Shown: positions 1 through 64,000 of the stretch, one piece after another
Position numbering within the stretch: the stretch's first letter is position 1
Layout: every line of letters begins with the position of its first letter
From: a virus
Taxonomy: Duplodnaviria; Heunggongvirae; Uroviricota; Caudoviricetes
Direction: 5' to 3' (one strand)
Length of the DNA: 64,000 nucleotides
Virus record (IMG/VR): IMGVR_UViG_3300017705_000602
Position numbers and translations under genes: made by a program
The notes under the pieces: model-generated
Told to the model about the DNA's origin: nothing
The model's input: only the letters and a program-made list of their open reading frames with translations
Databases searched by the model: none

Positions 1-57
1 GACTTGTTGATGCCACAAAACACGTTTGATCACTTACCGGATGAAGCAGACTATTAA
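1..57 (+). CDS. 3' end of a hypothetical gene (truncated by the window edge)
   Basis: Frame 1 is open (DLLMPQNTFDHLPDEADY) to TAA at 55-57, just before the next promoter. Confidence 0.4.
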   Translation, partial: DLLMPQNTFDHLPDEADY

Positions 58-70
58 GGCAAAAAAGGTG

Positions 71-116
71 TTGACAACAGTTGGCACCTGTCGTATAATA
101 GCTTTAACAGTTAGGA
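71..116 (+). promoter_or_regulatory. Early sigma70 promoter plus ACAGTTAGGA leader
   Basis: TTGACA(71-76)-17 nt-TATAAT(94-99); AACAGTTAGGA at 106-116. Confidence 0.9.
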
Positions 117-129
117 AAAGGCGAAACAC

Positions 130-333
130 ATGTTACAGTATTGCGATTACATTGCGGCGCAGGCTCAACAAGCGATCAAACAGGATCCTGAGAGCTTACT
201 GAAAGAAACAGGCGCTGTCAAGCTTGACTTGCACCCACAAGAAGGGTACTTGCAGAGCACAACAAAGACCGTTGAAGTTACCGACAAGTATGGACAGCGA
301 TATCGTGTAACTGTAGAGGCAGTAGACGCCTAA
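130..333 (+). CDS. Hypothetical early protein (67 aa)
   Basis: ORF directly behind the promoter with an AAGG SD. Confidence 0.8.
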   Translation: MLQYCDYIAAQAQQAIKQDPESLLKETGAVKLDLHPQEGYLQSTTKTVEVTDKYGQRYRVTVEAVDA

Positions 334-488
334 AACGAAGTTTAGCGATCTGCCCCGGCTACACGCTAGCAACTACGCAGTCTGTACAAGAGGCAAATCC
401 AGAATTGAACCAATACGTGGCGATTAGTACGTTGGTACTGGTCCGGTTCGATTAACGGCATTTTAAATGAAGTATAACATTATAAAGG

Positions 489-516
489 TTGACATAACAC
501 ACAAACACTGTATAAT
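489..516 (+). promoter_or_regulatory. sigma70 promoter driving sRNA-1
   Basis: TTGACA(489-494)-16 nt-TATAAT(511-516); no credible ORF downstream. Confidence 0.8.
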
Positions 517-522
517 GTATGT

Positions 523-727
523 AACACAATTTAAAGATTTATTAGTGCTGGGTACAAGTTTTCATGTTGTTCCTTTTAGTTAGCACCAATTGTTGTTAGG
601 TCATGTACCCAGCACTAATAGATTTTAAAGAATACTACCGGCAAGTGCTCTTGCCAATTGTGTCTCCTGATAGCGAGTTGGCTATCATCCTAACTGTTAG
701 GGGTCCTTCGGGGCCCCGCCTCCTTTT
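523..727 (+). ncRNA. Putative multi-hairpin antisense sRNA (sRNA-1, ~205 nt)
   Basis: 17-bp perfect stem 540-556/604-620; hairpins 640-655 and 668-687; C(UUCG)G hairpin 700-717 followed by CCUCCUUUU; unpaired parts are complementary to SD/start and leader motifs. Confidence 0.7.
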
Positions 728-746
728 ACAAATCCTCAAAAAATGG

Positions 747-790
747 TTGCATTCTGTTCTGCTCCTGCTATACTGTACACACAGTTAGGA
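747..790 (+). promoter_or_regulatory. Early sigma70 promoter plus ACAGTTAGGA leader
   Basis: TTGCAT(747-752)-16 nt-TATACT(769-774); ACAGTTAGGA at 781-790. Confidence 0.8.
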
Positions 791-804
791 ACAAGGAGCA
801 ACAC

Positions 805-1029
805 ATGCAACACACAAATCATTTCGCGCAAGACACAGACGTAACTTATTACGGTTCTGTTGTAGGCTACGACTTTTACATGACGGACGACAACATTGTG
901 CTGATCCAGTTTGGTGAGCAAGAACAGGAGTACATGTCTATGTCACTTGAGTCGGCTCGACGCATTGAACAGCACCATTATCGTGCCGCTGTTATGTTGT
1001 GGGACTTACACCAACAAAAGGTTGCATAA
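805..1029 (+). CDS. Hypothetical early protein (74 aa)
   Basis: AAGGAG SD and own promoter. Confidence 0.8.
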   Translation: MQHTNHFAQDTDVTYYGSVVGYDFYMTDDNIVLIQFGEQEQEYMSMSLESARRIEQHHYRAAVMLWDLHQQKVA

Positions 1030-1066
1030 CGCAGCCTTTTTTCTTATAATGTACACACAGTTAGGA
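1022..1066 (+). promoter_or_regulatory. Early sigma70 promoter plus ACAGTTAGGA leader
   Basis: TTGCAT(1022-1027)-17 nt-TATAAT(1045-1050); ACAGTTAGGA at 1057-1066. Confidence 0.85.
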
Positions 1067-1080
1067 ACAAGGAACCGCAC

Positions 1081-1296
1081 ATGAAAGACTACGTTAACCA
1101 GGCAGCACCCAAGCAAGAAAACAAGATTGTTACCATGATATTCTTTTCAATAGCCATGTTTGGCATGTTCATGTTTCTTGGTGTTGTTACTATAGCAACT
1201 GTGAGCACAGCAAGCGATAACACCGTGAACGCAGGCATTGCAGGTGCCGTGATGTTTGTGATAGGAACCATTGCAGGTTGGAACCGAAAAACATGA
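1081..1296 (+). CDS. Small two-TM membrane protein (71 aa)
   Basis: AAGGA SD; two hydrophobic segments. Confidence 0.8.
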   Translation: MKDYVNQAAPKQENKIVTMIFFSIAMFGMFMFLGVVTIATVSTASDNTVNAGIAGAVMFVIGTIAGWNRKT

Positions 1297-1297
1297 G

Positions 1298-1326
1298 TTG
1301 ACAACAACGCAACAACATGTTACCAT
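1298..1326 (+). promoter_or_regulatory. sigma70 promoter
   Basis: TTGACA(1298-1303)-17 nt-TACCAT(1321-1326). Confidence 0.7.
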
Positions 1327-1350
1327 GCACACTCACAAGGAGATAAGTGC

Positions 1351-1611
1351 ATGGACGAACTGTTAGAACACATCGGTGAGCTGAACGTAATGAAAAAGCT
1401 GACCGGTGATTACATTTTTTATTCACAGGAAGCTGAGTATTGGAAATCACAAAAGGTCGAGTCTGTCAAGGACTTTGAACACTGGCAAGCCAAGCAAGAG
1501 TACGAACGAACATATCGTGCCCTTGGCCACAGAGGTTACTTGCCAATAGATCCCGATGCATACACAGCTGAACAACTACAACAACAAACGCGAGCAATGA
1601 CACAAGGATAG
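1351..1611 (+). CDS. Hypothetical protein (86 aa)
   Basis: AAGGAG SD and own promoter. Confidence 0.8.
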   Translation: MDELLEHIGELNVMKKLTGDYIFYSQEAEYWKSQKVESVKDFEHWQAKQEYERTYRALGHRGYLPIDPDAYTAEQLQQQTRAMTQG

Positions 1612-1615
1612 CACA

Positions 1616-2062
1616 ATGGAAAACTTCAACTTCGAAGTACTCGACAGCGATCAAATTGACATCAACGGCACTGTTATCGATTTGCACACAGTCCCGCAAA
1701 ACAGATTGGACACCATGCAAGCCAGGTATTCGAACAAGGCGGGCAGTGATGCCGACTGGGAAAGCGGTGGATACTATGCGGCAGCTCTTGAGGCCATTGA
1801 GCGAGTTCAAGCACATCGAGTTGAATTTCCTGAAGTGACCAAGGACCCCGAAGACTTGTTGGCCATAGCTAAATCCAAGCAGGTAGACGAGACCGTGATA
1901 TGTCCGCAATGCAAAACTCCATTTGTCAAGACACAATCACAACAGACTTTTTGTTCAAACGGCCGAGGTGACAGTCAAGGCAACTGCAAGGATCGATACT
2001 GGAACCTGCACTCACCTGCACGCAAACAAAGACTTGACAACATTCACGAGAACTATGTATGA
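1616..2062 (+). CDS. Hypothetical protein with C-terminal zinc finger
   Basis: CPQC...FCS...CKDRYWN cysteine pattern; AAGGA SD. Confidence 0.75.
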   Translation: MENFNFEVLDSDQIDINGTVIDLHTVPQNRLDTMQARYSNKAGSDADWESGGYYAAALEAIERVQAHRVEFPEVTKDPEDLLAIAKSKQVDETVICPQCKTPFVKTQSQQTFCSNGRGDSQGNCKDRYWNLHSPARKQRLDNIHENYV

Positions 2063-2301
2063 AAGACAGTACAAAAGGATTTGTGGCATTTGCCATGTTT
2101 GCATTATCGGTAACCATGTGCTTGCTCAGCTTTAACAGCATTCTTGGATTCATGTGCGGCATAGTTGCACTGGTCCTGATCGGTAACGGACGCATGCAAG
2201 ACTGGGCTGACATAGGGCAGTTTATAACTCCACGTGTGTTCACTTTCATTGTGTTGCTGTCAGGTACACTGTTAGTGATCGGACAGTCACTAAATACGTA
2301 A
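2059..2301 (+). CDS. Small membrane protein (80 aa)
   Basis: ATGA overlap with the upstream gene; three hydrophobic segments. Confidence 0.75.
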   Translation: MKDSTKGFVAFAMFALSVTMCLLSFNSILGFMCGIVALVLIGNGRMQDWADIGQFITPRVFTFIVLLSGTLLVIGQSLNT

Positions 2302-2322
2302 AAATAAAACGAGTATAACACA

Positions 2323-2565
2323 ATGATGGAAATAGAAAAACACGAAGTGATATTTTTCACTCACAACAAACGCAAGTACGCCAGGTTCCCCGATTGCGAA
2401 TGGTTTCGCAAGAGCAAGAAAGGAAACTGGAAGCAATTGGACGAACACGACACTGATCTGATCGAAAATCGTTATCGCGCAGTCAAGCGTGAGATGCGCA
2501 AGAACTTTCTAAAAGAACTTGAATTCTTCTCAGGTTGGAGACCAAAAGACAAAGACAAAGATTAG
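2323..2565 (+). CDS. Basic hypothetical protein (80 aa)
   Basis: ORF tiles the region on the dominant strand. Confidence 0.7.
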   Translation: MMEIEKHEVIFFTHNKRKYARFPDCEWFRKSKKGNWKQLDEHDTDLIENRYRAVKREMRKNFLKELEFFSGWRPKDKDKD

Positions 2566-2566
2566 G

Positions 2567-2595
2567 TTGACACCTGGTCAGTCAGTTGCTATTAT
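2567..2595 (+). promoter_or_regulatory. sigma70 promoter driving sRNA-2
   Basis: TTGACA(2567-2572)-17 nt-TATTAT(2590-2595). Confidence 0.8.
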
Positions 2596-2600
2596 AGTGA

Positions 2601-2728
2601 CAGTGTTAGCGCACAGCAAGGTGTTGTTAAGTCCTCGCCTTGTACTACTTGATTGTCAAAGTCATCACCCCCAACCGATGACCCTTCATGTACAATCGCA
2701 GGCTTGCAGAAATGTAAGCCTTTTTTTT
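2601..2728 (+). ncRNA. Putative small structured RNA (sRNA-2, ~125 nt)
   Basis: Own promoter; hairpin 2616-2643; nested hairpin 2651-2697 with C-rich loop; intrinsic terminator 2700-2728. Confidence 0.65.
2700..2728 (+). terminator. Rho-independent terminator
   Basis: AGGCTTGCA-GAAA-TGTAAGCCT followed by a T run. Confidence 0.85.
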
Positions 2729-2755
2729 GACTTCTGTTTCTGAGCATGCTATCAT
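2727..2755 (+). promoter_or_regulatory. sigma70 promoter
   Basis: TTGACT(2727-2732)-17 nt-TATCAT(2750-2755). Confidence 0.75.
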
Positions 2756-2784
2756 ATGCACAACCAACCACTTAAGGAATCAAC

Positions 2785-3348
2785 ATGAAATACTGTATCA
2801 TGATTGTGCTGGCTGTGTTCAGTTTCAGCACACTAGCACAACAGGCACCCGAATGCAAGATCGATCCGGATTGGAAACAATCCAAAATACAAGAAACACT
2901 GGAGGCCTGTAAGCAATCGACCACGGCTGTAGTGCCACAAGCAGTAGCACAAGACGTGAGTGCGTATGCAGAAATTGCCAAAGGTGTAGCTGAAGCTATA
3001 GGTATTGCCGCACGCGAAGTAGGTGTAGCTGTAGACGAGTTTGTGAAAACAGACACAGGCAAGATGACCGTTGCACTTATAGTGTGGCACGTTGCAGGAG
3101 ATGATATCAAAGGCATGCTGTTTGGCATTCCCGGCATCTTGTTTGCAGTGTGGTTGTGGTTTACCATTGCTGCCAGACTCAAACGAACAGGTGAGTATGT
3201 TACTGTCAAGAATCGTTGGGGTCGCGAAGTGAGCGTACACAAGCTCAAGGCAGTGGCCGACTTTGATGGACCAGATGGATTCAGCTTTCTGATACTGTCC
3301 GTGTTCTGTGGCGCCATTGTGGTAGTGTGCTTGGCAAACATATTCTAA
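2785..3348 (+). CDS. Membrane protein with signal peptide (187 aa)
   Basis: MKYC...STLA signal-like N-terminus, C-terminal TM helices, AAGGA SD. Confidence 0.8.
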   Translation: MKYCIMIVLAVFSFSTLAQQAPECKIDPDWKQSKIQETLEACKQSTTAVVPQAVAQDVSAYAEIAKGVAEAIGIAAREVGVAVDEFVKTDTGKMTVALIVWHVAGDDIKGMLFGIPGILFAVWLWFTIAARLKRTGEYVTVKNRWGREVSVHKLKAVADFDGPDGFSFLILSVFCGAIVVVCLANIF

Positions 3349-3376
3349 AAACATATCACAAAAAACAAATAAAAGG

Positions 3377-3422
3377 TTGCATGGTGCAGCCTTTTTTCTT
3401 ATACTGTACACAACAGTTAGGA
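3377..3422 (+). promoter_or_regulatory. Early sigma70 promoter plus ACAGTTAGGA leader
   Basis: TTGCAT(3377-3382)-17 nt-TATACT(3400-3405); AACAGTTAGGA at 3412-3422. Confidence 0.85.
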
Positions 3423-3437
3423 AAAAGGAAAAGCAAC

Positions 3438-3662
3438 ATGTCACAAGAACTAAACCAAGTAGTAACAGAATTGAACCGTGAACGCAAGTTCGAAGGCCAT
3501 GCACCTGTAGACAGTGCTAGCAGTCAAAGGTGGGTAGTACTTGACTACATCTACGATCAGCTTGCATCTGAAACACTGTACGGCACACGCACAGCACGTC
3601 AAGCACAAAAGCGCAAGCGCGAGCTTGAGTCAGCCAAGTCACAGTTGTTGGAGCAAGCATAA
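3438..3662 (+). CDS. Hypothetical protein (74 aa, start MSQELNQ)
   Basis: ATG 3438 follows an AAGGA SD and the promoter; the ORF-track start at 3327 lies upstream of the promoter. Confidence 0.75.
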   Translation: MSQELNQVVTELNRERKFEGHAPVDSASSQRWVVLDYIYDQLASETLYGTRTARQAQKRKRELESAKSQLLEQA

Positions 3663-4171
3663 TGCCAAAGAGCAAAAGAACAACACCGGTTACACCTTGG
3701 GACCCCAGCAAGCGTGCAACAGCTCGTGTAAAGAATCCAATCCCGGTACCAACCGACTGTCCACACTGCGAAGGCACCGACATCGAGATCTGCAAGAACT
3801 CACGTGTGTATCGCGGTCGAACATATGGTGAATGGCCTTGGGTGGTCATGTGCAATACATGTTCAGCCTACGTGGGCTTGCATCCGTTTACAGGTATTCC
3901 TCTAGGCACACTGGCCGATCGCCAGACCAGAGATGCACGCAAACGAGTCAAGCAGGAATTTATTACATGGCAAGAAACCAACTGCCTGTCGCGCAACGAT
4001 GCGTACCGATTGCTGGCACAAAAGATGCGTATACCCAGCGAACAGTGTCACTTTGGCTGGTTTGATTTTGACCAATGCGATCTTGCAATGCACGCAGTAC
4101 GCAAACTGGAGCAACAGAAACGTTACCGTCCAGACTCACCTTTTGCAAAATTGAGAGAATTACTCAGTTGA
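3662..4171 (+). CDS. DUF3268-family zinc-finger protein
   Basis: CPHC...W..MCNTC.AYVGLHP.T.IPLGTLAD...SR..AY..LA..M...CH.GWFD...C pattern. Confidence 0.85.
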   Translation: MPKSKRTTPVTPWDPSKRATARVKNPIPVPTDCPHCEGTDIEICKNSRVYRGRTYGEWPWVVMCNTCSAYVGLHPFTGIPLGTLADRQTRDARKRVKQEFITWQETNCLSRNDAYRLLAQKMRIPSEQCHFGWFDFDQCDLAMHAVRKLEQQKRYRPDSPFAKLRELLS

Positions 4172-4196
4172 CAACGCCAGCCATGTGCGTTATCAT
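4168..4196 (+). promoter_or_regulatory. sigma70 promoter
   Basis: TTGACA(4168-4173)-17 nt-TATCAT(4191-4196). Confidence 0.8.
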
Positions 4197-4232
4197 GTAC
4201 ATGAAACAATATGCAATCAAAGGAATAAAAAT

Positions 4233-4709
4233 ATGACCACAGTAGCGCAATTGATTATTGAAAAGCTAACCGCAATCGAAGATCGTCTCGCACAGATTGA
4301 ACAGCGACTTGACAATCACGAAACAGCATTTTTAAACGACATTGTTGAGCCGGCCACGACTGCCACAGTTTCGGTTAAGCCCACACGCAAACGCAAAAAA
4401 GGAAACCGGCATGCCAAGCATCTTCCGCATCGCATTGCAACCAAGTTGCTGGAAGACCATGAGCTGGCCGAAAGCACTCGCAACACGTATGCCAACACAC
4501 TGCGCCGCTTGCTAGAAAACACCTGGATGGTACCAACCTTGATCAAGAAGCGTAACCAAGGCGTGCCATACGAATACATTGCTCAAGACCCACAGTTCAG
4601 CGACTACAACAGCAAGCGTCTGCAAAACATGGTCAGCGTAGGATTGCGTTATGGTGTAATCGAACGTGAGTCAGATGGCAAGTACCGCGAAGGCAACATC
4701 ACAGCATAA
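4233..4709 (+). CDS. Hypothetical protein with N-terminal coiled coil and basic patch (possible DNA binding)
   Basis: ATG 4233 after AAGGA; heptad-like LTAIEDRLAQIEQRL; KPTRKRKK. Confidence 0.75.
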   Translation: MTTVAQLIIEKLTAIEDRLAQIEQRLDNHETAFLNDIVEPATTATVSVKPTRKRKKGNRHAKHLPHRIATKLLEDHELAESTRNTYANTLRRLLENTWMVPTLIKKRNQGVPYEYIAQDPQFSDYNSKRLQNMVSVGLRYGVIERESDGKYREGNITA

Positions 4710-4767
4710 TCATGCAAGCACAGGGTTGCCACCGGGTAGCCCTGTACCAACACAAGGATAACACAAC

Positions 4768-4965
4768 ATGGTAGTAGGATCAATCTGGTGGGGCATGATT
4801 GGCATTGCACTTGCACTGTACAACAGTGTCATGCTTTATCAAAACACACAAGCCTGCATCGAAAAACCTGAACGCGCACGCAGACCATTCATGATATTCA
4901 TGCTAGTGATAGGTGCCATAACCGGCCCTGTGTTGCTAGTATACGTTGTGTACGGAATGTTATAA
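4768..4965 (+). CDS. Small two-TM membrane protein
   Basis: AAGGA SD; hydrophobic profile. Confidence 0.7.
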   Translation: MVVGSIWWGMIGIALALYNSVMLYQNTQACIEKPERARRPFMIFMLVIGAITGPVLLVYVVYGML

Positions 4966-4966
4966 C

Positions 4967-5140
4967 ATGTGGTGGGTCACTGTACTGAACGCAGTGCTCG
5001 TGGTGTTTCACGGCACCATGCTGATACACTACGCACGCAGTATGAAACAAGACAACAACGACTGGAATTGGTTTAGCTGTAACATGTCAGCGTTCTTGTT
5101 TGTAATGCTGGGCGCAAGCGTGATTGATAATATTTTTTAA
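4967..5140 (+). CDS. Small two-TM membrane protein (start MWWVTV)
   Basis: ATG 1 nt after the upstream stop; same architecture as the preceding gene. Confidence 0.65.
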   Translation: MWWVTVLNAVLVVFHGTMLIHYARSMKQDNNDWNWFSCNMSAFLFVMLGASVIDNIF

Positions 5141-5147
5141 AAAGGTG

Positions 5148-5193
5148 TTGACAAGTGTACCCGTTCAATCTATACTGTACACAACAGTTAGGA
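5148..5193 (+). promoter_or_regulatory. Early sigma70 promoter plus ACAGTTAGGA leader
   Basis: TTGACA(5148-5153)-17 nt-TATACT(5171-5176); AACAGTTAGGA at 5183-5193. Confidence 0.9.
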
Positions 5194-5206
5194 AACGGAG
5201 CAACAC

Positions 5207-5794
5207 ATGCAAATCACAAACCAAACAGCACAACAAATTGTTAACACACTAAGCAACGCAACCAACAGCATCACAGCACCACAAATTGTACAAGCATTGC
5301 GCACAGTGAAAGGTGCTACATTTGCAACGCTAACACAAGCAAGCAAAGTAAAAACAGCGGCAGCACACCGCGCACAAAACATTTACAAAATTACTGTGCA
5401 AAACGTTACACTGTGCAACAGCGATGCCAGCTTGTATTCAAACGCAGTAGCACGTGAAACTGAACAAGCGTTCACAGCCGTGCCTAGCAACTACGACATG
5501 ATTGACAACAGCTACTCAGTGTGCTCACTCAAAAGCAACCCTGCTAAACACTACCTGCGTGCTATTGTTAACCGTGCATTGCAAGTTGTTTACTATTGTG
5601 CTAACACAGACACTATTGTAAGTAAAGCACATGTTGCACAATACTTGACCAACAGCGCACGCGAGCAACTGTTAAACCCTAGCACTAGCACACACGTAGC
5701 ACACGCTGATGTTACGCACACAGTAACAGCACGCACGTTTGCATTGCAAAACATATACAGCATCAACGTTAACAAGCAAACGCTTACAGCGTAG
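5207..5794 (+). CDS. Hypothetical early protein (195 aa) with extreme compositional bias
   Basis: GGAG SD, own promoter and terminator; A/T/N/Q/V-rich with 1 Gly and no Trp. Confidence 0.85.
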   Translation: MQITNQTAQQIVNTLSNATNSITAPQIVQALRTVKGATFATLTQASKVKTAAAHRAQNIYKITVQNVTLCNSDASLYSNAVARETEQAFTAVPSNYDMIDNSYSVCSLKSNPAKHYLRAIVNRALQVVYYCANTDTIVSKAHVAQYLTNSAREQLLNPSTSTHVAHADVTHTVTARTFALQNIYSINVNKQTLTA

Positions 5795-5811
5795 CACACA
5801 CGCGCAATATG

Positions 5812-5840
5812 AGCACTGTATATCAGTACAGTGCTTTTTT
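5812..5840 (+). terminator. Rho-independent terminator
   Basis: AGCACTGTA-tatcag-TACAGTGCT followed by a T run. Confidence 0.85.
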
Positions 5841-5871
5841 GTATCCGCAAAATATCCAACCGCAAAAACGA

Positions 5872-6110
5872 CCCCTCAGCATGTAGCACAGGATTTGTCA
5901 ACCTTTTTTTGAGGGGGCGCCAACTGCGCGCCTGTTTTTTTATTCTCAAAATACCCTGGGGCAATTATCCTTGCAGACCCTGGGACAATCGTTCTGAAAA
6001 TACCCAGGTGACATTTTCTATGCTGCCGCCACTACTGTACGGAACCTTGGCTAAATCATGAACACAAAAATTTTTGCGCACATTTTTTTATGAGCACATG
6101 ACCCAGGGGC
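5872..6110. repeat. Non-coding site with ACCCWGG direct repeats and a CCCCTCA/TGAGGGG inverted repeat
   Basis: ACCCWGG at 5953, 5977, 6002 and 6101; inverted repeat 5872-5878/5910-5916. Confidence 0.7.
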
Positions 6111-6240
6111 CGTATACACATGCATACGCATGTATAAGCACAGTGCTAAACTGTTTCATGATCTTGTGCGTATAATACAACTACACAGACACACCACAAC
6201 ACACCACACAACACGGCAAGGACGCCGGTCCCACACATGA

Positions 6241-6269
6241 TTGACACAGTCGCTATCTTTGTGTACAGT
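6241..6269 (+). promoter_or_regulatory. Possible sigma70 promoter
   Basis: TTGACA(6241-6246)-17 nt-TACAGT(6264-6269). Confidence 0.55.
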
Positions 6270-6301
6270 AACAACACCATTACACCAACACGGACTGTAC
6301 C

Positions 6302-6535
6302 ATGATCACACCGTTTATCACCGTTGCCATGGCCACACACGATTCAAGTGCGCACGATCGCATACACGAAATTGCTGCCAGCTGTAACGGTATCACTGTT
6401 AGCACGGTGACCACCAACAACTGCACATACGTTGCCAAGTATTGTTATCCTAGCATGCACGATCGGGCACAGTGTTCGTTGTTGTTGCGCATGTATCGTG
6501 CTGACATAAAAGTGTTTGAACACGAACATGGTTAA
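6302..6535 (+). CDS. Small hypothetical protein (paralogue array)
   Basis: GGA SD; overlaps the next start. Confidence 0.65.
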   Translation: MITPFITVAMATHDSSAHDRIHEIAASCNGITVSTVTTNNCTYVAKYCYPSMHDRAQCSLLLRMYRADIKVFEHEHG

Positions 6536-6788
6536 TGTGACTGTGAGCATTCCAGAAGTTTCTGTGACTTCGTATGGCAGTGTGTCAGACACAGCATGGA
6601 AAAGATTGTGCGCAGTGCGGGCACGAGCACGTGAATTGGGTGCCACACAAACACGCGCACCGTTTGTGGGTCGTGTTGCAACCTTGTACTTGGCATGGCC
6701 GGATGCTCACAGTGCGCAACAAGCATGCACCGTGTTGGTCATGCAGTTTGAGCAAGTGCGTTGTGATGTGAATATAAACAGTGAGTGA
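6528..6788 (+). CDS. Small hypothetical protein (paralogue array)
   Basis: ATG 6528 coupled to the upstream stop. Confidence 0.65.
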   Translation: MVNVTVSIPEVSVTSYGSVSDTAWKRLCAVRARARELGATQTRAPFVGRVATLYLAWPDAHSAQQACTVLVMQFEQVRCDVNINSE

Positions 6789-6895
6789 ATTGTGTGCGTG
6801 TTTAATGCGCACAGCACACGCCGGGTGCGCTTCGGCGGCTTGCTGTCGCAAGCTGTGCCTGGACCTGAACCGCCCGACCTGACCTTGGAGGCAGC

Positions 6896-7261
6896 ATGGA
6901 AATCATGATTGAACACACTGTGGGCAACACCTGGTGCATGCAGCCACCTGCACGCTTGACACAAATGATTGTGGAACGACCTGGCATGGATCGCGACACT
7001 GTGTTGCGAGACTATGTTACCGGGTTTGGTGCCACACACGCAGATCAACTGGCCATGATGTCGCAGTTGGCACAGGACACCGGTGCTCGAACACTGCAAG
7101 CTGTGTGCGAACCAGACGTGACCTTGACCACCACCGATCAAATAGAACAGTACTATTGTGTGAGTTTTTGTGTTGCAGTAACGTTTGAGTGGTTGCAACC
7201 GATTGAACAATTTGTTACACTAGCGCAACTGAATGGATTCACTGTTACCAATACACCTTAA
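6896..7261 (+). CDS. Hypothetical protein (paralogue array)
   Basis: GGAGG SD; C-terminal EQFVTLAQLNG. Confidence 0.8.
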   Translation: MEIMIEHTVGNTWCMQPPARLTQMIVERPGMDRDTVLRDYVTGFGATHADQLAMMSQLAQDTGARTLQAVCEPDVTLTTTDQIEQYYCVSFCVAVTFEWLQPIEQFVTLAQLNGFTVTNTP

Positions 7262-7270
7262 GGACAGCAC

Positions 7271-7693
7271 ATGCGCAGATACAAACGACACCAAGTGAAC
7301 ATGGGCCTAACAGACTTGTTGGGAAATGGCACCTGGATGGTCAATGTGGTAGGTGACCCGGACTGGGTAAATCAAGCCATTGACCAAGCATGGTTTTCGA
7401 TTTCTAAAACACGCGGCATTTGGCGTGTGTTTTTGCCTTACACAGAATTTTTTGACGTCATGGGAAGCACACGCGAACCAGCTGCCGTGGCCACTGAACA
7501 CTACATTGCCAGTGTGCGATCTGTGCTGGCACAACTGGGCATACATTATCGTGATCAAGCCGGCTTGGGCGACATCGGTCTGTTTCGTGTAAAGTTTCAA
7601 ACACGCCAGCAAGTCAACCAGTTTGTGTTGCTCATGCAAATGAACGGGTGCAAGTACATTGAAACTGCAAGGATCAAGCATGGACCACGATAA
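7271..7693 (+). CDS. Hypothetical protein (paralogue array)
   Basis: AAGGA SD; C-terminal NQFVLLMQMNG. Confidence 0.8.
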   Translation: MRRYKRHQVNMGLTDLLGNGTWMVNVVGDPDWVNQAIDQAWFSISKTRGIWRVFLPYTEFFDVMGSTREPAAVATEHYIASVRSVLAQLGIHYRDQAGLGDIGLFRVKFQTRQQVNQFVLLMQMNGCKYIETARIKHGPR

Positions 7694-7991
7694 AAACTTG
7701 CTGGTTGAAATGCAAGTCGGGCAAGTGCCCGGGTACTACAAGATTGATGTTCGTATTCAGTTTCCTGCAAACAGCATGCAAGCATATCGAGGTTTGTATG
7801 CTGCCGAACCTTTTTTGAGATCATTGGTCAACGACATCAAAGAAAACTTTGCGGTCAGTCGTGTGTCATTGTCGGCCGATTCAATCTTGATCAAGTGCGA
7901 ACGACAAGAACTGCGAAAAATTGAAATGTGGCTTACCTTGGCAGGTTACAATCTGGAACCATTAAAAAGGTGGAAAAATGAAAAGACGTAG
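7680..7991 (+). CDS. Hypothetical protein (paralogue array)
   Basis: AAGGA SD before ATG 7680; C-terminal KIEMWLTLAG. Confidence 0.75.
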   Translation: MDHDKNLLVEMQVGQVPGYYKIDVRIQFPANSMQAYRGLYAAEPFLRSLVNDIKENFAVSRVSLSADSILIKCERQELRKIEMWLTLAGYNLEPLKRWKNEKT

Positions 7992-8286
7992 GCAAACATA
8001 CACAACAGCAGGCCAAGTGAACGATCGACCAAAAGATACAACAATTACGGTGGTTTACAAGCCTTACTGGCGCGAATCATCGCTTGTGATGTACAACGAT
8101 GTAAACTCGCTAAAACTGTACCATGAAATAAAAGGCATGTTTAGCAAAGGGTCAGTCACGTGCAAGACCAAGCGATTGCGTCGAGTACGCATTACCGGTA
8201 TTTCTGCAGATCAACATCATGAACTGGTCACCATGTTGTCATTGGCGTCAACACAAGCAATAAAATCTTGTATAAGGAATAACTAG
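7978..8286 (+). CDS. Hypothetical protein (paralogue array)
   Basis: Overlapping start; C-terminal ELVTMLSLAS. Confidence 0.7.
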   Translation: MKRRRQTYTTAGQVNDRPKDTTITVVYKPYWRESSLVMYNDVNSLKLYHEIKGMFSKGSVTCKTKRLRRVRITGISADQHHELVTMLSLASTQAIKSCIRNN

Positions 8287-8304
8287 TGTATAGAGGTACA
8301 CTAG

Positions 8305-8640
8305 ATGGACATTACTTTACCTAGCATTCCGTTGCCACGCAACAATACAGAACTGACACAGTTTGTACTTGCTGGCAACACTTTTTTTAATTTTAAAGGC
8401 ACTGACAATTCGAGTTGGTATCATGCGTATTATCAGTCAACTGTTCACATTGCAGAAAATTTGTTTCTGGTCGAACGTGCCAGCTACATGCAGTATGACA
8501 CAATCGAGCTGGTCATGCGTGGCACAAATGAGCACGTACTATTGAACAGATATGATCAGTCGGATCGTTTGTTGTTTCGGGTACTTGTTGAGCAAGTTAT
8601 ACTTACGGAGTTTAGACATGCTGTATATAACAGTTCGTAA
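8305..8640 (+). CDS. Hypothetical protein (111 aa)
   Basis: GAGG SD. Confidence 0.75.
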   Translation: MDITLPSIPLPRNNTELTQFVLAGNTFFNFKGTDNSSWYHAYYQSTVHIAENLFLVERASYMQYDTIELVMRGTNEHVLLNRYDQSDRLLFRVLVEQVILTEFRHAVYNSS

Positions 8641-8872
8641 ATCAGAATACGGATTCCATTTAAGGCCTACCATGGCCAATGACATGAGTGAACAAGCAGT
8701 TGGTAAATTATCAAGCATAGCTGAACGTTGCGATTTGATGCCTGACTACACAGCTCACGGTTTTCAAATCTCAAGTTCTGTTGATCGTGCCAACCTTGAA
8801 GATTTTTGTTTACTGGCTCAGCTAGAATTAATACATGTAACCATGGAAGACTTTGATTGTGTGCATGTTTAA
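8618..8872 (+). CDS. Hypothetical protein (paralogue array)
   Basis: GGAG SD before ATG 8618; C-terminal EDFCLLAQLE. Confidence 0.75.
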   Translation: MLYITVRKSEYGFHLRPTMANDMSEQAVGKLSSIAERCDLMPDYTAHGFQISSSVDRANLEDFCLLAQLELIHVTMEDFDCVHV

Positions 8873-9164
8873 TATTTCGATATTCAAGCACACGTATACC
8901 ATAATCACTATACAGTCCGGTTCTGGCGAAAATCGAGTTGGCAGTGAAGCCGACATCATGAATCAATTAAAAGACTTTATGTACCACGAGTTTGGGTTGG
9001 TTGCAGTTAGGTCACGAGCAACTTTGTTTGTTATACCTGAGATTGGCAATAACTGTCGCAAGCTTACAGAAATGCAAACACTGTTTGCATTGCATGATAA
9101 CACATATCAGTTTATACTTAATGACACACAGTTTGCACTGAGGATGTTACTACATGAAAGTTAA
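8865..9164 (+). CDS. Hypothetical protein (probable array member)
   Basis: Overlapping start and stop in the operon. Confidence 0.65.
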   Translation: MFNISIFKHTYTIITIQSGSGENRVGSEADIMNQLKDFMYHEFGLVAVRSRATLFVIPEIGNNCRKLTEMQTLFALHDNTYQFILNDTQFALRMLLHES

Positions 9165-9642
9165 AATCGGTAAGTACCCTGAATACTTTAGTCCGTATCT
9201 GTTTGCAGAGAAGCTAAAATGGTTTGGTGTGCCCGAAGACAAATGTACCTGGGTCGGCGAGTGGCTATCAAACTGCGATTGGCTCACCAGCATGTTTGAA
9301 TGGGTTAACGAAAAGAACAAACGACAAATAAAAGTTCACATCGACGATTACGATGTTTGGTCAATGGATCATACACTGGCGCTTGTAGTAGCACCCATGC
9401 TTAGACGTTTGCGAGATCTCAAACACGGGTCGGCTATAGTTGAAGACAGTGACGTCCCAGACGAATACGTTAACAAAGATGTTCACGAAAGATGGGAATG
9501 GGTACTCGACGAAATGATTTTTGCATTTGATCAAGTAGCCGATGAAGAGGTCGATGTACAATACAGCAATCAATCTATACGCGAGCGTGTCAACAACGGA
9601 CTAAGGTTGTTTGGTACATATTACTTTGCGCTATGGGATTAA
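9154..9642 (+). CDS. Conserved hypothetical protein of T4-like phages
   Basis: Motifs IDDYDVWSMDHTLA..V.PML...KHG, RWEWVLDEMIFAF and GLRLFG.YY..LWD, recognised as a common myovirus family. Confidence 0.8.
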   Translation: MKVKIGKYPEYFSPYLFAEKLKWFGVPEDKCTWVGEWLSNCDWLTSMFEWVNEKNKRQIKVHIDDYDVWSMDHTLALVVAPMLRRLRDLKHGSAIVEDSDVPDEYVNKDVHERWEWVLDEMIFAFDQVADEEVDVQYSNQSIRERVNNGLRLFGTYYFALWD

Positions 9643-9643
9643 C

Positions 9644-9880
9644 ATGAAAAAACAAAAAAAGATATCTTACATACGCAAAGATGATGTAATAGAAACTGGC
9701 TCAATACACCCCGATGAAGTACAAGGTGCATTAAAAGAACTTGCTTCATGTCTTAAAGGTTTAGATATTGAGTTTATCAGTCTGTTTGGCACATTCTACA
9801 TCAGCAAGCACTTGTCAGATGACGAGATACTCATGATCAATCTTACAATCGACGATGATTATAAAATTGTTGCGGAATAA
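9644..9880 (+). CDS. Hypothetical protein (78 aa)
   Basis: ATG 1 nt after the upstream stop. Confidence 0.7.
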   Translation: MKKQKKISYIRKDDVIETGSIHPDEVQGALKELASCLKGLDIEFISLFGTFYISKHLSDDEILMINLTIDDDYKIVAE

Positions 9881-9938
9881 TCATGTTGTGCAAAATATAG
9901 ACATCTTGCTCGATAAGTAATAATACAGGAGTTTGATT

Positions 9939-10232
9939 ATGATTAAACAGATTAACAAATGGTGGATGTCGCTAGACCCTGCCGAACAGTACATGTACTG
10001 GATTATTACATTTTGCATGATGCTGATGTCAGGTGTTGGTTCTTATGTTGCAGTAGCAGGTTTTATCGTTACTAGCAGTTTTTTACCATCGATATTATTA
10101 ATGATGGTAGCAGGCATAGCTTGCTTTATAACGATGTTTATGATGGTGGTGCTATTTTTAACTTGCATATGGCCTAACCATTATACTAAAACTGCTAACA
10201 CAAAGAAGACAAAAAGCAATCACGCTCTTTAA
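9939..10232 (+). CDS. Small membrane protein
   Basis: AGGAG SD 7 nt before ATG 9939; two long hydrophobic helices. Confidence 0.7.
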   Translation: MIKQINKWWMSLDPAEQYMYWIITFCMMLMSGVGSYVAVAGFIVTSSFLPSILLMMVAGIACFITMFMMVVLFLTCIWPNHYTKTANTKKTKSNHAL

Positions 10233-11151
10233 TTGAACTTTCAGCAAGTTCAATATATCTTTGTTTATTTTTACGAAGCCGATGTTCGAGGTGACACTTG
10301 ATTGCGCACACATCGGCTATATCAACTTCTGCCCAGTGTTCTATAACTGACATTATCTTTTCCATTCGCAAACTATTGTCGTGTATGTTGTCATACGAAT
10401 GATCAACAAAATCATCGAACATGTCAAACCCTAAATTTCTTAAATGCTGAACCACGCCAGGCGCAGACACAACTATCGGTACATGATATTTGTCAAAAGC
10501 TTTCCACGACTTTTCAGTTGGGAAAATGATATCCTCGTGGAACAATGATTCTGTTACAATAGAAAACATAGTTTCCTGCCATATGTGTGCTGGCAAGCTG
10601 TCAAGTTCGCTCAGTATATTGGTGCTCGGTGTATCTCCGAATGCAGTGTCTAGTTTAATCGAACGTTCGGTTTCGGGCTGGAAATGCTTAGGATTGTAGC
10701 TGTACAAAGCAGTATTGGCAATTCCAGTGTCTTCCAAAAACTCTACAATTTGTTTGCGATGCGGTTTAGGAAAGTTGTTCAGTGTTAAAAAATGACGCGA
10801 TACTGTCGGTGTAAACTCAACATCGTTTACCCTTGAATTGTAGTACTCTTCTATAGTTCCGTTAAAGTAGTGCGTGTTCTTCCATTTAAACTTTTCAATT
10901 GGTGTTATCCAGTGTATGTTGTCAGTTGATACTCCGGCTATATCACAGCATTCCGATAAAAACTGAAATACCGGCAACGGATAATTACGATGCCGGGTAT
11001 ATCGATGCAAATCGCATGGCTCAAGCGATGAATCAAAAACTACTGGTTTGTTCTCAGCCAACAGTTTGGTAACAGGAGAATGCAACGGAGTATGGTCGCT
11101 AGTAAACAACCTTTCCACTTGCCAAGTAAATCTTAATTTAATTAAGTGCAT
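10195..11151 (-). CDS. GT10-like ('TEK' motif) putative glycosyltransferase, paralogue 1
   Basis: FSIVTES...FPTEKSWKA...P.VV..PG...LR.LGFDMF...DHSYD. Confidence 0.7.
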   Translation of the reverse strand: MHLIKLRFTWQVERLFTSDHTPLHSPVTKLLAENKPVVFDSSLEPCDLHRYTRHRNYPLPVFQFLSECCDIAGVSTDNIHWITPIEKFKWKNTHYFNGTIEEYYNSRVNDVEFTPTVSRHFLTLNNFPKPHRKQIVEFLEDTGIANTALYSYNPKHFQPETERSIKLDTAFGDTPSTNILSELDSLPAHIWQETMFSIVTESLFHEDIIFPTEKSWKAFDKYHVPIVVSAPGVVQHLRNLGFDMFDDFVDHSYDNIHDNSLRMEKIMSVIEHWAEVDIADVCAIKCHLEHRLRKNKQRYIELAESSIKERDCFLSSLC

Positions 11152-12043
11152 TCTTCCAAAACTCGATTGTCATGTCTAAGCCAGTGTCTAAATCAATTAG
11201 TGGTTCCCAACCGATTGTGCTTGTTATTTTATCGTTAGTGCTGTTCAAGTAATAAATCTCGCCTGCTCTTTCTGGCTTGGTATCCCAGTTAATATCGCCC
11301 TGCCATCCCAGTTTTTTAGCACATATTTCGGCTAATTTTTCGATCGATAGTGCATTGTTGGGGCCAACACAAAAGGTCTCGTTTTTAACTGCGCTAACGT
11401 TGCTTAATATTGCAATATACGCATTTATAAGATCGCTAATGTGCAGGAAATTGCGATACGGTTTTGCATACCCAAGGTTAACAGTATCACCTTTTAACAT
11501 TTGAGTAATGATCTGCTCAACAACAAAAAAGTCATTATCGGTGCGTCCGTATGTGTTTGTTTGTCTCAGTATGCAGTACGGTAAGTTGTACGCACGTGAT
11601 GCGTACTCTAGATATTTTTCACAGCCTAGTTTTGCAACTGCGTATGGTGCATTAGGATGCTGTATGGTAGTTTCGTCAAACGGTGCGTGATCAAACGGTT
11701 CGTTGTTTTTAATCTTGTCCGATATTGGTTGCCAGCCGTAAGTTTCCATAGTCGACGAAAACAAAAATAATTTTAGATTAGGTGCTTCTCTGGCACTCTC
11801 AACTAGATTTACTGTACCGGTATAGTTAACGTCTGAGAACAATGCTTGTTGGTAAAAAGAATGCTCTACTTCAGTTAATGCTGCCAGGTGAATTATCACA
11901 TCTGGATTAGCAGATTTCACGCACTGTCTGGTTGCATCGTGGTCTCTTAAGTCGCAATCGAATAGCACAATTTCGTGAGATGATAAACGTTGTATCAAGT
12001 GTTGTCCTATAAAGCCGGACGAGCCAGTTATTAGTATTTTCAT
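11138..12043 (-). CDS. NAD-dependent NDP-sugar epimerase/dehydratase (extended SDR)
   Basis: ITGSSGFIG, HLAA, catalytic YAVAK, RNFLHISD. Confidence 0.92.
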   Translation of the reverse strand: MKILITGSSGFIGQHLIQRLSSHEIVLFDCDLRDHDATRQCVKSANPDVIIHLAALTEVEHSFYQQALFSDVNYTGTVNLVESAREAPNLKLFLFSSTMETYGWQPISDKIKNNEPFDHAPFDETTIQHPNAPYAVAKLGCEKYLEYASRAYNLPYCILRQTNTYGRTDNDFFVVEQIITQMLKGDTVNLGYAKPYRNFLHISDLINAYIAILSNVSAVKNETFCVGPNNALSIEKLAEICAKKLGWQGDINWDTKPERAGEIYYLNSTNDKITSTIGWEPLIDLDTGLDMTIEFWKNALN

Positions 12044-12044
12044 A

Positions 12045-12500
12045 TTATCCTTCGTATGCACATAAAAGTAAATGTGTGCGTGGTGTGTTTCCTAAATTAA
12101 ATGCGCTGTGTTCTAGTCGTGTATTAGCAATGTAAAATTTGCCAACTTCGAAGTGATAAAGATTATCACCAAACACTAAAAAGCTCTTGTCGTTTGTGTT
12201 AACAGGAACATGTACCACATACATTTCGTCGTGGTGTTTGCCATATGCCTGTCCTGGCCAGCAAGTGGTTATTGCAACGTTGTAATTACCTAGAGCAACA
12301 CCGTGCTTCTTTATTTGCGAGTCGACGTACATGACCATGTCGTGTAGGGTAAACCCGGCTAGTTCTGCATTGACTTGATAAAACCCGCCGTCGATTAATT
12401 TTTGTCTGGCTTCGTCGTCTTGTCGTTTGTATGTATTGTCAATTGCTTTTAACTGTGACATAAACCGATCGGGCAATTCGAACTCAGTTACTTGTTGCAT
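12045..12500 (-). CDS. Asp/Asn beta-hydroxylase-like 2OG-Fe(II) oxygenase
   Basis: H-x-D (KHHD), HVPVNTN, HSAFN.G..PRTHL. Confidence 0.8.
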   Translation of the reverse strand: MQQVTEFELPDRFMSQLKAIDNTYKRQDDEARQKLIDGGFYQVNAELAGFTLHDMVMYVDSQIKKHGVALGNYNVAITTCWPGQAYGKHHDEMYVVHVPVNTNDKSFLVFGDNLYHFEVGKFYIANTRLEHSAFNLGNTPRTHLLLCAYEG

Positions 12501-12855
12501 TTACACCTACCAAAAACAAGCAATAGGCACCGGTGTTGGCTATACCTACATTGTTTGCAAAAACTAATTTACTTTCGTTTCCGTGACTGATTGCTTTACC
12601 GTCATGCACAATATAACAATTTCCGTCGCCGAACACTGGCATAATAATAGTGTCTTGCTCAAAGAATAAACATTGCTTTGAGCACATATAGACTAACTTG
12701 TATTCGGTACATTCGGCAATAAACGGAAATTCATGGATATCGTAAGGCTTCACTGTAAAGCGATCACTCTTTATGAGCGAGACATTTTCTTTAAACAGAG
12801 ATAACCTTAACGACTCGTGTTTGTTTGCAACATTAACGATTGCGTGTATTGCCAT
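12484..12855 (-). CDS. Hypothetical protein, possibly a degenerate cupin/2OG-oxygenase paralogue
   Basis: Overlaps both neighbours; weak similarity to the adjacent oxygenase without the metal ligands. Confidence 0.6.
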   Translation of the reverse strand: MAIHAIVNVANKHESLRLSLFKENVSLIKSDRFTVKPYDIHEFPFIAECTEYKLVYMCSKQCLFFEQDTIIMPVFGDGNCYIVHDGKAISHGNESKLVFANNVGIANTGAYCLFLVGVNATSN

Positions 12856-14050
12856 AATGTATTACTTTCACTCCAGTAATCTCAGGATGTTTTCTCCACG
12901 GGTCAACAATTACTGATCCTGGAACTGGATCAATTACTGCGTTTAATATATCTTTATCGTCATAAGTGATTGCCGAAGAATGCGCCATTAAAAAAGTGTG
13001 CGGTAAAGTTTCATCGTATGGTTCGTTATCGCGCAGATCGTCGCAGTTGTCGTCGTCGACATAATGAACTTGTGTTCCAAGTTGCTTTACGTATTCGCCT
13101 GTTAGTATACTAATAGAGCCTGCAGAATATTCAACACCCGGCTTATACGATTTGCCTACTATAACAACAGGCAATCCGTATGATACAAGTTCTTTTGCCA
13201 TGTTCTTTGCTTGCTGTTCTCGTGCAACCATGATAGCATCAAACAAGTCGTAGCCTAGATCCAGTCGGTTAGCCATTGAACGCAATGCTATATTATCGCG
13301 TGGATGACAAGCACCTCCATCGCCTAGCCCGGCTGTCATGTACTTAGGTCCGTTGATGCGGAATGTTGATTTAGCAAGTGCATCAGTTACAACATCGACA
13401 TTCATGTTTCCGTTGCGTTCTGCTACATCTTGCATCATGTTAACTAATGCTAGTTTAGAACTGATCCAGGTATTATAGAATATCTTAATGGCTTCTGCTT
13501 CGTCCCATGTGCCTACTTCGATGCGCGGATCATTTTGCATGATCGGCTTATAAAAATCAATCAGCTCTTGCGCATCACCGGTCAGCGAACCGTCTTCGGT
13601 TCCGATAATAATCATTTCGGGATTGACCATGTCGTATTCAACTGTGCCCATGGCTATTAAATAAGGGTTGTAAACGAATCTAAACGAGTCGAAATGCTTT
13701 TGAAAAATGCGTCTCACTGTACCAGGCAACACGGTACTGATAAGCACCACTAGCTGATCTTTGGTGGTATACTTTGCAATTTCCGACAACACTGTATCGG
13801 CAATTGAATAGTCAAAATCTTTTGGTTCGAGATGGCAAGTAGGATCTTTACCATCATATCTTTCGTCATGCGGAGTTGGAACAGCTACAAAAATAATATC
13901 TCTATCAGTGACACATTCTTCAATGGTCATTGCTTGCAAAAAGCGAGAATTAACGATAGCAGTGTCGTATCCGATTACATTGTAGTGCTTTGACATTTGA
14001 TAAGCACACGGTTCGCCTAGTTTCCCTATGCCAATAAATCCAACGTTCAT
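12833..14050 (-). CDS. ugd: UDP-glucose/GDP-mannose 6-dehydrogenase
   Basis: GIGKLG, VAVPTP, STVLPGT, EAIKIFYN, GGACHPRD, SYKP, DPW. Confidence 0.93.
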   Translation of the reverse strand: MNVGFIGIGKLGEPCAYQMSKHYNVIGYDTAIVNSRFLQAMTIEECVTDRDIIFVAVPTPHDERYDGKDPTCHLEPKDFDYSIADTVLSEIAKYTTKDQLVVLISTVLPGTVRRIFQKHFDSFRFVYNPYLIAMGTVEYDMVNPEMIIIGTEDGSLTGDAQELIDFYKPIMQNDPRIEVGTWDEAEAIKIFYNTWISSKLALVNMMQDVAERNGNMNVDVVTDALAKSTFRINGPKYMTAGLGDGGACHPRDNIALRSMANRLDLGYDLFDAIMVAREQQAKNMAKELVSYGLPVVIVGKSYKPGVEYSAGSISILTGEYVKQLGTQVHYVDDDNCDDLRDNEPYDETLPHTFLMAHSSAITYDDKDILNAVIDPVPGSVIVDPWRKHPEITGVKVIHYGNTRNR

Positions 14051-14076
14051 TGTTTCTTCCTGTGTTGTGTTTAGCG

Positions 14077-14084
14077 TATTTATA
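14077..14084 (-). promoter_or_regulatory. T4-type late promoter TATAAATA
   Basis: Exact TATAAATA 26 nt upstream of the ugd start. Confidence 0.8.
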
Positions 14085-14093
14085 GTACCGTAG

Positions 14094-15272
14094 CTACGAT
14101 TTATTAACTGTTTGACCTATTTCTTTACGTATATATCTCAGCAGTTGAGCTCTAATTGATTTTAGATCTTGCAGATACTGTTCGTGGTCTGTTATACGCT
14201 GATAATTGTGATTTGCCGAAATTTTTAAACTGTAAGAGTATTGAGAAAAGTCTACTGTGCATAAGCGAGCAATCTCATCGGCAACTGCGTCGGCACGGTC
14301 AGCGTCCGGTAACCGATCATACGAATGATCAATAAGATAATCGTAAGTGTCAAATCCTCTATCACGCAACTTTTGCACTGAGCCCGGCTGACCCATGATT
14401 ACAAATGGTACACCGTTTGCCATTGACCTAAATGTTTTTTCTGTTAGGAATAACCCTTCTGTAGACTCGTATATAGTTTCGGTTACTACGCAAAAGTCAA
14501 CGTTATCGTACAAGTCCGACAAAATATCTTCGGGTGTGCGAGAATAACCTTGACCTGAAGTCCCTATGTTGTCAGCAGTATAAGGTACCAGTTTTGCAAA
14601 ATCAGCAAGCATGTTGTTACAGAAATTGTTTTCCGGTTCAAAAAATTCATTATGTAAAATTTCATTCATTTCACTCACTGTGATATCTTGCATACAGTTT
14701 ATAAAAGACCAATGGCATTGGTCTATTAATCCATATTCGAAAATCTTTAACATAGTATACAAACGGTGAGATTTAGTCCCACGGTTCATGCAAGCAAATT
14801 TGCGCGGCGCTAGACCAGTGTTGTGCGGAGGCAGTTTCCGTTTAAGTTGGAATAATACCTGAAGCTCAAACAAGTCGACTTCAACGATATTGTACTCGGG
14901 GAATAATTTCGATGCGTGGCCGCCCATTGCAAAAATAACATGCTCTGGCTCAAACCCAAAGTAGTCGCCGATGCTCCACCACCAGTCTTCAAGGTACCTT
15001 TTATTGCATTCGAATGTGCAATCAACAAAAAGCATTATTTCTTTTGCTTTAACTTTAGCAACAATTTCTGCGGGTATATAATCTCTGCGTTGCTTGATAT
15101 CGCTACTTACCCTTAGCGGATAATAGAATAAAGAGTCAGTGGTGTAGTTGGTATAGTTGCTGTAATAGTGAATTGCAAAATACTTTGAATAGTTCTTCAC
15201 AGACTTTAAAACACGCGAAAAGTCAAACGAACCGATATCTTTGTATTTGTCGTTTATGATAAAATCGATAAT
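14094..15272 (-). CDS. GT10-like putative glycosyltransferase, paralogue 2 (probable ATT start at 15272; alternative GTG at 15200)
   Basis: FCVVTET...FLTEKTFRS...PFVIMG.PG...GFDTY...DHSYD; frame is open upstream of the GTG. Confidence 0.75.
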   Translation of the reverse strand: MIDFIINDKYKDIGSFDFSRVLKSVKNYSKYFAIHYYSNYTNYTTDSLFYYPLRVSSDIKQRRDYIPAEIVAKVKAKEIMLFVDCTFECNKRYLEDWWWSIGDYFGFEPEHVIFAMGGHASKLFPEYNIVEVDLFELQVLFQLKRKLPPHNTGLAPRKFACMNRGTKSHRLYTMLKIFEYGLIDQCHWSFINCMQDITVSEMNEILHNEFFEPENNFCNNMLADFAKLVPYTADNIGTSGQGYSRTPEDILSDLYDNVDFCVVTETIYESTEGLFLTEKTFRSMANGVPFVIMGQPGSVQKLRDRGFDTYDYLIDHSYDRLPDADRADAVADEIARLCTVDFSQYSYSLKISANHNYQRITDHEQYLQDLKSIRAQLLRYIRKEIGQTVNKS

Positions 15273-15280
15273 AGTATCAC

Positions 15281-16399
15281 CTATTTTAAGAAATTGATCA
15301 TGTGCTCTATTCGTTCTTGATAGAAATCTTTTTGCATCATGAGATTGTAATTATGCTCGGTAACCCGAGCTATTTGCTCTTGATATTTAGCAAAATCAAT
15401 ATCGCACAATCTTTCAATTTCGTCTACAATTGCGTGTATTCTTTCATGGTAGTCAAGACTGTCGTAGCTTTCGTTGATTAAAAAATCAAACGTTTTGTAT
15501 CCTAAACTTTGCATGTACTGCAATGTGTGTTTATCGCCCAGTACAACAAACGGAACTTTATTAACAATTGCCTTCATGATCTTTTCAGTTATAAAAACTG
15601 AGCCATTGCCAGAGTTAACTAATGATTCGGTAATAACTGCAAAGTCAACATACTGATAATCGGGAGAGATAATACCATCGTTTATAGCCATCGAATCAGT
15701 TAAACTTATGTCGTCGACTTTTAGTGGTAAGCTTTGCTTGAGTTGCTTTGCTCGAGCATGGTCAATTACAAAGTTGTCCTGTTCGAGAACCTGCACGATG
15801 TGGTCGAAATCGTAATGTTCTAAGTCGTTACATTCTGCAGGAAAAGAACAATATCCTTGATCTAAAAGATTGCGTTCGTGTAGCAAATAAGTTAATGCTA
15901 ATCTGTGAGGTCGCGGCCGTGCATTAAGCATGATAAACTTTTTGCGTTCTGAAAACCCAAACTGATAAGATAATTTTTCTTTTACTCCGTAAAATGCTTT
16001 TGTTTCAAACATCGGGCAATGACATATAGCAGGATGCGGACTACCGTTTAAATAACCTGCTCCTGATAAAATTCGATACATTGACGGTTCGATTCCTAGT
16101 TCGTCCATGCGCTCAATAAAACGATTTATTGCAAAGTAATCGCCCTCGAACGAAAAATCAAACAACAGTTTAATACTTCCGGATAATGCTTGATTGACAA
16201 TATTGTCGTCAAAGTCAACTTGTTTGTTATTGTAAAATCCGTTGTGTGATACTAAAAAATAATCACAATTTCCTGTGTTTGCAAAGTAACCATCAACAGG
16301 CATAGCAACCTGATTAGCAAGCCGATAATCGTAAAAATACACACAGTCATAAAAAGTCCTGCCGCATTTTTTGTATGCGCTATCGTTGAATGTAATCAT
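15281..16399 (-). CDS. GT10-like putative glycosyltransferase, paralogue 3
   Basis: KF..LN..PRPHR, FAVITES, FITEKIMKA, GYKTF, ESYD. Confidence 0.75.
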   Translation of the reverse strand: MITFNDSAYKKCGRTFYDCVYFYDYRLANQVAMPVDGYFANTGNCDYFLVSHNGFYNNKQVDFDDNIVNQALSGSIKLLFDFSFEGDYFAINRFIERMDELGIEPSMYRILSGAGYLNGSPHPAICHCPMFETKAFYGVKEKLSYQFGFSERKKFIMLNARPRPHRLALTYLLHERNLLDQGYCSFPAECNDLEHYDFDHIVQVLEQDNFVIDHARAKQLKQSLPLKVDDISLTDSMAINDGIISPDYQYVDFAVITESLVNSGNGSVFITEKIMKAIVNKVPFVVLGDKHTLQYMQSLGYKTFDFLINESYDSLDYHERIHAIVDEIERLCDIDFAKYQEQIARVTEHNYNLMMQKDFYQERIEHMINFLK

Positions 16400-17021
16400 A
16401 AAACTCTCCCCAAATGTAATGAAAATTATGATCCCAGAACTTGTTACCGTGTAATTTTATTTGTTCAGCCGAAACACATTTCGAATTAAAGAATGTTTGC
16501 ATGTTGATATTAGACACAGCATCACTAGATGTAATAATAACTGGCATAGCATTTAGTACATCGTTATCTGTGTCTGTTGATGAAACAAAACAGATTATTT
16601 TATTACCAACTGTTAAAATAAAGTTTGTATCACGTTCGGAAATTAAATTCTTTTCAATAGAAGGATATTTGTGCAACATCGAAAGTATAGTAAAAGGACT
16701 TGTCATTGATGCTTTCGTAACTATCCGAAATCGTAACTTAAGGCTCGAATAGATATAACTGTAATGATGCTCAATTAAAAAGAAAGCATTTTTATTTTTT
16801 GCAACCACTTTAAATAGTTCATGGTCAACAGTATCAAGTAACATCTCATTAGATATATCGTTTCCTAATTTGCCTGGGTATACATAAATTGCATCGAACG
16901 TTTTTTCTTGACCTGGCAAAAACTCGCTTGCTGTTTTTATAACAAGATTTTTGTTACTTGAAAATTTGTTTACATACTCTACAAAATGGTCGTTTTGTTG
17001 CACAAGCAATAATATTTTCAT
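16380..17021 (-). CDS. Hypothetical protein, possibly a shrunken GT paralogue
   Basis: Overlaps both neighbours; remnant MPVIITS...QTFF...HN. Confidence 0.65.
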   Translation of the reverse strand: MKILLLVQQNDHFVEYVNKFSSNKNLVIKTASEFLPGQEKTFDAIYVYPGKLGNDISNEMLLDTVDHELFKVVAKNKNAFFLIEHHYSYIYSSLKLRFRIVTKASMTSPFTILSMLHKYPSIEKNLISERDTNFILTVGNKIICFVSSTDTDNDVLNAMPVIITSSDAVSNINMQTFFNSKCVSAEQIKLHGNKFWDHNFHYIWGEFYDYIQR

Positions 17022-18106
17022 GCAAATTTACTCAACAGATCGACTAGTGCTTTCTTGTAATCTTTCGAGATACAGTGCTGTCGGTTATGTTGTGTTATTG
17101 CTTGCACATGCGCTTGTTTATTATCTAGATCGTTTAGTGAAAAGTTGTCTACTTGAGATACAACCGAATCGATTCGATCGGACAATCCAATTAAGCTGTC
17201 GTATTCTTCGTCAAACAATATGTCAAATGATTTATAACCTTGCTGTTTTAAAAATCCAATCAGCCCTGGGCTACCTACCATCATAAAAGGATGCATAGAC
17301 AGTATTGCCTTGAATGTCTTTTCAGTTACAAACAACGAACCCGGTGTGTTAATCGATTCTGTTACAATTGAAAATGCAGTGTTATTGTACAATTCAACAT
17401 CGTCGAGGTACTGGTTCTGCAGACACTCTGTTAAAGTTAAGTCTATCATTACCGGATCGCTAAATGTAATTGCATGCAATTCAGCTTTTACTTTTTCCGA
17501 TGTGTTACAAGTATCTATTTCGTTTGCAACTAACTGGTCGCAATATCTATTTTTTAAATAACTTATATATCCGTCGTTGCGATTTTGCATTTTACGGAAC
17601 AGCATGGTTCTGTGTACTTTTGCAGTGCCGTTATACGAAAGAAACTTTTTAGCAGGATTAACCGATACTGTTTCTCTACCTTTGATTTTGTGAGTTGCAA
17701 TCATGTCGAAATAGAAAAACGGCTCAATTGTTAAATTGCTAGGACAGTTACGATGTGCAATTTCTCCGCACTCGCCAGTTATTATTAAAATTGATTTGTT
17801 ATGGATACCAAGGCGGTTCAATTGGAATATTTCATTCTCAATCATGCTATATGATACTGGTTCTCTCGGATAAAATAAAACCAGCTTATACTGACCAGAA
17901 AGTATTTTATCTACTTCGCAATCAAGCAACATGTCGACTAATCTACCGGTATCAAAAATATTAATTAATTCGACAATTAATAAACCAGGTTTATCAGTTG
18001 CTTGAGTATAATTTATATCATAAAAATCAAGGTAGTAAAATACCGAATCGTTATCTCGATAAGAAACATTTTGTAAGTCATTGCTTTTGCTACGAATTAG
18101 ATTCAC
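17018..18106 (-). CDS. GT10-like putative glycosyltransferase, paralogue 4
   Basis: KFLSYN..K.HR, FSIVTES, FVTEKTFKA, HPF..VG.PG, GYKSF, EEYD. Confidence 0.75.
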   Translation of the reverse strand: MNLIRSKSNDLQNVSYRDNDSVFYYLDFYDINYTQATDKPGLLIVELINIFDTGRLVDMLLDCEVDKILSGQYKLVLFYPREPVSYSMIENEIFQLNRLGIHNKSILIITGECGEIAHRNCPSNLTIEPFFYFDMIATHKIKGRETVSVNPAKKFLSYNGTAKVHRTMLFRKMQNRNDGYISYLKNRYCDQLVANEIDTCNTSEKVKAELHAITFSDPVMIDLTLTECLQNQYLDDVELYNNTAFSIVTESINTPGSLFVTEKTFKAILSMHPFMMVGSPGLIGFLKQQGYKSFDILFDEEYDSLIGLSDRIDSVVSQVDNFSLNDLDNKQAHVQAITQHNRQHCISKDYKKALVDLLSKFA

Positions 18107-19367
18107 GGTCTATTAACTCTTTGAATTCTGGAAAGATATCTGAAAAAGACTCTCTTCTTATTTGATCTAGCTCGTCTGTGTAGTTTAAAAACAGTTGCCA
18201 TTTTGCAGGGTCGTGTTCTTTTGTTCGATACAGTTGTTCTATTTCGTGCTTTTGATGACTAGACATATTTTCGCATTCGTTTATTTTGTCAATCAGTTGC
18301 GACCTTATCGATAAAGGTATAACATCCGGCGACATAAAATCAGGCCACATTACAAAATTGTGAGCTATTTCAATTGAACTGTCGTACTCGTTCCAATAGT
18401 CGTGGAACTCTTTAAGATACGGAAAGTTATATACGCTGACTGTTTGCAGTATCTTTATACGCACAGTATCGGTAGCAAGACACTGATCAACTGTTTTTAA
18501 AACTTTATCCCACTTGGTTGGGTGTCTAATATAATAGTTTCGATCTTCGATATCATCGATGCTGGCACGAATTTCAACTTCCTTAAACTGATCCCACAGT
18601 TCAAGCGCGATATCGGGGATAAGCGTCATGTTCAAGCTATACCAAATTTTAATATTTTTAGCAAATCCTTTTTCGATTAGCTTTTCCAAGAAACGCCAGT
18701 GCTGTTTGATTAACGTGGGCTCGCCGCCATTAATGTATAAACTTTCTAAGTTTTCGCATTTGTCTAGGATATCATCGTACACATTTTCATCTTCGCACCA
18801 ATCAAATGTCGACCAGTCCAGCCCTCGATACTGAGGAATAACTTTTGCACCTTCCCACTCACCGTCCTGAAGTTTTTCGTAATCTGTTTTCCATCGGTTT
18901 GAGCTTGCAGGGTTGCAAGTGCGACATTTAACATTGCATACATTGCCAAGTCTAAACTCAACAAAGCGTAAATCAGTTTTCTTTAAACTGCCGTCTTGGT
19001 TGGTGTTGTCTGCGGCTTCCGCTAACGAATAGTTAGGATATTCTCTTTGCTCTAGCAGACGTTTACTGTCTAAACCTTTGTCTTCGCGATTGTAACATCG
19101 CATGCATGCTTCGGGTTTTTCTCCTGCTAGCATTTGCTTACGAACTGTTTTAAAGTAATCGCTGTCATGTATTTCTTTAATAGTGTGCTTGCCAAGGAAT
19201 TTAATTTCTTGCTGGTCAGCACCTACAATCGATTCTTTAGTATCTTTACTGCTACTAGCATGATTGGTCATATCAGCTTCGCAACAAAGAGTAACATGCC
19301 CCATAGGGTGTGTTGCTAAATGAATCCATGGTAATACACAAAATGTTTTCTTAGGATCGTTGCTCAT
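18090..19367 (-). CDS. N-terminal twitch/SPASM-domain radical SAM protein 1
   Basis: FCVLPWIH...CC...C.RCY..E, then CNVKCRTC and GGEP. Confidence 0.92.
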   Translation of the reverse strand: MSNDPKKTFCVLPWIHLATHPMGHVTLCCEADMTNHASSSKDTKESIVGADQQEIKFLGKHTIKEIHDSDYFKTVRKQMLAGEKPEACMRCYNREDKGLDSKRLLEQREYPNYSLAEAADNTNQDGSLKKTDLRFVEFRLGNVCNVKCRTCNPASSNRWKTDYEKLQDGEWEGAKVIPQYRGLDWSTFDWCEDENVYDDILDKCENLESLYINGGEPTLIKQHWRFLEKLIEKGFAKNIKIWYSLNMTLIPDIALELWDQFKEVEIRASIDDIEDRNYYIRHPTKWDKVLKTVDQCLATDTVRIKILQTVSVYNFPYLKEFHDYWNEYDSSIEIAHNFVMWPDFMSPDVIPLSIRSQLIDKINECENMSSHQKHEIEQLYRTKEHDPAKWQLFLNYTDELDQIRRESFSDIFPEFKELIDRESNS

Positions 19368-20692
19368 TTTATCTCCTGATTCCACCAGCTAATTGCCTGA
19401 GTGTTAACTGCTAAAATTTCTTCCATTGTGATTGGTTGCTTTCTTATTCGTTCTAGTTCGACCAAGCGATGCCGACCTTCTCGAAAGCCTTCTACATAGT
19501 TATCATACTGTTCTTCGAACACTGGGCGCTTTTTCATTTCGTGTAATGTGTCTATGTACACTTGTGTTTTGCGCGTAACACGTGGTTCCATATACTCGAG
19601 CAGTTCGTCGATAATATTGTCTAACACATCGCGTGGCATAGACATGGGCGACATCAGCACGGTGCTGTCAAAAGAAAATGTTATTTTTAAATATGTTTTT
19701 ACATCAAGCTCTTGAGCAAGGTCAAACATAGACTTTAGTGAAAACAGTCCTGGCATGGTCAGTGTTACATCGAACACTATTGCATCTTCGCCAAACTGCT
19801 CTTTCAAGAAAAGACCTTGTTTAAAATTGTCAAGCCATTTATCCCAGTTGAGACCACTGCGTATGTATTCACCTATAGCGCCACTTCCGTCAATACTGGC
19901 ACATAAATTTACTCGCTTAAAGTGCGGAAGCAATTCATACAACTGCGAGTCTTTGCGACTGAGACGATTAAGATTGGTGTTGTATCTCACAACTACATTT
20001 TTAGAATGTCCACTGTCGACCAGTTGTTGCATTACAGTCCAGTGCTTTTCCCACATTAATGGTTCGCCGCCCACCCAATATAATTCTTCGACAGTTTCGT
20101 TATCTACTGCTTGCTGTAATTCGTCTTCGAGCACATTCTCCTGGAAGTCTCGGATAGGTATACGTAGCTCGGGAGCCATCCACTTGTCAAATTTAGGATC
20201 CCACATGCCATGCTTTCGTTTTTCGGCTTCCCAGCTTGAGCTCAGTTGTTCTCCGCACATGCGACACTTGAAATCACAACGATTACTTAAACGATAATCA
20301 AAGCTGATAGGGTCAAGTGTAGTGTGGCCATCTGCAGAAGTACTTTCGTAAATCTTGTCAATGTATTGAGGAAACAGTGTCTGCGTGAAGTAGTTTCGGT
20401 AAGTGTGCAAATTTAAAACTTGGTTGTTGCAAACTTCGCACTGGGGTATTTTTTCGCCTGCTATGATTCGGCGGCGAATATCTTTCATGTATTCTGAATT
20501 CCAGTGCTCGCTTAATGTTGCCGGATCGAATACATCTGTTTTTGTGCCTGAGTCAGCATCAATGTACTGTCGTTGAAAAGACGCATCCTCCCTGCTTGCA
20601 CAACACAATCGTCTTTCGCCTTGCGGGCTAACATACGTGTGTGTCCAAGGTGCAGTACAAAAAACATCAGGTATTGTGTTTGGTTTCTCCAT
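19364..20692 (-). CDS. N-terminal twitch/SPASM-domain radical SAM protein 2
   Basis: FCTAPWTH...CC...CEVC; CDFKCRMC; GGEP; YNTN. Confidence 0.92.
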   Translation of the reverse strand: MEKPNTIPDVFCTAPWTHTYVSPQGERRLCCASREDASFQRQYIDADSGTKTDVFDPATLSEHWNSEYMKDIRRRIIAGEKIPQCEVCNNQVLNLHTYRNYFTQTLFPQYIDKIYESTSADGHTTLDPISFDYRLSNRCDFKCRMCGEQLSSSWEAEKRKHGMWDPKFDKWMAPELRIPIRDFQENVLEDELQQAVDNETVEELYWVGGEPLMWEKHWTVMQQLVDSGHSKNVVVRYNTNLNRLSRKDSQLYELLPHFKRVNLCASIDGSGAIGEYIRSGLNWDKWLDNFKQGLFLKEQFGEDAIVFDVTLTMPGLFSLKSMFDLAQELDVKTYLKITFSFDSTVLMSPMSMPRDVLDNIIDELLEYMEPRVTRKTQVYIDTLHEMKKRPVFEEQYDNYVEGFREGRHRLVELERIRKQPITMEEILAVNTQAISWWNQEIK

Positions 20693-21878
20693 AAATGTAT
20701 TCTTTTAACTCCGGAAACGTTGATGCAAAATCTTCGTTTCTAAATTCGTCTAAGTTGTGTGTTATATCATTAAACGCAATAAGCTCTTGTGATAATCCTG
20801 GCGTGTTAACATATTCGCGTATTTCGTTAAGCGATCGTTTAGCTGATTCGTACTTGAATTGATGTGCATTATACATTTTTTCAATACGTTCAATTAATAC
20901 TTGCTTGGCAGCCAGTGGCAAGTTTTTAATGTTGTAGTGAGATGGATGATACAGCATGTTGAAATAAATTTCAAGATTGTTATCTTCGGCCCATAGTACA
21001 AACTCGCAGATGTCAAGCACGTTCAGTATATTTACTGTATGGCAAACTTGTAGCACAATATTATCGAACTCGCGAAATCTCATGATGTTGCTTTCGACAG
21101 TTTGCCATTTCGAACCGTGTCGTTGATATTCAAACTTTTTGCCTAGTGCATCAATACTGAGCATGATTTCCACGCGCTTGAATTTGGTCCATACTTCGTG
21201 CAAGATTTCGTCCGATGGTAAAATCGTACCGTTGGTGTTGTAATGTATTGCAATGTCAGACACATCAGCTTGCTCAGTAAGCAGTTTCAAAAAGCGATAA
21301 TGCTCTTTGATCAACAAAGGATCGCCACCTGCAAAGTCTATCTGAACAACATTGTCAACATACTGCAACAAGTCTGCCCAGAACTCTGGGTAGTCTTCTG
21401 CCCATCGACTGTTTGCAAGATAATAGTCAATCGTGTCTTCGTCAGCTAGCTTTAATGCCTTTGCATCTTTTGCCCACTTGATACTGTTCTCGTATGTGCA
21501 TATACGGCACTTTAAATTGCAAATCGACCCTAGTTTTAAGTCGAAATAGATGGGATTTTCCTCACTAACTACCTCGTAGCTATGCTCTGGTGCATAGAAT
21601 CGGTCTAGGTCGTTAATACGCTTGCTTTTCATGCCACCGTCTTCTAAATCCCAGCAGTATCGGCATTCGTCGGGTCGTTCGTTGTTGAGAAACTTTGTTC
21701 GCAACGATTGCATGTTTTTAGAGTTCCATACATCGCCGACTGTTACGCCTTCTGATATATGTGTCTTGCCATCGTCGCGTTCAATTTTGCCCTGATACAA
21801 ACAGCATGCCCTAAAAGTTCCATCTGTTTCGGCACTAAGGTGTACCCAAGGCAGAACACAGAAATTACTTTTAGACAT
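20667..21878 (-). CDS. N-terminal twitch/SPASM-domain radical SAM protein 3
   Basis: FCVLPWVH...CC...CRYCW; CNLKCRIC; GGDP; YNTNG. Confidence 0.92.
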   Translation of the reverse strand: MSKSNFCVLPWVHLSAETDGTFRACCLYQGKIERDDGKTHISEGVTVGDVWNSKNMQSLRTKFLNNERPDECRYCWDLEDGGMKSKRINDLDRFYAPEHSYEVVSEENPIYFDLKLGSICNLKCRICTYENSIKWAKDAKALKLADEDTIDYYLANSRWAEDYPEFWADLLQYVDNVVQIDFAGGDPLLIKEHYRFLKLLTEQADVSDIAIHYNTNGTILPSDEILHEVWTKFKRVEIMLSIDALGKKFEYQRHGSKWQTVESNIMRFREFDNIVLQVCHTVNILNVLDICEFVLWAEDNNLEIYFNMLYHPSHYNIKNLPLAAKQVLIERIEKMYNAHQFKYESAKRSLNEIREYVNTPGLSQELIAFNDITHNLDEFRNEDFASTFPELKEYIYGETKHNT

Positions 21879-23085
21879 TCTGATCCTTGTATTTTAACAT
21901 TGGCTCAAGTTCCGGGAATGCTGACAAAAAGTCTTCTTTGCGTATATCGTCAAGTGCATTGTTGCGTTCAAAGAACTCCGGGATCAAATGTGTGTCGTCT
22001 CTACTGTTCATGTAGTCAACAACACTCATTAATCGATTGCTTTCTCTGTATTCCATTGGAATTTGCTGTAGCATACGTTCGTACTTTTTAGTTATACGCT
22101 CTTTGATTTCGGGAGGTAAAATAGTTAAACTCAAATGAGCAGGATAATGCAATATGTTGATATTAATTGCTTCCCAGTGAATATACCCTTTGTTTAACCA
22201 ATCTAAGTAAAAGTCAGGTAGATGCCAGCCGTTATAAAGAGATACAGTTGCCGCAACAAAAAAAGAAACGTGCGGACATTTTTCTTGTAGTTGTCTTCGG
22301 TTTTCTTCTATCTTGGCCCAGTTGGTTCCGTGTCGCATATATTCAGCACGAGGGCCAGAATCATCTAAACTTGCACCTACATTTACATCTGGAAACTTTG
22401 ACCAGAGATCAAATACATCGCGGCCTTTGAAACGCATTTTACTAAAGTTAGTGTTGTACACCAAGCGTACATCTGTTTTACCTTTAGCAATTAAGTATTC
22501 GAGTATTTCGTAATGTTCAACCGCAACTAAGGGCTCGCCGCCCGCAAAGTATATTTCTTCCACATGCGGCAGTATCTTGTCTAGGTTGGCCCACAGTTCT
22601 TGTTCTGTTTCGAAAGGCTTTTGTATTCTTTCGCCATCTGCTGAACCGTATAAAATAACTTGATCATCGTACCAAAGTGAACTCAACGACGGCCCACAAC
22701 TGCGACATTTGAAGTTACAAATATTACTGAATCGAATATCCATGTAACGTATCTTCATTTCAGGATGATGCCCATCTTCCGCTGTTTTGCGTGTCGACGT
22801 CATGCGATGCCCGAACTTTTGATTCATGTCTTGTCGCATACTAAATGAGCCATGCTCTTCTAGTTTGTAACAGCGTTCGCATGTTTTACTTGGCTGTCCT
22901 TTTAGCATGTTTTTTCGTAGCTTGCGCATGCGCTCACCGTTCCATACATCTTCCATTGACTCAGTTTTTACGTTGCCAAATGGATCTTCGGATGGTGAAG
23001 TACAGCAAGGGTATATGTTACCATTTGGCCACATGTGCATGTGAATCCACGGCGCCATACAAAAATGCTTGTTTGGTTCTTCCAT
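21871..23085 (-). CDS. N-terminal twitch/SPASM-domain radical SAM protein 4
   Basis: FCMAPWIH...PCC...CERCY; CNFKCRSC; GGEP. Confidence 0.92.
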   Translation of the reverse strand: MEEPNKHFCMAPWIHMHMWPNGNIYPCCTSPSEDPFGNVKTESMEDVWNGERMRKLRKNMLKGQPSKTCERCYKLEEHGSFSMRQDMNQKFGHRMTSTRKTAEDGHHPEMKIRYMDIRFSNICNFKCRSCGPSLSSLWYDDQVILYGSADGERIQKPFETEQELWANLDKILPHVEEIYFAGGEPLVAVEHYEILEYLIAKGKTDVRLVYNTNFSKMRFKGRDVFDLWSKFPDVNVGASLDDSGPRAEYMRHGTNWAKIEENRRQLQEKCPHVSFFVAATVSLYNGWHLPDFYLDWLNKGYIHWEAININILHYPAHLSLTILPPEIKERITKKYERMLQQIPMEYRESNRLMSVVDYMNSRDDTHLIPEFFERNNALDDIRKEDFLSAFPELEPMLKYKDQNV

Positions 23086-23849
23086 TATAATCCTTTTAAG
23101 AATGCTGTAACAGCTTGTTCAGCAAACATACGTTGATATTTGTTATGCGGATGCATGCCTTCAGGAATGTCATCGCCGAGGTCTCTACAAAACTCTCGCA
23201 AGCCCTGTATGATATTTTCATCGTTAATATCGGCACCATTGTATTCCCACCAAGTGCCCCGGTCTACTAAATCGTGCAAGTATTCAGTCTCTGGGTAAGT
23301 TGCAGTTAACAGCTCGTGGTCCCATGCTTTAAAGTTCATGAGCGGAATACTGTTTGCTTTACAAAAGTTTTGCAGTAACAACACCGAATGCATCGAATCA
23401 ATGTACTGATTAACATTGCTGTGACAATGCCCGAAATACATTTCCATTAACTGATCAATGTGCTTGTTTTCAAACGTCCAATGTCCGTAGCCCCCGGTGC
23501 TTTTTAACCAAGCAGAGTATTTAGTATCTCCATCGCATAAAAAATTAGTTACTTTATGGTCGTGTGTCTTCTCAACTTTCTTTACTTCGGAAAACATCGG
23601 ATGAGTCTGATCAAAGTGAAATTCAAATCGTGTAGGTTCGCTCCATCCGACCACAAGCACTGTATCTTCGAAACTAGTTTGTTTGCTCAGTTGATACAGT
23701 GCATTTCTAGCTATCATAGTGTTACTTGAACCCATTTCTGCGCAAACAGTAACGTTATACGCAGATTTGTCTAAATGGTATGGCCAAGCAAGATATTCAT
23801 CGATGCAATGAAACGTATATGAGTCTCCTGCACAAATTACATTTTTCAC
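23085..23849 (-). CDS. SGNH/GDSL-like protein (possible O-acyltransferase or esterase)
   Basis: N-terminal GDSYT, G.SN..I.R, C-terminal xxHP. Confidence 0.65.
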   Translation of the reverse strand: MKNVICAGDSYTFHCIDEYLAWPYHLDKSAYNVTVCAEMGSSNTMIARNALYQLSKQTSFEDTVLVVGWSEPTRFEFHFDQTHPMFSEVKKVEKTHDHKVTNFLCDGDTKYSAWLKSTGGYGHWTFENKHIDQLMEMYFGHCHSNVNQYIDSMHSVLLLQNFCKANSIPLMNFKAWDHELLTATYPETEYLHDLVDRGTWWEYNGADINDENIIQGLREFCRDLGDDIPEGMHPHNKYQRMFAEQAVTAFLKGL

Positions 23850-25510
23850 TTTTCTTGTTCTCTTAAAATCTCTTCGATTAGCTCGGCACGTTCCCAGTCG
23901 GTATTCATTTGCTCAACTGAAACATGCTTGTATGCTTTCATGAGATCCTCGTCGGTCATTGTGGATAACTCTACGATAGTATATTTCTTTTCTTTATACT
24001 CTCTTGCACCAGGATTGGTGTTTTGGTTTTTCCACTCGTCAGTCTTTGCACGCTTTTCGAGCTCTCTGCGTTCTAGTGTTTGCTTGCTTGAATCACCATC
24101 GTACAATTGCACCACTGGTATTGATTCTTCGTAAGGCAAACTGTCAAACCATTCGGCAAGCTCAGGAAATGCATAATTGAAGTCTTTCTCTCTGCGTTCG
24201 TCGTACTGCATGTAAAACGACTTGAAGTCTTTATGACGAGATTCAATTGAACTTGTGTATCTGTGCGGTTCGTCAACAGAACGTAAATAGTCAATCAGTC
24301 GATCGACTCCGTCAATTTCCATGTCGTGCATGATACCAGAGTCACGATTTGCAATAAGCCATTTCTCGATGTGATCTGCACGTTCATGACGCAGTTCTTC
24401 AGGTAATGTACCAGGCGATTGGAAACTTGGAAAACGTAAAATGTTAACTGAGTACACGCCAAACATGTGACCGTATTTGCGCTTGAGTAAATTACAGTAG
24501 TCCATAAAATCAGTAATTGAGTACAGACACAAGCTGTTTATAGTCATCATAACATGAAACTCTTTTACGTTACCTTCTTGTAACAATCGATCTGTTGCAT
24601 GCTTCCAGTAATCCCATTCAAGCCCATCACGAATGTACTCTGCTTGTTTGCCTGTTGCTTCACACGAAGAATAAACAATAAAGTCCTTAAAGTAATGCGA
24701 AGTTTCAATAAACTTCTCCATTGTTTTACCTTTATGACCCATGTTGCTGTTTACAGCAAACTTCATGTCTAAGTCTTGTCCGTTTTCTTTCCACCAGTCG
24801 CACAGTTTCCAGTACTCTGGACTCATGGCAGCTTCGCCACCGGTGATACGCAATTGCTGTAACGATTGACTTAACTGTGGCCACCAGTCCCAGAAAGCAT
24901 CAGTATACGGATTCGATTCGTTCTTTCTGAACTGTTTAGTCCAGCCGCCGTCTTGCTGAAATGCGCGTGCGCCATCGCTGTGCAAGTTTTGATATGCACC
25001 GTTCTGACGTATATCTTTTTGCCACGTAGTCGAAAAGCTTGCATTACAGTACGAGCATGCAAAGTTACAGTTGGCATCAAACGCAATTTCAAGTGTTTTA
25101 AGGTCGACGTCTTCTGTTTCAGCATAAACATCACGGCATTCTTCGAGTTCTTCGTCAGTGTATATAACACTTTTAAAAACGCGATCAGAAACTTTCTCTG
25201 GACCAAGGTCTTCAATTTTCCAGCAATACTCACATTCTTTTGGCCGTTCACCGATTAACATCTGCTTACGTACCATTTTCTTGTATGTAGTATTGTGAAG
25301 CATAGACGGATTCTTTTTCAAGTCGTCAAATGTTTCGCCACTGTCAACATCAACAATTTTGTGAGCAGGTGGATGGTGACAGCTGGCAGTTGTTCCATTG
25401 TTTAGCCATACAGTGGCATTGTACCACTTGGCACCACAGAACGATGACGATATAGGGTCAATTGCTCTGTCTCGGTATTCTCTGTAAGATTCGTCTTGGC
25501 GTTTTGACAT
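23846..25510 (-). CDS. Radical SAM protein 5 with C-terminal Rho-N/HEH-like extension
   Basis: FCGAKW...SCHHP...CEYCW; CNFACSYC; TGGE. Confidence 0.9.
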   Translation of the reverse strand: MSKRQDESYREYRDRAIDPISSSFCGAKWYNATVWLNNGTTASCHHPPAHKIVDVDSGETFDDLKKNPSMLHNTTYKKMVRKQMLIGERPKECEYCWKIEDLGPEKVSDRVFKSVIYTDEELEECRDVYAETEDVDLKTLEIAFDANCNFACSYCNASFSTTWQKDIRQNGAYQNLHSDGARAFQQDGGWTKQFRKNESNPYTDAFWDWWPQLSQSLQQLRITGGEAAMSPEYWKLCDWWKENGQDLDMKFAVNSNMGHKGKTMEKFIETSHYFKDFIVYSSCEATGKQAEYIRDGLEWDYWKHATDRLLQEGNVKEFHVMMTINSLCLYSITDFMDYCNLLKRKYGHMFGVYSVNILRFPSFQSPGTLPEELRHERADHIEKWLIANRDSGIMHDMEIDGVDRLIDYLRSVDEPHRYTSSIESRHKDFKSFYMQYDERREKDFNYAFPELAEWFDSLPYEESIPVVQLYDGDSSKQTLERRELEKRAKTDEWKNQNTNPGAREYKEKKYTIVELSTMTDEDLMKAYKHVSVEQMNTDWERAELIEEILREQEK

Positions 25511-25511
25511 A

Positions 25512-26561
25512 TTATAACCTAAACAGTCCCTTTTGTTGAATTTTCAGTTGATTGTGATCACGGAACCATTCAAGGTTTTCGCGATTGTGTTCGATGTCAG
25601 GCAACATTTCGTTGTACATTGCGCGTCTTTCTTTTTCCGACATGTCTGCTACTTTTTTAATAGCATCGCATATCACTTGATATCTTTCCATGCTGTACGA
25701 TGGCATCATGTCGTAATCTAAGTCAAAGTACTTATGAAATGTTCTAAACCCACAAGCACGCAAGTGATTAACAATACCAGTGTCGCCTAATACAATAAAC
25801 GGACGCATACCTATCATGGGCTTAAATATCTTCTCAGACATAAACATATTAGACTCTACTGTGGTTTCGGTAACTACAACAAGAAAGGTGTTGTTCCAGA
25901 TATCCATATTGCCTAGTGAGTATATGTCATGCGGTATCGGTGATTCATTAAGTGCTTCTTGTTCGCCTTGTTCTACGTACTGATCGGAAACTTCTGGCAC
26001 AGTCATTGGTGCTGCCTCAAATGCCAACGGGTACTTTACGTGCGGATTGTGAGTGTAAAACTGATCACCTAATGTTACTATTCCCTGCTTTTCAAGGCCG
26101 TTATGTAGTATTTGGTTGACAAGTTTAAGGCGGTGTTCGTGTGGATTTCGGTTGTAAGATAAGAAAGCGTGCTTAAACGAGTCAGGTCGTACTTCGTCGA
26201 CGGTGTACGGTTTGTGATTTTTGGTTGCATAACCCCAGAAGCTAAAATATCCGCGACCTGTTGTATTGCCGAGGTAATATACGTTTTTAGCTTTGGCTTC
26301 GTAGTCGGCAATACGATTTCCTGGCACAGGTTCGACGGTCGATAAGATGAAGACATTGTCATATTCCTTTTCGTATTTAGGGCTGTTAAGATTCTTGTCA
26401 GGCGGAATCATCCACTCCCATTGAGTACTTATAAGCAGATTTTTCGCACGAGGAAACCGCGTATTAATCTGCTTGGTAATGTAGTAAATTGTTTCGTTGT
26501 AATCTTTTGCTGTTTGCCAATGCTCGGGTAATCCCCCGTCGACTATATCAATCATTGTCAA
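25512..26561 (-). CDS. GT10-like putative glycosyltransferase, paralogue 5
   Basis: FLSYNR.PH.HR, FLVVVTET, MSEKIFKP..G.RPF..LG, GFRTF. Confidence 0.75.
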   Translation of the reverse strand: MTMIDIVDGGLPEHWQTAKDYNETIYYITKQINTRFPRAKNLLISTQWEWMIPPDKNLNSPKYEKEYDNVFILSTVEPVPGNRIADYEAKAKNVYYLGNTTGRGYFSFWGYATKNHKPYTVDEVRPDSFKHAFLSYNRNPHEHRLKLVNQILHNGLEKQGIVTLGDQFYTHNPHVKYPLAFEAAPMTVPEVSDQYVEQGEQEALNESPIPHDIYSLGNMDIWNNTFLVVVTETTVESNMFMSEKIFKPMIGMRPFIVLGDTGIVNHLRACGFRTFHKYFDLDYDMMPSYSMERYQVICDAIKKVADMSEKERRAMYNEMLPDIEHNRENLEWFRDHNQLKIQQKGLFRL

Positions 26562-27957
26562 GGTCCTTGCACATGTTGTAAAAATCCATTAGTTCTGGGA
26601 ATGTCTTTTCGAAATCAGTTTCTCGTCTGCGATCATGCTCGTTAACGAACCGATAAAAGTCTTTTCGTGTTGTTTCAAGATCATAATGTTCGTCGGCGTG
26701 CTTAGGTGCTTTAATAAACTCAACAAATCGTTCAAGCTTTGCGATTTCGAAATCGAAGAACCCTTTGTAATGCGGTATTTTGTTTTCTTCATTGCCTTCT
26801 TCGTGTGCTCGCATATAATCAAGAGCAGGCTGCATCATGTCGGCATACTCAGGCGGCAATATGTTTGCACGTTGATGTCCTGGCCAACGTAGTATCGATG
26901 TATCAATTGTGATAGCAACCTTACGATACTTGTTAAAATGCTTAACTTTTAGCGTGTAAACATCTTCTAGTAAACGCTTGAAATTGGTTACACTAAAAAT
27001 GTTTGCTGTACACATTATAGTAAACTTGGTGCGCGGTAACTCGGTCATCATGCGATCGATGTTGTTGTACCACTGGTCGTAATCCAGTCCGTGTCTTGTG
27101 TACTCAGCTGGAGCACCATGAGTGTCAACACTGGTGTATACACGATTCATGCGTATTAGACCTTCAAGTACTTTTGCTTTTTCAATGTACTTGTTGATCC
27201 GTGTGTCTGATACGCCACCGTTAGTGTTTACACTGAATTCTAACGCAGGATTAGGATCCTGTATGATTGCATCCATTACTTTAAAAGTATTCTTTTCCAT
27301 TAACGGATCGCCGCCTGTGATTCGGAACACTCTGAGACTTTTACTTAGCTCAGGCCACCATTTCCAAAATGCATCAACGTAAGGATTATACTCGTCGTGC
27401 GGTATTGGTAACTGTCCGGTTTGTTCGAGCCAGTCGTAGCCATTAAAATGCTGACTAGTCGGATACGGTCCGTGCTTTTTGGATTCTGATACCCACTGCG
27501 ACGAATGCACCGGTGAGCAATACGAGCATTTAAAATTGCAATGATTCGAAAAGCTAACTTCAACATAAGTAGGCAATACATCAGCTTGCCAATCACTTTC
27601 TGCAACTTCTTGCATTTTGTCATTTGCCCAGGTGATATCACCCGACTTGATATATCGATCAGACAGTTGTTCGCCAGGTAAATCTTCAACATTCCAACAG
27701 TACTGGCACTCGCTTGGTCGTTCGCCTTCGAGCATTTTCTTTCGTTGTTCTTTCTTGTAGCTAGTGTTGTGCAATGCACTAGGATTATTTTCGACTTCTG
27801 CAAGTGGTATTTTATGTGTCTGAGGGTGGTGACAACTGTGGTTAAAACCATTTTGCAAATGTAGTGTTACTTGTAGCCATTTTGCAGTACAAAACGAAGG
27901 GCTAACCTGGTCGAGTTTGCCCTTGACTGATCGTAGTCTATCGACTTCACCTGTCAT
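26548..27957 (-). CDS. Radical SAM protein 6 (closest in motif pattern to rSAM 5)
   Basis: FCTAKW...SCHHP...CQYCW; CNFKCSYC; TGGDP. Confidence 0.92.
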   Translation of the reverse strand: MTGEVDRLRSVKGKLDQVSPSFCTAKWLQVTLHLQNGFNHSCHHPQTHKIPLAEVENNPSALHNTSYKKEQRKKMLEGERPSECQYCWNVEDLPGEQLSDRYIKSGDITWANDKMQEVAESDWQADVLPTYVEVSFSNHCNFKCSYCSPVHSSQWVSESKKHGPYPTSQHFNGYDWLEQTGQLPIPHDEYNPYVDAFWKWWPELSKSLRVFRITGGDPLMEKNTFKVMDAIIQDPNPALEFSVNTNGGVSDTRINKYIEKAKVLEGLIRMNRVYTSVDTHGAPAEYTRHGLDYDQWYNNIDRMMTELPRTKFTIMCTANIFSVTNFKRLLEDVYTLKVKHFNKYRKVAITIDTSILRWPGHQRANILPPEYADMMQPALDYMRAHEEGNEENKIPHYKGFFDFEIAKLERFVEFIKAPKHADEHYDLETTRKDFYRFVNEHDRRRETDFEKTFPELMDFYNMCKDLDND

Positions 27958-27973
27958 GCGAGTTCCTTGTGTG

Positions 27974-28960
27974 TTACGAGTTTAAATCTCTCAACTCGTT
28001 CATTTCGTCTTCGGTCACATATGACCCTGTGCGTGGCAAATTAATATATGCACTTTTAAAGAATCGACTTTGTGTGTCGTCGAGCTCAGCAATTTCCATG
28101 CCTGTTTCTTTGCGTATAATTTTGCCTAGGCGTACTATCTCTTCATCGAGTAGTCGCTTGCTCCAATGGTAGTCGGAGTTGATACAATAAAAGCTGTGCG
28201 TTTCTCTACTAGCAAACTTAGGACCTACTTCTTCGGCAAACAGTGTATTAAGATATTCAAAATCTCTTACATTAACAAAGTCCCAGTCTGTCAAGTTGGT
28301 CATGTAAAACCCAAGTCTTGCACCGTATATTGCCCATTCTCCATTGGCAGCATCGGCACCAACAGTTGACCAAATAATCAAGCGATTGTAGTTACCCCAC
28401 CAAATGTTATCTTTGATGTTTTTGTAATTAACTTTGTCGCCTTGGTCCAGCGACATTTTTACACCTTCTCTAAAGCCTGCACGAAATGCTTGGCGTGGAG
28501 AACCGTTTGGGTATGTGGTGCAAAAACGATTATTCATCTGAACATACGTATCTTCCCAGCAAAAGTCAACCTGATTTTTTTCATCTTCGGCAGCTTCGTG
28601 CGTTTTCATATTGAGTACGTATTCAACTGGCCAACACTTGAGTCCACCGTTACCGTACTCAAGTCCGTTGACTGCATTCTTGGCAGTCCAACTAACAACT
28701 TTGTCTTTAAACTTAGGATGCTCAAAGTCAATCTTTTGATCAAAGAATTCTAAATCGACAATGTTATCTGCGTCGACACTGATAAAGCGTTCTGTTTCGC
28801 TTTCGCGTGCTGCCGCTTTGTGTGCCGCATCAGAGCCTTCAACACCGTGTACACGTTTTGCCCATGGTACTTTTGTTAATAAGTCAGCCCAGTTTTGTTC
28901 GCAGTTGTCTTCGTCGTAGCTGATAAACACTACATCTAATTCGTTAAGTTCTGTTGTCAT
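27974..28960 (-). CDS. GT-A-fold glycosyltransferase-like protein
   Basis: VFISYDE, RVHGV.G..AAH..AA, DxD motif VDADN. Confidence 0.7.
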   Translation of the reverse strand: MTTELNELDVVFISYDEDNCEQNWADLLTKVPWAKRVHGVEGSDAAHKAAARESETERFISVDADNIVDLEFFDQKIDFEHPKFKDKVVSWTAKNAVNGLEYGNGGLKCWPVEYVLNMKTHEAAEDEKNQVDFCWEDTYVQMNNRFCTTYPNGSPRQAFRAGFREGVKMSLDQGDKVNYKNIKDNIWWGNYNRLIIWSTVGADAANGEWAIYGARLGFYMTNLTDWDFVNVRDFEYLNTLFAEEVGPKFASRETHSFYCINSDYHWSKRLLDEEIVRLGKIIRKETGMEIAELDDTQSRFFKSAYINLPRTGSYVTEDEMNELRDLNS

Positions 28961-29541
28961 GTGTACATTAGTTTCCTATAGTGATATTTGCCTAACACTT
29001 TCTTTGTGAATAAAGTTGCATTATTTAGCTCGTCGCCATGGTGTTCTAAATTAACAAACACTTGCCCGTCTTTTAACTCAGCAACAGGAACGTCAAACTT
29101 GCATATTAGTAAGTTAGGATCACCAAACATAGTAAAGTAAAATGTCAGTTCTCTAAAATTAGCAACCAACGTTTTCTTCATTCTGGTGTCAGCTGAATTG
29201 CCTGTTCCTGACATTGTAACACGTAAATGCTTTCTTCGCACGTCATGCTCAATCATTATATCGTGATCGTTATGGTGCTCGTTTGTAACTTCAGTTAAAA
29301 AACGATTAATTGTGCTAATTTCGTCTTTTTCAGCTTCCTTAGACACAAACTTAAAGTTGTTTGTTTCTTTGTCTTGCACTACTGCATATCGATGTATGTT
29401 CTTTTCGCCTATCAAGAAAGGCCGAACTTCATCAACTGCGAACTCTGCAGACCGTAAGTCTTCAAGTTTTGAGTTTGCAACTGGTGTAATAGACATGATG
29501 TTACCATCTTCGTCGAAGTATACAAACATGTTATTTTTCAT
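28957..29541 (-). CDS. Hypothetical protein
   Basis: Translationally coupled within the operon. Confidence 0.75.
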   Translation of the reverse strand: MKNNMFVYFDEDGNIMSITPVANSKLEDLRSAEFAVDEVRPFLIGEKNIHRYAVVQDKETNNFKFVSKEAEKDEISTINRFLTEVTNEHHNDHDIMIEHDVRRKHLRVTMSGTGNSADTRMKKTLVANFRELTFYFTMFGDPNLLICKFDVPVAELKDGQVFVNLEHHGDELNNATLFTKKVLGKYHYRKLMYT

Positions 29542-30397
29542 AATAGATATCCTCGAGACGTTCGATAATCACATCGTTTAACCAAGACTTGTCATGATAA
29601 TGCACAGGATAAAATTGTTTAAAATTTCCTATCTTGAGATCGCCATTAGTTTTAAAGTAGCTTGGTATATGTTTAGTCCATTCTTCTGAAGGTATTGTAT
29701 TATTATGATCTTGCAGTTGCGATTTCATGTGTACAAATGTTGGTGTATTGGCCAACGGCTGTGTAAACTCGTGTTCTAGTCCTAACAATTTTATTGCCAG
29801 TGCATACGCAACGTCACCAGATAACCAGTCGGGCTTGGTGTTATCTAAGAACTCAAAGTAAAACTTTTCCCAGTTCTGAAATATCAGTTCGACCAGTTTG
29901 AACAGCTCGGCTACTTTTTCCGTTTTCTTAAAGTATGCAAATGCGGTATAAATGTTCGGTAGCTGATTGCTCGTGAATGTTTTTCGATAATAATCCGAAG
30001 TAACATCGGTGCCTCTGTATGTTTTTACATTGGTAGTGAACCAAGCTTCGTGTTGTGCAAAATGTTCCCACCAAAAGCTTACATCGCCAGTAAATATCAT
30101 GTCGGTATCAAGAATAACAGTTTCGTCAAACGGTGACATGTAATAATACTTCCATTTGTTTTGTATTTTCCAGCTGTGTCCTTTTGCATGATCGGTCCAC
30201 GGTATTTCAACTACATGATCAAACACTTCTCTGTACTGCTTTGTGATTAACAGTTTGGCCCCGGGTTCAACTGCAATTGCAAACTTGTTAACTGTCTTTT
30301 GCGTGTTCTTTATGCTTAGAGCCAGCGCGTATGCTTGTTTGATGTAATCGGTGTCGTCTGAGTTTTGTGCAATAACAAGATAACCTTTATTACTCAC
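29531..30397 (-). CDS. GT8-like glycosyltransferase
   Basis: Y...A..LA.SIK, SPFDET..LDTD (DxD), D.AYA.A, FVHMK. Confidence 0.72.
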   Translation of the reverse strand: MSNKGYLVIAQNSDDTDYIKQAYALALSIKNTQKTVNKFAIAVEPGAKLLITKQYREVFDHVVEIPWTDHAKGHSWKIQNKWKYYYMSPFDETVILDTDMIFTGDVSFWWEHFAQHEAWFTTNVKTYRGTDVTSDYYRKTFTSNQLPNIYTAFAYFKKTEKVAELFKLVELIFQNWEKFYFEFLDNTKPDWLSGDVAYALAIKLLGLEHEFTQPLANTPTFVHMKSQLQDHNNTIPSEEWTKHIPSYFKTNGDLKIGNFKQFYPVHYHDKSWLNDVIIERLEDIYYEK

Positions 30398-31277
30398 TGT
30401 ACAACTCCTTTAGTTTATCGTAATTGCGCAATACTGCCCATTTGTTCATGATGTGAACATCCATGTCACGGAACCTCGAAACAATGTAGTCACCGCTACA
30501 ATTAGGCTTTTCAAGTAGCAAAGTAACATCGTTTTCACCATTAACAGAAACAATATCGTCATTGTCGAACGATTTGTAAATAGCAGGTATTGGCAACTGT
30601 TTAATCAAGTCACTGTTACTGAACCCGTTCATTATATGCACTGCAATACTAAACGCATAATCGTTACGGAACATTGAGTTTGGTGTACTATATAAATCTC
30701 GATAATACTTGTAGTTCTCGTATATGTATTTCACCATATAAAACAAGTGCTCTGCAAGTTCCGATTTTTTAAAGTATATGCACGTTGCCCAATACGTATC
30801 GATCCCTGATTTACCAACAGTGGTGTTTTCTTGCACTCTGCCAAAATATAACTCTTGTATATCTTTGTTGATCATGACTTCATGATCTGAGCCCCAGCAT
30901 CTATTCAAAGCATCGCTCATTATCAGGTAGTCAGCGTCGATAAACAATGTTTCGTCATACGGTGATAACTCGTATGCTTTCCAGTGGTCGCAATTGTAGA
31001 AAGGCAAATGCTTTACAGTGTACACCGTGTCTCTGAATGCGCGTACATTGTGCTGTTTATACACGTAGTCTGCGCCTTCGACAATGATGTGCTCAAAGCA
31101 ATCTTGCATGTACGACTCACCGAGCGATTGTTTAGCCCAGGAATACGTGCCTTCGTCTGTAACTAATGTAACACCAACATCAAGGTTACGTTTTATCATG
31201 ATTGCATTTAGTGCGGCAATCTTTACGTAATCAATTTCCTCGTTGTTGTGTGCAAACATCATTGCACCCTTTGACAT
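30390..31277 (-). CDS. GT8-like glycosyltransferase (paralogue of the downstream gene)
   Basis: SPYDETLFIDAD, FRND.AFSIA, D.H.MNK. Confidence 0.72.
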   Translation of the reverse strand: MSKGAMMFAHNNEEIDYVKIAALNAIMIKRNLDVGVTLVTDEGTYSWAKQSLGESYMQDCFEHIIVEGADYVYKQHNVRAFRDTVYTVKHLPFYNCDHWKAYELSPYDETLFIDADYLIMSDALNRCWGSDHEVMINKDIQELYFGRVQENTTVGKSGIDTYWATCIYFKKSELAEHLFYMVKYIYENYKYYRDLYSTPNSMFRNDYAFSIAVHIMNGFSNSDLIKQLPIPAIYKSFDNDDIVSVNGENDVTLLLEKPNCSGDYIVSRFRDMDVHIMNKWAVLRNYDKLKELYSE

Positions 31278-31280
31278 TGA

Positions 31281-31628
31281 TTATTTTCCTATAAGTTTTT
31301 TAACTGAACGGGACTTGCGAATTTTTTCATATTGCGTTAAGTAATCGTTTGTTACTTCTGCATATCGTGAAAGTAAGTCAACCTGAAAGTCTTCTAAGTC
31401 GCTTATTAAGATTGGAGTATTGTTAACGTCGAGCAACACAGATTCTGCTTGCCCTTTTGATATTAAAAGTTCCACGAATGTAATAAGCTCAGGAGCAACC
31501 TTGAATGTACCGCCATTGATCGACAGCATCAATTTCGCTTCAACTTGCGATCTGAGAGCTTGCATCTGGTTATTTAATGTTTCGCGATACTGCGAAAATT
31601 CGAGGGCTTTTTCTAATTTAGGATCCAT
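31281..31628 (-). CDS. Hypothetical protein heading the tailoring operon
   Basis: AAGGA SD; late promoter upstream. Confidence 0.8.
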   Translation of the reverse strand: MDPKLEKALEFSQYRETLNNQMQALRSQVEAKLMLSINGGTFKVAPELITFVELLISKGQAESVLLDVNNTPILISDLEDFQVDLLSRYAEVTNDYLTQYEKIRKSRSVKKLIGK

Positions 31629-31685
31629 GTATTGTCCTTCTGTGTTTGTAGTTTAAGCTATTTATACAGAAGGCAATACAGGATC
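31622..31685 (-). promoter_or_regulatory. Late promoter TATAAATA (31659-31666) inside an RBS-occluding inverted repeat
   Basis: The 5' arm GATCCTGTATTGCCTTCTGTAT pairs with ACACAGAAGGACAATACATGGATC, which contains the SD and ATG. Confidence 0.8.
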
Positions 31686-31692
31686 TTTTAGA

Positions 31693-32601
31693 TTATGATA
31701 TTGAACCTGCGTTTATCGTAGGCGATACTGTAGTTATAACACCTGTATCGTTTTCGAGCAACGATAACTCACTGTTTAACGTAAGGTCAATGACATTACC
31801 ACCGCTTGGCGTAACAAACGACAATGTAAAGATAATTTGCGTTGCAGACCCTGCCGTAGTGTTTAGTCGTGCTTGTATTCTGTACTGCTCCGAAGAATAC
31901 CCAGGCGGTACGTATGAAAACACTTGCAGATTAGACGATGTGAGATCGTAGAACCCGTTACCTGTGCCACCGACGCCACCACTTGATGTTGTACCTCCTG
32001 GACGAAACGAAATCAAGCCTACTGCGGCAGCCATTGCAATCCAGTTATCTTCTGTAGTGTTATTCGGTGTTCCAGTAAACGAAAATGAAAATCTTATTGT
32101 GCCACCGGCATTGAAGAAGTAACGCATCTGATTCCAGCTAGCAAAAGTAGCTGTAATAGTTTGTGTGCGCGTTCCGTCCCAGTTGCCGCCTTGGCTAACA
32201 GTTGTTGTACTCGATGCTGTACTTTGGCTGGCATCAACATTAAAGCGGTTGGCTCTAATAGTGTTTATTGCTGCCTGTATATCATCGGGCGTAGAGGCAC
32301 TTGGTCTTGCAACACCGTTAAGCGCAATGACATCAGCACCGACATTAACAGATGCCGGTAAGCTAATTGACGTTCCTTGGTGCGTAGCGCAATCGTCGAT
32401 TGCACCCAGCAAGCTGTTCCATTGTGCCGCAGTTACCGTGTTTCCGATTGCTACGCCAGTAAGCGAAGATTGTCCGTATCCGTAACCACCGTTAGCCAAG
32501 CCAGTACCACCGGAGTTAGTATCGGCAATTACTTCGTTTACCTGCGATATAAAGCCGTTGTAATCGCTTGCGTCAATTCTACCTTGAAATGAATATGCCA
32601 T
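31693..32601 (-). CDS. Virion structural protein (tail-fibre/baseplate associated)
   Basis: G/S/T/N-rich; MAY..G..I.A.DYN, GYGQ, YFFNAGG; position in the tail module. Confidence 0.7.
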   Translation of the reverse strand: MAYSFQGRIDASDYNGFISQVNEVIADTNSGGTGLANGGYGYGQSSLTGVAIGNTVTAAQWNSLLGAIDDCATHQGTSISLPASVNVGADVIALNGVARPSASTPDDIQAAINTIRANRFNVDASQSTASSTTTVSQGGNWDGTRTQTITATFASWNQMRYFFNAGGTIRFSFSFTGTPNNTTEDNWIAMAAAVGLISFRPGGTTSSGGVGGTGNGFYDLTSSNLQVFSYVPPGYSSEQYRIQARLNTTAGSATQIIFTLSFVTPSGGNVIDLTLNSELSLLENDTGVITTVSPTINAGSIS

Positions 32602-32603
32602 TA

Positions 32604-33902
32604 TTATCTAGCTCCAAATGCTGTCCAGACTAACGATTCATCCTCTGTAGTTTTATCTTCAAGTGCTCGTCCAATGTAGTTAAACATTGTCAGTTTCGAT
32701 TTTTCAGCTGCCTGTGCAACACCAGCAACATCAGAACTTGTTAGTCTATCGCCTTTATTTACTTTACCTTTTACACGAACAGGTGTTCGTCCAACAAGCG
32801 TGATTGCTGGCATAAAGTCTAATTGATCAGTGATATTGTTTAGAATAAAGGCTGGATTTGCCGCCACAATCCCGAATATATCATCTGAATATGACTCAGT
32901 AGTTTCGGTAACTTCTTGGTCGCCACCTACGGCAACAACTGTACCTATTTCGTACACTTTGTCGGCACTGAAACGTTCCGCGATATCCGCGTATGTTGCT
33001 TCAACTGTACCTGTACCTAGTTCAATAGCACCGTCAACTGTCCATGTACCGTCAATTGTCCATGCACCGCCGAATGAGCCGCCGCCTAGTAGTTGGAATC
33101 CAGCGCCAGTTGTCCAGTCGCCTTCGATTGTAGCCGAGCCGCCGCTTGCAGTTAATGTGTTAGTCTCAACACCATCGCCTAAAATTATTGCGCCATCTGG
33201 TACATTAATAGCAGATCCCGCATTGTTGCGATATGCTTCAATACGTCCGGTGTTTGCATAAATTACATTGAAGTATCCAGCCGGAACACGAGTCCCTGAC
33301 GTACCAATTGAACTTGCACTAAGAGTATAAGCACCGTTGCCGATATCAATAGTGCCGGTGTTAAGCTGACTGCTAATTGTAACTTCGCCACCTGGGCCAG
33401 TGATAGTATCAACTGTTAATCCAGCTGGCGCAGTAATAACCACGTTACCAGATGCATCAATTGTTACGGCACCTGCGCCAAATGTAGCAGTAGTCGAGTT
33501 GATATCATCGGAAAAGATTGTTGCAACACGTTCGCCTGATGTACCGACACTGTTAGCAGTAATCGTAGTAGCATCAAGACCGTCTACTTCGATGGTGCCA
33601 CCACCGCCGCCACCGGCTGTTAGTATTGAGTTCCATTGTGTACCGTCGTATACACTTAATGTATTTGTACTTGGTTTATACCAAAGTTGCCCTGCAACGG
33701 AAACACCCGAAACATTCGGGTTCGCATCCGGAGCCGACTCTGCCGCAAAGTTTTCGATTAATCGTACAAAGTTCTGTGCAATTGGAGCACCGTAGTCTGC
33801 GCGATTTCGACCGATAAGCTGTAAGTTACTGTCGATGTTGTTGATTTGTCCATCGTTGACTGTAACTGTAGTTCCATCGGATTTGTTAATTTCGTAAGCC
33901 AT
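32604..33902 (-). CDS. Tail fibre/spike protein with C-terminal intramolecular-chaperone (peptidase G2-like) domain
   Basis: N-terminal LIGRN...YG...AQNFV...ENFA...GQLWY; C-terminal YADIAERF...GTVV..GG...GR.PVRV.G...KGD.L. Confidence 0.75.
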   Translation of the reverse strand: MAYEINKSDGTTVTVNDGQINNIDSNLQLIGRNRADYGAPIAQNFVRLIENFAAESAPDANPNVSGVSVAGQLWYKPSTNTLSVYDGTQWNSILTAGGGGGGTIEVDGLDATTITANSVGTSGERVATIFSDDINSTTATFGAGAVTIDASGNVVITAPAGLTVDTITGPGGEVTISSQLNTGTIDIGNGAYTLSASSIGTSGTRVPAGYFNVIYANTGRIEAYRNNAGSAINVPDGAIILGDGVETNTLTASGGSATIEGDWTTGAGFQLLGGGSFGGAWTIDGTWTVDGAIELGTGTVEATYADIAERFSADKVYEIGTVVAVGGDQEVTETTESYSDDIFGIVAANPAFILNNITDQLDFMPAITLVGRTPVRVKGKVNKGDRLTSSDVAGVAQAAEKSKLTMFNYIGRALEDKTTEDESLVWTAFGAR

Positions 33903-33904
33903 CC

Positions 33905-34573
33905 TTAACTTCCCATCTGAATTCTTAATCTATATGTTATTTCGAGTGTCCTGTTCTGCGATTTTTGAACTGGATGAAAGATAACGTGAGTTATCATTGT
34001 TGGTCTATTTTCGGACGTGTCCGTTAAGAATCCAGTAACATCGCTAGGGTCGGTCAAATTACCCTTGTTTTTTACACCGGTATACAGTGCAATTTCATTA
34101 AACACAAAATCGGTTGTAGTCGAAGTTTCGTCATTAACACCGTCAGCTATGTCAATCAGTTGTTGACCATTTGGCATATCGTTTGTTAACGTTACAACAA
34201 CTGCAATATCTTCATAGTTGTTAACACCACCGCCAGTATTGGCTTCGCGTGTTGCATTACTCTGGTTATCCGAGTTATAGTTTTCAATTTCGTAAACAAA
34301 CACAGTGTTATATAACTGTGCTGAAGGCACCTTGGTGTTGCTCACGTTCGGTTGGTTGTAAAGAATTTGGCCTGTGTTGTCTACAGACACGCCTCCGTTT
34401 CCAAAAGCCATGTACGTTATAAACGACGATGGCTTACCGATAAGTGCTTCAGCAATTTTAGTTGATATATTACCAAAGTGTATTGCATTCGGTTTATCAA
34501 CTAACACTTCGCCGGATTCTTTATCGGCGATTGTAATGTGTCCTTTGATATTCGCTGTGCTGGTATCGAACAT
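33905..34573 (-). CDS. Baseplate/tail-associated structural protein
   Basis: NAIH, MAFGNGG, FNEIAL, HVIFHPVQKS.NR...I.Y.LRI. Confidence 0.7.
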   Translation of the reverse strand: MFDTSTANIKGHITIADKESGEVLVDKPNAIHFGNISTKIAEALIGKPSSFITYMAFGNGGVSVDNTGQILYNQPNVSNTKVPSAQLYNTVFVYEIENYNSDNQSNATREANTGGGVNNYEDIAVVVTLTNDMPNGQQLIDIADGVNDETSTTTDFVFNEIALYTGVKNKGNLTDPSDVTGFLTDTSENRPTMITHVIFHPVQKSQNRTLEITYRLRIQMGS

Positions 34574-34574
34574 C

Positions 34575-34706
34575 TTATCCTCTTCGGTTAACTATTATTT
34601 CGCCAGACTTTTTGTCTTTAATGACAAGGTGTGCAATACAATCGCACACCGCATGATCATCTGGCTTTTTGTCATTATTTTTATTACTACTTGCTTTATT
34701 TATCAT
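34575..34706 (-). CDS. Small protein (43 aa) below the ORF-track cut-off
   Basis: MINKASSNKNNDKKPDDHAVCDCIAHLVIKDKKSGEIIVNRRG fills the gap exactly; a GATAAATA late-promoter motif overlaps its start (34697-34704). Confidence 0.65.
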   Translation of the reverse strand: MINKASSNKNNDKKPDDHAVCDCIAHLVIKDKKSGEIIVNRRG

Positions 34707-34719
34707 AAAAATTTACCCC

Positions 34720-37700
34720 TTATCCGAAACCTGGATATGTGCCGTTACCGTTCTCGTATATATAATTTGCTGCCGCTGAATTGGCAACAAACACACTGTT
34801 ATCTTCTCTAGCTCTTCTGAACCATGGATTACAGTTCGGTATTCTTACTTGTTTGTTATCAAATCTGCGTGTTATTATTGCATATTGGTCATCGTTAGTT
34901 AGCACAGCATCACCACCCGGCACACCGTTATTTGACAACAGTGCGTCTGGTATAAAATCTGACCCAGTAAATACAGTTGAACCCGACATGTGTTCTTGTA
35001 TACCGGTACCTTTCTGACCGCGTTGTATACCAGATATGATCAGTGTTTCGCCATTGTCAGTTACATTACTGTACGACAGTAGCTCTGAGCCAATCCACAT
35101 TTTGTTTTCAATTGATACAGACAAGAACGAAGCAGTTTTTGTTATTTCGATTGTGTTTACACTTCCGTTATCAAAGTATAATTCGTAATCTGAGCCTTGC
35201 GAGTCAATTGTGTAGCCAGTAATTGTGCCTGCACCGTTTACATCAAGTGTTACTGCAAACCCGTTGCCTACTGGATGATCGATATTAACCGATGCAGAAG
35301 TGTACCCGAATCCGCCTTGTGCAATTTCAAGTTCGGTTATTGCACCATTGTCGTCAATTTCCGAAACGTAAATTTCAGCGCCGGTGCCATCACCAATTAC
35401 TGTAGCACGTGGCACAAAACGTGACGGTGGCAAATACGACACTAATTCAGCACTTGTGTTTTCTGCATTTGCAGTGAACTCGCCGTATTCTTGTCCGTAT
35501 TTTCTAATGTGCTGTTTGTATGCAACTTCTCTAAACTGTGTTAAGTTAGGCAGTTGATCAAAACCGTTTGCACTATCCCACGTGTTAATATCCCAGTAGT
35601 CGTTACCAGCTTCCACAACCGGTGTAAATGTGTCAAACATAATCGATTCTGCAGGGTCAATGTACACCAGTTCGTCTGTTGACGGCTCTGAACTGTAAAC
35701 AACTGCTGAACCAGGCTGACTGTCAACTATGCCGCCAACTACATCTGATTGATCCCACAGGAAGTTTTCTCTATCCCACAGCGTACCAACTTTATCCCAT
35801 ACACGATCAGGATCGGCAGTGCCGTTTTGCTCAGGGTCGATAATAAGGGTGTTTTCACCTACACGGTCAAACGCAATTGATATTTTCATTGTACGCAAGT
35901 ATACATCGACACCGCCAGTGCAAACGCCATTTTCGCAAGCGTAGTCGCCTATAAAGTTATCAAACGCAGTACCGTCAGCTAGTTCATCTGGCGATTCGTA
36001 TGTGATAATAACAATACTGTCGCGTATTTTACTGTGGAACGGTTTTGCTTCGCGCACATAATCAAGGAAGTCATCGAACAAGTCCGGTTTAAAGAACTTG
36101 TCTTGATCTAGCGAGATACCATCTTGCACAAATGTCAAGTAAGTAGTTTTAAATACCCAGTCTAGATTTTCTTGTTCGCTTACTGCATAATTAACACCAG
36201 TAAAGAACAGAACGTTTTGTGACACTTCTCTGCTACCAACAAATACATTAGCTTTTAATGCAGTTAGTATTTCGCGCAGTTCGCGTTTTGCTGTGCCGCT
36301 AGTATCGTTATCTACAATCGAATCGTTTATTCTTACTGCTCCGTCTTCACGGCGCACCAGCGTTACATTACCTTGGTTGTAAACATAAACTTCGTATTTG
36401 TCGGTTAACAAGTCTGGATTAAACGGATATACACGTATAATAGCACCGTCTTCCAGTGTGTTTATTATGCCCAGTAACTCTTGCAATGATTCAACTTGAC
36501 GATTGGTTCTTGTGTTTAAGCGATTGTATCCGTCGGCATACCAATCTACATATTCCCAGTTCTCCGAGCTAGTAATATCGTTATCCCATCCAAGCAACGG
36601 TGATTCCCAGAAACGGAAGTCCTGGATAATAGTGTTAATCTTGTCGACAATAATTCTTCTTGCTTCGGCACTGTCTTCGAACATCGATTGCTGTGGTCTT
36701 ACACCAAAGCCGTATTTTTGATCTTCACTTAATCTTGTGTCTGGTACCGGTAAAACAATTTCCGTATCGCTTACCGGTATACCATTTTCGTAATCACCTG
36801 CAGGTAAAGGTTTAGTGTACCCAACTAGTGAGTCAACAAACTTATTCCACATGCGATCTGGTATCTTAGAAAATCTATCGTCTGGACGTAACAGCAACCA
36901 TTCATCGTGTGTTGAATTATCAGTTTCTGACTGTCTGTAATTAAGCTGAACTACACAGTCACGGTTGCTTAACACACTGTCGGAATTAGCAACAATAAAC
37001 GACTGATCGGTTGCAGAAAATTGTATAGGCGCAAACCAGCGTATACCTTGTTTACCTGGATTACGAATAGTGTTTGCAATTTCAACAGTTGAAATTGTTC
37101 TATTCGGAACGGTAGCAGGAAATTCAGTTTTGCCTGATACCCAGAAGTAATAAGTAACGTCAAACTCGTTATCAATTGCGCTGTACTTTCTAACTTCAAC
37201 AAAGTCAGTTGTGTTCTTAGGGCGACCGCCATCTATATAAGCAGACGGTGGTGTGTCGCTTTCTACCCACTCGTAAACTTTAATCTCTGAGCCTGGGAAT
37301 ACTCTGCCCCAGTTGTCTCTGCGGTAAGTTATAGCATCGTTAACTGCAAGCGACTGGTCTCCGGTTGTTAATTCTTGGTACTCAGGTGGCTGTTCGTAGT
37401 CAACAAACCTAAGAGTTGACGTATCGATCCAAACTTGTCCAACTTGATCGGCACCGAACGTATTACCAGTGTTTCCACTTGCAGTGTACAATGCTGGATC
37501 CGATGGAGTCTTGTATGACACATTCTTTTCAACTGACCCGAACAGTATACCTTTAACAGGATCGTACACAGGTAGCTGAGCGATAGTTTCGCCCGATCTT
37601 CTTTCGCGCAAGTAAACACTGTCGTAAAGAGAAGTATCAATTACTAATTGTTGCTTTCTGTGTATTCCTGCAGGCACGCTGTGATTGCCGTATTCTGCAA

Positions 37701-40700
37701 CTATCCACGATCCATCGCCGTTGTCGCTTATCCAAACCAAGTCGGCGTTATCAATTTCGTTGCCATTGTAATCGTCGACATGCTGATTTGTATCAAAACG
37801 CAAGTTTACAAATGTCCCGAATTTAACATCGTATTGAACACCATTAGGATGTTCAAATCTTTCGAATCCGATTAAGTTATCGCTTGCGTCGAACAATTGG
37901 TATTGCGACCCGTTGCGTTTTGCAGTTGCAACAAATTTGTCGGCTAGTATGTCTTCAAATGGTACACCAGCCGGATTAACTAGTTCAACGGTTACTGTAA
38001 ACGATTCAGCAGTGTATTGGTTTGAGTTATCGTCGAACCCAAGTGTGCATTCTGGATATCTTTTACGGTTGTCTCTAAACGACACAGTGCTAAAGTTGTC
38101 GAAGAAATCGACAACAGTATTGTCAAGAACTGCTTCGCTTTCGCTACCTTCGATAAGGGCAATGTTGTCTTTTTCAACATTTTTATAAACTGCCCAGGTA
38201 TTTGCTGATGTGTCAGCTACCCAAATAGTATTGCCCGCAGAAGGACGAATATCAAGTTGCTTGTCCCACAATGTCGAAACGTCTTTGTAAACTGAATAAT
38301 CAACGTCGTCGTAATGAACAAAACCGGCAGTCGGTAAAGACCCAAACGGCATGCTAGCTAATGTCGGTACACTGTTTTCAAAGTTTATACCGTCTGGCTT
38401 TTTCAACCAGCGTTGCTTGTCGTCACTGTCAATGTCAATTATTTGATCAAACGGATCATCTGCGTTAACTTTACGCTGAACTACCGCATACGCAATGTCA
38501 GTGTTAACCAATTGAGTATTTTCAAATGTTGAATTTTCACGCTCGATAAAATCGCCTTGAATTGTAATTTCAGGTCGTGTTCTGTATCCTGCACCACGAT
38601 TTGTTATTTCGATTCTTTCGATATTACGGTTGCTGTCGAGTATTGCAATTGCACGAGCCTGTATCAACTCCGGTGTGTTTTCCGGGTTGTTCGCATCGTA
38701 GCCAGGTGGTGGTGCAATAGTAATCGTCGGCACTGAATTGTATATTTCTTCGGCACTATAAATTTCAATACCTGACACAAAACCAGTATCCTGCAGACTA
38801 AAGTTCAGTCTGTAAATTTGCGGATCTGATCTTATTTCATCGCGCTCAGACAACACTTCGATGCTGATGTCATTTGTAGTAGCACCAAAATCACTGCTCT
38901 TGAATGCCCAGTCTTCATAGAATGTAATTTTATCTTTGTCTTCAAGGCTGCTTGAACGCAACAATTTATTAATTGAGTTAGCAGTTCCTTTTTCTTTTAC
39001 AAAGCCTTGGTAAAAGTTAAACTGTGCCTGGTCGGTAACATTTAACTGATCAAGGTAATCACGACTTTCGTATCCGATCAAGTGTCTTGCCGCATCTTCA
39101 AAGTCTTCGTTATCGTCGACTGTGTTTTCGTCGTACAAGGTGCGCAAGTTTTCTGTTAGTGTATCAAGGTTAGGTAATAATTCTTTTCCTTGTACTAAGT
39201 ATCCTGGTGCTTCGAGTTTACCTGTCCAATCAAGTGTACGTGTGCCGGATATGCGTAAACGAGACTGACGAGTATTCAGTACTGGGTCGTATACAATATC
39301 GTTAAAGTCAGTTATTTTGTCAACTACAATGATATGTTCTGTTTCAATTGCATTAACACGCAGGTAGAATATGCCTTCGCCTTCTCTCACAGTCGATACA
39401 GAGATATTTCTATTGTCTCTGTCAATAACAGTGTTTAGCGGATCAATTGCAAAGCCATCTTTGTCAAGAATGCTGTATACGCCATTAGTTAAACGCTCAA
39501 CGTTGTCAGGGTATCCATCTTCAATTTCTAATGCTACGTTGCCTGCACTTGGGCTTAAAGCTAATGCATTGTTTTCTTCCCAGTTGTTGGCAGCCCAGAA
39601 CAAGAACTTCTCGCCCGCGGTTTTCCAGTTGTCGACTTTGCCATATATATCAATGTCGTTGTATTGCCATCCTTGACTTTCTAGATATGCACCGTACCCA
39701 ATTAAGAAATCGAACACTTCCTGCGCAGTACCAAACTTAGTTCCGTAAACCACACGCTCGAAGTCTTCTTTTCTGTCAGGACGATAAACAACCGATATGC
39801 CACCTTGCGATGGTAACTCCGGTAAACGTATCCAGTCACTTGAAACAAAACTGTTGGCTACAATTGAAACTCTAGCTCTGTAGAATGTTCCACTGTAGCG
39901 TACTATTTGACCTTCGTTGTATCGTTCACCGAACTCAAATTCCTGAAACGGTGCTGGTGTTCCGCCTTCTGTGATACGCACTTGTCTTGAATTTGAAGCA
40001 GTAGGCAAGAACTTAAATTCCTGCGCAATTAAGTCGTAACCGTAAACACTAAATGTTGAGTCACTGTTGACATTGATCAGTACACCTGAGTACGAATAAC
40101 TTTTTACTGGTGCGCCTGTGTACAAAGCAACATCGAAGTTGTTTGATGGTACCAGTAACGACCCTTGATCTGCACTTGAAACTGATTCAAGGAACAATCT
40201 TAGTCTGTCTCTGTTTGTAAATCCGCCAACTTTGTGGGCTAATTCAACTCCGAGTCCTCTAACTTTGTTACCGATATTTCTAGTGATATCAAGGTTGTTA
40301 AATACCAAGAAGTCTGAAATATATTGCTGATATCCAGATCTAACAACAGTTTCACCTTCGACTGTTTCGCCGTGTACCAGCTGATTGCTGTTGATTGGTC
40401 TAAATCCAGTTCTTGTGTCTACAAACTGATCGTCGATAAAATCAATGCTTTCTGGATCCCAGAATTTTTCACCAAAAGCCGCTGGCTTCATTAGGTAAAA
40501 ATATTCAAGTTGCGAGAAGAAATACTCTGGTGTTCTATACCATGCATTTTCTACAGGGCCTTGATCACCGTATACCCACGGACCGTCTGGGTGAGAAACA
40601 TCTGACTCAGTGTATCCGAATATATCAACAATTGCTTTTTTATCCGAGTTATCATAAACAGGTACAATGTTGTCTGTTCCTGCTACACCAACATACGGGT

Positions 40701-43700
40701 CACGAAATGTTTCTGTACCGTCTGGCAAAGTCTGAAAAACAACAGCACGATCGAAATCGCAATCGCCTAACAGTCCTCTGCGTCTTTGTGTTGCAGGCAA
40801 CACACCGGCTCGTGGGCCTCTGCGTATAATACCTTGCTCGATATCAGCCCATAATGCAGTGTTGGTTGCTGTAAAGTTATTACCGTAACCAAAGAAGTTA
40901 TCATTTACGCCTGCATCGTTTGTTGTTCTCCACCAGTTGGGTTCTTCAGTGAACCCTAGGCATTCCCATGGCTTAACATGCGGCTCGATTGTACCATAGT
41001 AGTACATGTATATGCCTTTCCAAGAGCCAGGCATTGATGTGTTTTCAACTTTTTCAATTTGATTTGTTGATGAATTCCAGCGTACCTGATTAAGCGATGA
41101 ATAATTCCAGGTTCTCCAATCAAACTCGTCGTAAAATTCGTTTACACGAAAATCAAGTCTGTTGTCAGCTGTCCATTTAGAAAACAGAGACTCTGTAATT
41201 AGCTGATAAAATTCTTGTCTTGTGTACAAAGAATTACCAAGCGCATTCGGTCTAATATCTTGTATTTTTAACAACAAGTCGTATTCGGTTTTAAACTTAC
41301 TCGGAATGTTGTTGTATATTTGTTTTTCGAGCTCAAGTAATAACAAGTCTCTTACATCGTAGTACTTGACTAATTCAGTTAACGGAATATTGTCAACTCC
41401 GCCTGATATGTCAAGACCTGCAGGGTAAGGCGCACCGTTTTGATCTGGTACTAAATCGCTATTTCCGTCGCGTTCGAAGTTTCCGTATGCAACTGTGCGT
41501 GATCCGTCATGGCCAACAATAACTGCTTGATGTAGCGTGTAGCTTGTGTCGATTTCGAGTCTCGGTACAGTTACACGACCCATTCCTAGTTTAGCAGGTG
41601 TTGCTGGTATATATGCAGGATCACTGTCAGCAAATGTTCTTGCGTAATACAGTTTATCTGCTTTCGGAAAATCCGAATTGTACGCAAAATCTAGGTTAAC
41701 CAGACCGTCTTCATATCTTATTACATAGTCCTGTGACTCAAGCAGTAAACGTTGCGAAGTCTCAGGGTTAAACTGGAAATCAGAGTCTACTTCGTACACA
41801 TACAATATGTTGTTTTGGTCGGTTACATCAACGATTGTTGAAGTAAGCTGTGCCGTTTTTGACAACAAGTCAACTGACACTAATCCGTCTGTTGTTGCAG
41901 AAGTATTTTCGGTAAACCTGATTATTACCGAGCGTTCTGTTCTTTCAAGTGAATAATCTACGCCTATGTCGAGCAAACGTGACTGGTCGTTATCAAACAA
42001 GTTAATTTGGTTATAATCATATATAACACCAGGCAGTTCTGCATCTAGTACTGTACGAGATTGACCAGGACCAACATTGGTAAGTAACACACTTTGTCCT
42101 GCACTTGAACCATTTAATAATTCATCAATGTTAAAGTTCTCTTCGGCAGTTGGATCCCCATATGCAATCATGAAAGAGTTTTCAAAAGACCCGCTGGTTC
42201 TTCTTGACAGACCAGATGCTTCGATTACTTCGCTAACCCAGTTGTAAAGTGTAAAGTTGTCTTCCTGGTTAAAGTTGTAACGATAGCGAGATGCTTCGTT
42301 AACAAATGTATTCCTAAAGTTTGAATATTCATTTTTAACAAATCTAATTGCGTCGACTACATTAAGATCTTTTGGATCTGAAAACAACATGGATTTCAGC
42401 ATTGACGAATCGGTTTGCACAATCAAATTACCGCGCGAAGGATCACGAGCAGTATCTCTGTAAATATTCTCACGAGATCTAGGATTAGTATCTTGGTTAC
42501 CGTCTTGGTTAAAAATTATAGAAGTAAAGTGAGGCACAAATTCACCATAAGAAAATTCAGTTACTTCGGAATTTTCTGGGTTCGATTCAAGCTCTTTTGG
42601 TATTTCGAAGTACCCTGGTTCATCAGGATCAAGCGTATCGCGAGTGTAAGTTTTTATTTCAACATCGTCGTTTAAATCAAGCCCGACATTGATTCTGATC
42701 CACGGTGAGTTGTTTCGGATAAAGTAATCAAAGTTTTCTTCGTTAACGCCGTTGATTAACAATTCGATTGTACTTCTGCCAGCAACCGAAAACACGCTCA
42801 ATTGATATTCGTCGACTGTGTCGTCGAACACTGCATATTTGTCTACTACACGTTGCCTTGTTTGATTGTCAATTGGGTACCAGCTGTTATTGAATGTCCA
42901 GTTACTACTGTCTAAACGGTTATCAGTTTCGCTAACTGTTCTGTAGTAATAAAAGCCCGGTATCTCAACCACGCTATTACCAGACTCAACATAAGTGTAT
43001 CTGTCATTAATTAGATCGTTCTCGAATACTATATCGGAACTTTGAGAGAAACTCTTATAAACAAGCGGCAACCCAAGTATAGGATCAAGTGCTACATCTT
43101 CATCATCGGAAGTTTTATATGAAAATACTTCCGAGCCTGTAAAGTTACTGTTAGGATATTTATTAATGTCTGACAATGCAATTTTAACATTATCGTAAAG
43201 CGAGAATTTTGGTGCTTGGTTTTGCCTAACTTTCTGGTTAGTTGCGATTTGCCAAGTTGCGCCGTTGTAATAGTATGTTTCGCCTAAGTTGCCGCCTTCG
43301 GCAGGAAGTACACCTGATATAACAAATACAATATCATCTACTTCGGCTACATCTGCATACGAAATAACCGGAAAAGAATCCCAACCTTGATTGGTTAGTA
43401 TGAAAGCAACGTCCGACTCGTTGTCGTCGTATAGTATTTCGGTTACTTGATTATCAACAAAGTCAAACAAAAACTGACTCTGATCAAACGCTTCTATTCT
43501 TGCAGTTGTCCCAGGTGCTACTCGTACACGAACTTCTGTGCCAATCGGTAAGTTAGTGTAATCGGGTAGTGTAACAGTAGCATTGTCGTATACGTAGTTT
43601 CCACCTTCGGACAGTATACGCCTAACACCGGATTCGTCGTTGAGTTCAATGGCTGCCCATGCAAGGTTATCCCATAATGAGTTATCTGCATCAACTGTGG

Positions 43701-44961
43701 CAGCATCAAATGGCAGTCGCTGATAAAACAATTCAACCGGCACTGGCAATACTACATCGTAATTTGCTGGTATTAAGTAGACCACATCGCGTAATATAAA
43801 CACTTGCCATACAATAGTGTTTACTACTGATCCTACACCTTGGAAAGCACTGTCGTCAGTCGGGAACAAAATACGTGTCCCATTCTTAACATTGTTTGAG
43901 TCAAGTATTGTTTTAACTTCTCCCACTGTACGCTGATTGATATCACCAAATGTTAAATCCGGAGCATAAAAATCAATTTCGTTGTAAAAGAATATACCCG
44001 AGTCTTCAAGTTCTATGTTTGCAAAAAATTCAATAACCGGGCGTCTAGCACGCTCAGCAGATGCAGGAAATGGCTTGCCTGTAAATCTTATAGTTTGTTC
44101 AATTGCCGAAACATGGTACCATTTGTTAGTACGAGACCATAAGTTACTGTTCAGTGCGCCTTTGCCGATGGTTACATAATCCGCAAGGGTTGATTCGCGC
44201 TCAACTGAATCCCAAGGTATACCGTCCCACAAAGAGTTATTAAGCGAAATAGTACCAACAGAAGCATCAGCATCCCACGGTAACGAATTGTAAGTCACCG
44301 CTGGCAGTATTTCTAACTCGTCCGGTACTAACTCAATGCTGTCACCAACGCCTTGTACGGTATAACTGTCTGTGTACGATTCTGAGTCAGGAAACGTCAC
44401 GCGCATGCCTGACGTAAATTCTAAGTCTTCAAGCGGTGTGTCAATAAATTCATTGTAACCGCTAGCATCAAATGTTGTCTTACCTAGTATCTGACCTTCA
44501 ACAAAAAAGTCTTGAATATCTACAATTTCAACTGGGTCAAATCGACTCGGCATCCAGTAATAATTCTGGAAGTTAACAAACTTGTCCATGTCGATCGGCG
44601 GAGCATATGAATACTGCAAAGACTGAAACAAGCGATCTTGATTGCCTGTTTGTCCGCCCAGTGCCTGTATGCGATTGATAAGGTCGTAGTAAAAATAATA
44701 ATTACTTTTATCACCTGTTTCAGTGTCAGTTACAACCGCAGTTGGTTCTAGCTGATACCAGGTACGCTCTTTGTTCTTTTGCGGAATGTAATAATCGTCA
44801 GCAGGGTTAAAAATTCCACTTGTTCTTCTTCCGATAAACCCGTCGATACGCTCACTGTTCTTTTTCGAAAACAGTTGTTCTACAGTTGAGTCGAAGAATT
44901 TTCGCTGAGTAACACTCTGGAAAACCTCCGGTAACTTGTTAAATGTCTTTCTATTATCCAT
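34720..44961 (-). CDS. Giant (3413 aa) baseplate wedge/structural protein (gp7-like position)
   Basis: Uninterrupted ORF directly after the gp6-like gene; acidic, aromatic-rich; Y..E.KPFHSKIR. Confidence 0.85.
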   Translation of the reverse strand: MDNRKTFNKLPEVFQSVTQRKFFDSTVEQLFSKKNSERIDGFIGRRTSGIFNPADDYYIPQKNKERTWYQLEPTAVVTDTETGDKSNYYFYYDLINRIQALGGQTGNQDRLFQSLQYSYAPPIDMDKFVNFQNYYWMPSRFDPVEIVDIQDFFVEGQILGKTTFDASGYNEFIDTPLEDLEFTSGMRVTFPDSESYTDSYTVQGVGDSIELVPDELEILPAVTYNSLPWDADASVGTISLNNSLWDGIPWDSVERESTLADYVTIGKGALNSNLWSRTNKWYHVSAIEQTIRFTGKPFPASAERARRPVIEFFANIELEDSGIFFYNEIDFYAPDLTFGDINQRTVGEVKTILDSNNVKNGTRILFPTDDSAFQGVGSVVNTIVWQVFILRDVVYLIPANYDVVLPVPVELFYQRLPFDAATVDADNSLWDNLAWAAIELNDESGVRRILSEGGNYVYDNATVTLPDYTNLPIGTEVRVRVAPGTTARIEAFDQSQFLFDFVDNQVTEILYDDNESDVAFILTNQGWDSFPVISYADVAEVDDIVFVISGVLPAEGGNLGETYYYNGATWQIATNQKVRQNQAPKFSLYDNVKIALSDINKYPNSNFTGSEVFSYKTSDDEDVALDPILGLPLVYKSFSQSSDIVFENDLINDRYTYVESGNSVVEIPGFYYYRTVSETDNRLDSSNWTFNNSWYPIDNQTRQRVVDKYAVFDDTVDEYQLSVFSVAGRSTIELLINGVNEENFDYFIRNNSPWIRINVGLDLNDDVEIKTYTRDTLDPDEPGYFEIPKELESNPENSEVTEFSYGEFVPHFTSIIFNQDGNQDTNPRSRENIYRDTARDPSRGNLIVQTDSSMLKSMLFSDPKDLNVVDAIRFVKNEYSNFRNTFVNEASRYRYNFNQEDNFTLYNWVSEVIEASGLSRRTSGSFENSFMIAYGDPTAEENFNIDELLNGSSAGQSVLLTNVGPGQSRTVLDAELPGVIYDYNQINLFDNDQSRLLDIGVDYSLERTERSVIIRFTENTSATTDGLVSVDLLSKTAQLTSTIVDVTDQNNILYVYEVDSDFQFNPETSQRLLLESQDYVIRYEDGLVNLDFAYNSDFPKADKLYYARTFADSDPAYIPATPAKLGMGRVTVPRLEIDTSYTLHQAVIVGHDGSRTVAYGNFERDGNSDLVPDQNGAPYPAGLDISGGVDNIPLTELVKYYDVRDLLLLELEKQIYNNIPSKFKTEYDLLLKIQDIRPNALGNSLYTRQEFYQLITESLFSKWTADNRLDFRVNEFYDEFDWRTWNYSSLNQVRWNSSTNQIEKVENTSMPGSWKGIYMYYYGTIEPHVKPWECLGFTEEPNWWRTTNDAGVNDNFFGYGNNFTATNTALWADIEQGIIRRGPRAGVLPATQRRRGLLGDCDFDRAVVFQTLPDGTETFRDPYVGVAGTDNIVPVYDNSDKKAIVDIFGYTESDVSHPDGPWVYGDQGPVENAWYRTPEYFFSQLEYFYLMKPAAFGEKFWDPESIDFIDDQFVDTRTGFRPINSNQLVHGETVEGETVVRSGYQQYISDFLVFNNLDITRNIGNKVRGLGVELAHKVGGFTNRDRLRLFLESVSSADQGSLLVPSNNFDVALYTGAPVKSYSYSGVLINVNSDSTFSVYGYDLIAQEFKFLPTASNSRQVRITEGGTPAPFQEFEFGERYNEGQIVRYSGTFYRARVSIVANSFVSSDWIRLPELPSQGGISVVYRPDRKEDFERVVYGTKFGTAQEVFDFLIGYGAYLESQGWQYNDIDIYGKVDNWKTAGEKFLFWAANNWEENNALALSPSAGNVALEIEDGYPDNVERLTNGVYSILDKDGFAIDPLNTVIDRDNRNISVSTVREGEGIFYLRVNAIETEHIIVVDKITDFNDIVYDPVLNTRQSRLRISGTRTLDWTGKLEAPGYLVQGKELLPNLDTLTENLRTLYDENTVDDNEDFEDAARHLIGYESRDYLDQLNVTDQAQFNFYQGFVKEKGTANSINKLLRSSSLEDKDKITFYEDWAFKSSDFGATTNDISIEVLSERDEIRSDPQIYRLNFSLQDTGFVSGIEIYSAEEIYNSVPTITIAPPPGYDANNPENTPELIQARAIAILDSNRNIERIEITNRGAGYRTRPEITIQGDFIERENSTFENTQLVNTDIAYAVVQRKVNADDPFDQIIDIDSDDKQRWLKKPDGINFENSVPTLASMPFGSLPTAGFVHYDDVDYSVYKDVSTLWDKQLDIRPSAGNTIWVADTSANTWAVYKNVEKDNIALIEGSESEAVLDNTVVDFFDNFSTVSFRDNRKRYPECTLGFDDNSNQYTAESFTVTVELVNPAGVPFEDILADKFVATAKRNGSQYQLFDASDNLIGFERFEHPNGVQYDVKFGTFVNLRFDTNQHVDDYNGNEIDNADLVWISDNGDGSWIVAEYGNHSVPAGIHRKQQLVIDTSLYDSVYLRERRSGETIAQLPVYDPVKGILFGSVEKNVSYKTPSDPALYTASGNTGNTFGADQVGQVWIDTSTLRFVDYEQPPEYQELTTGDQSLAVNDAITYRRDNWGRVFPGSEIKVYEWVESDTPPSAYIDGGRPKNTTDFVEVRKYSAIDNEFDVTYYFWVSGKTEFPATVPNRTISTVEIANTIRNPGKQGIRWFAPIQFSATDQSFIVANSDSVLSNRDCVVQLNYRQSETDNSTHDEWLLLRPDDRFSKIPDRMWNKFVDSLVGYTKPLPAGDYENGIPVSDTEIVLPVPDTRLSEDQKYGFGVRPQQSMFEDSAEARRIIVDKINTIIQDFRFWESPLLGWDNDITSSENWEYVDWYADGYNRLNTRTNRQVESLQELLGIINTLEDGAIIRVYPFNPDLLTDKYEVYVYNQGNVTLVRREDGAVRINDSIVDNDTSGTAKRELREILTALKANVFVGSREVSQNVLFFTGVNYAVSEQENLDWVFKTTYLTFVQDGISLDQDKFFKPDLFDDFLDYVREAKPFHSKIRDSIVIITYESPDELADGTAFDNFIGDYACENGVCTGGVDVYLRTMKISIAFDRVGENTLIIDPEQNGTADPDRVWDKVGTLWDRENFLWDQSDVVGGIVDSQPGSAVVYSSEPSTDELVYIDPAESIMFDTFTPVVEAGNDYWDINTWDSANGFDQLPNLTQFREVAYKQHIRKYGQEYGEFTANAENTSAELVSYLPPSRFVPRATVIGDGTGAEIYVSEIDDNGAITELEIAQGGFGYTSASVNIDHPVGNGFAVTLDVNGAGTITGYTIDSQGSDYELYFDNGSVNTIEITKTASFLSVSIENKMWIGSELLSYSNVTDNGETLIISGIQRGQKGTGIQEHMSGSTVFTGSDFIPDALLSNNGVPGGDAVLTNDDQYAIITRRFDNKQVRIPNCNPWFRRAREDNSVFVANSAAANYIYENGNGTYPGFG

Positions 44962-47900
44962 TAATTAATTCTCAAATTTGTTTCGGTGAAGTTGCTAACA
45001 ATTTCAACGTCTGCAACAGTTGCAGTTGATATAAACAACTCGTTTGGCCTAGCAGTAATTTCAAACAAGTCGCCAAACTCACTGTCTGCTTGACGTGGTA
45101 CAATCACAACTGAACTTAAAAACTTTGATAACTGCGTGTGAATAAAAGCGGCTAGTTCAGTATAGTAAAACTGTTCGCCAAAGTCCCAGTTGTTAATATC
45201 AAAATACTGATCTACTGCTTGTATTATTCTTGTTCTTAATTCGTTGTCGTTAATTCTTGCAGTTGGTATCTTAACTGCTTTAAATGTTGCTTGAAGTTCT
45301 TCTTGCGCTTGCGGTCCGAACAACACTTTAAATTTACCCGAGTTAAAAATAAGCTCATCGGATAAACTCTTAAAGTTATTTAGCTCTCCAAATTGTATGC
45401 GGAGATCCTCTGTTGTTGGTGCTTGCGGCATCATTAATCGTGTTCCGCCTTGCGATTTCCAAACTAAAATATCGTTGTAATATTGATTGGTTAACACAAT
45501 CATGTCGATGATATTAGTTGAACTCGGATCAACAATCTGACTAGTAGAGATATAATGATTCCACTTAAAGTAAAACGACTCTTGTTCGTTTTCCAATGTG
45601 TTCAGTGTAAATGAAGTTCCGTTACGAGAATAATGATTGCTATCTTTTATTACAGCAACACGTTGGCCGCTTTCTGTGTTTTCGGCATCAGCAACTGTAG
45701 TAAAGTTATAAAACTCTTCTATATTAGCAATACCTGTACCAGGAACGCCAACTCTAAATGATTTTTGATCGAACACAGAATCAACGCCACCGTTATCAAT
45801 ATACGTTTGCAATACTTTCTGGAAACTATCGTCCGGTATATCAATATCCGAAGCAACTACTGGCAACGTCACTGAGTCATCGCCGATATCAGCATTTGAC
45901 TCAACAATAAACAAATCGTAATCTGCAATCGAAATATCTACAAGATTTGGTGTGCCTGTATATGGCGCAACCCTTACGTTTAACAATTGCGTTCCGTCTG
46001 CATTAATTGCTGTTATCGGTGTATTAGTTGTATCTGCTTTAACTTCTACCCAAGCAGAACGCCACGGACGAGTACGCTGGTACCCATCAATATCAAAGTA
46101 ATTTTCAAACAGTACTTCGCTATCTTCGCCAACTATATCCCTAAAGCTTCGTGGATTATCAGCTGTGTTGTCTTCGTTAATATCAGTTGGCGATATCTCG
46201 ACTTTTGCAGTATCTTGAAAGCCATCGCTTTCTGTAAACACACCGGTGAGATCCCAAGGAATAGTTTTTTCTAGTCTACCCGAGTCGGTTAAATCACTCG
46301 AATTGATTCCAAGTATGCTAATAGTGTCGTATTTGGCACGACCTGATTCCGAATCAATAACAACATTCTCCGGATCCCAGTAAAAACGAACTTCGTTTAA
46401 AGACTCAAACACAGTTATAATACCACGTGTTACAAATGTGTAAAACGGATTATTACCTGACTCCGATGGTTGATACTCAACATAAACTATCCAGTCACTT
46501 GCATTACTACCGAAATCATAGCTTGCTGATGTGTCGAACCCGTTGCGTATTATAATCCAGCGATCAAGGCTTACATCGTATTTTAATGCAAATGAAGTTG
46601 AGTTATCAAACTCGGCTTGCACTTCGCTAAATTCATCCTCAGTAAAGCTAGTTCTAAACACAGGGCTTACTCTAGTAGGTATCCACAAATCGTTAATGTT
46701 TGAACCAAGCTGTACTGTACCAGTTTCGGTTATCACAGGATTGTATGCCTGCCCAAAGTTGTTAATTGACACAACCGACGTGTTTATTGTTTCTGTCTCG
46801 TCAATTGGATTTTCAAATTTAACAGTAGCACCCGATTTGATATACCCAAATGCTTCTGTTCCAGGTAACCCTACAGTCGGTGTTCCGGTAGTATCTTGTA
46901 TGTTGGTGTATGCACCACTGTTACCTGCACCGTAAGGCCAATCGTCAACACTTACGTCGGTTGCATCAGGGTTTAATATAAAGAACCCTGTTTCGTTTCT
47001 TAGCGTGTCTGGCGCAGTCTTCCAACTTATAAATTCGTCGGTATCAGTTTCTATTTTTAAGTCGAATACACCCGGATTAGCGCCTTCGAACGCAGGAACA
47101 TATTCGCTGTAGAAAAAGTTTTCTAAGTTACGATTGCCAATTGCGTCTTGTAATGCAAATGCCGCTTGCAACGACACTTCGCCTGTGCTGTTAGGTGATA
47201 GCTCTAGTTTCGAACGCTGGTTTTTAAACTCGTTGTAGATTGCACCATCTTCGCCCAGTATAGTTAAACCGTCGTGAAAGCCAGTTGGATCACGCAACGG
47301 AATATATCTGCTATGTCCGGAGTGAGTGCGGTTGATTGCTCTTAGCTTTTGTATTTCATTACCAAACGTCAACGGAAAAACATTGTAGTCTTCGTTGTTT
47401 ACCATACGGTTCTGCGTATAGTAAGTTTGCGGAGCTCGTGTTTTTACTTGTCCGTTGGTCTCAGCAGGAGCAGAGTTTGAAATCGGATTATCTAATCCAA
47501 ATGTAATTGTAACTGAATAACGCTGACCGTCCTTGCCGAAGTACGGCAGTGTAAGTTGCAAGTTGTTTGCATCTTCAGGACGTATAACAATGTTTCTACC
47601 AATGCTGGTTCTGTACCAATATCTAAAGATACCCGATGGAACATTACCAAAGTTACCATCGGAGAATTTAACAGATGCAGTATCGTTTAACCCGGAAATA
47701 ACTTCAAATATATCGCGTTCGTTGAAATTAATGCTGTTATATATAATGTTAGTACCGTTAACAGACGGCACTTTTTGCCACTTGGATTGTACTGTGCCAT
47801 CGTCGCCAATTTCTTGTACAAACACATCTGAGTTGTTAATGTTTTCGAAATTTAATTCTTGCACACGGTTAGGCTGTGGAAAATCATATCTAAAATCAGT

Positions 47901-48689
47901 GTTTGTTAATGTACCTTGTTTAAAGAACAAAAAGAAGCCTGTGTTTTCTGAACCTACACCCAAGCTGTCGTTTCTGTATATCAGGTTAAACGGATCGTTT
48001 TGATCAGGGTGACGTTCAACAAATGTTACGTCAATGTCAGGGTTAACAACATCAAACGGAACTTCTTCGCCGTTTATATTAATAGTCTGATTATAGGCAA
48101 CGTTAAGTCCTAGCACACTGTTCAGTTCGTATAGATCCGAAGGAATACCACCGACTGTGTCTCGCTTCGACGGTTGCCCAAACGGGTTAGTTTGATTTAG
48201 TGTTGCATTCAATATACTGGTAAATTGATCATACCAGTTAGGGTTGTTCGGATCATTCCAAGCAATTGGCAATCCTGATAATTCTGCGCCTGCAGAATCT
48301 CTAACTTGTTCATTGGTTGCAATAGACCTAACCTTGAATAAACCGTTGGCTGCTAAGTTTCGTTTTGGCTGATAGTTGATCAGTCTTGCAAGTCGCACAA
48401 TACTTTCGCGTCTTTGCGCAGTATCTAGTAAATTTTCTCTTGCATTTAGGTCTGTTCTAAACGACAAGCTGGTGCCTAAATATGCAAGCAATTCGATAAT
48501 TGCAACAAATTCCGAGTCAGCAGTAAAGTCGTTAAAGTCTTCAGGGTACTGAATTCGAATGTAGTCTATTAATGATTCTCTAATCGTATCAAAGTCGTAC
48601 GATGTAAAGTTGATATCCTGAAAAGACTTGTAAATTTTTACAAAGTCTTCAGCGGCAAATAAGTTTGACTGCCTTAAAATTGCTGACAT
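44961..48689 (-). CDS. gp6: Baseplate wedge subunit, T4 gp6-like
   Basis: YDFDTIRESL..Y, IELLAY, RENLLDTA.RRES...LA....Y.PKR, APQTYYTQNRMV..EDY. Confidence 0.85.
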   Translation of the reverse strand: MSAILRQSNLFAAEDFVKIYKSFQDINFTSYDFDTIRESLIDYIRIQYPEDFNDFTADSEFVAIIELLAYLGTSLSFRTDLNARENLLDTAQRRESIVRLARLINYQPKRNLAANGLFKVRSIATNEQVRDSAGAELSGLPIAWNDPNNPNWYDQFTSILNATLNQTNPFGQPSKRDTVGGIPSDLYELNSVLGLNVAYNQTININGEEVPFDVVNPDIDVTFVERHPDQNDPFNLIYRNDSLGVGSENTGFFLFFKQGTLTNTDFRYDFPQPNRVQELNFENINNSDVFVQEIGDDGTVQSKWQKVPSVNGTNIIYNSINFNERDIFEVISGLNDTASVKFSDGNFGNVPSGIFRYWYRTSIGRNIVIRPEDANNLQLTLPYFGKDGQRYSVTITFGLDNPISNSAPAETNGQVKTRAPQTYYTQNRMVNNEDYNVFPLTFGNEIQKLRAINRTHSGHSRYIPLRDPTGFHDGLTILGEDGAIYNEFKNQRSKLELSPNSTGEVSLQAAFALQDAIGNRNLENFFYSEYVPAFEGANPGVFDLKIETDTDEFISWKTAPDTLRNETGFFILNPDATDVSVDDWPYGAGNSGAYTNIQDTTGTPTVGLPGTEAFGYIKSGATVKFENPIDETETINTSVVSINNFGQAYNPVITETGTVQLGSNINDLWIPTRVSPVFRTSFTEDEFSEVQAEFDNSTSFALKYDVSLDRWIIIRNGFDTSASYDFGSNASDWIVYVEYQPSESGNNPFYTFVTRGIITVFESLNEVRFYWDPENVVIDSESGRAKYDTISILGINSSDLTDSGRLEKTIPWDLTGVFTESDGFQDTAKVEISPTDINEDNTADNPRSFRDIVGEDSEVLFENYFDIDGYQRTRPWRSAWVEVKADTTNTPITAINADGTQLLNVRVAPYTGTPNLVDISIADYDLFIVESNADIGDDSVTLPVVASDIDIPDDSFQKVLQTYIDNGGVDSVFDQKSFRVGVPGTGIANIEEFYNFTTVADAENTESGQRVAVIKDSNHYSRNGTSFTLNTLENEQESFYFKWNHYISTSQIVDPSSTNIIDMIVLTNQYYNDILVWKSQGGTRLMMPQAPTTEDLRIQFGELNNFKSLSDELIFNSGKFKVLFGPQAQEELQATFKAVKIPTARINDNELRTRIIQAVDQYFDINNWDFGEQFYYTELAAFIHTQLSKFLSSVVIVPRQADSEFGDLFEITARPNELFISTATVADVEIVSNFTETNLRIN

Positions 48690-49066
48690 TATACTTGGTC
48701 CTTGTTGTTTCTGTTGAATTTCACAAATAATTCATCAACGGTATATGACGGTAAAAACTCCAGCTGTATTGCTAAGTTAATGCCGTGATCAGTTTCAGAA
48801 ACATTCATATCTATAAAGTTAACTCGTGGTTCACTTTCAATGATTTCACGAGTGTCGTCGATTATTTGTTCGCGTGTGATGTCGTCAAATGGTTCGTACA
48901 AAAGTTCATGCGTGATGCTGCCGTAACCAGGACGCATAACTCTTTCACCTTTTCTAGTCAAGAAATGGTTAAGTAAATCCTGTTTGACCAACTCAATATC
49001 AGTCAATGTAAACGGTGGTCGAATTCTGTTGTATGTACTGAACCCGATAAACGATTGTCTTGCCAT
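48689..49066 (-). CDS. gp25: Baseplate wedge subunit, T4 gp25/gpW-like
   Basis: L.N...TRKGER.M.P.YGS....LL.EP...EPRV. Confidence 0.9.
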   Translation of the reverse strand: MARQSFIGFSTYNRIRPPFTLTDIELVKQDLLNHFLTRKGERVMRPGYGSITHELLYEPFDDITREQIIDDTREIIESEPRVNFIDMNVSETDHGINLAIQLEFLPSYTVDELFVKFNRNNKDQV

Positions 49067-49090
49067 AATGCCTTTATCCTTTGTTTTGTG

Positions 49091-49098
49091 TATTTATC
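49091..49098 (-). promoter_or_regulatory. Late promoter (GATAAATA)
   Basis: T4 late-box variant upstream of the gp25-like gene. Confidence 0.7.
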
Positions 49099-49130
49099 GA
49101 AAAATAAAACACCGTTTTTTAAAAAGATGG

Positions 49131-49159
49131 TTGACAATAATGTTCGAGTGTGCTAAAGT
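49131..49159 (+). promoter_or_regulatory. sigma70 promoter
   Basis: TTGACA(49131-49136)-17 nt-TAAAGT with an upstream TG. Confidence 0.7.
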
Positions 49160-49194
49160 ATGACTTGTGTTTAATTGCCAAAAAAGAGGAATTT

Positions 49195-49428
49195 ATGGGC
49201 AAGAAAATCAACTTCCAGTTATTCAACCGACTGGTCGAAGAAGCAGATGAGATCAATGGACGACTAGGTTTCAAACGCTTTTTTCCAATACACTCAAAAA
49301 GCGGTAAGCTGTGGGAATTTGGCATGTACGATTACAAACGTAAAAAGTATGTGTTATCAACACCCACTTCGGATCTTAACGATATCTTCGATGAGATTGA
49401 CACACTTATGGCAACAGCGAGACGATAA
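49195..49428 (+). CDS. Hypothetical protein (77 aa, start MGKKINF)
   Basis: GAGGA SD. Confidence 0.75.
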   Translation: MGKKINFQLFNRLVEEADEINGRLGFKRFFPIHSKSGKLWEFGMYDYKRKKYVLSTPTSDLNDIFDEIDTLMATARR

Positions 49429-49430
49429 TT

Positions 49431-49610
49431 ATGTCAAGAGCTGAAGCCGAACTTCAAAGACAAGTCAATGATTTACGACTTCAGCACGATATAATTAAAA
49501 GTAAGAATCGCAACTTAACAACAGAGAATGATATTCTCAGGCGCAACGTTGCGGACTTACAAGAACAACTTGCTGAATGTCATCGCGCAGTAATTAAAAA
49601 AGGAGCTTAA
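49431..49610 (+). CDS. Small coiled-coil protein (59 aa)
   Basis: MSRAEAELQRQVNDLRLQHD...; ends in the terminator. Confidence 0.65.
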   Translation: MSRAEAELQRQVNDLRLQHDIIKSKNRNLTTENDILRRNVADLQEQLAECHRAVIKKGA

Positions 49611-49624
49611 TAGCTCCTTTTTTT
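49596..49624. terminator. Bidirectional intrinsic terminator
   Basis: AAAAAAGGAGCT-TAAT-AGCTCCTTTTTT between convergent genes. Confidence 0.9.
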
Positions 49625-51530
49625 ATGAGTTCGGAGGAGTTCGATCCTCTTGACATTCAATGTCAGCTGGTTGCAGTGGATCTGATCCCGGTTCTTGTCG
49701 ACGCTGATTGACAATACCTCGATTAACATGATCGCAACAAGGTTCGTATGTCATCAATCGTTCGACAATAGTCTCGACTTTGATCATGTCTCTTAACCAC
49801 CAGTCAGGAATATCAATTAGCTTGTTTCCGTTTGCACGTATAGTTGTATCGGGGAATGTAGCTAGTGTATCAGTCTTTTCGATTAATGCCTTGACTTCAG
49901 CTGACGTTACTTCTTCAGCATCGGTTGGTGGAGTCGGTGCAACAGGACTTCCGGGCGATGCATCCGGTGGATTCGGAGCAGACGGGCTTCCTGCTTGAGG
50001 ATGCTCTAGTGTAGTTTTTTCTACAGGTCCTGTTCCTGAGACGGTATCAATGTACTTGTGCTCGTGGCTATCAAGTGTAGATTTAAGATCGTCAACATCG
50101 GCGCCACCGGTGGTTGTAATAGACCCACCGCCAATTGCTCCTGCACTAACAGTTGGTGCAATCACAGTGGTTGCATTAATAGTACCTGCAGGATCCATTG
50201 TAATTGGGCCAGCAGTTAAGTTAATACCCGACATTGAATATGTGCCTTCGCCGGACAAATTAACATCCATAGTCGAAGATTCAACGGTAGTTGCATTTGC
50301 AACCGTTAAGCTGTAATCGTCTGTACTAATATTAAATGTAGTGTTCGATATGCTGTATTCATCGGCTATTGTTTCGAACTTGCTGCCGTTAACAGTTAGA
50401 TTGTCGTTAGTTTCAATTAACTCAAATCGTGAACCAGTTTGTACATCTAGATTTTTATTTCCGTTAATCACTGTGGTAAACTGATTTTCGTGTACAGTTG
50501 TATGATGATTGTTTAGTGCTTGTACTTTTATATCACCGCCTAAGCCGGCTCCTTCGCCTACATAACCGCCTTCGGCATCTGTATCCATGGCCGCTTTAAC
50601 ATTGATGTTTTGTCCTGCTTCAATGTTTATGTCTCGATCGGCACGGAAGTTTATATCTTTTTTCGATCTGGCGCTGATACTTTCCGCAGAAAATATATCA
50701 ACATTGCCGTCTTCGTCCATTTGTATCCACGCAGTACCTTTTTTGTTTATTGCATAGATAAGGCCGTTTGTTTCGTCTATTTTTATTTGTGCGCCCGAGC
50801 GTGTTCTGAACCCAATGTATTCTGAGCCTTCTCCGTCGTCCATTACAAATGAGCTTCCGCCTAGTCTTGCTCCTGGAACATCCGGTGATTTAGGTCCTGG
50901 TGTGTTCATGCCGTAAACTTGCGATGGACTTTCTCGCTGTGCGCTACTGGTAGTTGTACCACGAATAGTATCGTTTAACAATCCTTGATTACCAATGGAT
51001 TCTGTGCGCTGCCTGTGCCAAGGTCGTACAGGTGCTAACGGTCTAGCAGTATCGCCTGATACACGATCAAATTTATTATATTCAGCAACCGGGATATTGC
51101 GCTTTTCTCTATCAACTGGAAACACCCAATGTTTGTTATTGTTACTGGCTGCAACACCCGGAATCATGTGGTTCATGTACTCTTTGAATACGCTGCCTAC
51201 CCATACTGCTCGTGACAAATCCTTGTTAGGGAAAACTACTAACACCTCGTTGTCTAAGTCCGGTGGAACGGCCCAGAACCCATACGACTGCTGAGTCTTT
51301 TCAAAGTTGTCGTACTCGTTTTCTGAATTGTTTCGCCATGAAGTAGCACCGCCAAATGGCGAGCAGTATCTGCACAAGATCCATGCGTTAGGATCTTCTT
51401 CGCGTCCTGCAAATTCAGGTATCCATACTTTTAATCTACCTGCGTGCTTGGTGTCAACAACATCTTTAACAAAGCCAATATAGGTTCCTTGCTCAGGTGA
51501 GTTGTTTCTACCAGATGAATAATTTGGCAT
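49623..51530 (-). CDS. gp5: Baseplate central spike, gp5/VgrG-like (no lysozyme domain visible)
   Basis: OB-fold YIG.VKD..D...GRLKVWIPE...PFGG...PPD...VLV; beta-helix repeats; HxH tip motif (HEH). Confidence 0.8.
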   Translation of the reverse strand: MPNYSSGRNNSPEQGTYIGFVKDVVDTKHAGRLKVWIPEFAGREEDPNAWILCRYCSPFGGATSWRNNSENEYDNFEKTQQSYGFWAVPPDLDNEVLVVFPNKDLSRAVWVGSVFKEYMNHMIPGVAASNNNKHWVFPVDREKRNIPVAEYNKFDRVSGDTARPLAPVRPWHRQRTESIGNQGLLNDTIRGTTTSSAQRESPSQVYGMNTPGPKSPDVPGARLGGSSFVMDDGEGSEYIGFRTRSGAQIKIDETNGLIYAINKKGTAWIQMDEDGNVDIFSAESISARSKKDINFRADRDINIEAGQNINVKAAMDTDAEGGYVGEGAGLGGDIKVQALNNHHTTVHENQFTTVINGNKNLDVQTGSRFELIETNDNLTVNGSKFETIADEYSISNTTFNISTDDYSLTVANATTVESSTMDVNLSGEGTYSMSGINLTAGPITMDPAGTINATTVIAPTVSAGAIGGGSITTTGGADVDDLKSTLDSHEHKYIDTVSGTGPVEKTTLEHPQAGSPSAPNPPDASPGSPVAPTPPTDAEEVTSAEVKALIEKTDTLATFPDTTIRANGNKLIDIPDWWLRDMIKVETIVERLMTYEPCCDHVNRGIVNQRRQEPGSDPLQPADIECQEDRTPPNS

Positions 51531-51531
51531 T

Positions 51532-53571
51532 TTATCTTCCGTTAGTTAAGTCGTTAGCTAAGTCCGTTGCATCAATGTTAGGATCTTTAACTGCAAACAA
51601 TGTTTGTGTGAATTTACCGTCTGAAAATTTATGCTCAACTTGTCGCACTGCATAAACTCCTGTAAACGGACTAGTAGTGTGTTCAACAAAACCGGTAGTT
51701 TCCGATTGTAAGTCAGCTGTTTGCACACTAAACAATATGCTGTTTTGTGCAAGACGACTGTTAACTGCGCCTTGGCCTTCAACTCCGTTTTTAGATTCAA
51801 GCCAAAACGGGTCGCCCTTGACTTCAATTTCAACATTTGCTAAGTCGCCGCCTTCGCCAAATGCTTGCGAAAACATACTGTTTACAAAAGGTCGTCCTGC
51901 ACCTTTGTTTCCTTCGACACTTCTGCTATAATCGTCGTCATCGCCTTTTCTGTTCTCGGCATAACTTAGTGGAAATTGTTTAAAGCCAGTATCGAATGAT
52001 TTTTGTCCATTGCGAAAGTCACTTACGTATCGCGAACTTGGCGATACACTATTCGGATCATTTCGGGATGAAGTCGAATTGTTGTTGGCTGCTTTATCAG
52101 CGTATGTAGACTGATTATCAGTTGCTATACGCGGCTGAAGTGAAGCGTTTAACAACCTTTCAAGTTGCTCGCGCTCTTCGGGCGGCAAATTTGAATTATC
52201 AATTTCTTGCTGAATCTGCTGGGCGTTGTTTGGGTTACTGATTGCAGTATTTTCTGACAGCTTTCGTGCTTGTGCAATTTCTTCGCGTATGCGCAAGTAT
52301 TCGTAATAAACTTTCGAAACATGCTGTCCTTCAACAGAGTTAGCATGCTGAGTAAACAAGCCGCCTTCCTTGGGCATGTTTACATACCATCCTAAATTGA
52401 ATCGTAAATCAAAGTCAATTACCTGATCGTTGACACCAGAGTACAAATAATCGTATCGTTTTCTTAGTAATCCTTTACTTTTAAGTTCGTCGGTTTTAAC
52501 TTTACCGTCGAGACCTGATTCCGACACTGACATTTGCAGTGTTGACATTTCGTACTTTTCGACAATATACGAAACATTCTTGACATAATCGCCGCGACCA
52601 ATATCGTACTGAGTTAATTTCACATCTGTAAAGATACGGTGCAATTGCTTTGTCTTTTCGGCGTCTGTGACATCCTGGCTACTAGCAGTAGCAGTGTTTT
52701 TAATCAGCGTTTGATATCCTGGCGAAGCCGAAACAATGCGGTTTATTGATTCGCCAATGTTTAAGTTCTTGTCGAGTGCAATTTCTCGCACAGTACGATT
52801 ACCGTCGTTGCTAAAATCACTTGTCCAGGCAGGTGCAAGTGTTGCAATGTCATCAACTAGTTTTAAGTTTGCTATGTCTTCGCTGACAGTAAATGTATAA
52901 ACGTCCGGTGCAGTTACATTGTTTACTGCTTCGTACTCAAGATTCTTGTTAATCTGAGTTTGCATGTCTGCAATTGCTTCGCCTACTGTTTCGCCTTTAA
53001 CAGTTATCTGTTTCGGGATACTCCCGACATCAGCAAAAGTACCTAAGTCACCATAATGGAATGCACGAACACTGTAAAGTGATCCTGATGCATCAACTTC
53101 TGTAATTATTTCTCGTATGCCAATTGGCCAAACCCATCTATACGATTTAAGGTCAGTAGCAGGCACTCCAGTGTCGCGATCTCGTCCTGCAAAAGTAAGT
53201 TCAAGGAAATAAGGAGCCTTACTATAGTTACGTATACCAAGTTCTCTACTTGCAAAAAATATCTGGTCTAAAAGTCCGGCTCCGTAATATTCTCGCAGAG
53301 TAAAATCAAATTGAAAACTTTCCTGATTTTTAATATTGCGTTCGGGTCCGATTACAGATCTTATTTCTAAGTCGTCAATGTTTACTTGTGTGGTTACGCC
53401 GGTTTCTGCAATGATCACTTTATTGTCACTATCAACATTACCATTTAGAATATCTACTTCTGGTATCATGTACAATTTTAAGTTGTATATTGACAAGTCG
53501 TACGAATCTAACGGGTTCGGCTGAAATTCAATATTGTTATTGCGCGGTTTAGCTGGTCCAGCTTGTGCCAT
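51532..53571 (-). CDS. Baseplate hub protein, gp27-like
   Basis: C-terminal IEVKGDPFWL...G.Y.V..VEH.FS.GKFTQ.L; position next to gp5. Confidence 0.7.
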   Translation of the reverse strand: MAQAGPAKPRNNNIEFQPNPLDSYDLSIYNLKLYMIPEVDILNGNVDSDNKVIIAETGVTTQVNIDDLEIRSVIGPERNIKNQESFQFDFTLREYYGAGLLDQIFFASRELGIRNYSKAPYFLELTFAGRDRDTGVPATDLKSYRWVWPIGIREIITEVDASGSLYSVRAFHYGDLGTFADVGSIPKQITVKGETVGEAIADMQTQINKNLEYEAVNNVTAPDVYTFTVSEDIANLKLVDDIATLAPAWTSDFSNDGNRTVREIALDKNLNIGESINRIVSASPGYQTLIKNTATASSQDVTDAEKTKQLHRIFTDVKLTQYDIGRGDYVKNVSYIVEKYEMSTLQMSVSESGLDGKVKTDELKSKGLLRKRYDYLYSGVNDQVIDFDLRFNLGWYVNMPKEGGLFTQHANSVEGQHVSKVYYEYLRIREEIAQARKLSENTAISNPNNAQQIQQEIDNSNLPPEEREQLERLLNASLQPRIATDNQSTYADKAANNNSTSSRNDPNSVSPSSRYVSDFRNGQKSFDTGFKQFPLSYAENRKGDDDDYSRSVEGNKGAGRPFVNSMFSQAFGEGGDLANVEIEVKGDPFWLESKNGVEGQGAVNSRLAQNSILFSVQTADLQSETTGFVEHTTSPFTGVYAVRQVEHKFSDGKFTQTLFAVKDPNIDATDLANDLTNGR

Positions 53572-53867
53572 TAAATTAACCTTTCGATAGTTGTTTTTGC
53601 TGGAATCGTTATAGTTGTACCAGCAGTAAAGTCGTCGATTGGGTCAATTAATACATCTTTATTTGAAATTGCAAAAATCCACCACAGTCTTGCAGATCCG
53701 TAGATTGAATCTGCTAGTAAATCAGGTCTGCGATCGTACTTGCTTTCGATAACGTATTCGCGATCGGAAACACTTGTCGGTACTTCAATTGGATCCCACA
53801 GCCCAAGATAAAAATCCTGCACTGGCGTGTCTCGATAAAAACTGGTTTGCTTGTGAAAATCGGCCAT
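53571..53867 (-). CDS. gp53: Baseplate wedge LysM-like protein, gp53-like
   Basis: RPDLLA..IYG...LWW.FA..N.....DPI.DF..G..I.IP. Confidence 0.8.
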   Translation of the reverse strand: MADFHKQTSFYRDTPVQDFYLGLWDPIEVPTSVSDREYVIESKYDRRPDLLADSIYGSARLWWIFAISNKDVLIDPIDDFTAGTTITIPAKTTIERLI

Positions 53868-54475
53868 TAAATAAATCCTCGTGAAAATAGTTTGCCTTCG
53901 CGGAAATCATCGAGATTGAAATCATCGCGTATTCTGCGCGGATTGTAGTATGTTTCAAGTGCAATGGAAATATTTAATTTTGTCGGAACATACGAATTAA
54001 AAGCCTCAACGTAAACATAATCGACATCTGGTTCAAGTGTGTACGAGTAATCTTTTACTATCACTGGTACATCATTAAACTGTTGATCACCTAAGTAATT
54101 AAACAGTATGATTCCTGGTGGTGTACCTGCATTAGCACTTGAAGCACCGAAATACGGTTTCAGTATCGATTTAAAGAAATGCATTACTGCAAGCAAGTAC
54201 CTTGCTTCAGGTACAGTCTGAGCAGTAAAATCGCCGGACACTAAAATTTCTTTCGGGTACGATTTAACATACGAAGGGTATTTGTATGCACTTTGCGCAA
54301 ACGCATAATCATCATACTCAGCTGTGCTACCAGCTTGAACTGTAGGTGTATATGGAAAATACAGCCTGTTTTGTTGGGCAAGTGGAAACAGTATATTGCT
54401 CTCACTTCTTGCACCAAACACGTTTTCGACACCGCCCGATTTTGCTCTAAGCGAACAGCGTAAGTCATTTGCCAT
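53867..54475 (-). CDS. Tail tube initiator/baseplate junction protein (gp48/gp54-like)
   Basis: FPYTPTV, G.PP.I..F..LG...F..VPV.V; GGAG SD before ATG 54475. Confidence 0.65.
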   Translation of the reverse strand: MANDLRCSLRAKSGGVENVFGARSESNILFPLAQQNRLYFPYTPTVQAGSTAEYDDYAFAQSAYKYPSYVKSYPKEILVSGDFTAQTVPEARYLLAVMHFFKSILKPYFGASSANAGTPPGIILFNYLGDQQFNDVPVIVKDYSYTLEPDVDYVYVEAFNSYVPTKLNISIALETYYNPRRIRDDFNLDDFREGKLFSRGFI

Positions 54476-54499
54476 AATATTCTCCAATCTCTATACGAC

Positions 54500-54507
54500 T
54501 ATTTATC
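54500..54507 (-). promoter_or_regulatory. Late promoter (GATAAATA)
   Basis: Heads the baseplate operon. Confidence 0.7.
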
Positions 54508-54533
54508 TTGGAAAAATACCCCTCTAGAAAAGG

Positions 54534-54562
54534 TTGACTTAGGAGAGTTTTTAGTATAAAAT
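54534..54562 (+). promoter_or_regulatory. sigma70 promoter for gp55-47-46
   Basis: TTGACT(54534-54539)-17 nt-TAAAAT(54557-54562). Confidence 0.7.
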
Positions 54563-54607
54563 ATGCTGAACAATAGAGTGTCCAATGGATTTGACACAGG
54601 AGTCAAA

Positions 54608-55519
54608 ATGGCAAAACGTAAGGTTAATTACCTCAATAACAAGGATATGTTAAAAGAGATTCACAAAAGTAAAATTAATTTTTGTGAGTACGACTCGGAA
54701 TCAGACACACTGTTTGATTCAATAGTTGACAACTTATCTGACATCACACAAGAAAAAATCACAGAAGCCAAAGAAGCACAAGCTAAACGGCTGTCCAAAG
54801 AAGCACATTTAGTTGCAGTTGAGAAATTTGATCGCGGCGAAATGGAGCAAAAAACAAAACCGAAACTGGCCACATACAAAATTGATGCAAGTGACATAGC
54901 CACTAAAGATTTAGTTTTTCGTGTTATGACTTTTGATCATATTCCCGAAGATCTCGAACGTAAGAAAACACACAAAACAGTTGCTGATCGCCATGTGAAA
55001 CTAAACTTTGTGCCGTTCAAACATTACCGTGTTAGAGACGATGCAAATGATGCACGAGATAATAGCTTTTTTGCTGTCACAAACGATGACGGCAATGAGA
55101 TTTATGTAAAGGAAGTGTTACGTTCTCATTATCACAACGGCGAATTTAACTTGACTAACGGCTCAGTTACACGCAAGCTTGCTGAAATGTACCTGCTCAT
55201 GGTTAACAAGTACGGCGAGCGTTCAAATTGGAGAGGCTACACTTACCTTGACGAAATGAAAGGGCAAGCATTGTTACAGCTTTCGCAAATGGGATTACAG
55301 TTTAACGAAGCAAAAAGCGACAACCCGTTTTCGTATTTTACTGCATCAGTAAAAAACAGTTTTACTCGTATACTAAATCTTGAAAAGCGTAACCAAAACA
55401 TTCGCGACGATTTACTTGAGCAAGCAGGTCAAGCGCCTAGCCACACACGTCAAAATGCACATGAAGAAACAGTTCGCAGGAACTGGGAAGATGCGCATCG
55501 CGTGGCTAAAGAACAATAA
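54608..55519 (+). CDS. gp55: Late-transcription sigma factor, T4 gp55-like
   Basis: NYLNNKDML, NW.GYTY.DEM, FN..KS.NPFSYFT....N.F.R....EK; upstream of gp47/gp46; AGGAG SD before ATG 54608. Confidence 0.88.
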   Translation: MAKRKVNYLNNKDMLKEIHKSKINFCEYDSESDTLFDSIVDNLSDITQEKITEAKEAQAKRLSKEAHLVAVEKFDRGEMEQKTKPKLATYKIDASDIATKDLVFRVMTFDHIPEDLERKKTHKTVADRHVKLNFVPFKHYRVRDDANDARDNSFFAVTNDDGNEIYVKEVLRSHYHNGEFNLTNGSVTRKLAEMYLLMVNKYGERSNWRGYTYLDEMKGQALLQLSQMGLQFNEAKSDNPFSYFTASVKNSFTRILNLEKRNQNIRDDLLEQAGQAPSHTRQNAHEETVRRNWEDAHRVAKEQ

Positions 55520-55530
55520 AAGGAGTTATT

Positions 55531-56544
55531 GTGAGTAACTTATTTAAAAAGGTAGCCTGCTTTACTGATATACACTACGGAAATAAACATAATTCGCGTG
55601 TTCATAATAACGATTGCGAAGACTTTCTAAAATGGTTTATCAGTGAAGCAAAAGCAAGAGGATGCGAAACTTGCATCTTCTTGGGTGACTGGCACCATCA
55701 TCGTTCTAATGTTAATGTTTCTACATTAAATTATACCATGTCGGGTTTGCGCATGCTTAACGAAGCGTTTGATCAAGTGTACATAATCACTGGTAACCAC
55801 GATTTGTTTTATCGTGAAAAGCGCGAAATACATTCGCTTATCATGGGCCAGGAGTTCAACAACATTAAAATTGTAGACGAAAAAATCGTTGACGGTGATG
55901 TTGCTATTGTGCCTTGGTTAGTTGAAGACGAATGGAAAGAAGTAAAAAAGATCAAAACAAAATACATGTTTGGTCATTTTGAGATTCCGGGTTTTAAAAT
56001 GAATGCGCTTGTCGAAATGCCCGACCATGGACAAATCAATCGTACACATTTCCAGCATCAGGAATATGTTTTTAGTGGTCACTTTCACAAAAGACAGCAG
56101 TCCGGTAATGTTCATTACATGGGCAATCCGTTTGGTCACAACTATGCAGATGCTTGGGACTTTGAACGCGGTGCTATGTTTTTAGAATGGGATAAAGAAC
56201 CTGAGTACGTTGACTGGACAGATGGCCCACGATACATCACATGCAAGCTTTCAAGTTTACTTGACGACACAGACACTTATCTCAAGCCAAAGACTTATGC
56301 AAAAGTATCACTTGATATTGATATTACTTACGAAGAAGCTAATTTCCTGCGCGAAACGTTTATGGAGAACTACGACATACGTGAGTTCAAACTGTTACAT
56401 GACCGTTCGGAATCAGAAGAGCATGAATTCGAAGGTGAAATCGAGCATCAAACAGTCGATCAAATTGTGCTTGAGCAACTTGGTAGCATTGAAAGCAACT
56501 CGTTTGATAATGCTAAACTTCTTTCAATATACAACGAGCTTTAA
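55531..56544 (+). CDS. gp47: Mre11/SbcD-like recombination nuclease
   Basis: TDIHYG, LGDWHH, GNHD, GHFE, SGHFH. Confidence 0.93.
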   Translation: MSNLFKKVACFTDIHYGNKHNSRVHNNDCEDFLKWFISEAKARGCETCIFLGDWHHHRSNVNVSTLNYTMSGLRMLNEAFDQVYIITGNHDLFYREKREIHSLIMGQEFNNIKIVDEKIVDGDVAIVPWLVEDEWKEVKKIKTKYMFGHFEIPGFKMNALVEMPDHGQINRTHFQHQEYVFSGHFHKRQQSGNVHYMGNPFGHNYADAWDFERGAMFLEWDKEPEYVDWTDGPRYITCKLSSLLDDTDTYLKPKTYAKVSLDIDITYEEANFLRETFMENYDIREFKLLHDRSESEEHEFEGEIEHQTVDQIVLEQLGSIESNSFDNAKLLSIYNEL

Positions 56545-58320
56545 ATGATAAAAATTAAAAACATAACCATTAAAAACTTTCTCAGTGTCGGTAACGTCAG
56601 TCAAGCGATACAGTTCACGGACGAAGAGTTGGTACTTGTACTAGGTGAAAACTTAGACTTGGGTGGCAACGATTCGCGCAACGGTGTTGGTAAAACTACT
56701 GTGATTAATGCCTTGTCGTACGCTTTGTACGGCGAAGCAATTGTTAAAATACGCAAAGACAATCTAGTAAACAAAGTTAACCAAAAGAACATGATGGTGT
56801 CACTTGAGTTTACTGTTAACAACAGCAACTATAAAGTCGAACGCGGTCGCAAACCAAACGTGTTCAAGTTTTATGCTAACGGTCAAGAGTTTGGCGACGA
56901 AGACACCAACGAAGCACAAGGTGACAACCGATTAACGCAACAAGAAATTGAACGCATAATCGGTTTATCGCATACCATGTTCAAACAGATTGTTGCACTG
57001 AACACATACAACGAACCGTTTTTGAGCATGCGAGCTAACGATCAGCGTGCAATAATAGAACAACTGCTTGGCATCACTAAATTAACCGAAAAAGCCGAAG
57101 TACTCAAAGGGCTAGTAAAGTTGACTCGCGATCGTCTTAAAGAAGAAGAGTTTAAAATTAAAGCTGTTCAAGAATCTAACAAACGCATAGAGAAGAATAT
57201 TTCTTCGCTTAACTTAAAGTCGCGTTCGTGGGAATCGTCAAGGCAGAAAAAGATCGAAAGCATCAAAAGTGAACTTAAAGACTTGTCGGATCTTGATATC
57301 GAAAAAGAGATTGAGAGCCACAAGTCAAACAGCACTGCTAAAGATTTGCAATCGGTTATTAACTCGCTAGAAAAAGAAATTTCCTCAATCGAGTGGAAAA
57401 TTAAATCGTTTCGTACTACAAAAGATCGTGCCGAAGAAAAGATGAATTCGACTCACGATAGCAAAGAGTGCCCAACTTGCGGACAAGGCATAGGTGATGC
57501 TACGCACGAAGAACTGGTAGCAAAATACAAACTTGAGTTCGACGATGCAAGCAAACATATTGCTGAATGCGAACATGATATCGAAATACTAAAAGCAGAG
57601 TTAGAAAAAACCGAGACGCCTGCCGAAAAACAAAACACGTTTTACTCGTCAGTTGACGATGCTTATCATCACAAAAGTGTATTAAGTGCGCTGGCTTCGG
57701 ATCTTGAAAACGAATCAAAAAGCGAGAACCCGTACATTGACCAAATTGAAGAACTTCAAAAGAACGGTCTTCAAGAGGTTGACTTCGAAACAATAAACGA
57801 GTATACTACGTTAAAAGATCATCAAGACTTTTTACTTAAATTGCTAACCAGTAAAGACAGCTTTATTCGTAAAAAGATTATCGATCAGAACTTAATGTAT
57901 TTGAATAGCCGTTTGTCAAGTTACTTGACTAAAGTTGGCTTGCCGCACGAAGTTAAGTTTAGATCAGATCTTGAAGTTGAAATTACTCAATACGGAAGAG
58001 ACTTTGACTTTGACAATTTAAGCCGAGGCGAAAGGACCCGACTAATTCTTTCGCTGTCATGGGCATTTCGTGATGTTTACGAAAGCTTAAACGGCAAAAT
58101 TAATTTATTGTTTATCGATGAATTAATCGACGGTGGGCTTGACACAAATGGTGTTGAAAACTCACTGTCAGTACTTAAAAAGATGACACGCGAAAATCAG
58201 CGTAGTATCTTTTTAATCAGTCACCGAGACGAACTCATTGGAAGAGTGTCCAGTGTTCTTAAAGTTATCAAGGAAGGGGGCTTCACAAGCTTTTCGTCCG
58301 AAGATACTTACACAGAATAA
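56545..58320 (+). CDS. gp46: Rad50/SbcC-like recombination ATPase
   Basis: KNFLS.GN, NGVGKTT, zinc hook CPTC, LSRGE, LLFIDE, ISH. Confidence 0.95.
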   Translation: MIKIKNITIKNFLSVGNVSQAIQFTDEELVLVLGENLDLGGNDSRNGVGKTTVINALSYALYGEAIVKIRKDNLVNKVNQKNMMVSLEFTVNNSNYKVERGRKPNVFKFYANGQEFGDEDTNEAQGDNRLTQQEIERIIGLSHTMFKQIVALNTYNEPFLSMRANDQRAIIEQLLGITKLTEKAEVLKGLVKLTRDRLKEEEFKIKAVQESNKRIEKNISSLNLKSRSWESSRQKKIESIKSELKDLSDLDIEKEIESHKSNSTAKDLQSVINSLEKEISSIEWKIKSFRTTKDRAEEKMNSTHDSKECPTCGQGIGDATHEELVAKYKLEFDDASKHIAECEHDIEILKAELEKTETPAEKQNTFYSSVDDAYHHKSVLSALASDLENESKSENPYIDQIEELQKNGLQEVDFETINEYTTLKDHQDFLLKLLTSKDSFIRKKIIDQNLMYLNSRLSSYLTKVGLPHEVKFRSDLEVEITQYGRDFDFDNLSRGERTRLILSLSWAFRDVYESLNGKINLLFIDELIDGGLDTNGVENSLSVLKKMTRENQRSIFLISHRDELIGRVSSVLKVIKEGGFTSFSSEDTYTE

Positions 58321-58449
58321 TCAATATTCTTCAAATGTAAAATCGTAACATAATAAATATATTTGTAATAAACCTAGGAAACGGCCACATACAACGTTCC
58401 CACCTTTTAACCTGTATGTGGCTAATCCGACCGTATAAGGAAATACAAC

Positions 58450-59592
58450 ATGTCACTTCGTGAATACCACTTCAATGGCCAAGTGTTTAATCTGTTAAAC
58501 ATGAATGGTCAGCTCGCTTTTAACGAAGCAATACGCCCAGTCTTAAACACCCTTGCTAAACAATGCATCCTTGGTAAAGAAACACAAGATATCAGCGATA
58601 TCGACAAGCGTGAATATCACGTGTTCAAACAAGGCCGTGGTGTAGTGTACTTTATTAACAAAGGTATTGTACCAAACGGTATCGAGCCAAATAAAGAGTT
58701 TTTTAACGCCTTAATGAAGGCAGCTTATGCAGAGCAGTTCACTCGTGGGCAAGACCACAAAAACCCATCATATACCGGCTTTATTTACGGCAAATGCAAG
58801 TATCTAGGCTACAGGAACCTAGAAGAAACAACCATTGATCGCTTTGACTTTTTTATTACCAGCAAAGACACAAGACCGTCTACTAAAGAAACGCACATTC
58901 GTCATCAGGGTTCTAGCAAAGGTCGTTTAGCATATCAAAAGTCACCTGAAATGCGAACTGCAAAAATGAAGCGCAGAAACGATTTTAGGCAAGAGAACGG
59001 ACACTTCTTACGCATCCTAATGTACGGTCCAAACATGCATCAGCGTCCGCTTTACGATACGTTTACTAAAACTTCGTGCGAAGGGTTATCGCTCTACAAT
59101 GAGATTGAGCAAAAAGAAAAAGTGGTTAACAGCTACACCATTCACCATGCACTGTTTGTTAACGCTAAGTCGGTTCACAAAAACGGCAAAGAGCCAAGTA
59201 CATACATGAACAAGATGTCGTACAAAAACTTACAAGCAGAAGATGTCAACGAAATGCTGGGTTGTATTGTAATGGGTGAAGATGGTCACAAGATCATTCA
59301 CAAGACTCACCAGAGCGATGATATACAAGGTTGGTTCAGACGGTTTGAACGTGGTGAGTGTTGTTGGATTCCGTATCACTGGACGTCGGAGGCAAACTAT
59401 GTTCGTACTACCGAATGGCTAGTCGAAAACATTGAGAACTACAACGAAGAAGATGTTATGTCATACTTCGATTTTGTGCTCGGTCTTACATTCACATACG
59501 AGCATGTCGGTCTTATCAAAGATTCGTTGCTTGAAGAAGCAAGGTTAAATACTACATTTGACAACGAGTTTAACGTAGAAGCAATTGCGTAA
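58450..59592 (+). CDS. Hypothetical protein with a degenerate HNH-like C-terminal half
   Basis: TIHH...E...CIVMGEDGHKIIH; AAGGA SD. Confidence 0.65.
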   Translation: MSLREYHFNGQVFNLLNMNGQLAFNEAIRPVLNTLAKQCILGKETQDISDIDKREYHVFKQGRGVVYFINKGIVPNGIEPNKEFFNALMKAAYAEQFTRGQDHKNPSYTGFIYGKCKYLGYRNLEETTIDRFDFFITSKDTRPSTKETHIRHQGSSKGRLAYQKSPEMRTAKMKRRNDFRQENGHFLRILMYGPNMHQRPLYDTFTKTSCEGLSLYNEIEQKEKVVNSYTIHHALFVNAKSVHKNGKEPSTYMNKMSYKNLQAEDVNEMLGCIVMGEDGHKIIHKTHQSDDIQGWFRRFERGECCWIPYHWTSEANYVRTTEWLVENIENYNEEDVMSYFDFVLGLTFTYEHVGLIKDSLLEEARLNTTFDNEFNVEAIA

Positions 59593-59609
59593 ACGTTAAC
59601 AGGGTAAAC

Positions 59610-59634
59610 AAAAAGGCGCTTTTGCGCCTTTTTT
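59610..59634. terminator. Bidirectional intrinsic terminator
   Basis: AAAAAGGCGC-TTTT-GCGCCTTTTT. Confidence 0.9.
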
Positions 59635-60100
59635 ATTGGGTTGCAAGACGGTCAGCTACTGCGGCCACATCGTTAACTGTGATTAGATTTACCTTAACTT
59701 GTGTTTTGCCTGCTAGGTAGGCTGCAATTACTCTGTGGTTACCATCGGATATAACATTCATTCCGTTATCTTGGTAAACTATCGGCAAGTTGTTTGCATT
59801 AAGGTCAATTGTTTTAACATGATCGGCGTTATACCCGGGTTCAGTCGAAATCAACTTATTGATCGGTACAACAGTAGGACTAACCGAATCTACTACTGCG
59901 TCAATAGCCATTTTATGATAAGACGATGGATTCATGCCCGGTTGCTGTTTCTTTAAATGTCCGGAAACATAGGACAACTCGTCGTCGAAGTCGTCCATGA
60001 CATCCCATGCACGGTTGTCAACTTTGCCGCCGTTCAGTGGATTTTGTTTTCTGCGGGCATCTTCTTCTTGCTCGTCGCTGGTTACTTCAATAATTTTCAT
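59633..60100 (-). CDS. ParB/Sulfiredoxin-like domain protein
   Basis: VP..KL..TE...LPIV......I.DGNHRV.AA. Confidence 0.75.
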   Translation of the reverse strand: MKIIEVTSDEQEEDARRKQNPLNGGKVDNRAWDVMDDFDDELSYVSGHLKKQQPGMNPSSYHKMAIDAVVDSVSPTVVPINKLISTEPGYNADHVKTIDLNANNLPIVYQDNGMNVISDGNHRVIAAYLAGKTQVKVNLITVNDVAAVADRLATQ

Positions 60101-60654
60101 TTGTCTTTCCTGTGATAGCTGCCAAACGTTATACCAAGCTGTTTTGCTTGATCGTCAAATTTTTGTACTTTCTCAGGAGACAATGCACCGTCTTCTTGCT
60201 CGCCACCGTTGTAATACTTGATTTCAACCGGCAACCCCGAAAAACCTAATTTGGCAGCGGCCATTATTCTATGATTACCTTCGTTAACATAAGGTACACC
60301 GTCTTGTCCGATTACCACTTGAGGTGCGTATTCGTTAAACTCGTGCCAATCAGCATCTGGTAGTTTTTGGTTTTTGCCCATGAAGTCTACTAACCAATCT
60401 AAATCGTCTTGTCGCACATTTGACTGTTCGTTATTAGTGCCAGGTATCTTTGCCAACAACTTAACTGGTAAAAATGCTTCACGATTGTACCAACCGGTTG
60501 TCGAGCCCATGATGTTGTATCTACCTGACGGTCGTCTGCCTTCGCTTTCTGTATCTTCACGTTTGTGCTGTAGCCACTTGCCACCCGGATTATCTATTTT
60601 TAATTTCAGCGGTTGCAAGTTTGGTGATTCGGTTAAAATATCTGTTAATCGCAT
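60097..60654 (-). CDS. ParB/Sulfiredoxin-like domain protein (start MRLTDILTE)
   Basis: P.V.I...G...VNEGNHRI.AA..LG...LPV; ATG 60654 overlaps the upstream TAA. Confidence 0.75.
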   Translation of the reverse strand: MRLTDILTESPNLQPLKLKIDNPGGKWLQHKREDTESEGRRPSGRYNIMGSTTGWYNREAFLPVKLLAKIPGTNNEQSNVRQDDLDWLVDFMGKNQKLPDADWHEFNEYAPQVVIGQDGVPYVNEGNHRIMAAAKLGFSGLPVEIKYYNGGEQEDGALSPEKVQKFDDQAKQLGITFGSYHRKDK

Positions 60655-61064
60655 TAGTACTTTGCCTTGTTTGGACACTTGCCGATACGTCCTAAAAACT
60701 CATTGTAATATTCTTTTTTAGGTATAGCATCTTCTTTGATTATTTTGCGGTACTCACCGTAGTTTAGTTCCCACTTAGATTCGAACATTTCGAGTATTTC
60801 GAACTTGAACTTGTCTTTGCCAAGTTTTTCAATATCGGCATTCAGCCGATTTGATGACCCAGTGTATGTTTTCCAATCCGATTCGCGTGTTGCGTGTCGT
60901 TTGTTTTTTCTTCCTTTCAAAGGCGGTCGTTTGAATTTTGACCATAACTGCTTTTGCCCAATGTATTTTTCGCCAGTTTGAGTATTGGTTATGCAGTACA
61001 CAAACCCGTAATGTTCATCAGGGTTAAACGGTTTCTTTGGTTTCCAATGACCGTATTTCGACAT
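60654..61064 (-). CDS. Stand-alone GIY-YIG nuclease (T4 endonuclease II-like)
   Basis: GFVYCITN...KYIGQK...ESDWKTY.GSS...F.FEILE...E...YYN. Confidence 0.85.
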   Translation of the reverse strand: MSKYGHWKPKKPFNPDEHYGFVYCITNTQTGEKYIGQKQLWSKFKRPPLKGRKNKRHATRESDWKTYTGSSNRLNADIEKLGKDKFKFEILEMFESKWELNYGEYRKIIKEDAIPKKEYYNEFLGRIGKCPNKAKY

Positions 61065-61121
61065 TAATCAGTTTTTCCTTGTTGTTTTTAATAAGTGCGG
61101 TAACTATTTGCAAGTTTTATG

Positions 61122-61129
61122 TATTTATA
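61122..61129 (-). promoter_or_regulatory. T4-type late promoter TATAAATA
   Basis: Exact match upstream of the GIY-YIG/ParB operon. Confidence 0.75.
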
Positions 61130-61141
61130 TCAAAAAATTGG

Positions 61142-61170
61142 TTGACAGTTGAGACATTCGAATATATAAT
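61142..61170 (+). promoter_or_regulatory. Perfect-consensus sigma70 promoter firing into non-coding DNA
   Basis: TTGACA(61142-61147)-17 nt-TATAAT(61165-61170). Confidence 0.9.
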
Positions 61171-61176
61171 ACTACA

Positions 61177-62217
61177 ACACATACAGAAGCCCTGCTTCGT
61201 ACACAACAATAGATTCTGGTTATAAGAGTAACGAACTTATATCCTGTGCATATTTCGTTTAGGATTATTACAAGTCCAATAGGGTTAACATAAGCGCGTT
61301 GTTAACACTGGGCGCCAATTCAAGCGTTTAGGATTACTAAGGCCTCTTATTTTTGCAGAGTTAATGCTATCTGCATTCTAGGTCGACAAGCATTATCGAC
61401 AAAGTAAATTCAAAAAAAAACAAAACTGAGTGTAATATAAAAGTGGCTCTGGGCCTTTAAATACATCTAAGAAAAATATTTTTAGATGGGCTATTGTTAG
61501 TTGAAACTATCACCCTTGTGCCTAGCGAATGTATGTCGTGTAGGTTATTAAAATATGATCTGGGTTGCCACAGAGAAAATGTTATGTAAATCATCTGAGA
61601 CTGCATAGTTAACACACATTTTTTCGACGCTTGAGTAAAAGATCTTGTCAGAATACAATCCGCTTGCTATAGAATAACCGACTATAGTACTCGACAGCTT
61701 TCGTGCATGTTCAATGATTGTAAAGATCCTCAAAGCAAAATGGATCCTGCTCTGCAATTAAGAGAGCGATGATTCATTGTTAACACACTAGTTCTGATCT
61801 TTAAATCAAACAAGCAGTTGACAATGATAGCGGCAACAGGAGCTCAAACTAAACTAATCATTAGGTTTTATTTGAGTTGCGGCATTGGTTATTAACGTAA
61901 CCACGATAGACGAAGAGGAAGACGGTGCCCGCCTCAGAAGTATTAATACTACTTCCAGTTTAATGATCTCGTTTCGCCCACACTGAATCAAGTGTAACAA
62001 AACGTTTTTAGACTTTCGCTGGCAACAGCGAATTCTGAGCCATCCTTAATCAAGAATAGACCGATTAGTTAATATTAAAACAAACAACAAACAAATAATA
62101 ATATCACTATTAAAACAGTTTGTAAGCGTAAGCAATTAGATGAGTTATAAATGAAGTGAGTGTAAACGAACGAAATGATTAACGATATCTAATTTGAAGT
62201 AGTGCTTGCACTACTTC
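61177..62217 (+). ncRNA. Putative large (~1 kb) structured non-coding RNA
   Basis: No ORF of 60 aa or more starts in it on the + strand; more than 15 hairpins with G-U pairs, a GNRA loop and nested long-range helices; bounded by a promoter and a terminal hairpin. Confidence 0.65.
62196..62217. terminator. Perfect hairpin between convergent units (probable terminator)
   Basis: GAAGTAGTG-CTTG-CACTACTTC; U-tract is weak. Confidence 0.6.
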
Positions 62218-62735
62218 TTAAGAGATACTTTATAGTATTTGCGTAATGACTTGATCATATCACTATCGTAACAATGCATTATATCACTGTTAGGTTTTAA
62301 GCTAATAGAATATAATGCTTTATGAATTGTTCTGATAGATATGATACCAGAGAACTTTCTCAAGTTCTCAATGCAGAATGCTCTTGTTATTAGTTCGAGA
62401 TCAGCAGGAACATTGTCGAGCACATTTAGTTCAGTATCATAATGCAAGAAACTGCGACATTCCCCTCTGTGAATTACCACATCAGATAACACTTCTTTAC
62501 TGTAATCAAGATCATGTACATAAACTGAATTATCGCATGAGTGAACATGATTAGCAATAGAGTCACTTGCGTCAACAGATAAAGTGTTAACAGGAACACT
62601 GGCACCACCTGGCATGAACGACCATTCGACGTTGCTCCATGTGAGCAAGTTAGTTGAAATGTACAAACGTTGCAAATGTGGATATCTTTTCACGCATTCT
62701 GTGTTGTCTTTAGGAATGTCGAGATCTTGTTGCAT
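62211..62735 (-). CDS. Hypothetical protein (174 aa)
   Basis: ATG overlaps the upstream TAA. Confidence 0.65.
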   Translation of the reverse strand: MQQDLDIPKDNTECVKRYPHLQRLYISTNLLTWSNVEWSFMPGGASVPVNTLSVDASDSIANHVHSCDNSVYVHDLDYSKEVLSDVVIHRGECRSFLHYDTELNVLDNVPADLELITRAFCIENLRKFSGIISIRTIHKALYSISLKPNSDIMHCYDSDMIKSLRKYYKVSLKK

Positions 62736-62965
62736 TACATATACTCTTTTTTACTTCCTGACATCTGTTGTTGTTTCTTGTTAACAGATTTCACGATTCG
62801 TTCTCTTGTTTTAAACGAAATATTCCATGCTTGGTCCCACGTAATACCTCCGTTCATGGCAAAGCAAATGTCGATTATTTGTTGTTCGACATTATCAGCG
62901 CCCCTTTCCATATCCCTAATAACTGAAGAAATTTCTTCAGGCTCGGCTGTTATTAGGAGTCTGTA
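62735..62965 (-). CDS. gp51-like/GT-like C-terminal extension, probably reached by -1 frameshift (internal ATG at 62911 gives 58 aa)
   Basis: Open frame YRLLITAEPEEISSVIRDMERG...MNGGITWDQAWNISFKTRE...EYM* starts exactly at T-TTT-TTT (62971-62965). Confidence 0.7.
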   Translation of the reverse strand, partial: YRLLITAEPEEISSVIRDMERGADNVEQQIIDICFAMNGGITWDQAWNISFKTRERIVKSVNKKQQQMSGSKKEYM

Positions 62966-63795
62966 AAAAAATTAACAGGATTTAGATCAATCTCTGTTTT
63001 CCATTCGTGTTCGCATTTTTCGCATTTGGCACTGAACTCTTTTTGAACACCAGTAGAGTTTATTTTTGTCAGTGTTTCCGAAATGGTCTTGAAAACCTTT
63101 TGGTCCATTTCACGAATAAACTCAGTTAAATGTTCGCGTTCAGTGACTTCGTCGTTGGTTTCGGAGATCACTACTTTTGTAATGCTGTCGCACACCAGTT
63201 CTGCATTGATTTCCGACAAGTTAGTAAACGCTTGCGAGTAAGCGCGAATACGCTCTTCTTCCGGGATACTTTCGTTGTTGAGAACCTTTGCAATCTTGTA
63301 GTTTTCAAACTGTGCCTTGTAGCCTTTGATAACTTCATGGTATGTGCTAGGACGAACATGAATCTCTAAACCGCTTTTTGTGGCGATTTTATACACATCG
63401 TCCAGCTTGTTCATGGTAGTCAACGTTTGTGCAATCCCGACTGCAAAATGGTTTTTATGTTTACATTCTGGGCATTCAGCATCCAGTTCAATTTCGTCAC
63501 CGAACGAAGCATGACGTATTGCAACCATGAGTGCCTCAACATCCACAGACAGTAACTGATCGGGCTGTTTAACAGCAGGTACACAGCTTGAGATAACAGT
63601 TGAAATAGCTTGTCCGTTCAGTAATGCATCAGGGTTTTTAAGAAGAACTTCGTCTTTGGCTGTCATAGGAGATACACCTACTTCGCCATCTTCGTTAAAG
63701 TTGACTATGTCCTTGTTGTAATACTTTGTTCCACTTGGCAAAGTTGTGTATATTTCAGCAGTTCTAAAATACTGCTTTAGCGGATTGTTTGTCAT
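62953..63795 (-). CDS. gp26: Baseplate hub/tail assembly chaperone, T4 gp26-like
   Basis: NPL.QYFR, LPS.G, PMTAKDE...K.PDALLNG, IR.ASFG, CPEC and CEKC pairs, ends NFF. Confidence 0.8.
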   Translation of the reverse strand: MTNNPLKQYFRTAEIYTTLPSGTKYYNKDIVNFNEDGEVGVSPMTAKDEVLLKNPDALLNGQAISTVISSCVPAVKQPDQLLSVDVEALMVAIRHASFGDEIELDAECPECKHKNHFAVGIAQTLTTMNKLDDVYKIATKSGLEIHVRPSTYHEVIKGYKAQFENYKIAKVLNNESIPEEERIRAYSQAFTNLSEINAELVCDSITKVVISETNDEVTEREHLTEFIREMDQKVFKTISETLTKINSTGVQKEFSAKCEKCEHEWKTEIDLNPVNFFTDS

Positions 63796-63819
63796 GTGTT
63801 CTCCAAAGGGATTATTTTC

Positions 63820-63851
63820 GATAAATACGTTAAATTGTAACAGTATTTATC
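63820..63851. promoter_or_regulatory. Divergent pair of late promoters (GATAAATA on each strand)
   Basis: + strand 63820-63827; - strand 63851-63844; between the gp26-like gene and the next gene. Confidence 0.7.
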
Positions 63852-63876
63852 TACGTAGATAATCGGAGAGTGTGAC

Positions 63877-64000
63877 GTGGCAGAACGATCAGTAATTGAA
63901 GGGTTTGGACCCGGTGTCAAAAAATGGGCATCGGAAGAAACCGCTAGCGAAATCGCTAAAACTTTAAGCGATATGTACGACTTGTCAAAAAGTCAACAAA
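63877..64000 (+). CDS. 5' end of a late gene, probably the tape-measure-like protein (truncated)
   Basis: GGAG SD and GTG start; MAERSVIEGFGPGVKKWASEETASEIAKTL is open to the window edge; adjacent to the gp26-like chaperone. Confidence 0.5.
   Translation, partial: MAERSVIEGFGPGVKKWASEETASEIAKTLSDMYDLSKSQQ

Follow-up and report, generated by a model that had tools for sequence, protein, structure and literature searches.

A predicted structured RNA complementary to the common early leader of an uncultured marine jumbo phage

We studied positions 489 to 727 of a 64,000-nucleotide stretch of viral DNA (the window, here and below), where a promoter is followed by about 200 nucleotides that fold into stem-loops. 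The question raised by this locus is what such a unit would be for: whether it specifies a small RNA and, if so, with which messages that RNA would pair. A sequence-only reading had proposed a multi-guide antisense RNA, each of whose unpaired segments would be complementary to a leader or a ribosome-binding site of early phage mRNAs.

The window is part of the genome of an uncultured marine jumbo myophage, a distant relative of Pseudomonas phage PA5oct: its baseplate protein is 42% identical to the homologue of PA5oct and its kin. Comparison with PHROGs revealed T4-like jumbo-myophage genes for a 1242-aa baseplate wedge protein and a 3413-aa virion protein, together with genes for a late sigma factor and gp46/47-type nuclease subunits. 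The window sequence, whole or partial, was present in DNA runs from 16 marine or seawater metagenome studies, and none of the 23 runs containing the stretch was an RNA run. The first ~10 kb consist of a plus-strand array of small genes behind strong sigma-70-type promoters, almost all of whose ORFs had no family in Pfam and PHROG scans. Several of these early promoters are fused to a preceding stem-loop, with the -35 box inside the stem (at 1016-1040 and 3371-3395) and the -10 box after it; the hairpin at 700-717 and the promoter at 745-775 form a similar composite.

Genes 130, 805, 1081, 3438 and 5207 of this array have a common leader that starts with (A)ACAGTTAGGA directly after the -10 box, and the promoter spacing would place this motif at the extreme 5' end of the early mRNAs. 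Summed contig depth over 772-805, relative to the flanks, was ~20-fold in the metagenome runs X9 and X13, 7-fold in X15 and 3-fold in X11, and the per-position summed depth at 780 was 227 in X8 and 258 in X10 against a baseline of 8-14, i.e., roughly 20-fold. Downstream of the leader many different sequences followed, and within 781-790 there were no variants with a share of 10% or more. These data suggest that cassettes carrying the invariant motif number from several to about twenty in the genome; the estimate is rough because the depth may include relatives.

The array resembles the PeSLs of T4-type phages, strong sigma-70-like promoters joined to stem-loops that flank ORFans (PMC2839356; PMC4122927). 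Both traits were found here: a strong sigma-70-like promoter joined to a stem-loop terminator and repeated among ORFans, and insertions or replacements at the cassettes between related phages (contig L044 and a contig of run X9, see below). The likeness is architectural and lies in promoter/stem-loop cassettes that flank small ORFans, in the GGGG...CCCC stem at 700-717 and in the strain differences at cassettes. The passages on PeSLs in those papers present them as transcription and recombination elements and describe no RNA complementary to a cassette leader (PMC2839356; PMC4122927). Unlike PeSLs so described, the cassettes of this array share an invariant transcribed ACAGTTAGGA, and the cargo of one cassette is non-coding and antisense to that motif.

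The unit at 489-727 and its predicted fold

The features of the unit were the following:
489-516, plus strand: putative sigma-70-type promoter, TTGACA at 489-494, 16-nt spacer and TATAAT at 511-516, with 12 of 12 consensus positions (assigned by consensus match only)
524-531 with 656-663, plus strand: closing helix, in both the MFE and the centroid structures
534-556 with 604-626, plus strand: predicted long hairpin of 23 bp, including G536.U624 and U539.G621, with a 47-nt apical loop at 557-603
560-577, plus strand: putative anti-start segment UUUCAUGUUGUUCCUUUU (DNA TTTCATGTTGTTCCTTTT) in the apical loop, complement of SD, spacer, AUG and AAA
640-655, plus strand: hairpin 2 of the predicted fold, GGCAAG UGCU CUUGCC
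664-668, plus strand: free CUCCU (anti-Shine-Dalgarno), unpaired in the MFE structure, 5' of hairpin 3
668-687, plus strand: hairpin 3, 7 bp and a 6-nt loop, between the two anti-leader segments and retained in the predicted complex (see below)
688-698, plus strand: anti-leader segment UCCUAACUGUU, exact complement of AACAGTTAGGA, unpaired in the MFE structure
700-717, plus strand: terminator-type hairpin GGGGUCC-UUCG-GGGCCCC, followed by GCCUCCUUUU to 727

The strings and coordinates of the sequence-only reading all agreed with the sequence, as did its consensus promoter, which opens a discrete, ORF-free unit running from promoter to hairpin. From the promoter spacing, transcription is predicted to start at about 523-524; with an end at about 727, the RNA would be ~205 nt long. 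The minimum free energy of 522-730 was -74.2 kcal/mol as compared with -47.8 +/- 4.2 kcal/mol for 200 dinucleotide shuffles (z -6.34), none of which was as stable, and the stretch upstream (334-490) showed no unusual structure (z -0.42). All four stems described by that reading were present in the predicted fold, plus a fifth helix that closes the 5' end; the apical loop, 627-639, CUCC(U) at 664-668 and UCCUAACUGUUA at 688-699 were left unpaired. The opposite strand folded 9 kcal/mol more weakly (-65.0 kcal/mol); the long stem has two G.U pairs and the terminator hairpin has one, all of which work on the plus strand only and become A.C mismatches on the other. The 23-bp stem is a candidate RNase III substrate; its arms have no further copy in the window, so within it the inverted repeat does not represent a mobile element present several times.

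How efficiently transcription would terminate at 700-717 is uncertain: the U run has only four residues and starts 6 nt past the stem, so that read-through into gene 805 is possible. A long 3' U tail of the Hfq type is absent for the same reason, four U displaced from the stem being all that is present. The UUCG hairpin and the GCCTCCTTTT that follows it had been correctly described, but CCUCCUUUU, whose likeness to the 16S rRNA tail had been pointed out, is generically anti-SD-like and lies inside a weak terminator tail.

The unit has no maintained protein-coding frame. The sole ORF inside the RNA (603-788, 61 aa) extends through the terminator and the next promoter, and is frameshifted in a variant strain by a 1-nt deletion at 643. 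No tRNA was found at the unit, and no Rfam family out of 4227 matched at E<=5 in window positions 1-6000, in agreement with the earlier failure to recognise a described family; we take Rfam to contain a C4 antisense RNA model. Neither the unit nor the sequence upstream of it had a paralogue within the 64-kb window.

Complementarity to the early leaders

The motif ACAGTTAGGA was found in exact form on the plus strand at 107, 781, 1057, 3413 and 5184, each time just after a -10 box, and only once on the minus strand of the 64 kb, at 688-697, with no antisense copy elsewhere even at one mismatch. Allowing up to one mismatch there were nine matches, a number that 0 of 100 shuffles reached, and the 11-mer AACAGTTAGGA was located at 106, 3412 and 5183. 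The complementarity of 688-698 to the leaders is thus clearly beyond chance, and its proposed targets, the 11-mer at these three positions and its core at 781 and 1057, were exact. Beyond-chance complementarity to targets lies, in silico, in segments of the RNA predicted to be unpaired.

Duplex scans of whole segments against the 64 kb yielded nothing beyond spurious duplexes, long and interrupted, and were replaced by cofolding and an accessibility-plus-duplex score. When the whole RNA was cofolded with 41-nt start regions, the five motif leaders bound at -14.8 to -17.4 kcal/mol, always through 664-668 and 688-697, as compared with -1.6 to -9.4 kcal/mol for 17 other early starts and -10.3 kcal/mol or weaker for 23 late starts. 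Four of 400 random sense windows, possibly including the leaders themselves, reached -14.8. The predicted targets were:
106-129, plus strand: leader of gene 130, cofold -15.2
781-804, plus strand: leader of gene 805, ACAGUUAGGAACAAGGAGCAACAC, from the predicted mRNA 5' end, cofold -14.8
1057-1080, plus strand: leader of gene 1081, cofold -16.2, loop -14.7
3412-3437, plus strand: leader of gene 3438, cofold -17.4, loop -15.1
5183-5206, plus strand: leader of gene 5207, cofold -15.7
2774-2790, plus strand: site predicted for the apical loop, around the start of gene 2785, AAGGAAUCAACAUGAAA, accessibility-plus-duplex -16.4

In the predicted complex, 688-697 pairs with ACAGUUAGGA and 664-668 with the SD three bases further on (AGGAG or AAGGA of the motif leaders); for the gene 805 leader this gives 10 bp with 688-697, an unpaired ACA and 5 bp with 664-668. 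The result would be a three-way junction around hairpin 668-687, in which the mRNA is covered from its first base through the SD.

The apical loop was scored separately because RNAcofold cannot represent pairing to a hairpin loop. Its segment 560-577 pairs with 2774-2790, at the start of gene 2785, through 16 pairs with one bulged U. With the accessibility of both RNAs charged, the best targets were the starts at 2785 (-16.4), 3438 (-15.1), 9644 (-15.0) and 1081 (-14.7). In a shuffle test that allowed for bulges and target accessibility, and that included the early ATGs at 8672 and 9644, the mean of the top four early starts was -18.2 as compared with -12.2 +/- 1.6, and 0 of 100 shuffles reached it. 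In the cofolds, the scores with both RNAs charged and the whole-RNA scores, the windows of the starts at 8672 and 9644 were placed 1 nt off (8673 and 9645), with no material effect. Ungapped matches to the complement of 560-577 were within chance (three found, 1.44 expected), i.e., the loop has gapped targets only. In scores for the whole RNA, early starts exceeded random windows (p=1.6e-7) and late starts (p=0.024); since late starts also outscored random windows (p=1.7e-5), part of the loop signal is generic anti-SD/anti-AUG character.

The third segment, 659-668 (TGTGTCTCCT), had been read as the antisense of a translation or leader signal. Its UGUGU part is paired with the 5' end of the RNA itself in the MFE structure, and its complement, AGGAGACACA, had no exact target in the window (five matches with up to one mismatch, 3.35 expected), so that only CUCCU counts here: it is free in the fold and pairs in the cofolds. 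Overall, what stands of the multi-guide reading is a predicted specific pairing with the five ACAGTTAGGA leaders and the contribution of the loop, including its one-bulge pairing at the gene 2785 start; ungapped targets of the loop and the segment 659-668 as a whole drop out.

Strain variation and the search for relatives

The main evidence for constraint on the transcribed sequence came from strain variation. A metagenome scan yielded a single related contig, L044, from a variant strain, which starts inside the RNA at 551. It had no substitution in 177 nt of the RNA, whereas the remaining 2102 aligned nt contained 85 (4.0%; Fisher p=0.0015); the only change in the RNA was the 1-nt deletion at 643, which leaves hairpin 2 as a 5-bp hairpin. 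Individual genes diverged by 1.5-8.9% and a second unit lacking an ORF by 4.8%, and a neighbouring stretch, 1297-1350, was also unchanged (0/54). The loop target site at 2774-2790 was identical in the variant strain, with four substitutions in 54 nt of the same intergenic region. In L044 the RNA unit is separated from gene 805 by an additional small gene, which has a ACAGTTAGGA leader too (284 extra alignment columns). The same contig has T1062C inside the motif, in the leader of the gene 1081 homologue, and an unchanged RNA; a leader variant with no matching change in the RNA speaks against pairing in trans.

Contigs from four runs of different studies (X8/X10 type, X9, X13 and X15) gave a similar picture. 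Polymorphic substitution sites lay upstream of the RNA (391, 413, 421, 422, 443 and 451) and downstream of it (756 and 761), and one strain variant had A504G in the promoter spacer. Within 523-727 we found only the deletion at 643 and, at a depth of 2.4, A607G, which turns the U553-A607 pair into U.G and so keeps the pairing. The difference between the RNA and its flanks (0/205 vs 8/193 polymorphic sites) was significant at p=0.003, or p=0.017 when A607G was counted. These data argue for constraint along the entire transcribed part, but the region is mosaic and some of the identity between strains may stem from a recent recombination sweep, a possibility that fits the unchanged stretch 1297-1350. 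As the only relatives are strains in which the RNA is invariant, they offer neither compensatory changes in stems nor co-variation of guide and leader.

One X9 contig matched the window at 392-441 and 725-791, with 442-724 replaced by 300 other letters. The replaced stretch is exactly promoter, RNA and hairpin, i.e., the unit behaves as a module, and the replacement shows it to be dispensable or exchangeable. This contig may be a paralogous locus of the same genome, as its depth matches that of the main contig (11.8 vs 11.9).

More distant relatives were not found in the collections searched. Among 50,697 phage records there was no nucleotide match, near (window 1-6000) or distant (340-800). 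Pattern scans of IMG/VR returned 25 loci for the loop 18-mer, all due to chance (BLAST extended nothing beyond the pattern, or found nothing), and ten loci for the leader motif and eight for the two-flank pattern, again all chance by BLAST. The stem pattern had no locus in IMG/VR and six unrelated bacterial loci among genome contigs, with no BLAST match, and the protein encoded at 3662-4171 had no IMG/VR locus.

Possible role, related systems and alternative explanations

We propose that the ORF-free unit specifies a ~205-nt, five-helix sRNA that acts in trans by pairing with the common leader of the phage's early mRNAs, a reading to which we give slightly less than an even chance. The early mRNAs would be clamped over their first ~18 nt by the unpaired sequences on either side of hairpin 668-687, UCCUAACUGU and CUCCU. 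The clamp would form the three-way junction described above, from the mRNA 5' end through the SD, and would block binding of the 30S subunit; the clamped message would probably also be exposed to decay. The apical loop (557-603), with its anti-SD/anti-AUG character, may serve as a more degenerate guide that provides an additional contact or extends to other early starts, e.g., that of gene 2785, and RNase III cutting of the 23-bp stem could release it. The net effect would be a coordinated damping or shut-off of an early regulon of PeSL-like cassettes. The promoter of the RNA is of the same early class as those of its predicted targets, which is awkward for the timing of a shut-off in trans.

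A broader version, which we regard as doubtful, makes this one sRNA the master brake of the whole early programme: up to about twenty PeSL-type transcripts with a common ten-base start would be silenced by the clamp and by a loop guide freed by RNase III. If that were true, the RNA would be a counterpart of the T4 RegB nuclease, and the common leader would serve both as a recombination handle and as an address tag. If the reading as a trans-acting RNA is right, one RNA would reach an entire set of messages by way of their common leader, and pairing between RNAs would have a part in setting the early-to-middle switch of a large lytic phage. The transcribed sequence that promoter/stem-loop cassettes conserve would gain a role beyond recombination, and a self-directed regulon would join the short list of lytic-phage sRNAs. 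Two guides flanking a hairpin would also be a compact design for multiplex repression.

Of the known systems, the c4 RNA of P1 and P7 and the CI RNA of P4 are small structured phage RNAs that repress an RBS or leader in trans through two separated pairing segments. They serve immunity in temperate phages; each is processed out of a transcript that also carries its target, and each controls a single operon. The predicted RNA is like them in having short unpaired segments, two of them separated, that are complementary to phage leaders and RBSs. Unlike them, the unit has its own consensus promoter and lies among the early genes of a T4-like jumbo myophage, no Rfam model matched it, and its RNA would be directed at a leader that recurs on many separate transcripts. 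The sRNAs Spot 42 and GcvB, and OxyS in its two-site complex with fhlA, likewise use several unstructured pairing regions and block translation at or near the RBS; Spot 42/GcvB-type sRNAs are chromosomal and Hfq-dependent, with long U tails and diverse targets, whereas the RNA at 489-727 would have a four-U tail and is matched to one repeated leader.

As described in PMC3014915, T4 RegB is expressed from an early promoter and inactivates numerous early mRNAs at the SD, which helps to end early protein synthesis; it is a protein nuclease that recognises GGAG together with ribosomal protein S1 (PMC3014915). RegB would be a functional analogue of the proposed role, which would here rely on RNA-RNA pairing to a longer, phage-specific leader. 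Lambda LPR1, PreS and other phage sRNAs are portrayed, in the parts of the literature covered, as trans-acting RNAs with host mRNA targets or of temperate phage or prophage origin (bioRxiv 10.1101/2024.10.31.621285; PMC12197685); unlike them, the predicted RNA is matched to the common early leader of a lytic-type phage's own genes. At the level of abstracts and passages, no published case was found of an sRNA that mirrors a leader common to early genes of a lytic-type phage. Antisense control in phages is already known, and the matching of a repeated early leader in a lytic-type phage would be the new element.

Among the alternatives to a trans-acting, leader-directed sRNA, the one that fares best is a selected structured RNA with another role (a protein-binding RNA or decoy, one processed by RNase III, or a regulator of host or competitor-phage mRNAs), whose anti-leader strings would be relics of an inverted cassette. 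It would account for the strong structure and for a conservation that spans all 205 nt, stems and loops, beyond the anti-leader segments. The pyrimidine tracts at 570-577, 664-668 and 719-723 are anti-SD-like and would bind almost any RBS, in keeping with the late starts that outscore random windows (p=1.7e-5). We nevertheless consider this explanation unlikely, because it is precisely the unpaired sequences on both sides of a hairpin that contain the 10/11-nt anti-leader and CUCCU, because cofolding cleanly separates the five motif leaders from all other starts, and because no known RNA family matched.

A control in cis is less probable still. Read-through would make 523-780 a long structured 5' UTR that controls or insulates gene 805 via the leader 85 nt downstream, which would fit the short and displaced U tract and the complementarity of 688-698 and CUCCU to 781-798 on the same strand. 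Gene 805, however, has its own promoter at 745-775, from which transcription would start at the leader, and a fold of 523-840 leaves the anti-leader unpaired while the leader pairs locally. In the variant strain a different gene follows an unchanged unit, and in X9 the replaced stretch stops at 724, where the hairpin tail ends.

We attach a similarly slight probability to a non-functional remnant, i.e., one or two early promoter-leader cassettes that were copied in inverted orientation, decayed and by chance came to lie behind a promoter. The complementarity could stem from an inverted cassette duplication, as the minus strand is leader-like: AACAGTTAGGA (698-688), then a hairpin, AGGAGACACAATTG (668-655) and AAAAGGAACAACATGAAA (577-560) follow each other in leader order, and the region is a recombination-prone cassette array. 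A relic, though, should drift at least as fast as its neighbours, while 0/205 sites varied as compared with 8/193 in the flanks and 4% in genes. The promoter in front of it is a perfect consensus, the G.U pairs of the stems work on the plus strand only, the tiny minus-strand frames are not maintained (the deletion at 643 shifts one of them), and no minus-strand promoter was found upstream.

Finally, an element acting as DNA, either a protein-binding palindrome or a promoter-primed replication origin such as oriF and oriG of T4, is very improbable: a 23-bp inverted repeat does lie immediately downstream of a strong promoter, and CCTAAC-T-GTTAGG at 689-701 is a near-palindrome, but the repeat is imperfect as DNA exactly at the two G.U positions of the plus-strand RNA, the fold is strand-asymmetric, and four separate hairpins with a closing helix would not be expected of an operator or an origin.

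Probable copy number of the leader cassette and variation around it

The cassette at 768-818, which comprises the -10 box and leader module placed before small early genes, had a summed contig depth ~3- to 20-fold that of its flanks and was followed in the contigs by many different downstream sequences. Because of this variety, the phage genome probably carries many more such cassettes outside the window. No variant of the 10-nt leader motif reached a share of 10%, whereas the -10 box of the cassettes did have variants at or above this level, as did their SD spacer.

An additional small gene, preceded by a promoter and a ACAGTTAGGA leader of its own, was found on the reverse strand of L044, a metagenome contig of a variant strain, between the counterparts of window positions 780 and 781, i.e., at the cassette separating the RNA unit (489-727, promoter to terminator-type hairpin) from gene 805. 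This insertion resembles the modular shuffling of promoter-early stem-loop (PeSL) cassettes. The marine metagenome run X9 contained a contig in which 300 other letters replaced the promoter-RNA-hairpin module (442-724), with flanks resembling 392-441 and 725-791 retained; its depth equaled that of the main contig, and the replacement may represent a paralogous or alternative cassette.

Near-palindrome and second ORF-less unit

The anti-leader (the unpaired segment complementary to the leader motif), together with the start of the terminator stem, composes a near-palindrome, CCTAAC-T-GTTAGG, at 689-701. Pairing of one RNA molecule with another over 12 bp, with a central U.U, would in principle be possible at this site; the near-palindrome may also be incidental.

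Another stretch of similar layout was located downstream:

2567-2728: second ORF-less unit (promoter, folded stretch and terminator)

Its promoter, TTGACA-17-TATTAT, matched 11 of 12 consensus positions. About 130 nt folded to -38 kcal/mol (z -3.4), and at 2700-2721 lay a good terminator with an 8-T run. In contrast to the first unit, it varied between strains (8 substitutions and 2 indel columns in 165 nt), with pairing kept through G.U in the terminator and inner hairpin. This unit may be another small RNA.

Accessory and early proteins

Radical SAM matches were obtained for at least four clustered proteins at 17018-27957 (- strand):

18090-19385, - strand: radical SAM match
19364-20692, - strand: radical SAM match
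23846-25510, - strand: radical SAM match
26548-27957, - strand: radical SAM match

Together with a UDP-glucose dehydrogenase homologue ~4 kb away (12833-14050), this cluster forms an accessory block unusual in a phage, whose role is perhaps nucleotide, sugar or peptide modification. The early protein at 3662-4171 clearly matched the DUF3268 zinc-finger domain (E 7e-33), resembled the Lar restriction-alleviation protein weakly and below threshold, and may have an anti-restriction function.

Follow-up and report, generated by a model that had tools for sequence, protein, structure and literature searches.

Our study identified, in the window (the whole 64,000-nt stretch of DNA that was analysed, from an uncultured marine T4-like phage), a region at 61177-62217 on the + strand that is very probably a structured RNA gene. 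It represents a family of large phage RNAs that is new, in part multi-copy, and without an Rfam model. The full reading, in which a conserved ncRNA gene of ~1,040 nt is transcribed early by host sigma70 RNA polymerase and yields a trans-acting folded RNA, holds us evenly between acceptance and doubt. The locus is laid out as follows.

60654..61064, - strand: SegE-like GIY-YIG endonuclease gene, divergent from the RNA (Pfam PF19835, E 8e-34)
61142..61170, + strand: sigma70-type promoter, TTGACA-17-TATAAT, 12/12
61177..62217, + strand: predicted RNA of ~1,040 nt without a conserved ORF, with 70-77% nucleotide identity to L001 and L046 throughout
61218..61244, + strand: 5' hairpin (helix 1), in which a variant contig turns one U-A into C-G
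61284..61306, + strand: hairpin GTTAACA/TGTTAAC; in L046, CATATCA/TGATATG pairs 7/7, with 3 pairs changed on both sides
61439..61574, + strand: R1 domain, 136 nt, closed by GUGGC/GCCAC and holding the variable hairpin 61464-61488
61741..61766, + strand: invariant block with hairpin CUCU-GCAAUUAAG-AGAG, unchanged in three window-type sequences
61774..61827, + strand: long hairpin TCATTGTTAAC/GTTGACAATGA, pairing 11/11 in the window
61842..61877, + strand: hairpin GCUCAAA/UUUGAGU (helix 29), with 6/12 pairs changed on both sides
61902..61935, + strand: purine-rich conserved junction CACGATAGACGAAGAGGAAGACGGTGCCCGCCTC, near-invariant in three window-type sequences
62015..62032, + strand: hairpin UUCGCUG-GCAA-CAGCGAA with a GNRA loop, invariant in three sequences
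62060..62130, + strand: A-rich, AT-rich linker, differing in length and sequence among relatives
62140..62178, + strand: conserved 3' motif ATGAGTT...GTGAGTGTAAACGAACGAAATG (helices 2, 3 and 34)
62196..62217, + strand: terminal hairpin GAAGUAGUG-CUUG-CACUACUUC (helix 39), pairs kept 10/10, one of them changed on both sides in L001
62211..62735, - strand: ORF of a conserved 174-aa protein, convergent with the RNA

Promoter, predicted fold and covariation of the window RNA

The preliminary description had reported a perfect sigma70 promoter ahead of about 1,040 nt without a credible ORF, and both parts were borne out. The promoter consists of TTGACA at 61142-61147, a 17-nt spacer and TATAAT at 61165-61170. 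It is one of two exact TTGACA-17-TATAAT matches in the 64-kb window, where five matches with at most one mismatch occur as against 0.79 +/- 0.82 in 100 shuffles, and its hexamers are conserved in L001 (as TATACT at the second) and L046 (TATAAT). The longest ORFs between the SegE-like gene and the 174-aa ORF encode 69, 62, 52 and 48 aa, and no ORF keeps its place across the window, L001 and L046. The indel runs of the window-type alignment are of multiple-of-3 length in only 8 of 39 cases, the other 31 being frame-breaking, and the genes around the locus read normally under table 11.

Two exact motif scans of IMG/VR returned the L001 contig only. A metagenome motif scan returned 23 loci. By nhmmer, three of these proved to be true homologues, namely L046, L047, which has the same sequence as L001, and L060, a partial sequence that matches the window exactly. 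The other 20 were taken as chance matches. The two further distinct metagenome versions, L001 and L046, are 70-77% identical to the window RNA. When the gap was compared with 50,697 phage records by distant blastn, no match appeared.

The core of the RNA (61440-62050, 611 nt) folds better than shuffled sequence, at -164.7 kcal/mol versus -139.1 +/- 5.8 (z -4.46); none of the 20 shuffles folds as well, and the - strand gives z -2.15. Covariation is present as well. In the window-type sequences (window, L001 and L046), invariant blocks alternate with stems that change on both sides, and 54 of the 252 consensus pairs are changed on both sides, compared with 4-9 in slid controls and 21.9 +/- 3.4 in shuffles (0/500 reach 54); it is important to note that this consensus structure, with 94.2% of its cells paired, was scored on the same alignment that gave it, with three distinct window-type sequences only, a bias that is reduced but not removed by the column-shuffle and slid controls and by the PA5oct copies kept outside the building of the R1 model. 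RNAalifold on the three sequences gave -194.3 kcal/mol as against -104.5 +/- 7.1 in 30 column shuffles, and 54 compensatory pairs as against 16.4 +/- 3.8 (maximum 24). The statement that mismatches read mostly as G-U on the + strand agrees with the 67 G:U versus 12 A:C cells of the consensus structure, a count that is favoured by the prediction of this structure on the + strand.

Natural variation within the window type was also considered. A contig that is 2.8% divergent carries 23 substitutions in the RNA, 12 of them at unpaired sites. Seven of the 11 paired-site substitutions keep or create a pair, including the double change 61223 T>C + 61239 A>G, which turns U-A into C-G in the 5' hairpin; the remaining four break predicted pairs, all in helices whose support was weak beforehand (11, 27 and 38), and count against our preferred reading. 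The variant 62179 T>A converts U-U into U-A with 61247. One candidate, the hairpin GTCGA...TCGAC at 61382-61400, was dropped as a feature of the window only: it is absent in L001 and L046, and its pairing would be broken by two natural variants, G>A at 61385 and T>C at 61396.

All 12 helices named in the preliminary description are fully paired in the window, 11 of them where it had placed them, and GAAGTA/TACTTC, which it had listed without coordinates, was located at 61937/61950. Comparison with the relatives was less favourable, and three of the four long-range or alternative helices found no support in it. The long-range helix TGGCTC/GAGCCA shows no change among the three window-type sequences, and in PA5oct covariation occurs with the local partner GCCAC instead; TGGGC/GCCCA is mismatched in both L001 and L046, GTTGCC/GGCAAC has a C-A mismatch in L046, and for TTGAGTA/TACTCGA the alternative CTTGAG/CTCAAAG is better supported. 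The proposed multi-branched domain of ~600 nt does exist in the consensus, but it is closed by AGGUC (61380-61384) with GAUCU (61965-61969) rather than by the helices originally suggested. Because the GNRA hairpin at 62015..62032 is invariant in the three sequences, covariation offers evidence neither for nor against it. In L001 the variable hairpin at 61464-61488 gives way to GCC-GAAA-GGC, and L046 has another stem in its place. The long hairpin at 61774..61827 is paired at 7/11 positions in L001 and 4/11 in L046 in the MAFFT register; re-registered by eye, without a tool count, CCAACTGAAT/ATTCGCTTGG and CCGTTCCGTA/TACGGCACGG pair at 9/10 each.

The two ends of the RNA are also predicted: the start was placed from the -10 box, and the 3' end was set at the terminal hairpin. 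Part of the 3' motif is predicted to pair with TTCGTTTA near the 5' end (61255-61262), and this 5'-3' pairing (helices 2, 3 and 34) shows one compensatory change in L001. By eye, relatives of the 3' motif were seen near the 3' ends of the elements in PA5oct, family B, Phosso and PBECO4. The GC content of 62050-62349 is 0.28. The terminal hairpin is trailed by UU only and lacks a U-tract, so it is no classical intrinsic terminator, which counts against the reading that we prefer. In its 3' arm, the hairpin shares nucleotides with the stop codon of the 174-aa ORF that converges on the RNA.

Under this preferred reading, host sigma70 RNA polymerase would transcribe the RNA from ~61177 to the hairpin at 62196-62217. 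Other consensus promoters of the window phage precede a small + strand ORF cluster at 71-5176, from which we infer early expression. The transcript may be closed by its 5'-3' pairing and would work as RNA, not through its DNA. We give about even odds to a trans-acting folded RNA as opposed to a primer; the putative role would be that of a scaffold, decoy or ribozyme.

Regarding the neighbours, a 136-aa ORF stands at the place of the SegE-like gene in L001, and the SegE-like start region is kept in L046. In the window, gp46 and gp47 are recombination/replication neighbours of the locus. Homologues of the 174-aa protein adjoin an RNA-type gap in L001-L004, and likewise at 34 IMG/VR loci, where the convergent layout is kept. 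This protein has no match in Pfam or PHROG, nor by tblastn in the 50,697 phage records; its AlphaFold2 model (pLDDT 68.9) gave no Foldseek match in the PDB at E <= 0.001; what appeared above that threshold were weak ATP-grasp-like rows (E 0.02-0.15), and no functional link to the RNA was drawn from it.

Related loci and elements of the same genomic slot

The preliminary description proposed a large ncRNA comparable in size to ROOL, GOLLD and OLE yet not recognisable as any of the three, and named scaffold, ribozyme, decoy and primer as possible roles. Our results support this through the conserved fold, the blank Rfam searches and the presence of one of its domains in a transcribed, ORF-free region of the Pseudomonas jumbo phage PA5oct. 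The RNA is no orphan, however, since its family has three loci in PA5oct, one of which has been annotated as a 'putative lncRNA'. At gathering score, Rfam 15 (GOLLD, ROOL, OLE and HEARO included) gave no match over the whole window, and at E up to 10 it gave four unrelated weak matches in 60900-62400, at 17-20 bits as against gathering scores of 50-90. Group I and group II intron models had no match in the window, where the RNA element sits between two complete genes, and ARAGORN and Rfam found no tRNA or tmRNA genes in it.

R1 is a covariance model of the 136-nt domain, built from the three window-type sequences, and scores 167 bits in the window, itself one of the three. In PA5oct, it matches 246148-246276, 75986-76118 and 12897-13030, all on the + strand, with 63-70 bits and E values of 1e-14 to 1e-16; these three copies are independent of model building. 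Over the six sequences, paired cells make up 96.9%, and both sides have changed in 13 of the 33 pairs, compared with 0-2 in slid controls. The window type and the PA5oct ncRNA004 group both give full-length R1 matches with the pairs kept, and the R1-domain family is further marked by its own sigma70-type promoter and an ORF-free body. A match in L035 (6192-6320, E 3.5e-4) was judged false, as it lies within a 388-aa gene and has many non-pairs.

The copy at 246148-246276 falls inside ncRNA004 (NC_071039.1 246116-246734), which was annotated from RNA-seq as a 'putative lncRNA' (Table 1, Lood et al. 2020, PMC7318152, in its accessible parts). According to those parts, ncRNA004 makes up 0.02-0.08% of phage reads, which counts against our preferred reading, and they do not describe its structure, family or function. 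The accessible lists of 32 promoters and 36 terminators in PMC7318152 have no entry at the syntenic PA5oct locus (75.8-77 kb); this blank weighs little because its sheets S3 and S4 are in-silico motif and ARNold predictions. We found a 12/12 sigma70 promoter at the syntenic and DTR copies and a 10/12 promoter at ncRNA004, where the predicted and annotated starts are ~10 nt apart. Two 23-nt direct repeats were observed downstream of ncRNA004. The other two loci (~75.8-77.0 kb and 12.8-13.7 kb) are unannotated or lie under doubtful mini-ORFs. The three R1 loci of PA5oct lie in three unrelated contexts; the 76-kb copy shares the synteny of the window, with gp46/47 on one side and the gp26-like hub on the other. 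A homologue of the 174-aa protein was not detected in PA5oct.

Inspection by eye extends the likeness beyond R1: in the PA5oct loci, as in the window, a GCUCUG hairpin block is followed by GGUnCCCGCCUC, by the 3' motif in a hairpin and by a terminal hairpin. A GGAUGnnGCUCUGG-loop-CAGAG element resembling the hairpin at 61741..61766 follows R1 in the three copies, and purine-rich junction pieces were seen as GGTGCCCGCCTC in copy A and GGTCCCCGCCTC in copy C, again by eye. On the other hand, the sequences outside R1 are not reliably alignable with the window by global MAFFT. The annotated length of ncRNA004 is 619 nt, compared with ~1,040 nt predicted for the window RNA; R1 begins ~30 nt from its predicted start, compared with ~260 nt in the window; and PA5oct carries three R1 copies as against one in the 64-kb window.

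Our study also identified other RNAs or elements in this slot. Related IMG/VR phages carry, at the position of the window RNA, covarying RNAs that we call family B (39/62 pairs), and in the Rak2-like coliphage PBECO4 this slot holds an unannotated element, copies of which lie at 38, 94, 195 and 305 kb. Family B and the Rak2-like element (PBECO4, 121Q, GAP32) resemble the window locus in lying beside a gp26-like hub, as ORF-poor stretches of 0.5-0.8 kb, and share with it two short motifs, AGCGTWTAGG towards the 5' end and GAGTT(T)ACGAA towards the 3' end. Family B differs in having an upstream GCTAAAATAG motif and not a consensus sigma70 promoter. HMM and CM comparisons showed no similarity to the window type in family B, L002/L013, Phosso, PBECO4 or Atu_ph07: nhmmer comparisons of the window with family B, using the A4 core and the 5' and 3' tail HMMs, gave E above 0.7, and R1 had no match at the family B RNA loci. 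We therefore do not claim common descent of the window type with any of these. Our literature searches turned up no account of the family of the window RNA apart from the ncRNA004 annotation, and the words jumbo, T4-like and baseplate are absent from the accessible text of PMC10690425.

Alternative explanations of the predicted transcript

The main rival is a replication-origin transcript of the ColE1 RNA II or T4 oriF/oriG type, in which a structured RNA made by host polymerase would persist as an RNA-DNA hybrid in the AT-rich tract, from which the leading strand would be primed, several copies then being several origins. T4 origins use promoter transcripts and ColE1 RNA II requires a specific fold, and the distribution of the loci suits such a role, with R1 loci spread over the PA5oct genome at 13, 76 and 246 kb and the PBECO4 element spread over its four positions. 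Recombination or replication genes also lie nearby, namely gp46/gp47 in the window, a resolvase in PA5oct (RusA-like) and in Phosso (together with RNase HI), and endonuclease VII in both PBECO4 and GAP32. The AT-rich tracts near the 3' end and the 23-nt repeats downstream of ncRNA004 point the same way. We nevertheless consider this explanation unlikely, because more than 30 conserved helices, the junctions, the 5'-3' closure and the terminal hairpin exceed the needs of known primer RNAs, and the AT-rich tract lies within the RNA, upstream of the conserved 3' motif and hairpin; in addition, phage tRNA genes are an example of multi-copy RNA genes without a tie to origins.

The three other explanations are far less probable than an origin transcript. 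A cis-acting or antisense transcript, which would collide with, terminate or regulate the convergent 174-aa/gp26 unit or insulate early from late units, would agree with the convergence on the 174-aa gene, the overlap of the terminal hairpin with its stop codon and the maintenance of this layout in 34 IMG/VR loci; a conserved 1-kb fold is unnecessary for that role, however, and the PA5oct copies stand in three unrelated contexts, where the 174-aa homologue is undetected, so we regard it as very unlikely. We give marginally less credit to the RNA being part of a mobile or homing element tied to the SegE-like endonuclease, for instance an intron-like ribozyme or homing cargo. The SegE-like gene lies directly upstream in the window and L001, with its start region kept in L046, and the PA5oct family is multi-copy, whereas no intron model of group I or II matches, no gene is interrupted by the RNA element, and the SegE neighbour is absent at the PA5oct, family B and Rak2-like loci. 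Least probable of all, to the point of being hardly credible, is that the locus is a protein gene, decayed or decoded in an unusual way, or that it encodes several small peptides: annotated CDSs of 31-55 aa do lie over the equivalent loci of PA5oct and Salmonella phage 7t3, and Atu_ph07 has four annotated small CDSs (40-112 aa), but the three versions have no positionally conserved ORF, their indel runs are mostly frame-breaking (31/39), substitutions in stems are compensatory and the surrounding genes are normal under table 11.

Significance and comparison with known large RNAs

To our knowledge, few bacterial or phage RNAs of this size have a conserved complex fold, namely the rRNAs, RNase P, group I and II introns, OLE, GOLLD, ROOL, raiA and HEARO. 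Each such class of large folded RNA led to new biochemistry or new structure. The family of the window RNA occurs in uncultured marine phages and at three loci of PA5oct, a cultured therapy-candidate phage, and its function is therefore directly testable. A broader proposal, which we put forward tentatively and consider rather doubtful, is that T4-like jumbo-type phages, from marine ones to PA5oct, use consensus host promoters to express, as infection begins, one to several paralogous RNAs of 0.7-1.2 kb, as a previously unrecognised class of self-assembling or catalytic machines, akin to the GOLLD/ROOL cages, or structured multi-origin primers. If true, in either form, phage biology would gain a new layer based on RNA, and this in a phage that can be cultivated and engineered. 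Since relatives carry other structured RNAs in the same slot and Rak2-like phages a multi-copy element, a whole lineage of jumbo-type phages may depend on large RNAs that annotation has missed.

Among known systems, GOLLD and ROOL resemble the window RNA in being large (about 600-800 nt), ornate and phage-associated, with many conserved helices and junctions. The window RNA differs from them in its hosts, which are Gram-negative T4-like jumbo-type phages, in belonging to a family that is multi-copy per genome, and in having no match to Rfam 15 models even at E up to 10. According to the accessible part of PMC12286853, GOLLD and ROOL form homo-oligomer cages by cryo-EM. The ColE1 RNA II and T4 oriF/oriG transcripts share with it a promoter-driven non-coding transcript of several hundred nt, an AT-rich tract downstream, nearby replication/recombination genes and, as for T4 origins, several loci per genome; the structure of the window RNA is far more elaborate and conserved than that of these transcripts.

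Promoter and genomic setting of the predicted RNA

The gene content of the window is that of a T4-like phage, with baseplate proteins among its products, and the predicted transcript of about 1,040 nt lies among the following features:

54563-55519: gp55-like late sigma factor
55531-58320: gp47- and gp46-like nucleases
61142-61170 (+): sigma70 promoter, TTGACA-17-TATAAT
61177-62217 (+): predicted RNA
62953-63795: gp26-like hub (Pfam T4_baseplate, E 2e-23)

By gp46 and gp26, the cultured phages closest to it are Pseudomonas phage PA5oct (56% and 35-36% identity), the Rak2-like jumbo phages, Sinorhizobium phage Phosso and Agrobacterium phage Atu_ph07. The stretch was found in public runs labelled marine or seawater metagenome, with no RNA run among them. 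Two adjoining ORFs of 155 and 193 aa (59633-60678, - strand), with weak matches to ParB-like nuclease domains, are flanked by a SegE-like gene on one side and on the other by a 380-aa ORF of unknown function. The 174-aa protein encoded beside the RNA (62211-62735, - strand) is conserved and belongs to no family of Pfam or PHROG; in its AlphaFold2 model, residues 78-170 bear a weak likeness to part of the ATP-grasp fold (Foldseek E 0.02-0.15).

The promoter, described beforehand as perfect, is indeed an exact consensus, one of two in the 64-kb window. The second lies at 71 and, like three sites with one mismatch (2567-5176), precedes a cluster of small + strand ORFs, so the consensus promoters of this phage look like early promoters, and 71-5176 (+) is probably its early region. 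The reported lack of a credible ORF was likewise borne out, since 61065-62210 contains no ORF longer than 69 aa.

Conservation of the fold

Searching IMG/VR with gp26 yielded four loci; a further 23 came from scanning metagenome contigs for motifs, and three of these were true. There are three distinct window-type sequences (the window; L001, identical to L047; and L046), with pairwise identities of 70-77%; the L001 gap aligns end to end with that of the window at 68.7% identity over 1,178 columns. All three keep the promoter hexamers and the terminal hairpin. They share no ORF of at least 40 aa in the same place, and 31 of the 39 indel runs in their alignment are not multiples of three; a coding reading is unlikely. 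The alignment is a mosaic in which invariant blocks of 15-39 nt are separated by rewritten stems: GTTAACA/TGTTAAC becomes CATATCA/TGATATG, TGGTTA/TAACCA becomes TGATTG/CAATCA, and GCTCAAA/TTTGAGT becomes GCTTGCT/AGCAGGT, while in place of the hairpin at 61464-61488 L001 has GCC-GAAA-GGC and L046 an unrelated stem.

When its fold was compared with shuffled sequence, the 611-nt core had z scores of -4.46 for the + strand and -2.15 for the - strand. For the three sequences, RNAalifold energy on the + strand was -194.3 kcal/mol, against -104.5 ± 7.1 in 30 shuffles that permuted alignment columns while preserving the conservation pattern, and 54 of 252 pairs were compensatory, against 16.4 ± 3.8 (maximum 24). 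The - strand values, which have no shuffle control, were -174.6 kcal/mol and 42 pairs. In the consensus structure 94.2% of cells are paired (88.1% in shuffles), and 54 pairs are changed on both sides, against 21.9 ± 3.4 in shuffles (0 of 500) and 4-9 in slid controls; because this structure was drawn from the same alignment on which it is scored, the controls carry more weight than the raw pair counts. A natural variant contig from one run, X12, differs from the window by 2.8% and has 23 substitutions within the RNA, 12 at unpaired and 11 at paired sites. Pairing is kept or gained at seven of the latter: among these, 61223 T>C and 61239 A>G together turn a U-A pair into C-G, and 62179 T>A completes one pair of the helix that closes the 5' and 3' ends. 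The four that break pairs are all in already weak helices.

The twelve helices named in the preliminary description are all fully paired in the window, eleven where it had placed them and GAAGTA/TACTTC, listed without a position, at 61937/61950. Covariation supports the variable stem at 61464 and four hairpins, those at 61284, 61573, 61842 and 61886; for the hairpin at 61937 this support comes from L046 only, and for the long hairpin at 61774 only after by-eye re-registration of the alignment. The GCAA-capped hairpin at 62015 is invariant and thus uninformative on covariation. The proposed long-range helices are not supported: TGGGC/GCCCA and GTTGCC/GGCAAC have mismatches in relatives, and in place of TGGCTC/GAGCCA, the covariance model and PA5oct copies described below show a local pairing of GUGGC with GCCAC with both-side changes. 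Nor is TTGAGTA/TACTCGA supported; its alternative, CTTGAG/CTCAAAG, has a compensatory change and is favoured by X12. A closed domain of roughly 600 nt is nonetheless part of the consensus. Its ends are joined by 61380-61384 pairing with 61965-61969, instead of by the helices first suggested, and pairing of the 5' region with a conserved 3' motif encloses it further.

Copies in PA5oct and elements in the same slot

A covariance model, R1 (window 61439-61574; 136 positions, 33 pairs), was built from the three window-type sequences. It matched the gp46-gp26 interval of PA5oct (63 bits, E 1e-14), where synteny is the same as in the window, and a search of the whole record identified three full-length copies; the window and the 79.5-kb L001 contig have one each.

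R1 matches in PA5oct
246148-246276 (+): 69.9 bits
75986-76118 (+): 63 bits
12897-13030 (+): 62.7 bits

When all six sequences are aligned by fitting to the model, 96.9% of cells are paired and both sides have changed in 13 of 33 pairs (slid controls: 0-2); the PA5oct copies took no part in defining the structure. The 246-kb copy sits within 'ncRNA004, putative lncRNA, annotation based on RNA-Seq data', listed among four transcribed ORF-free regions in Table 1 of PMC7318152, which puts its share of phage reads at 0.08% at the early, 0.03% at the middle and 0.02% at the late time point. Its promoter is TTGACA-17-TAAACT, with a predicted start about 10 nt from the annotated one; the other two copies have exact TTGACA-17-TATAAT promoters. 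The 13-kb copy lies within a 911-nt CDS-free gap of the terminal repeat. Four small 'hypothetical' CDSs overlie the 76-kb copy; these CDSs, of 39-50 aa, overlap the R1-bearing locus and promoter region (75704-76516) and probably represent an RNA gene mis-annotated as coding. Comparable small CDSs overlie the corresponding loci of Atu_ph07 and Salmonella phage 7t3. By eye, a version of the GCUCUG hairpin block of the window can be recognised after R1 in each PA5oct locus (copies A, B and C), GGUnCCCGCCUC is also present in A and C, and a terminal hairpin closes all three; A and B share a 3' loop identical over 32 nt (BLAST match) on unrelated stems.

The 174-aa protein family occurs in 34 IMG/VR loci, and in 32 of them a related ORF-poor element, family B, lies just downstream of the homologue. 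This element is 500-600 nt long, ORF-free and convergent with the 174-aa gene (L008-L040), with a conserved GCTAAAATAG motif upstream. RNAalifold on 22 sequences gave 62 pairs, 39 with compensatory changes; a loop-to-downstream pairing of GACGC with GCGU covaries by eye, and there was no Rfam match. In L013:4499-5515 (the same as L002:7565-8581) the slot holds a third kind of ORF-poor gap, about 1 kb long, which resembles neither the window type nor family B in sequence. In Phosso, a 1,014-nt unannotated gap (229759-230772; L066:3760-4773) runs from a Holliday-junction resolvase gene to an RNase HI gene, with ATGAGTTTACGAA in the loop of a long hairpin. The Rak2-like coliphage PBECO4 has an unannotated 836-nt gap beside its gp26-like hub, and the element recurs at four genome regions in five matched places at 70-80% identity. 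Jumbo phages that share its core, at 67-75% identity, are GAP32, CBB, Serratia BF, Yersinia fHe-Yen9-04, Xanthomonas XbC2, Salmonella 7t3 and Klebsiella RaK2/K64-1.

Coordinates of these elements
L015:3364-3870 (-): family B
L033:4608-5119 (-): family B
PBECO4 304727-305562 (L067:4728-5563, -): 836-nt gap
PBECO4 37951-38391, 93655-94126, 195097-195545: further places

Since HMM and CM searches found no similarity to the window type in family B, the L002/L013 type, Phosso or PBECO4, with only short motifs in common, we regard these, on sequence comparison, as syntenic analogues and not proven homologues.

Function and novelty

Our data show an RNA gene at 61177-62217, its transcript being predicted from sequence. 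From its exact host promoter the RNA would be transcribed immediately by host polymerase and would act in trans via its fold, as a scaffold, decoy or ribozyme. We prefer this reading, at roughly even odds, because its many conserved helices and junctions, GNRA loops, end closure and terminal hairpin are typical of stable RNAs whose fold is what makes them work. The main rival, a structured primer RNA at replication origins, is suggested by the dispersed copies, AT-rich tracts and neighbouring recombination genes, and we consider it rather improbable; antisense, insulator and homing-element readings are unlikely. Downstream of ncRNA004, in a very AT-rich CDS-free stretch, a 23-nt direct repeat, TCATTTTGTGATTTTAATTTAAA, occurs twice with about 40 nt between the copies (L081, ~1946-1968 and 2009-2031); these look like iterons and bear on the origin hypothesis.

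No Rfam 15 model matched at its gathering threshold, relaxing the limit to E 10 brought up just noise, and ARAGORN found no tRNA genes. In the parts of the literature consulted, including those of the PA5oct paper, we found no description of the R1 family or its fold, of the two other PA5oct copies, or of the marine members and syntenic RNAs. One family member, PA5oct ncRNA004, is already carried in RefSeq as a putative lncRNA.
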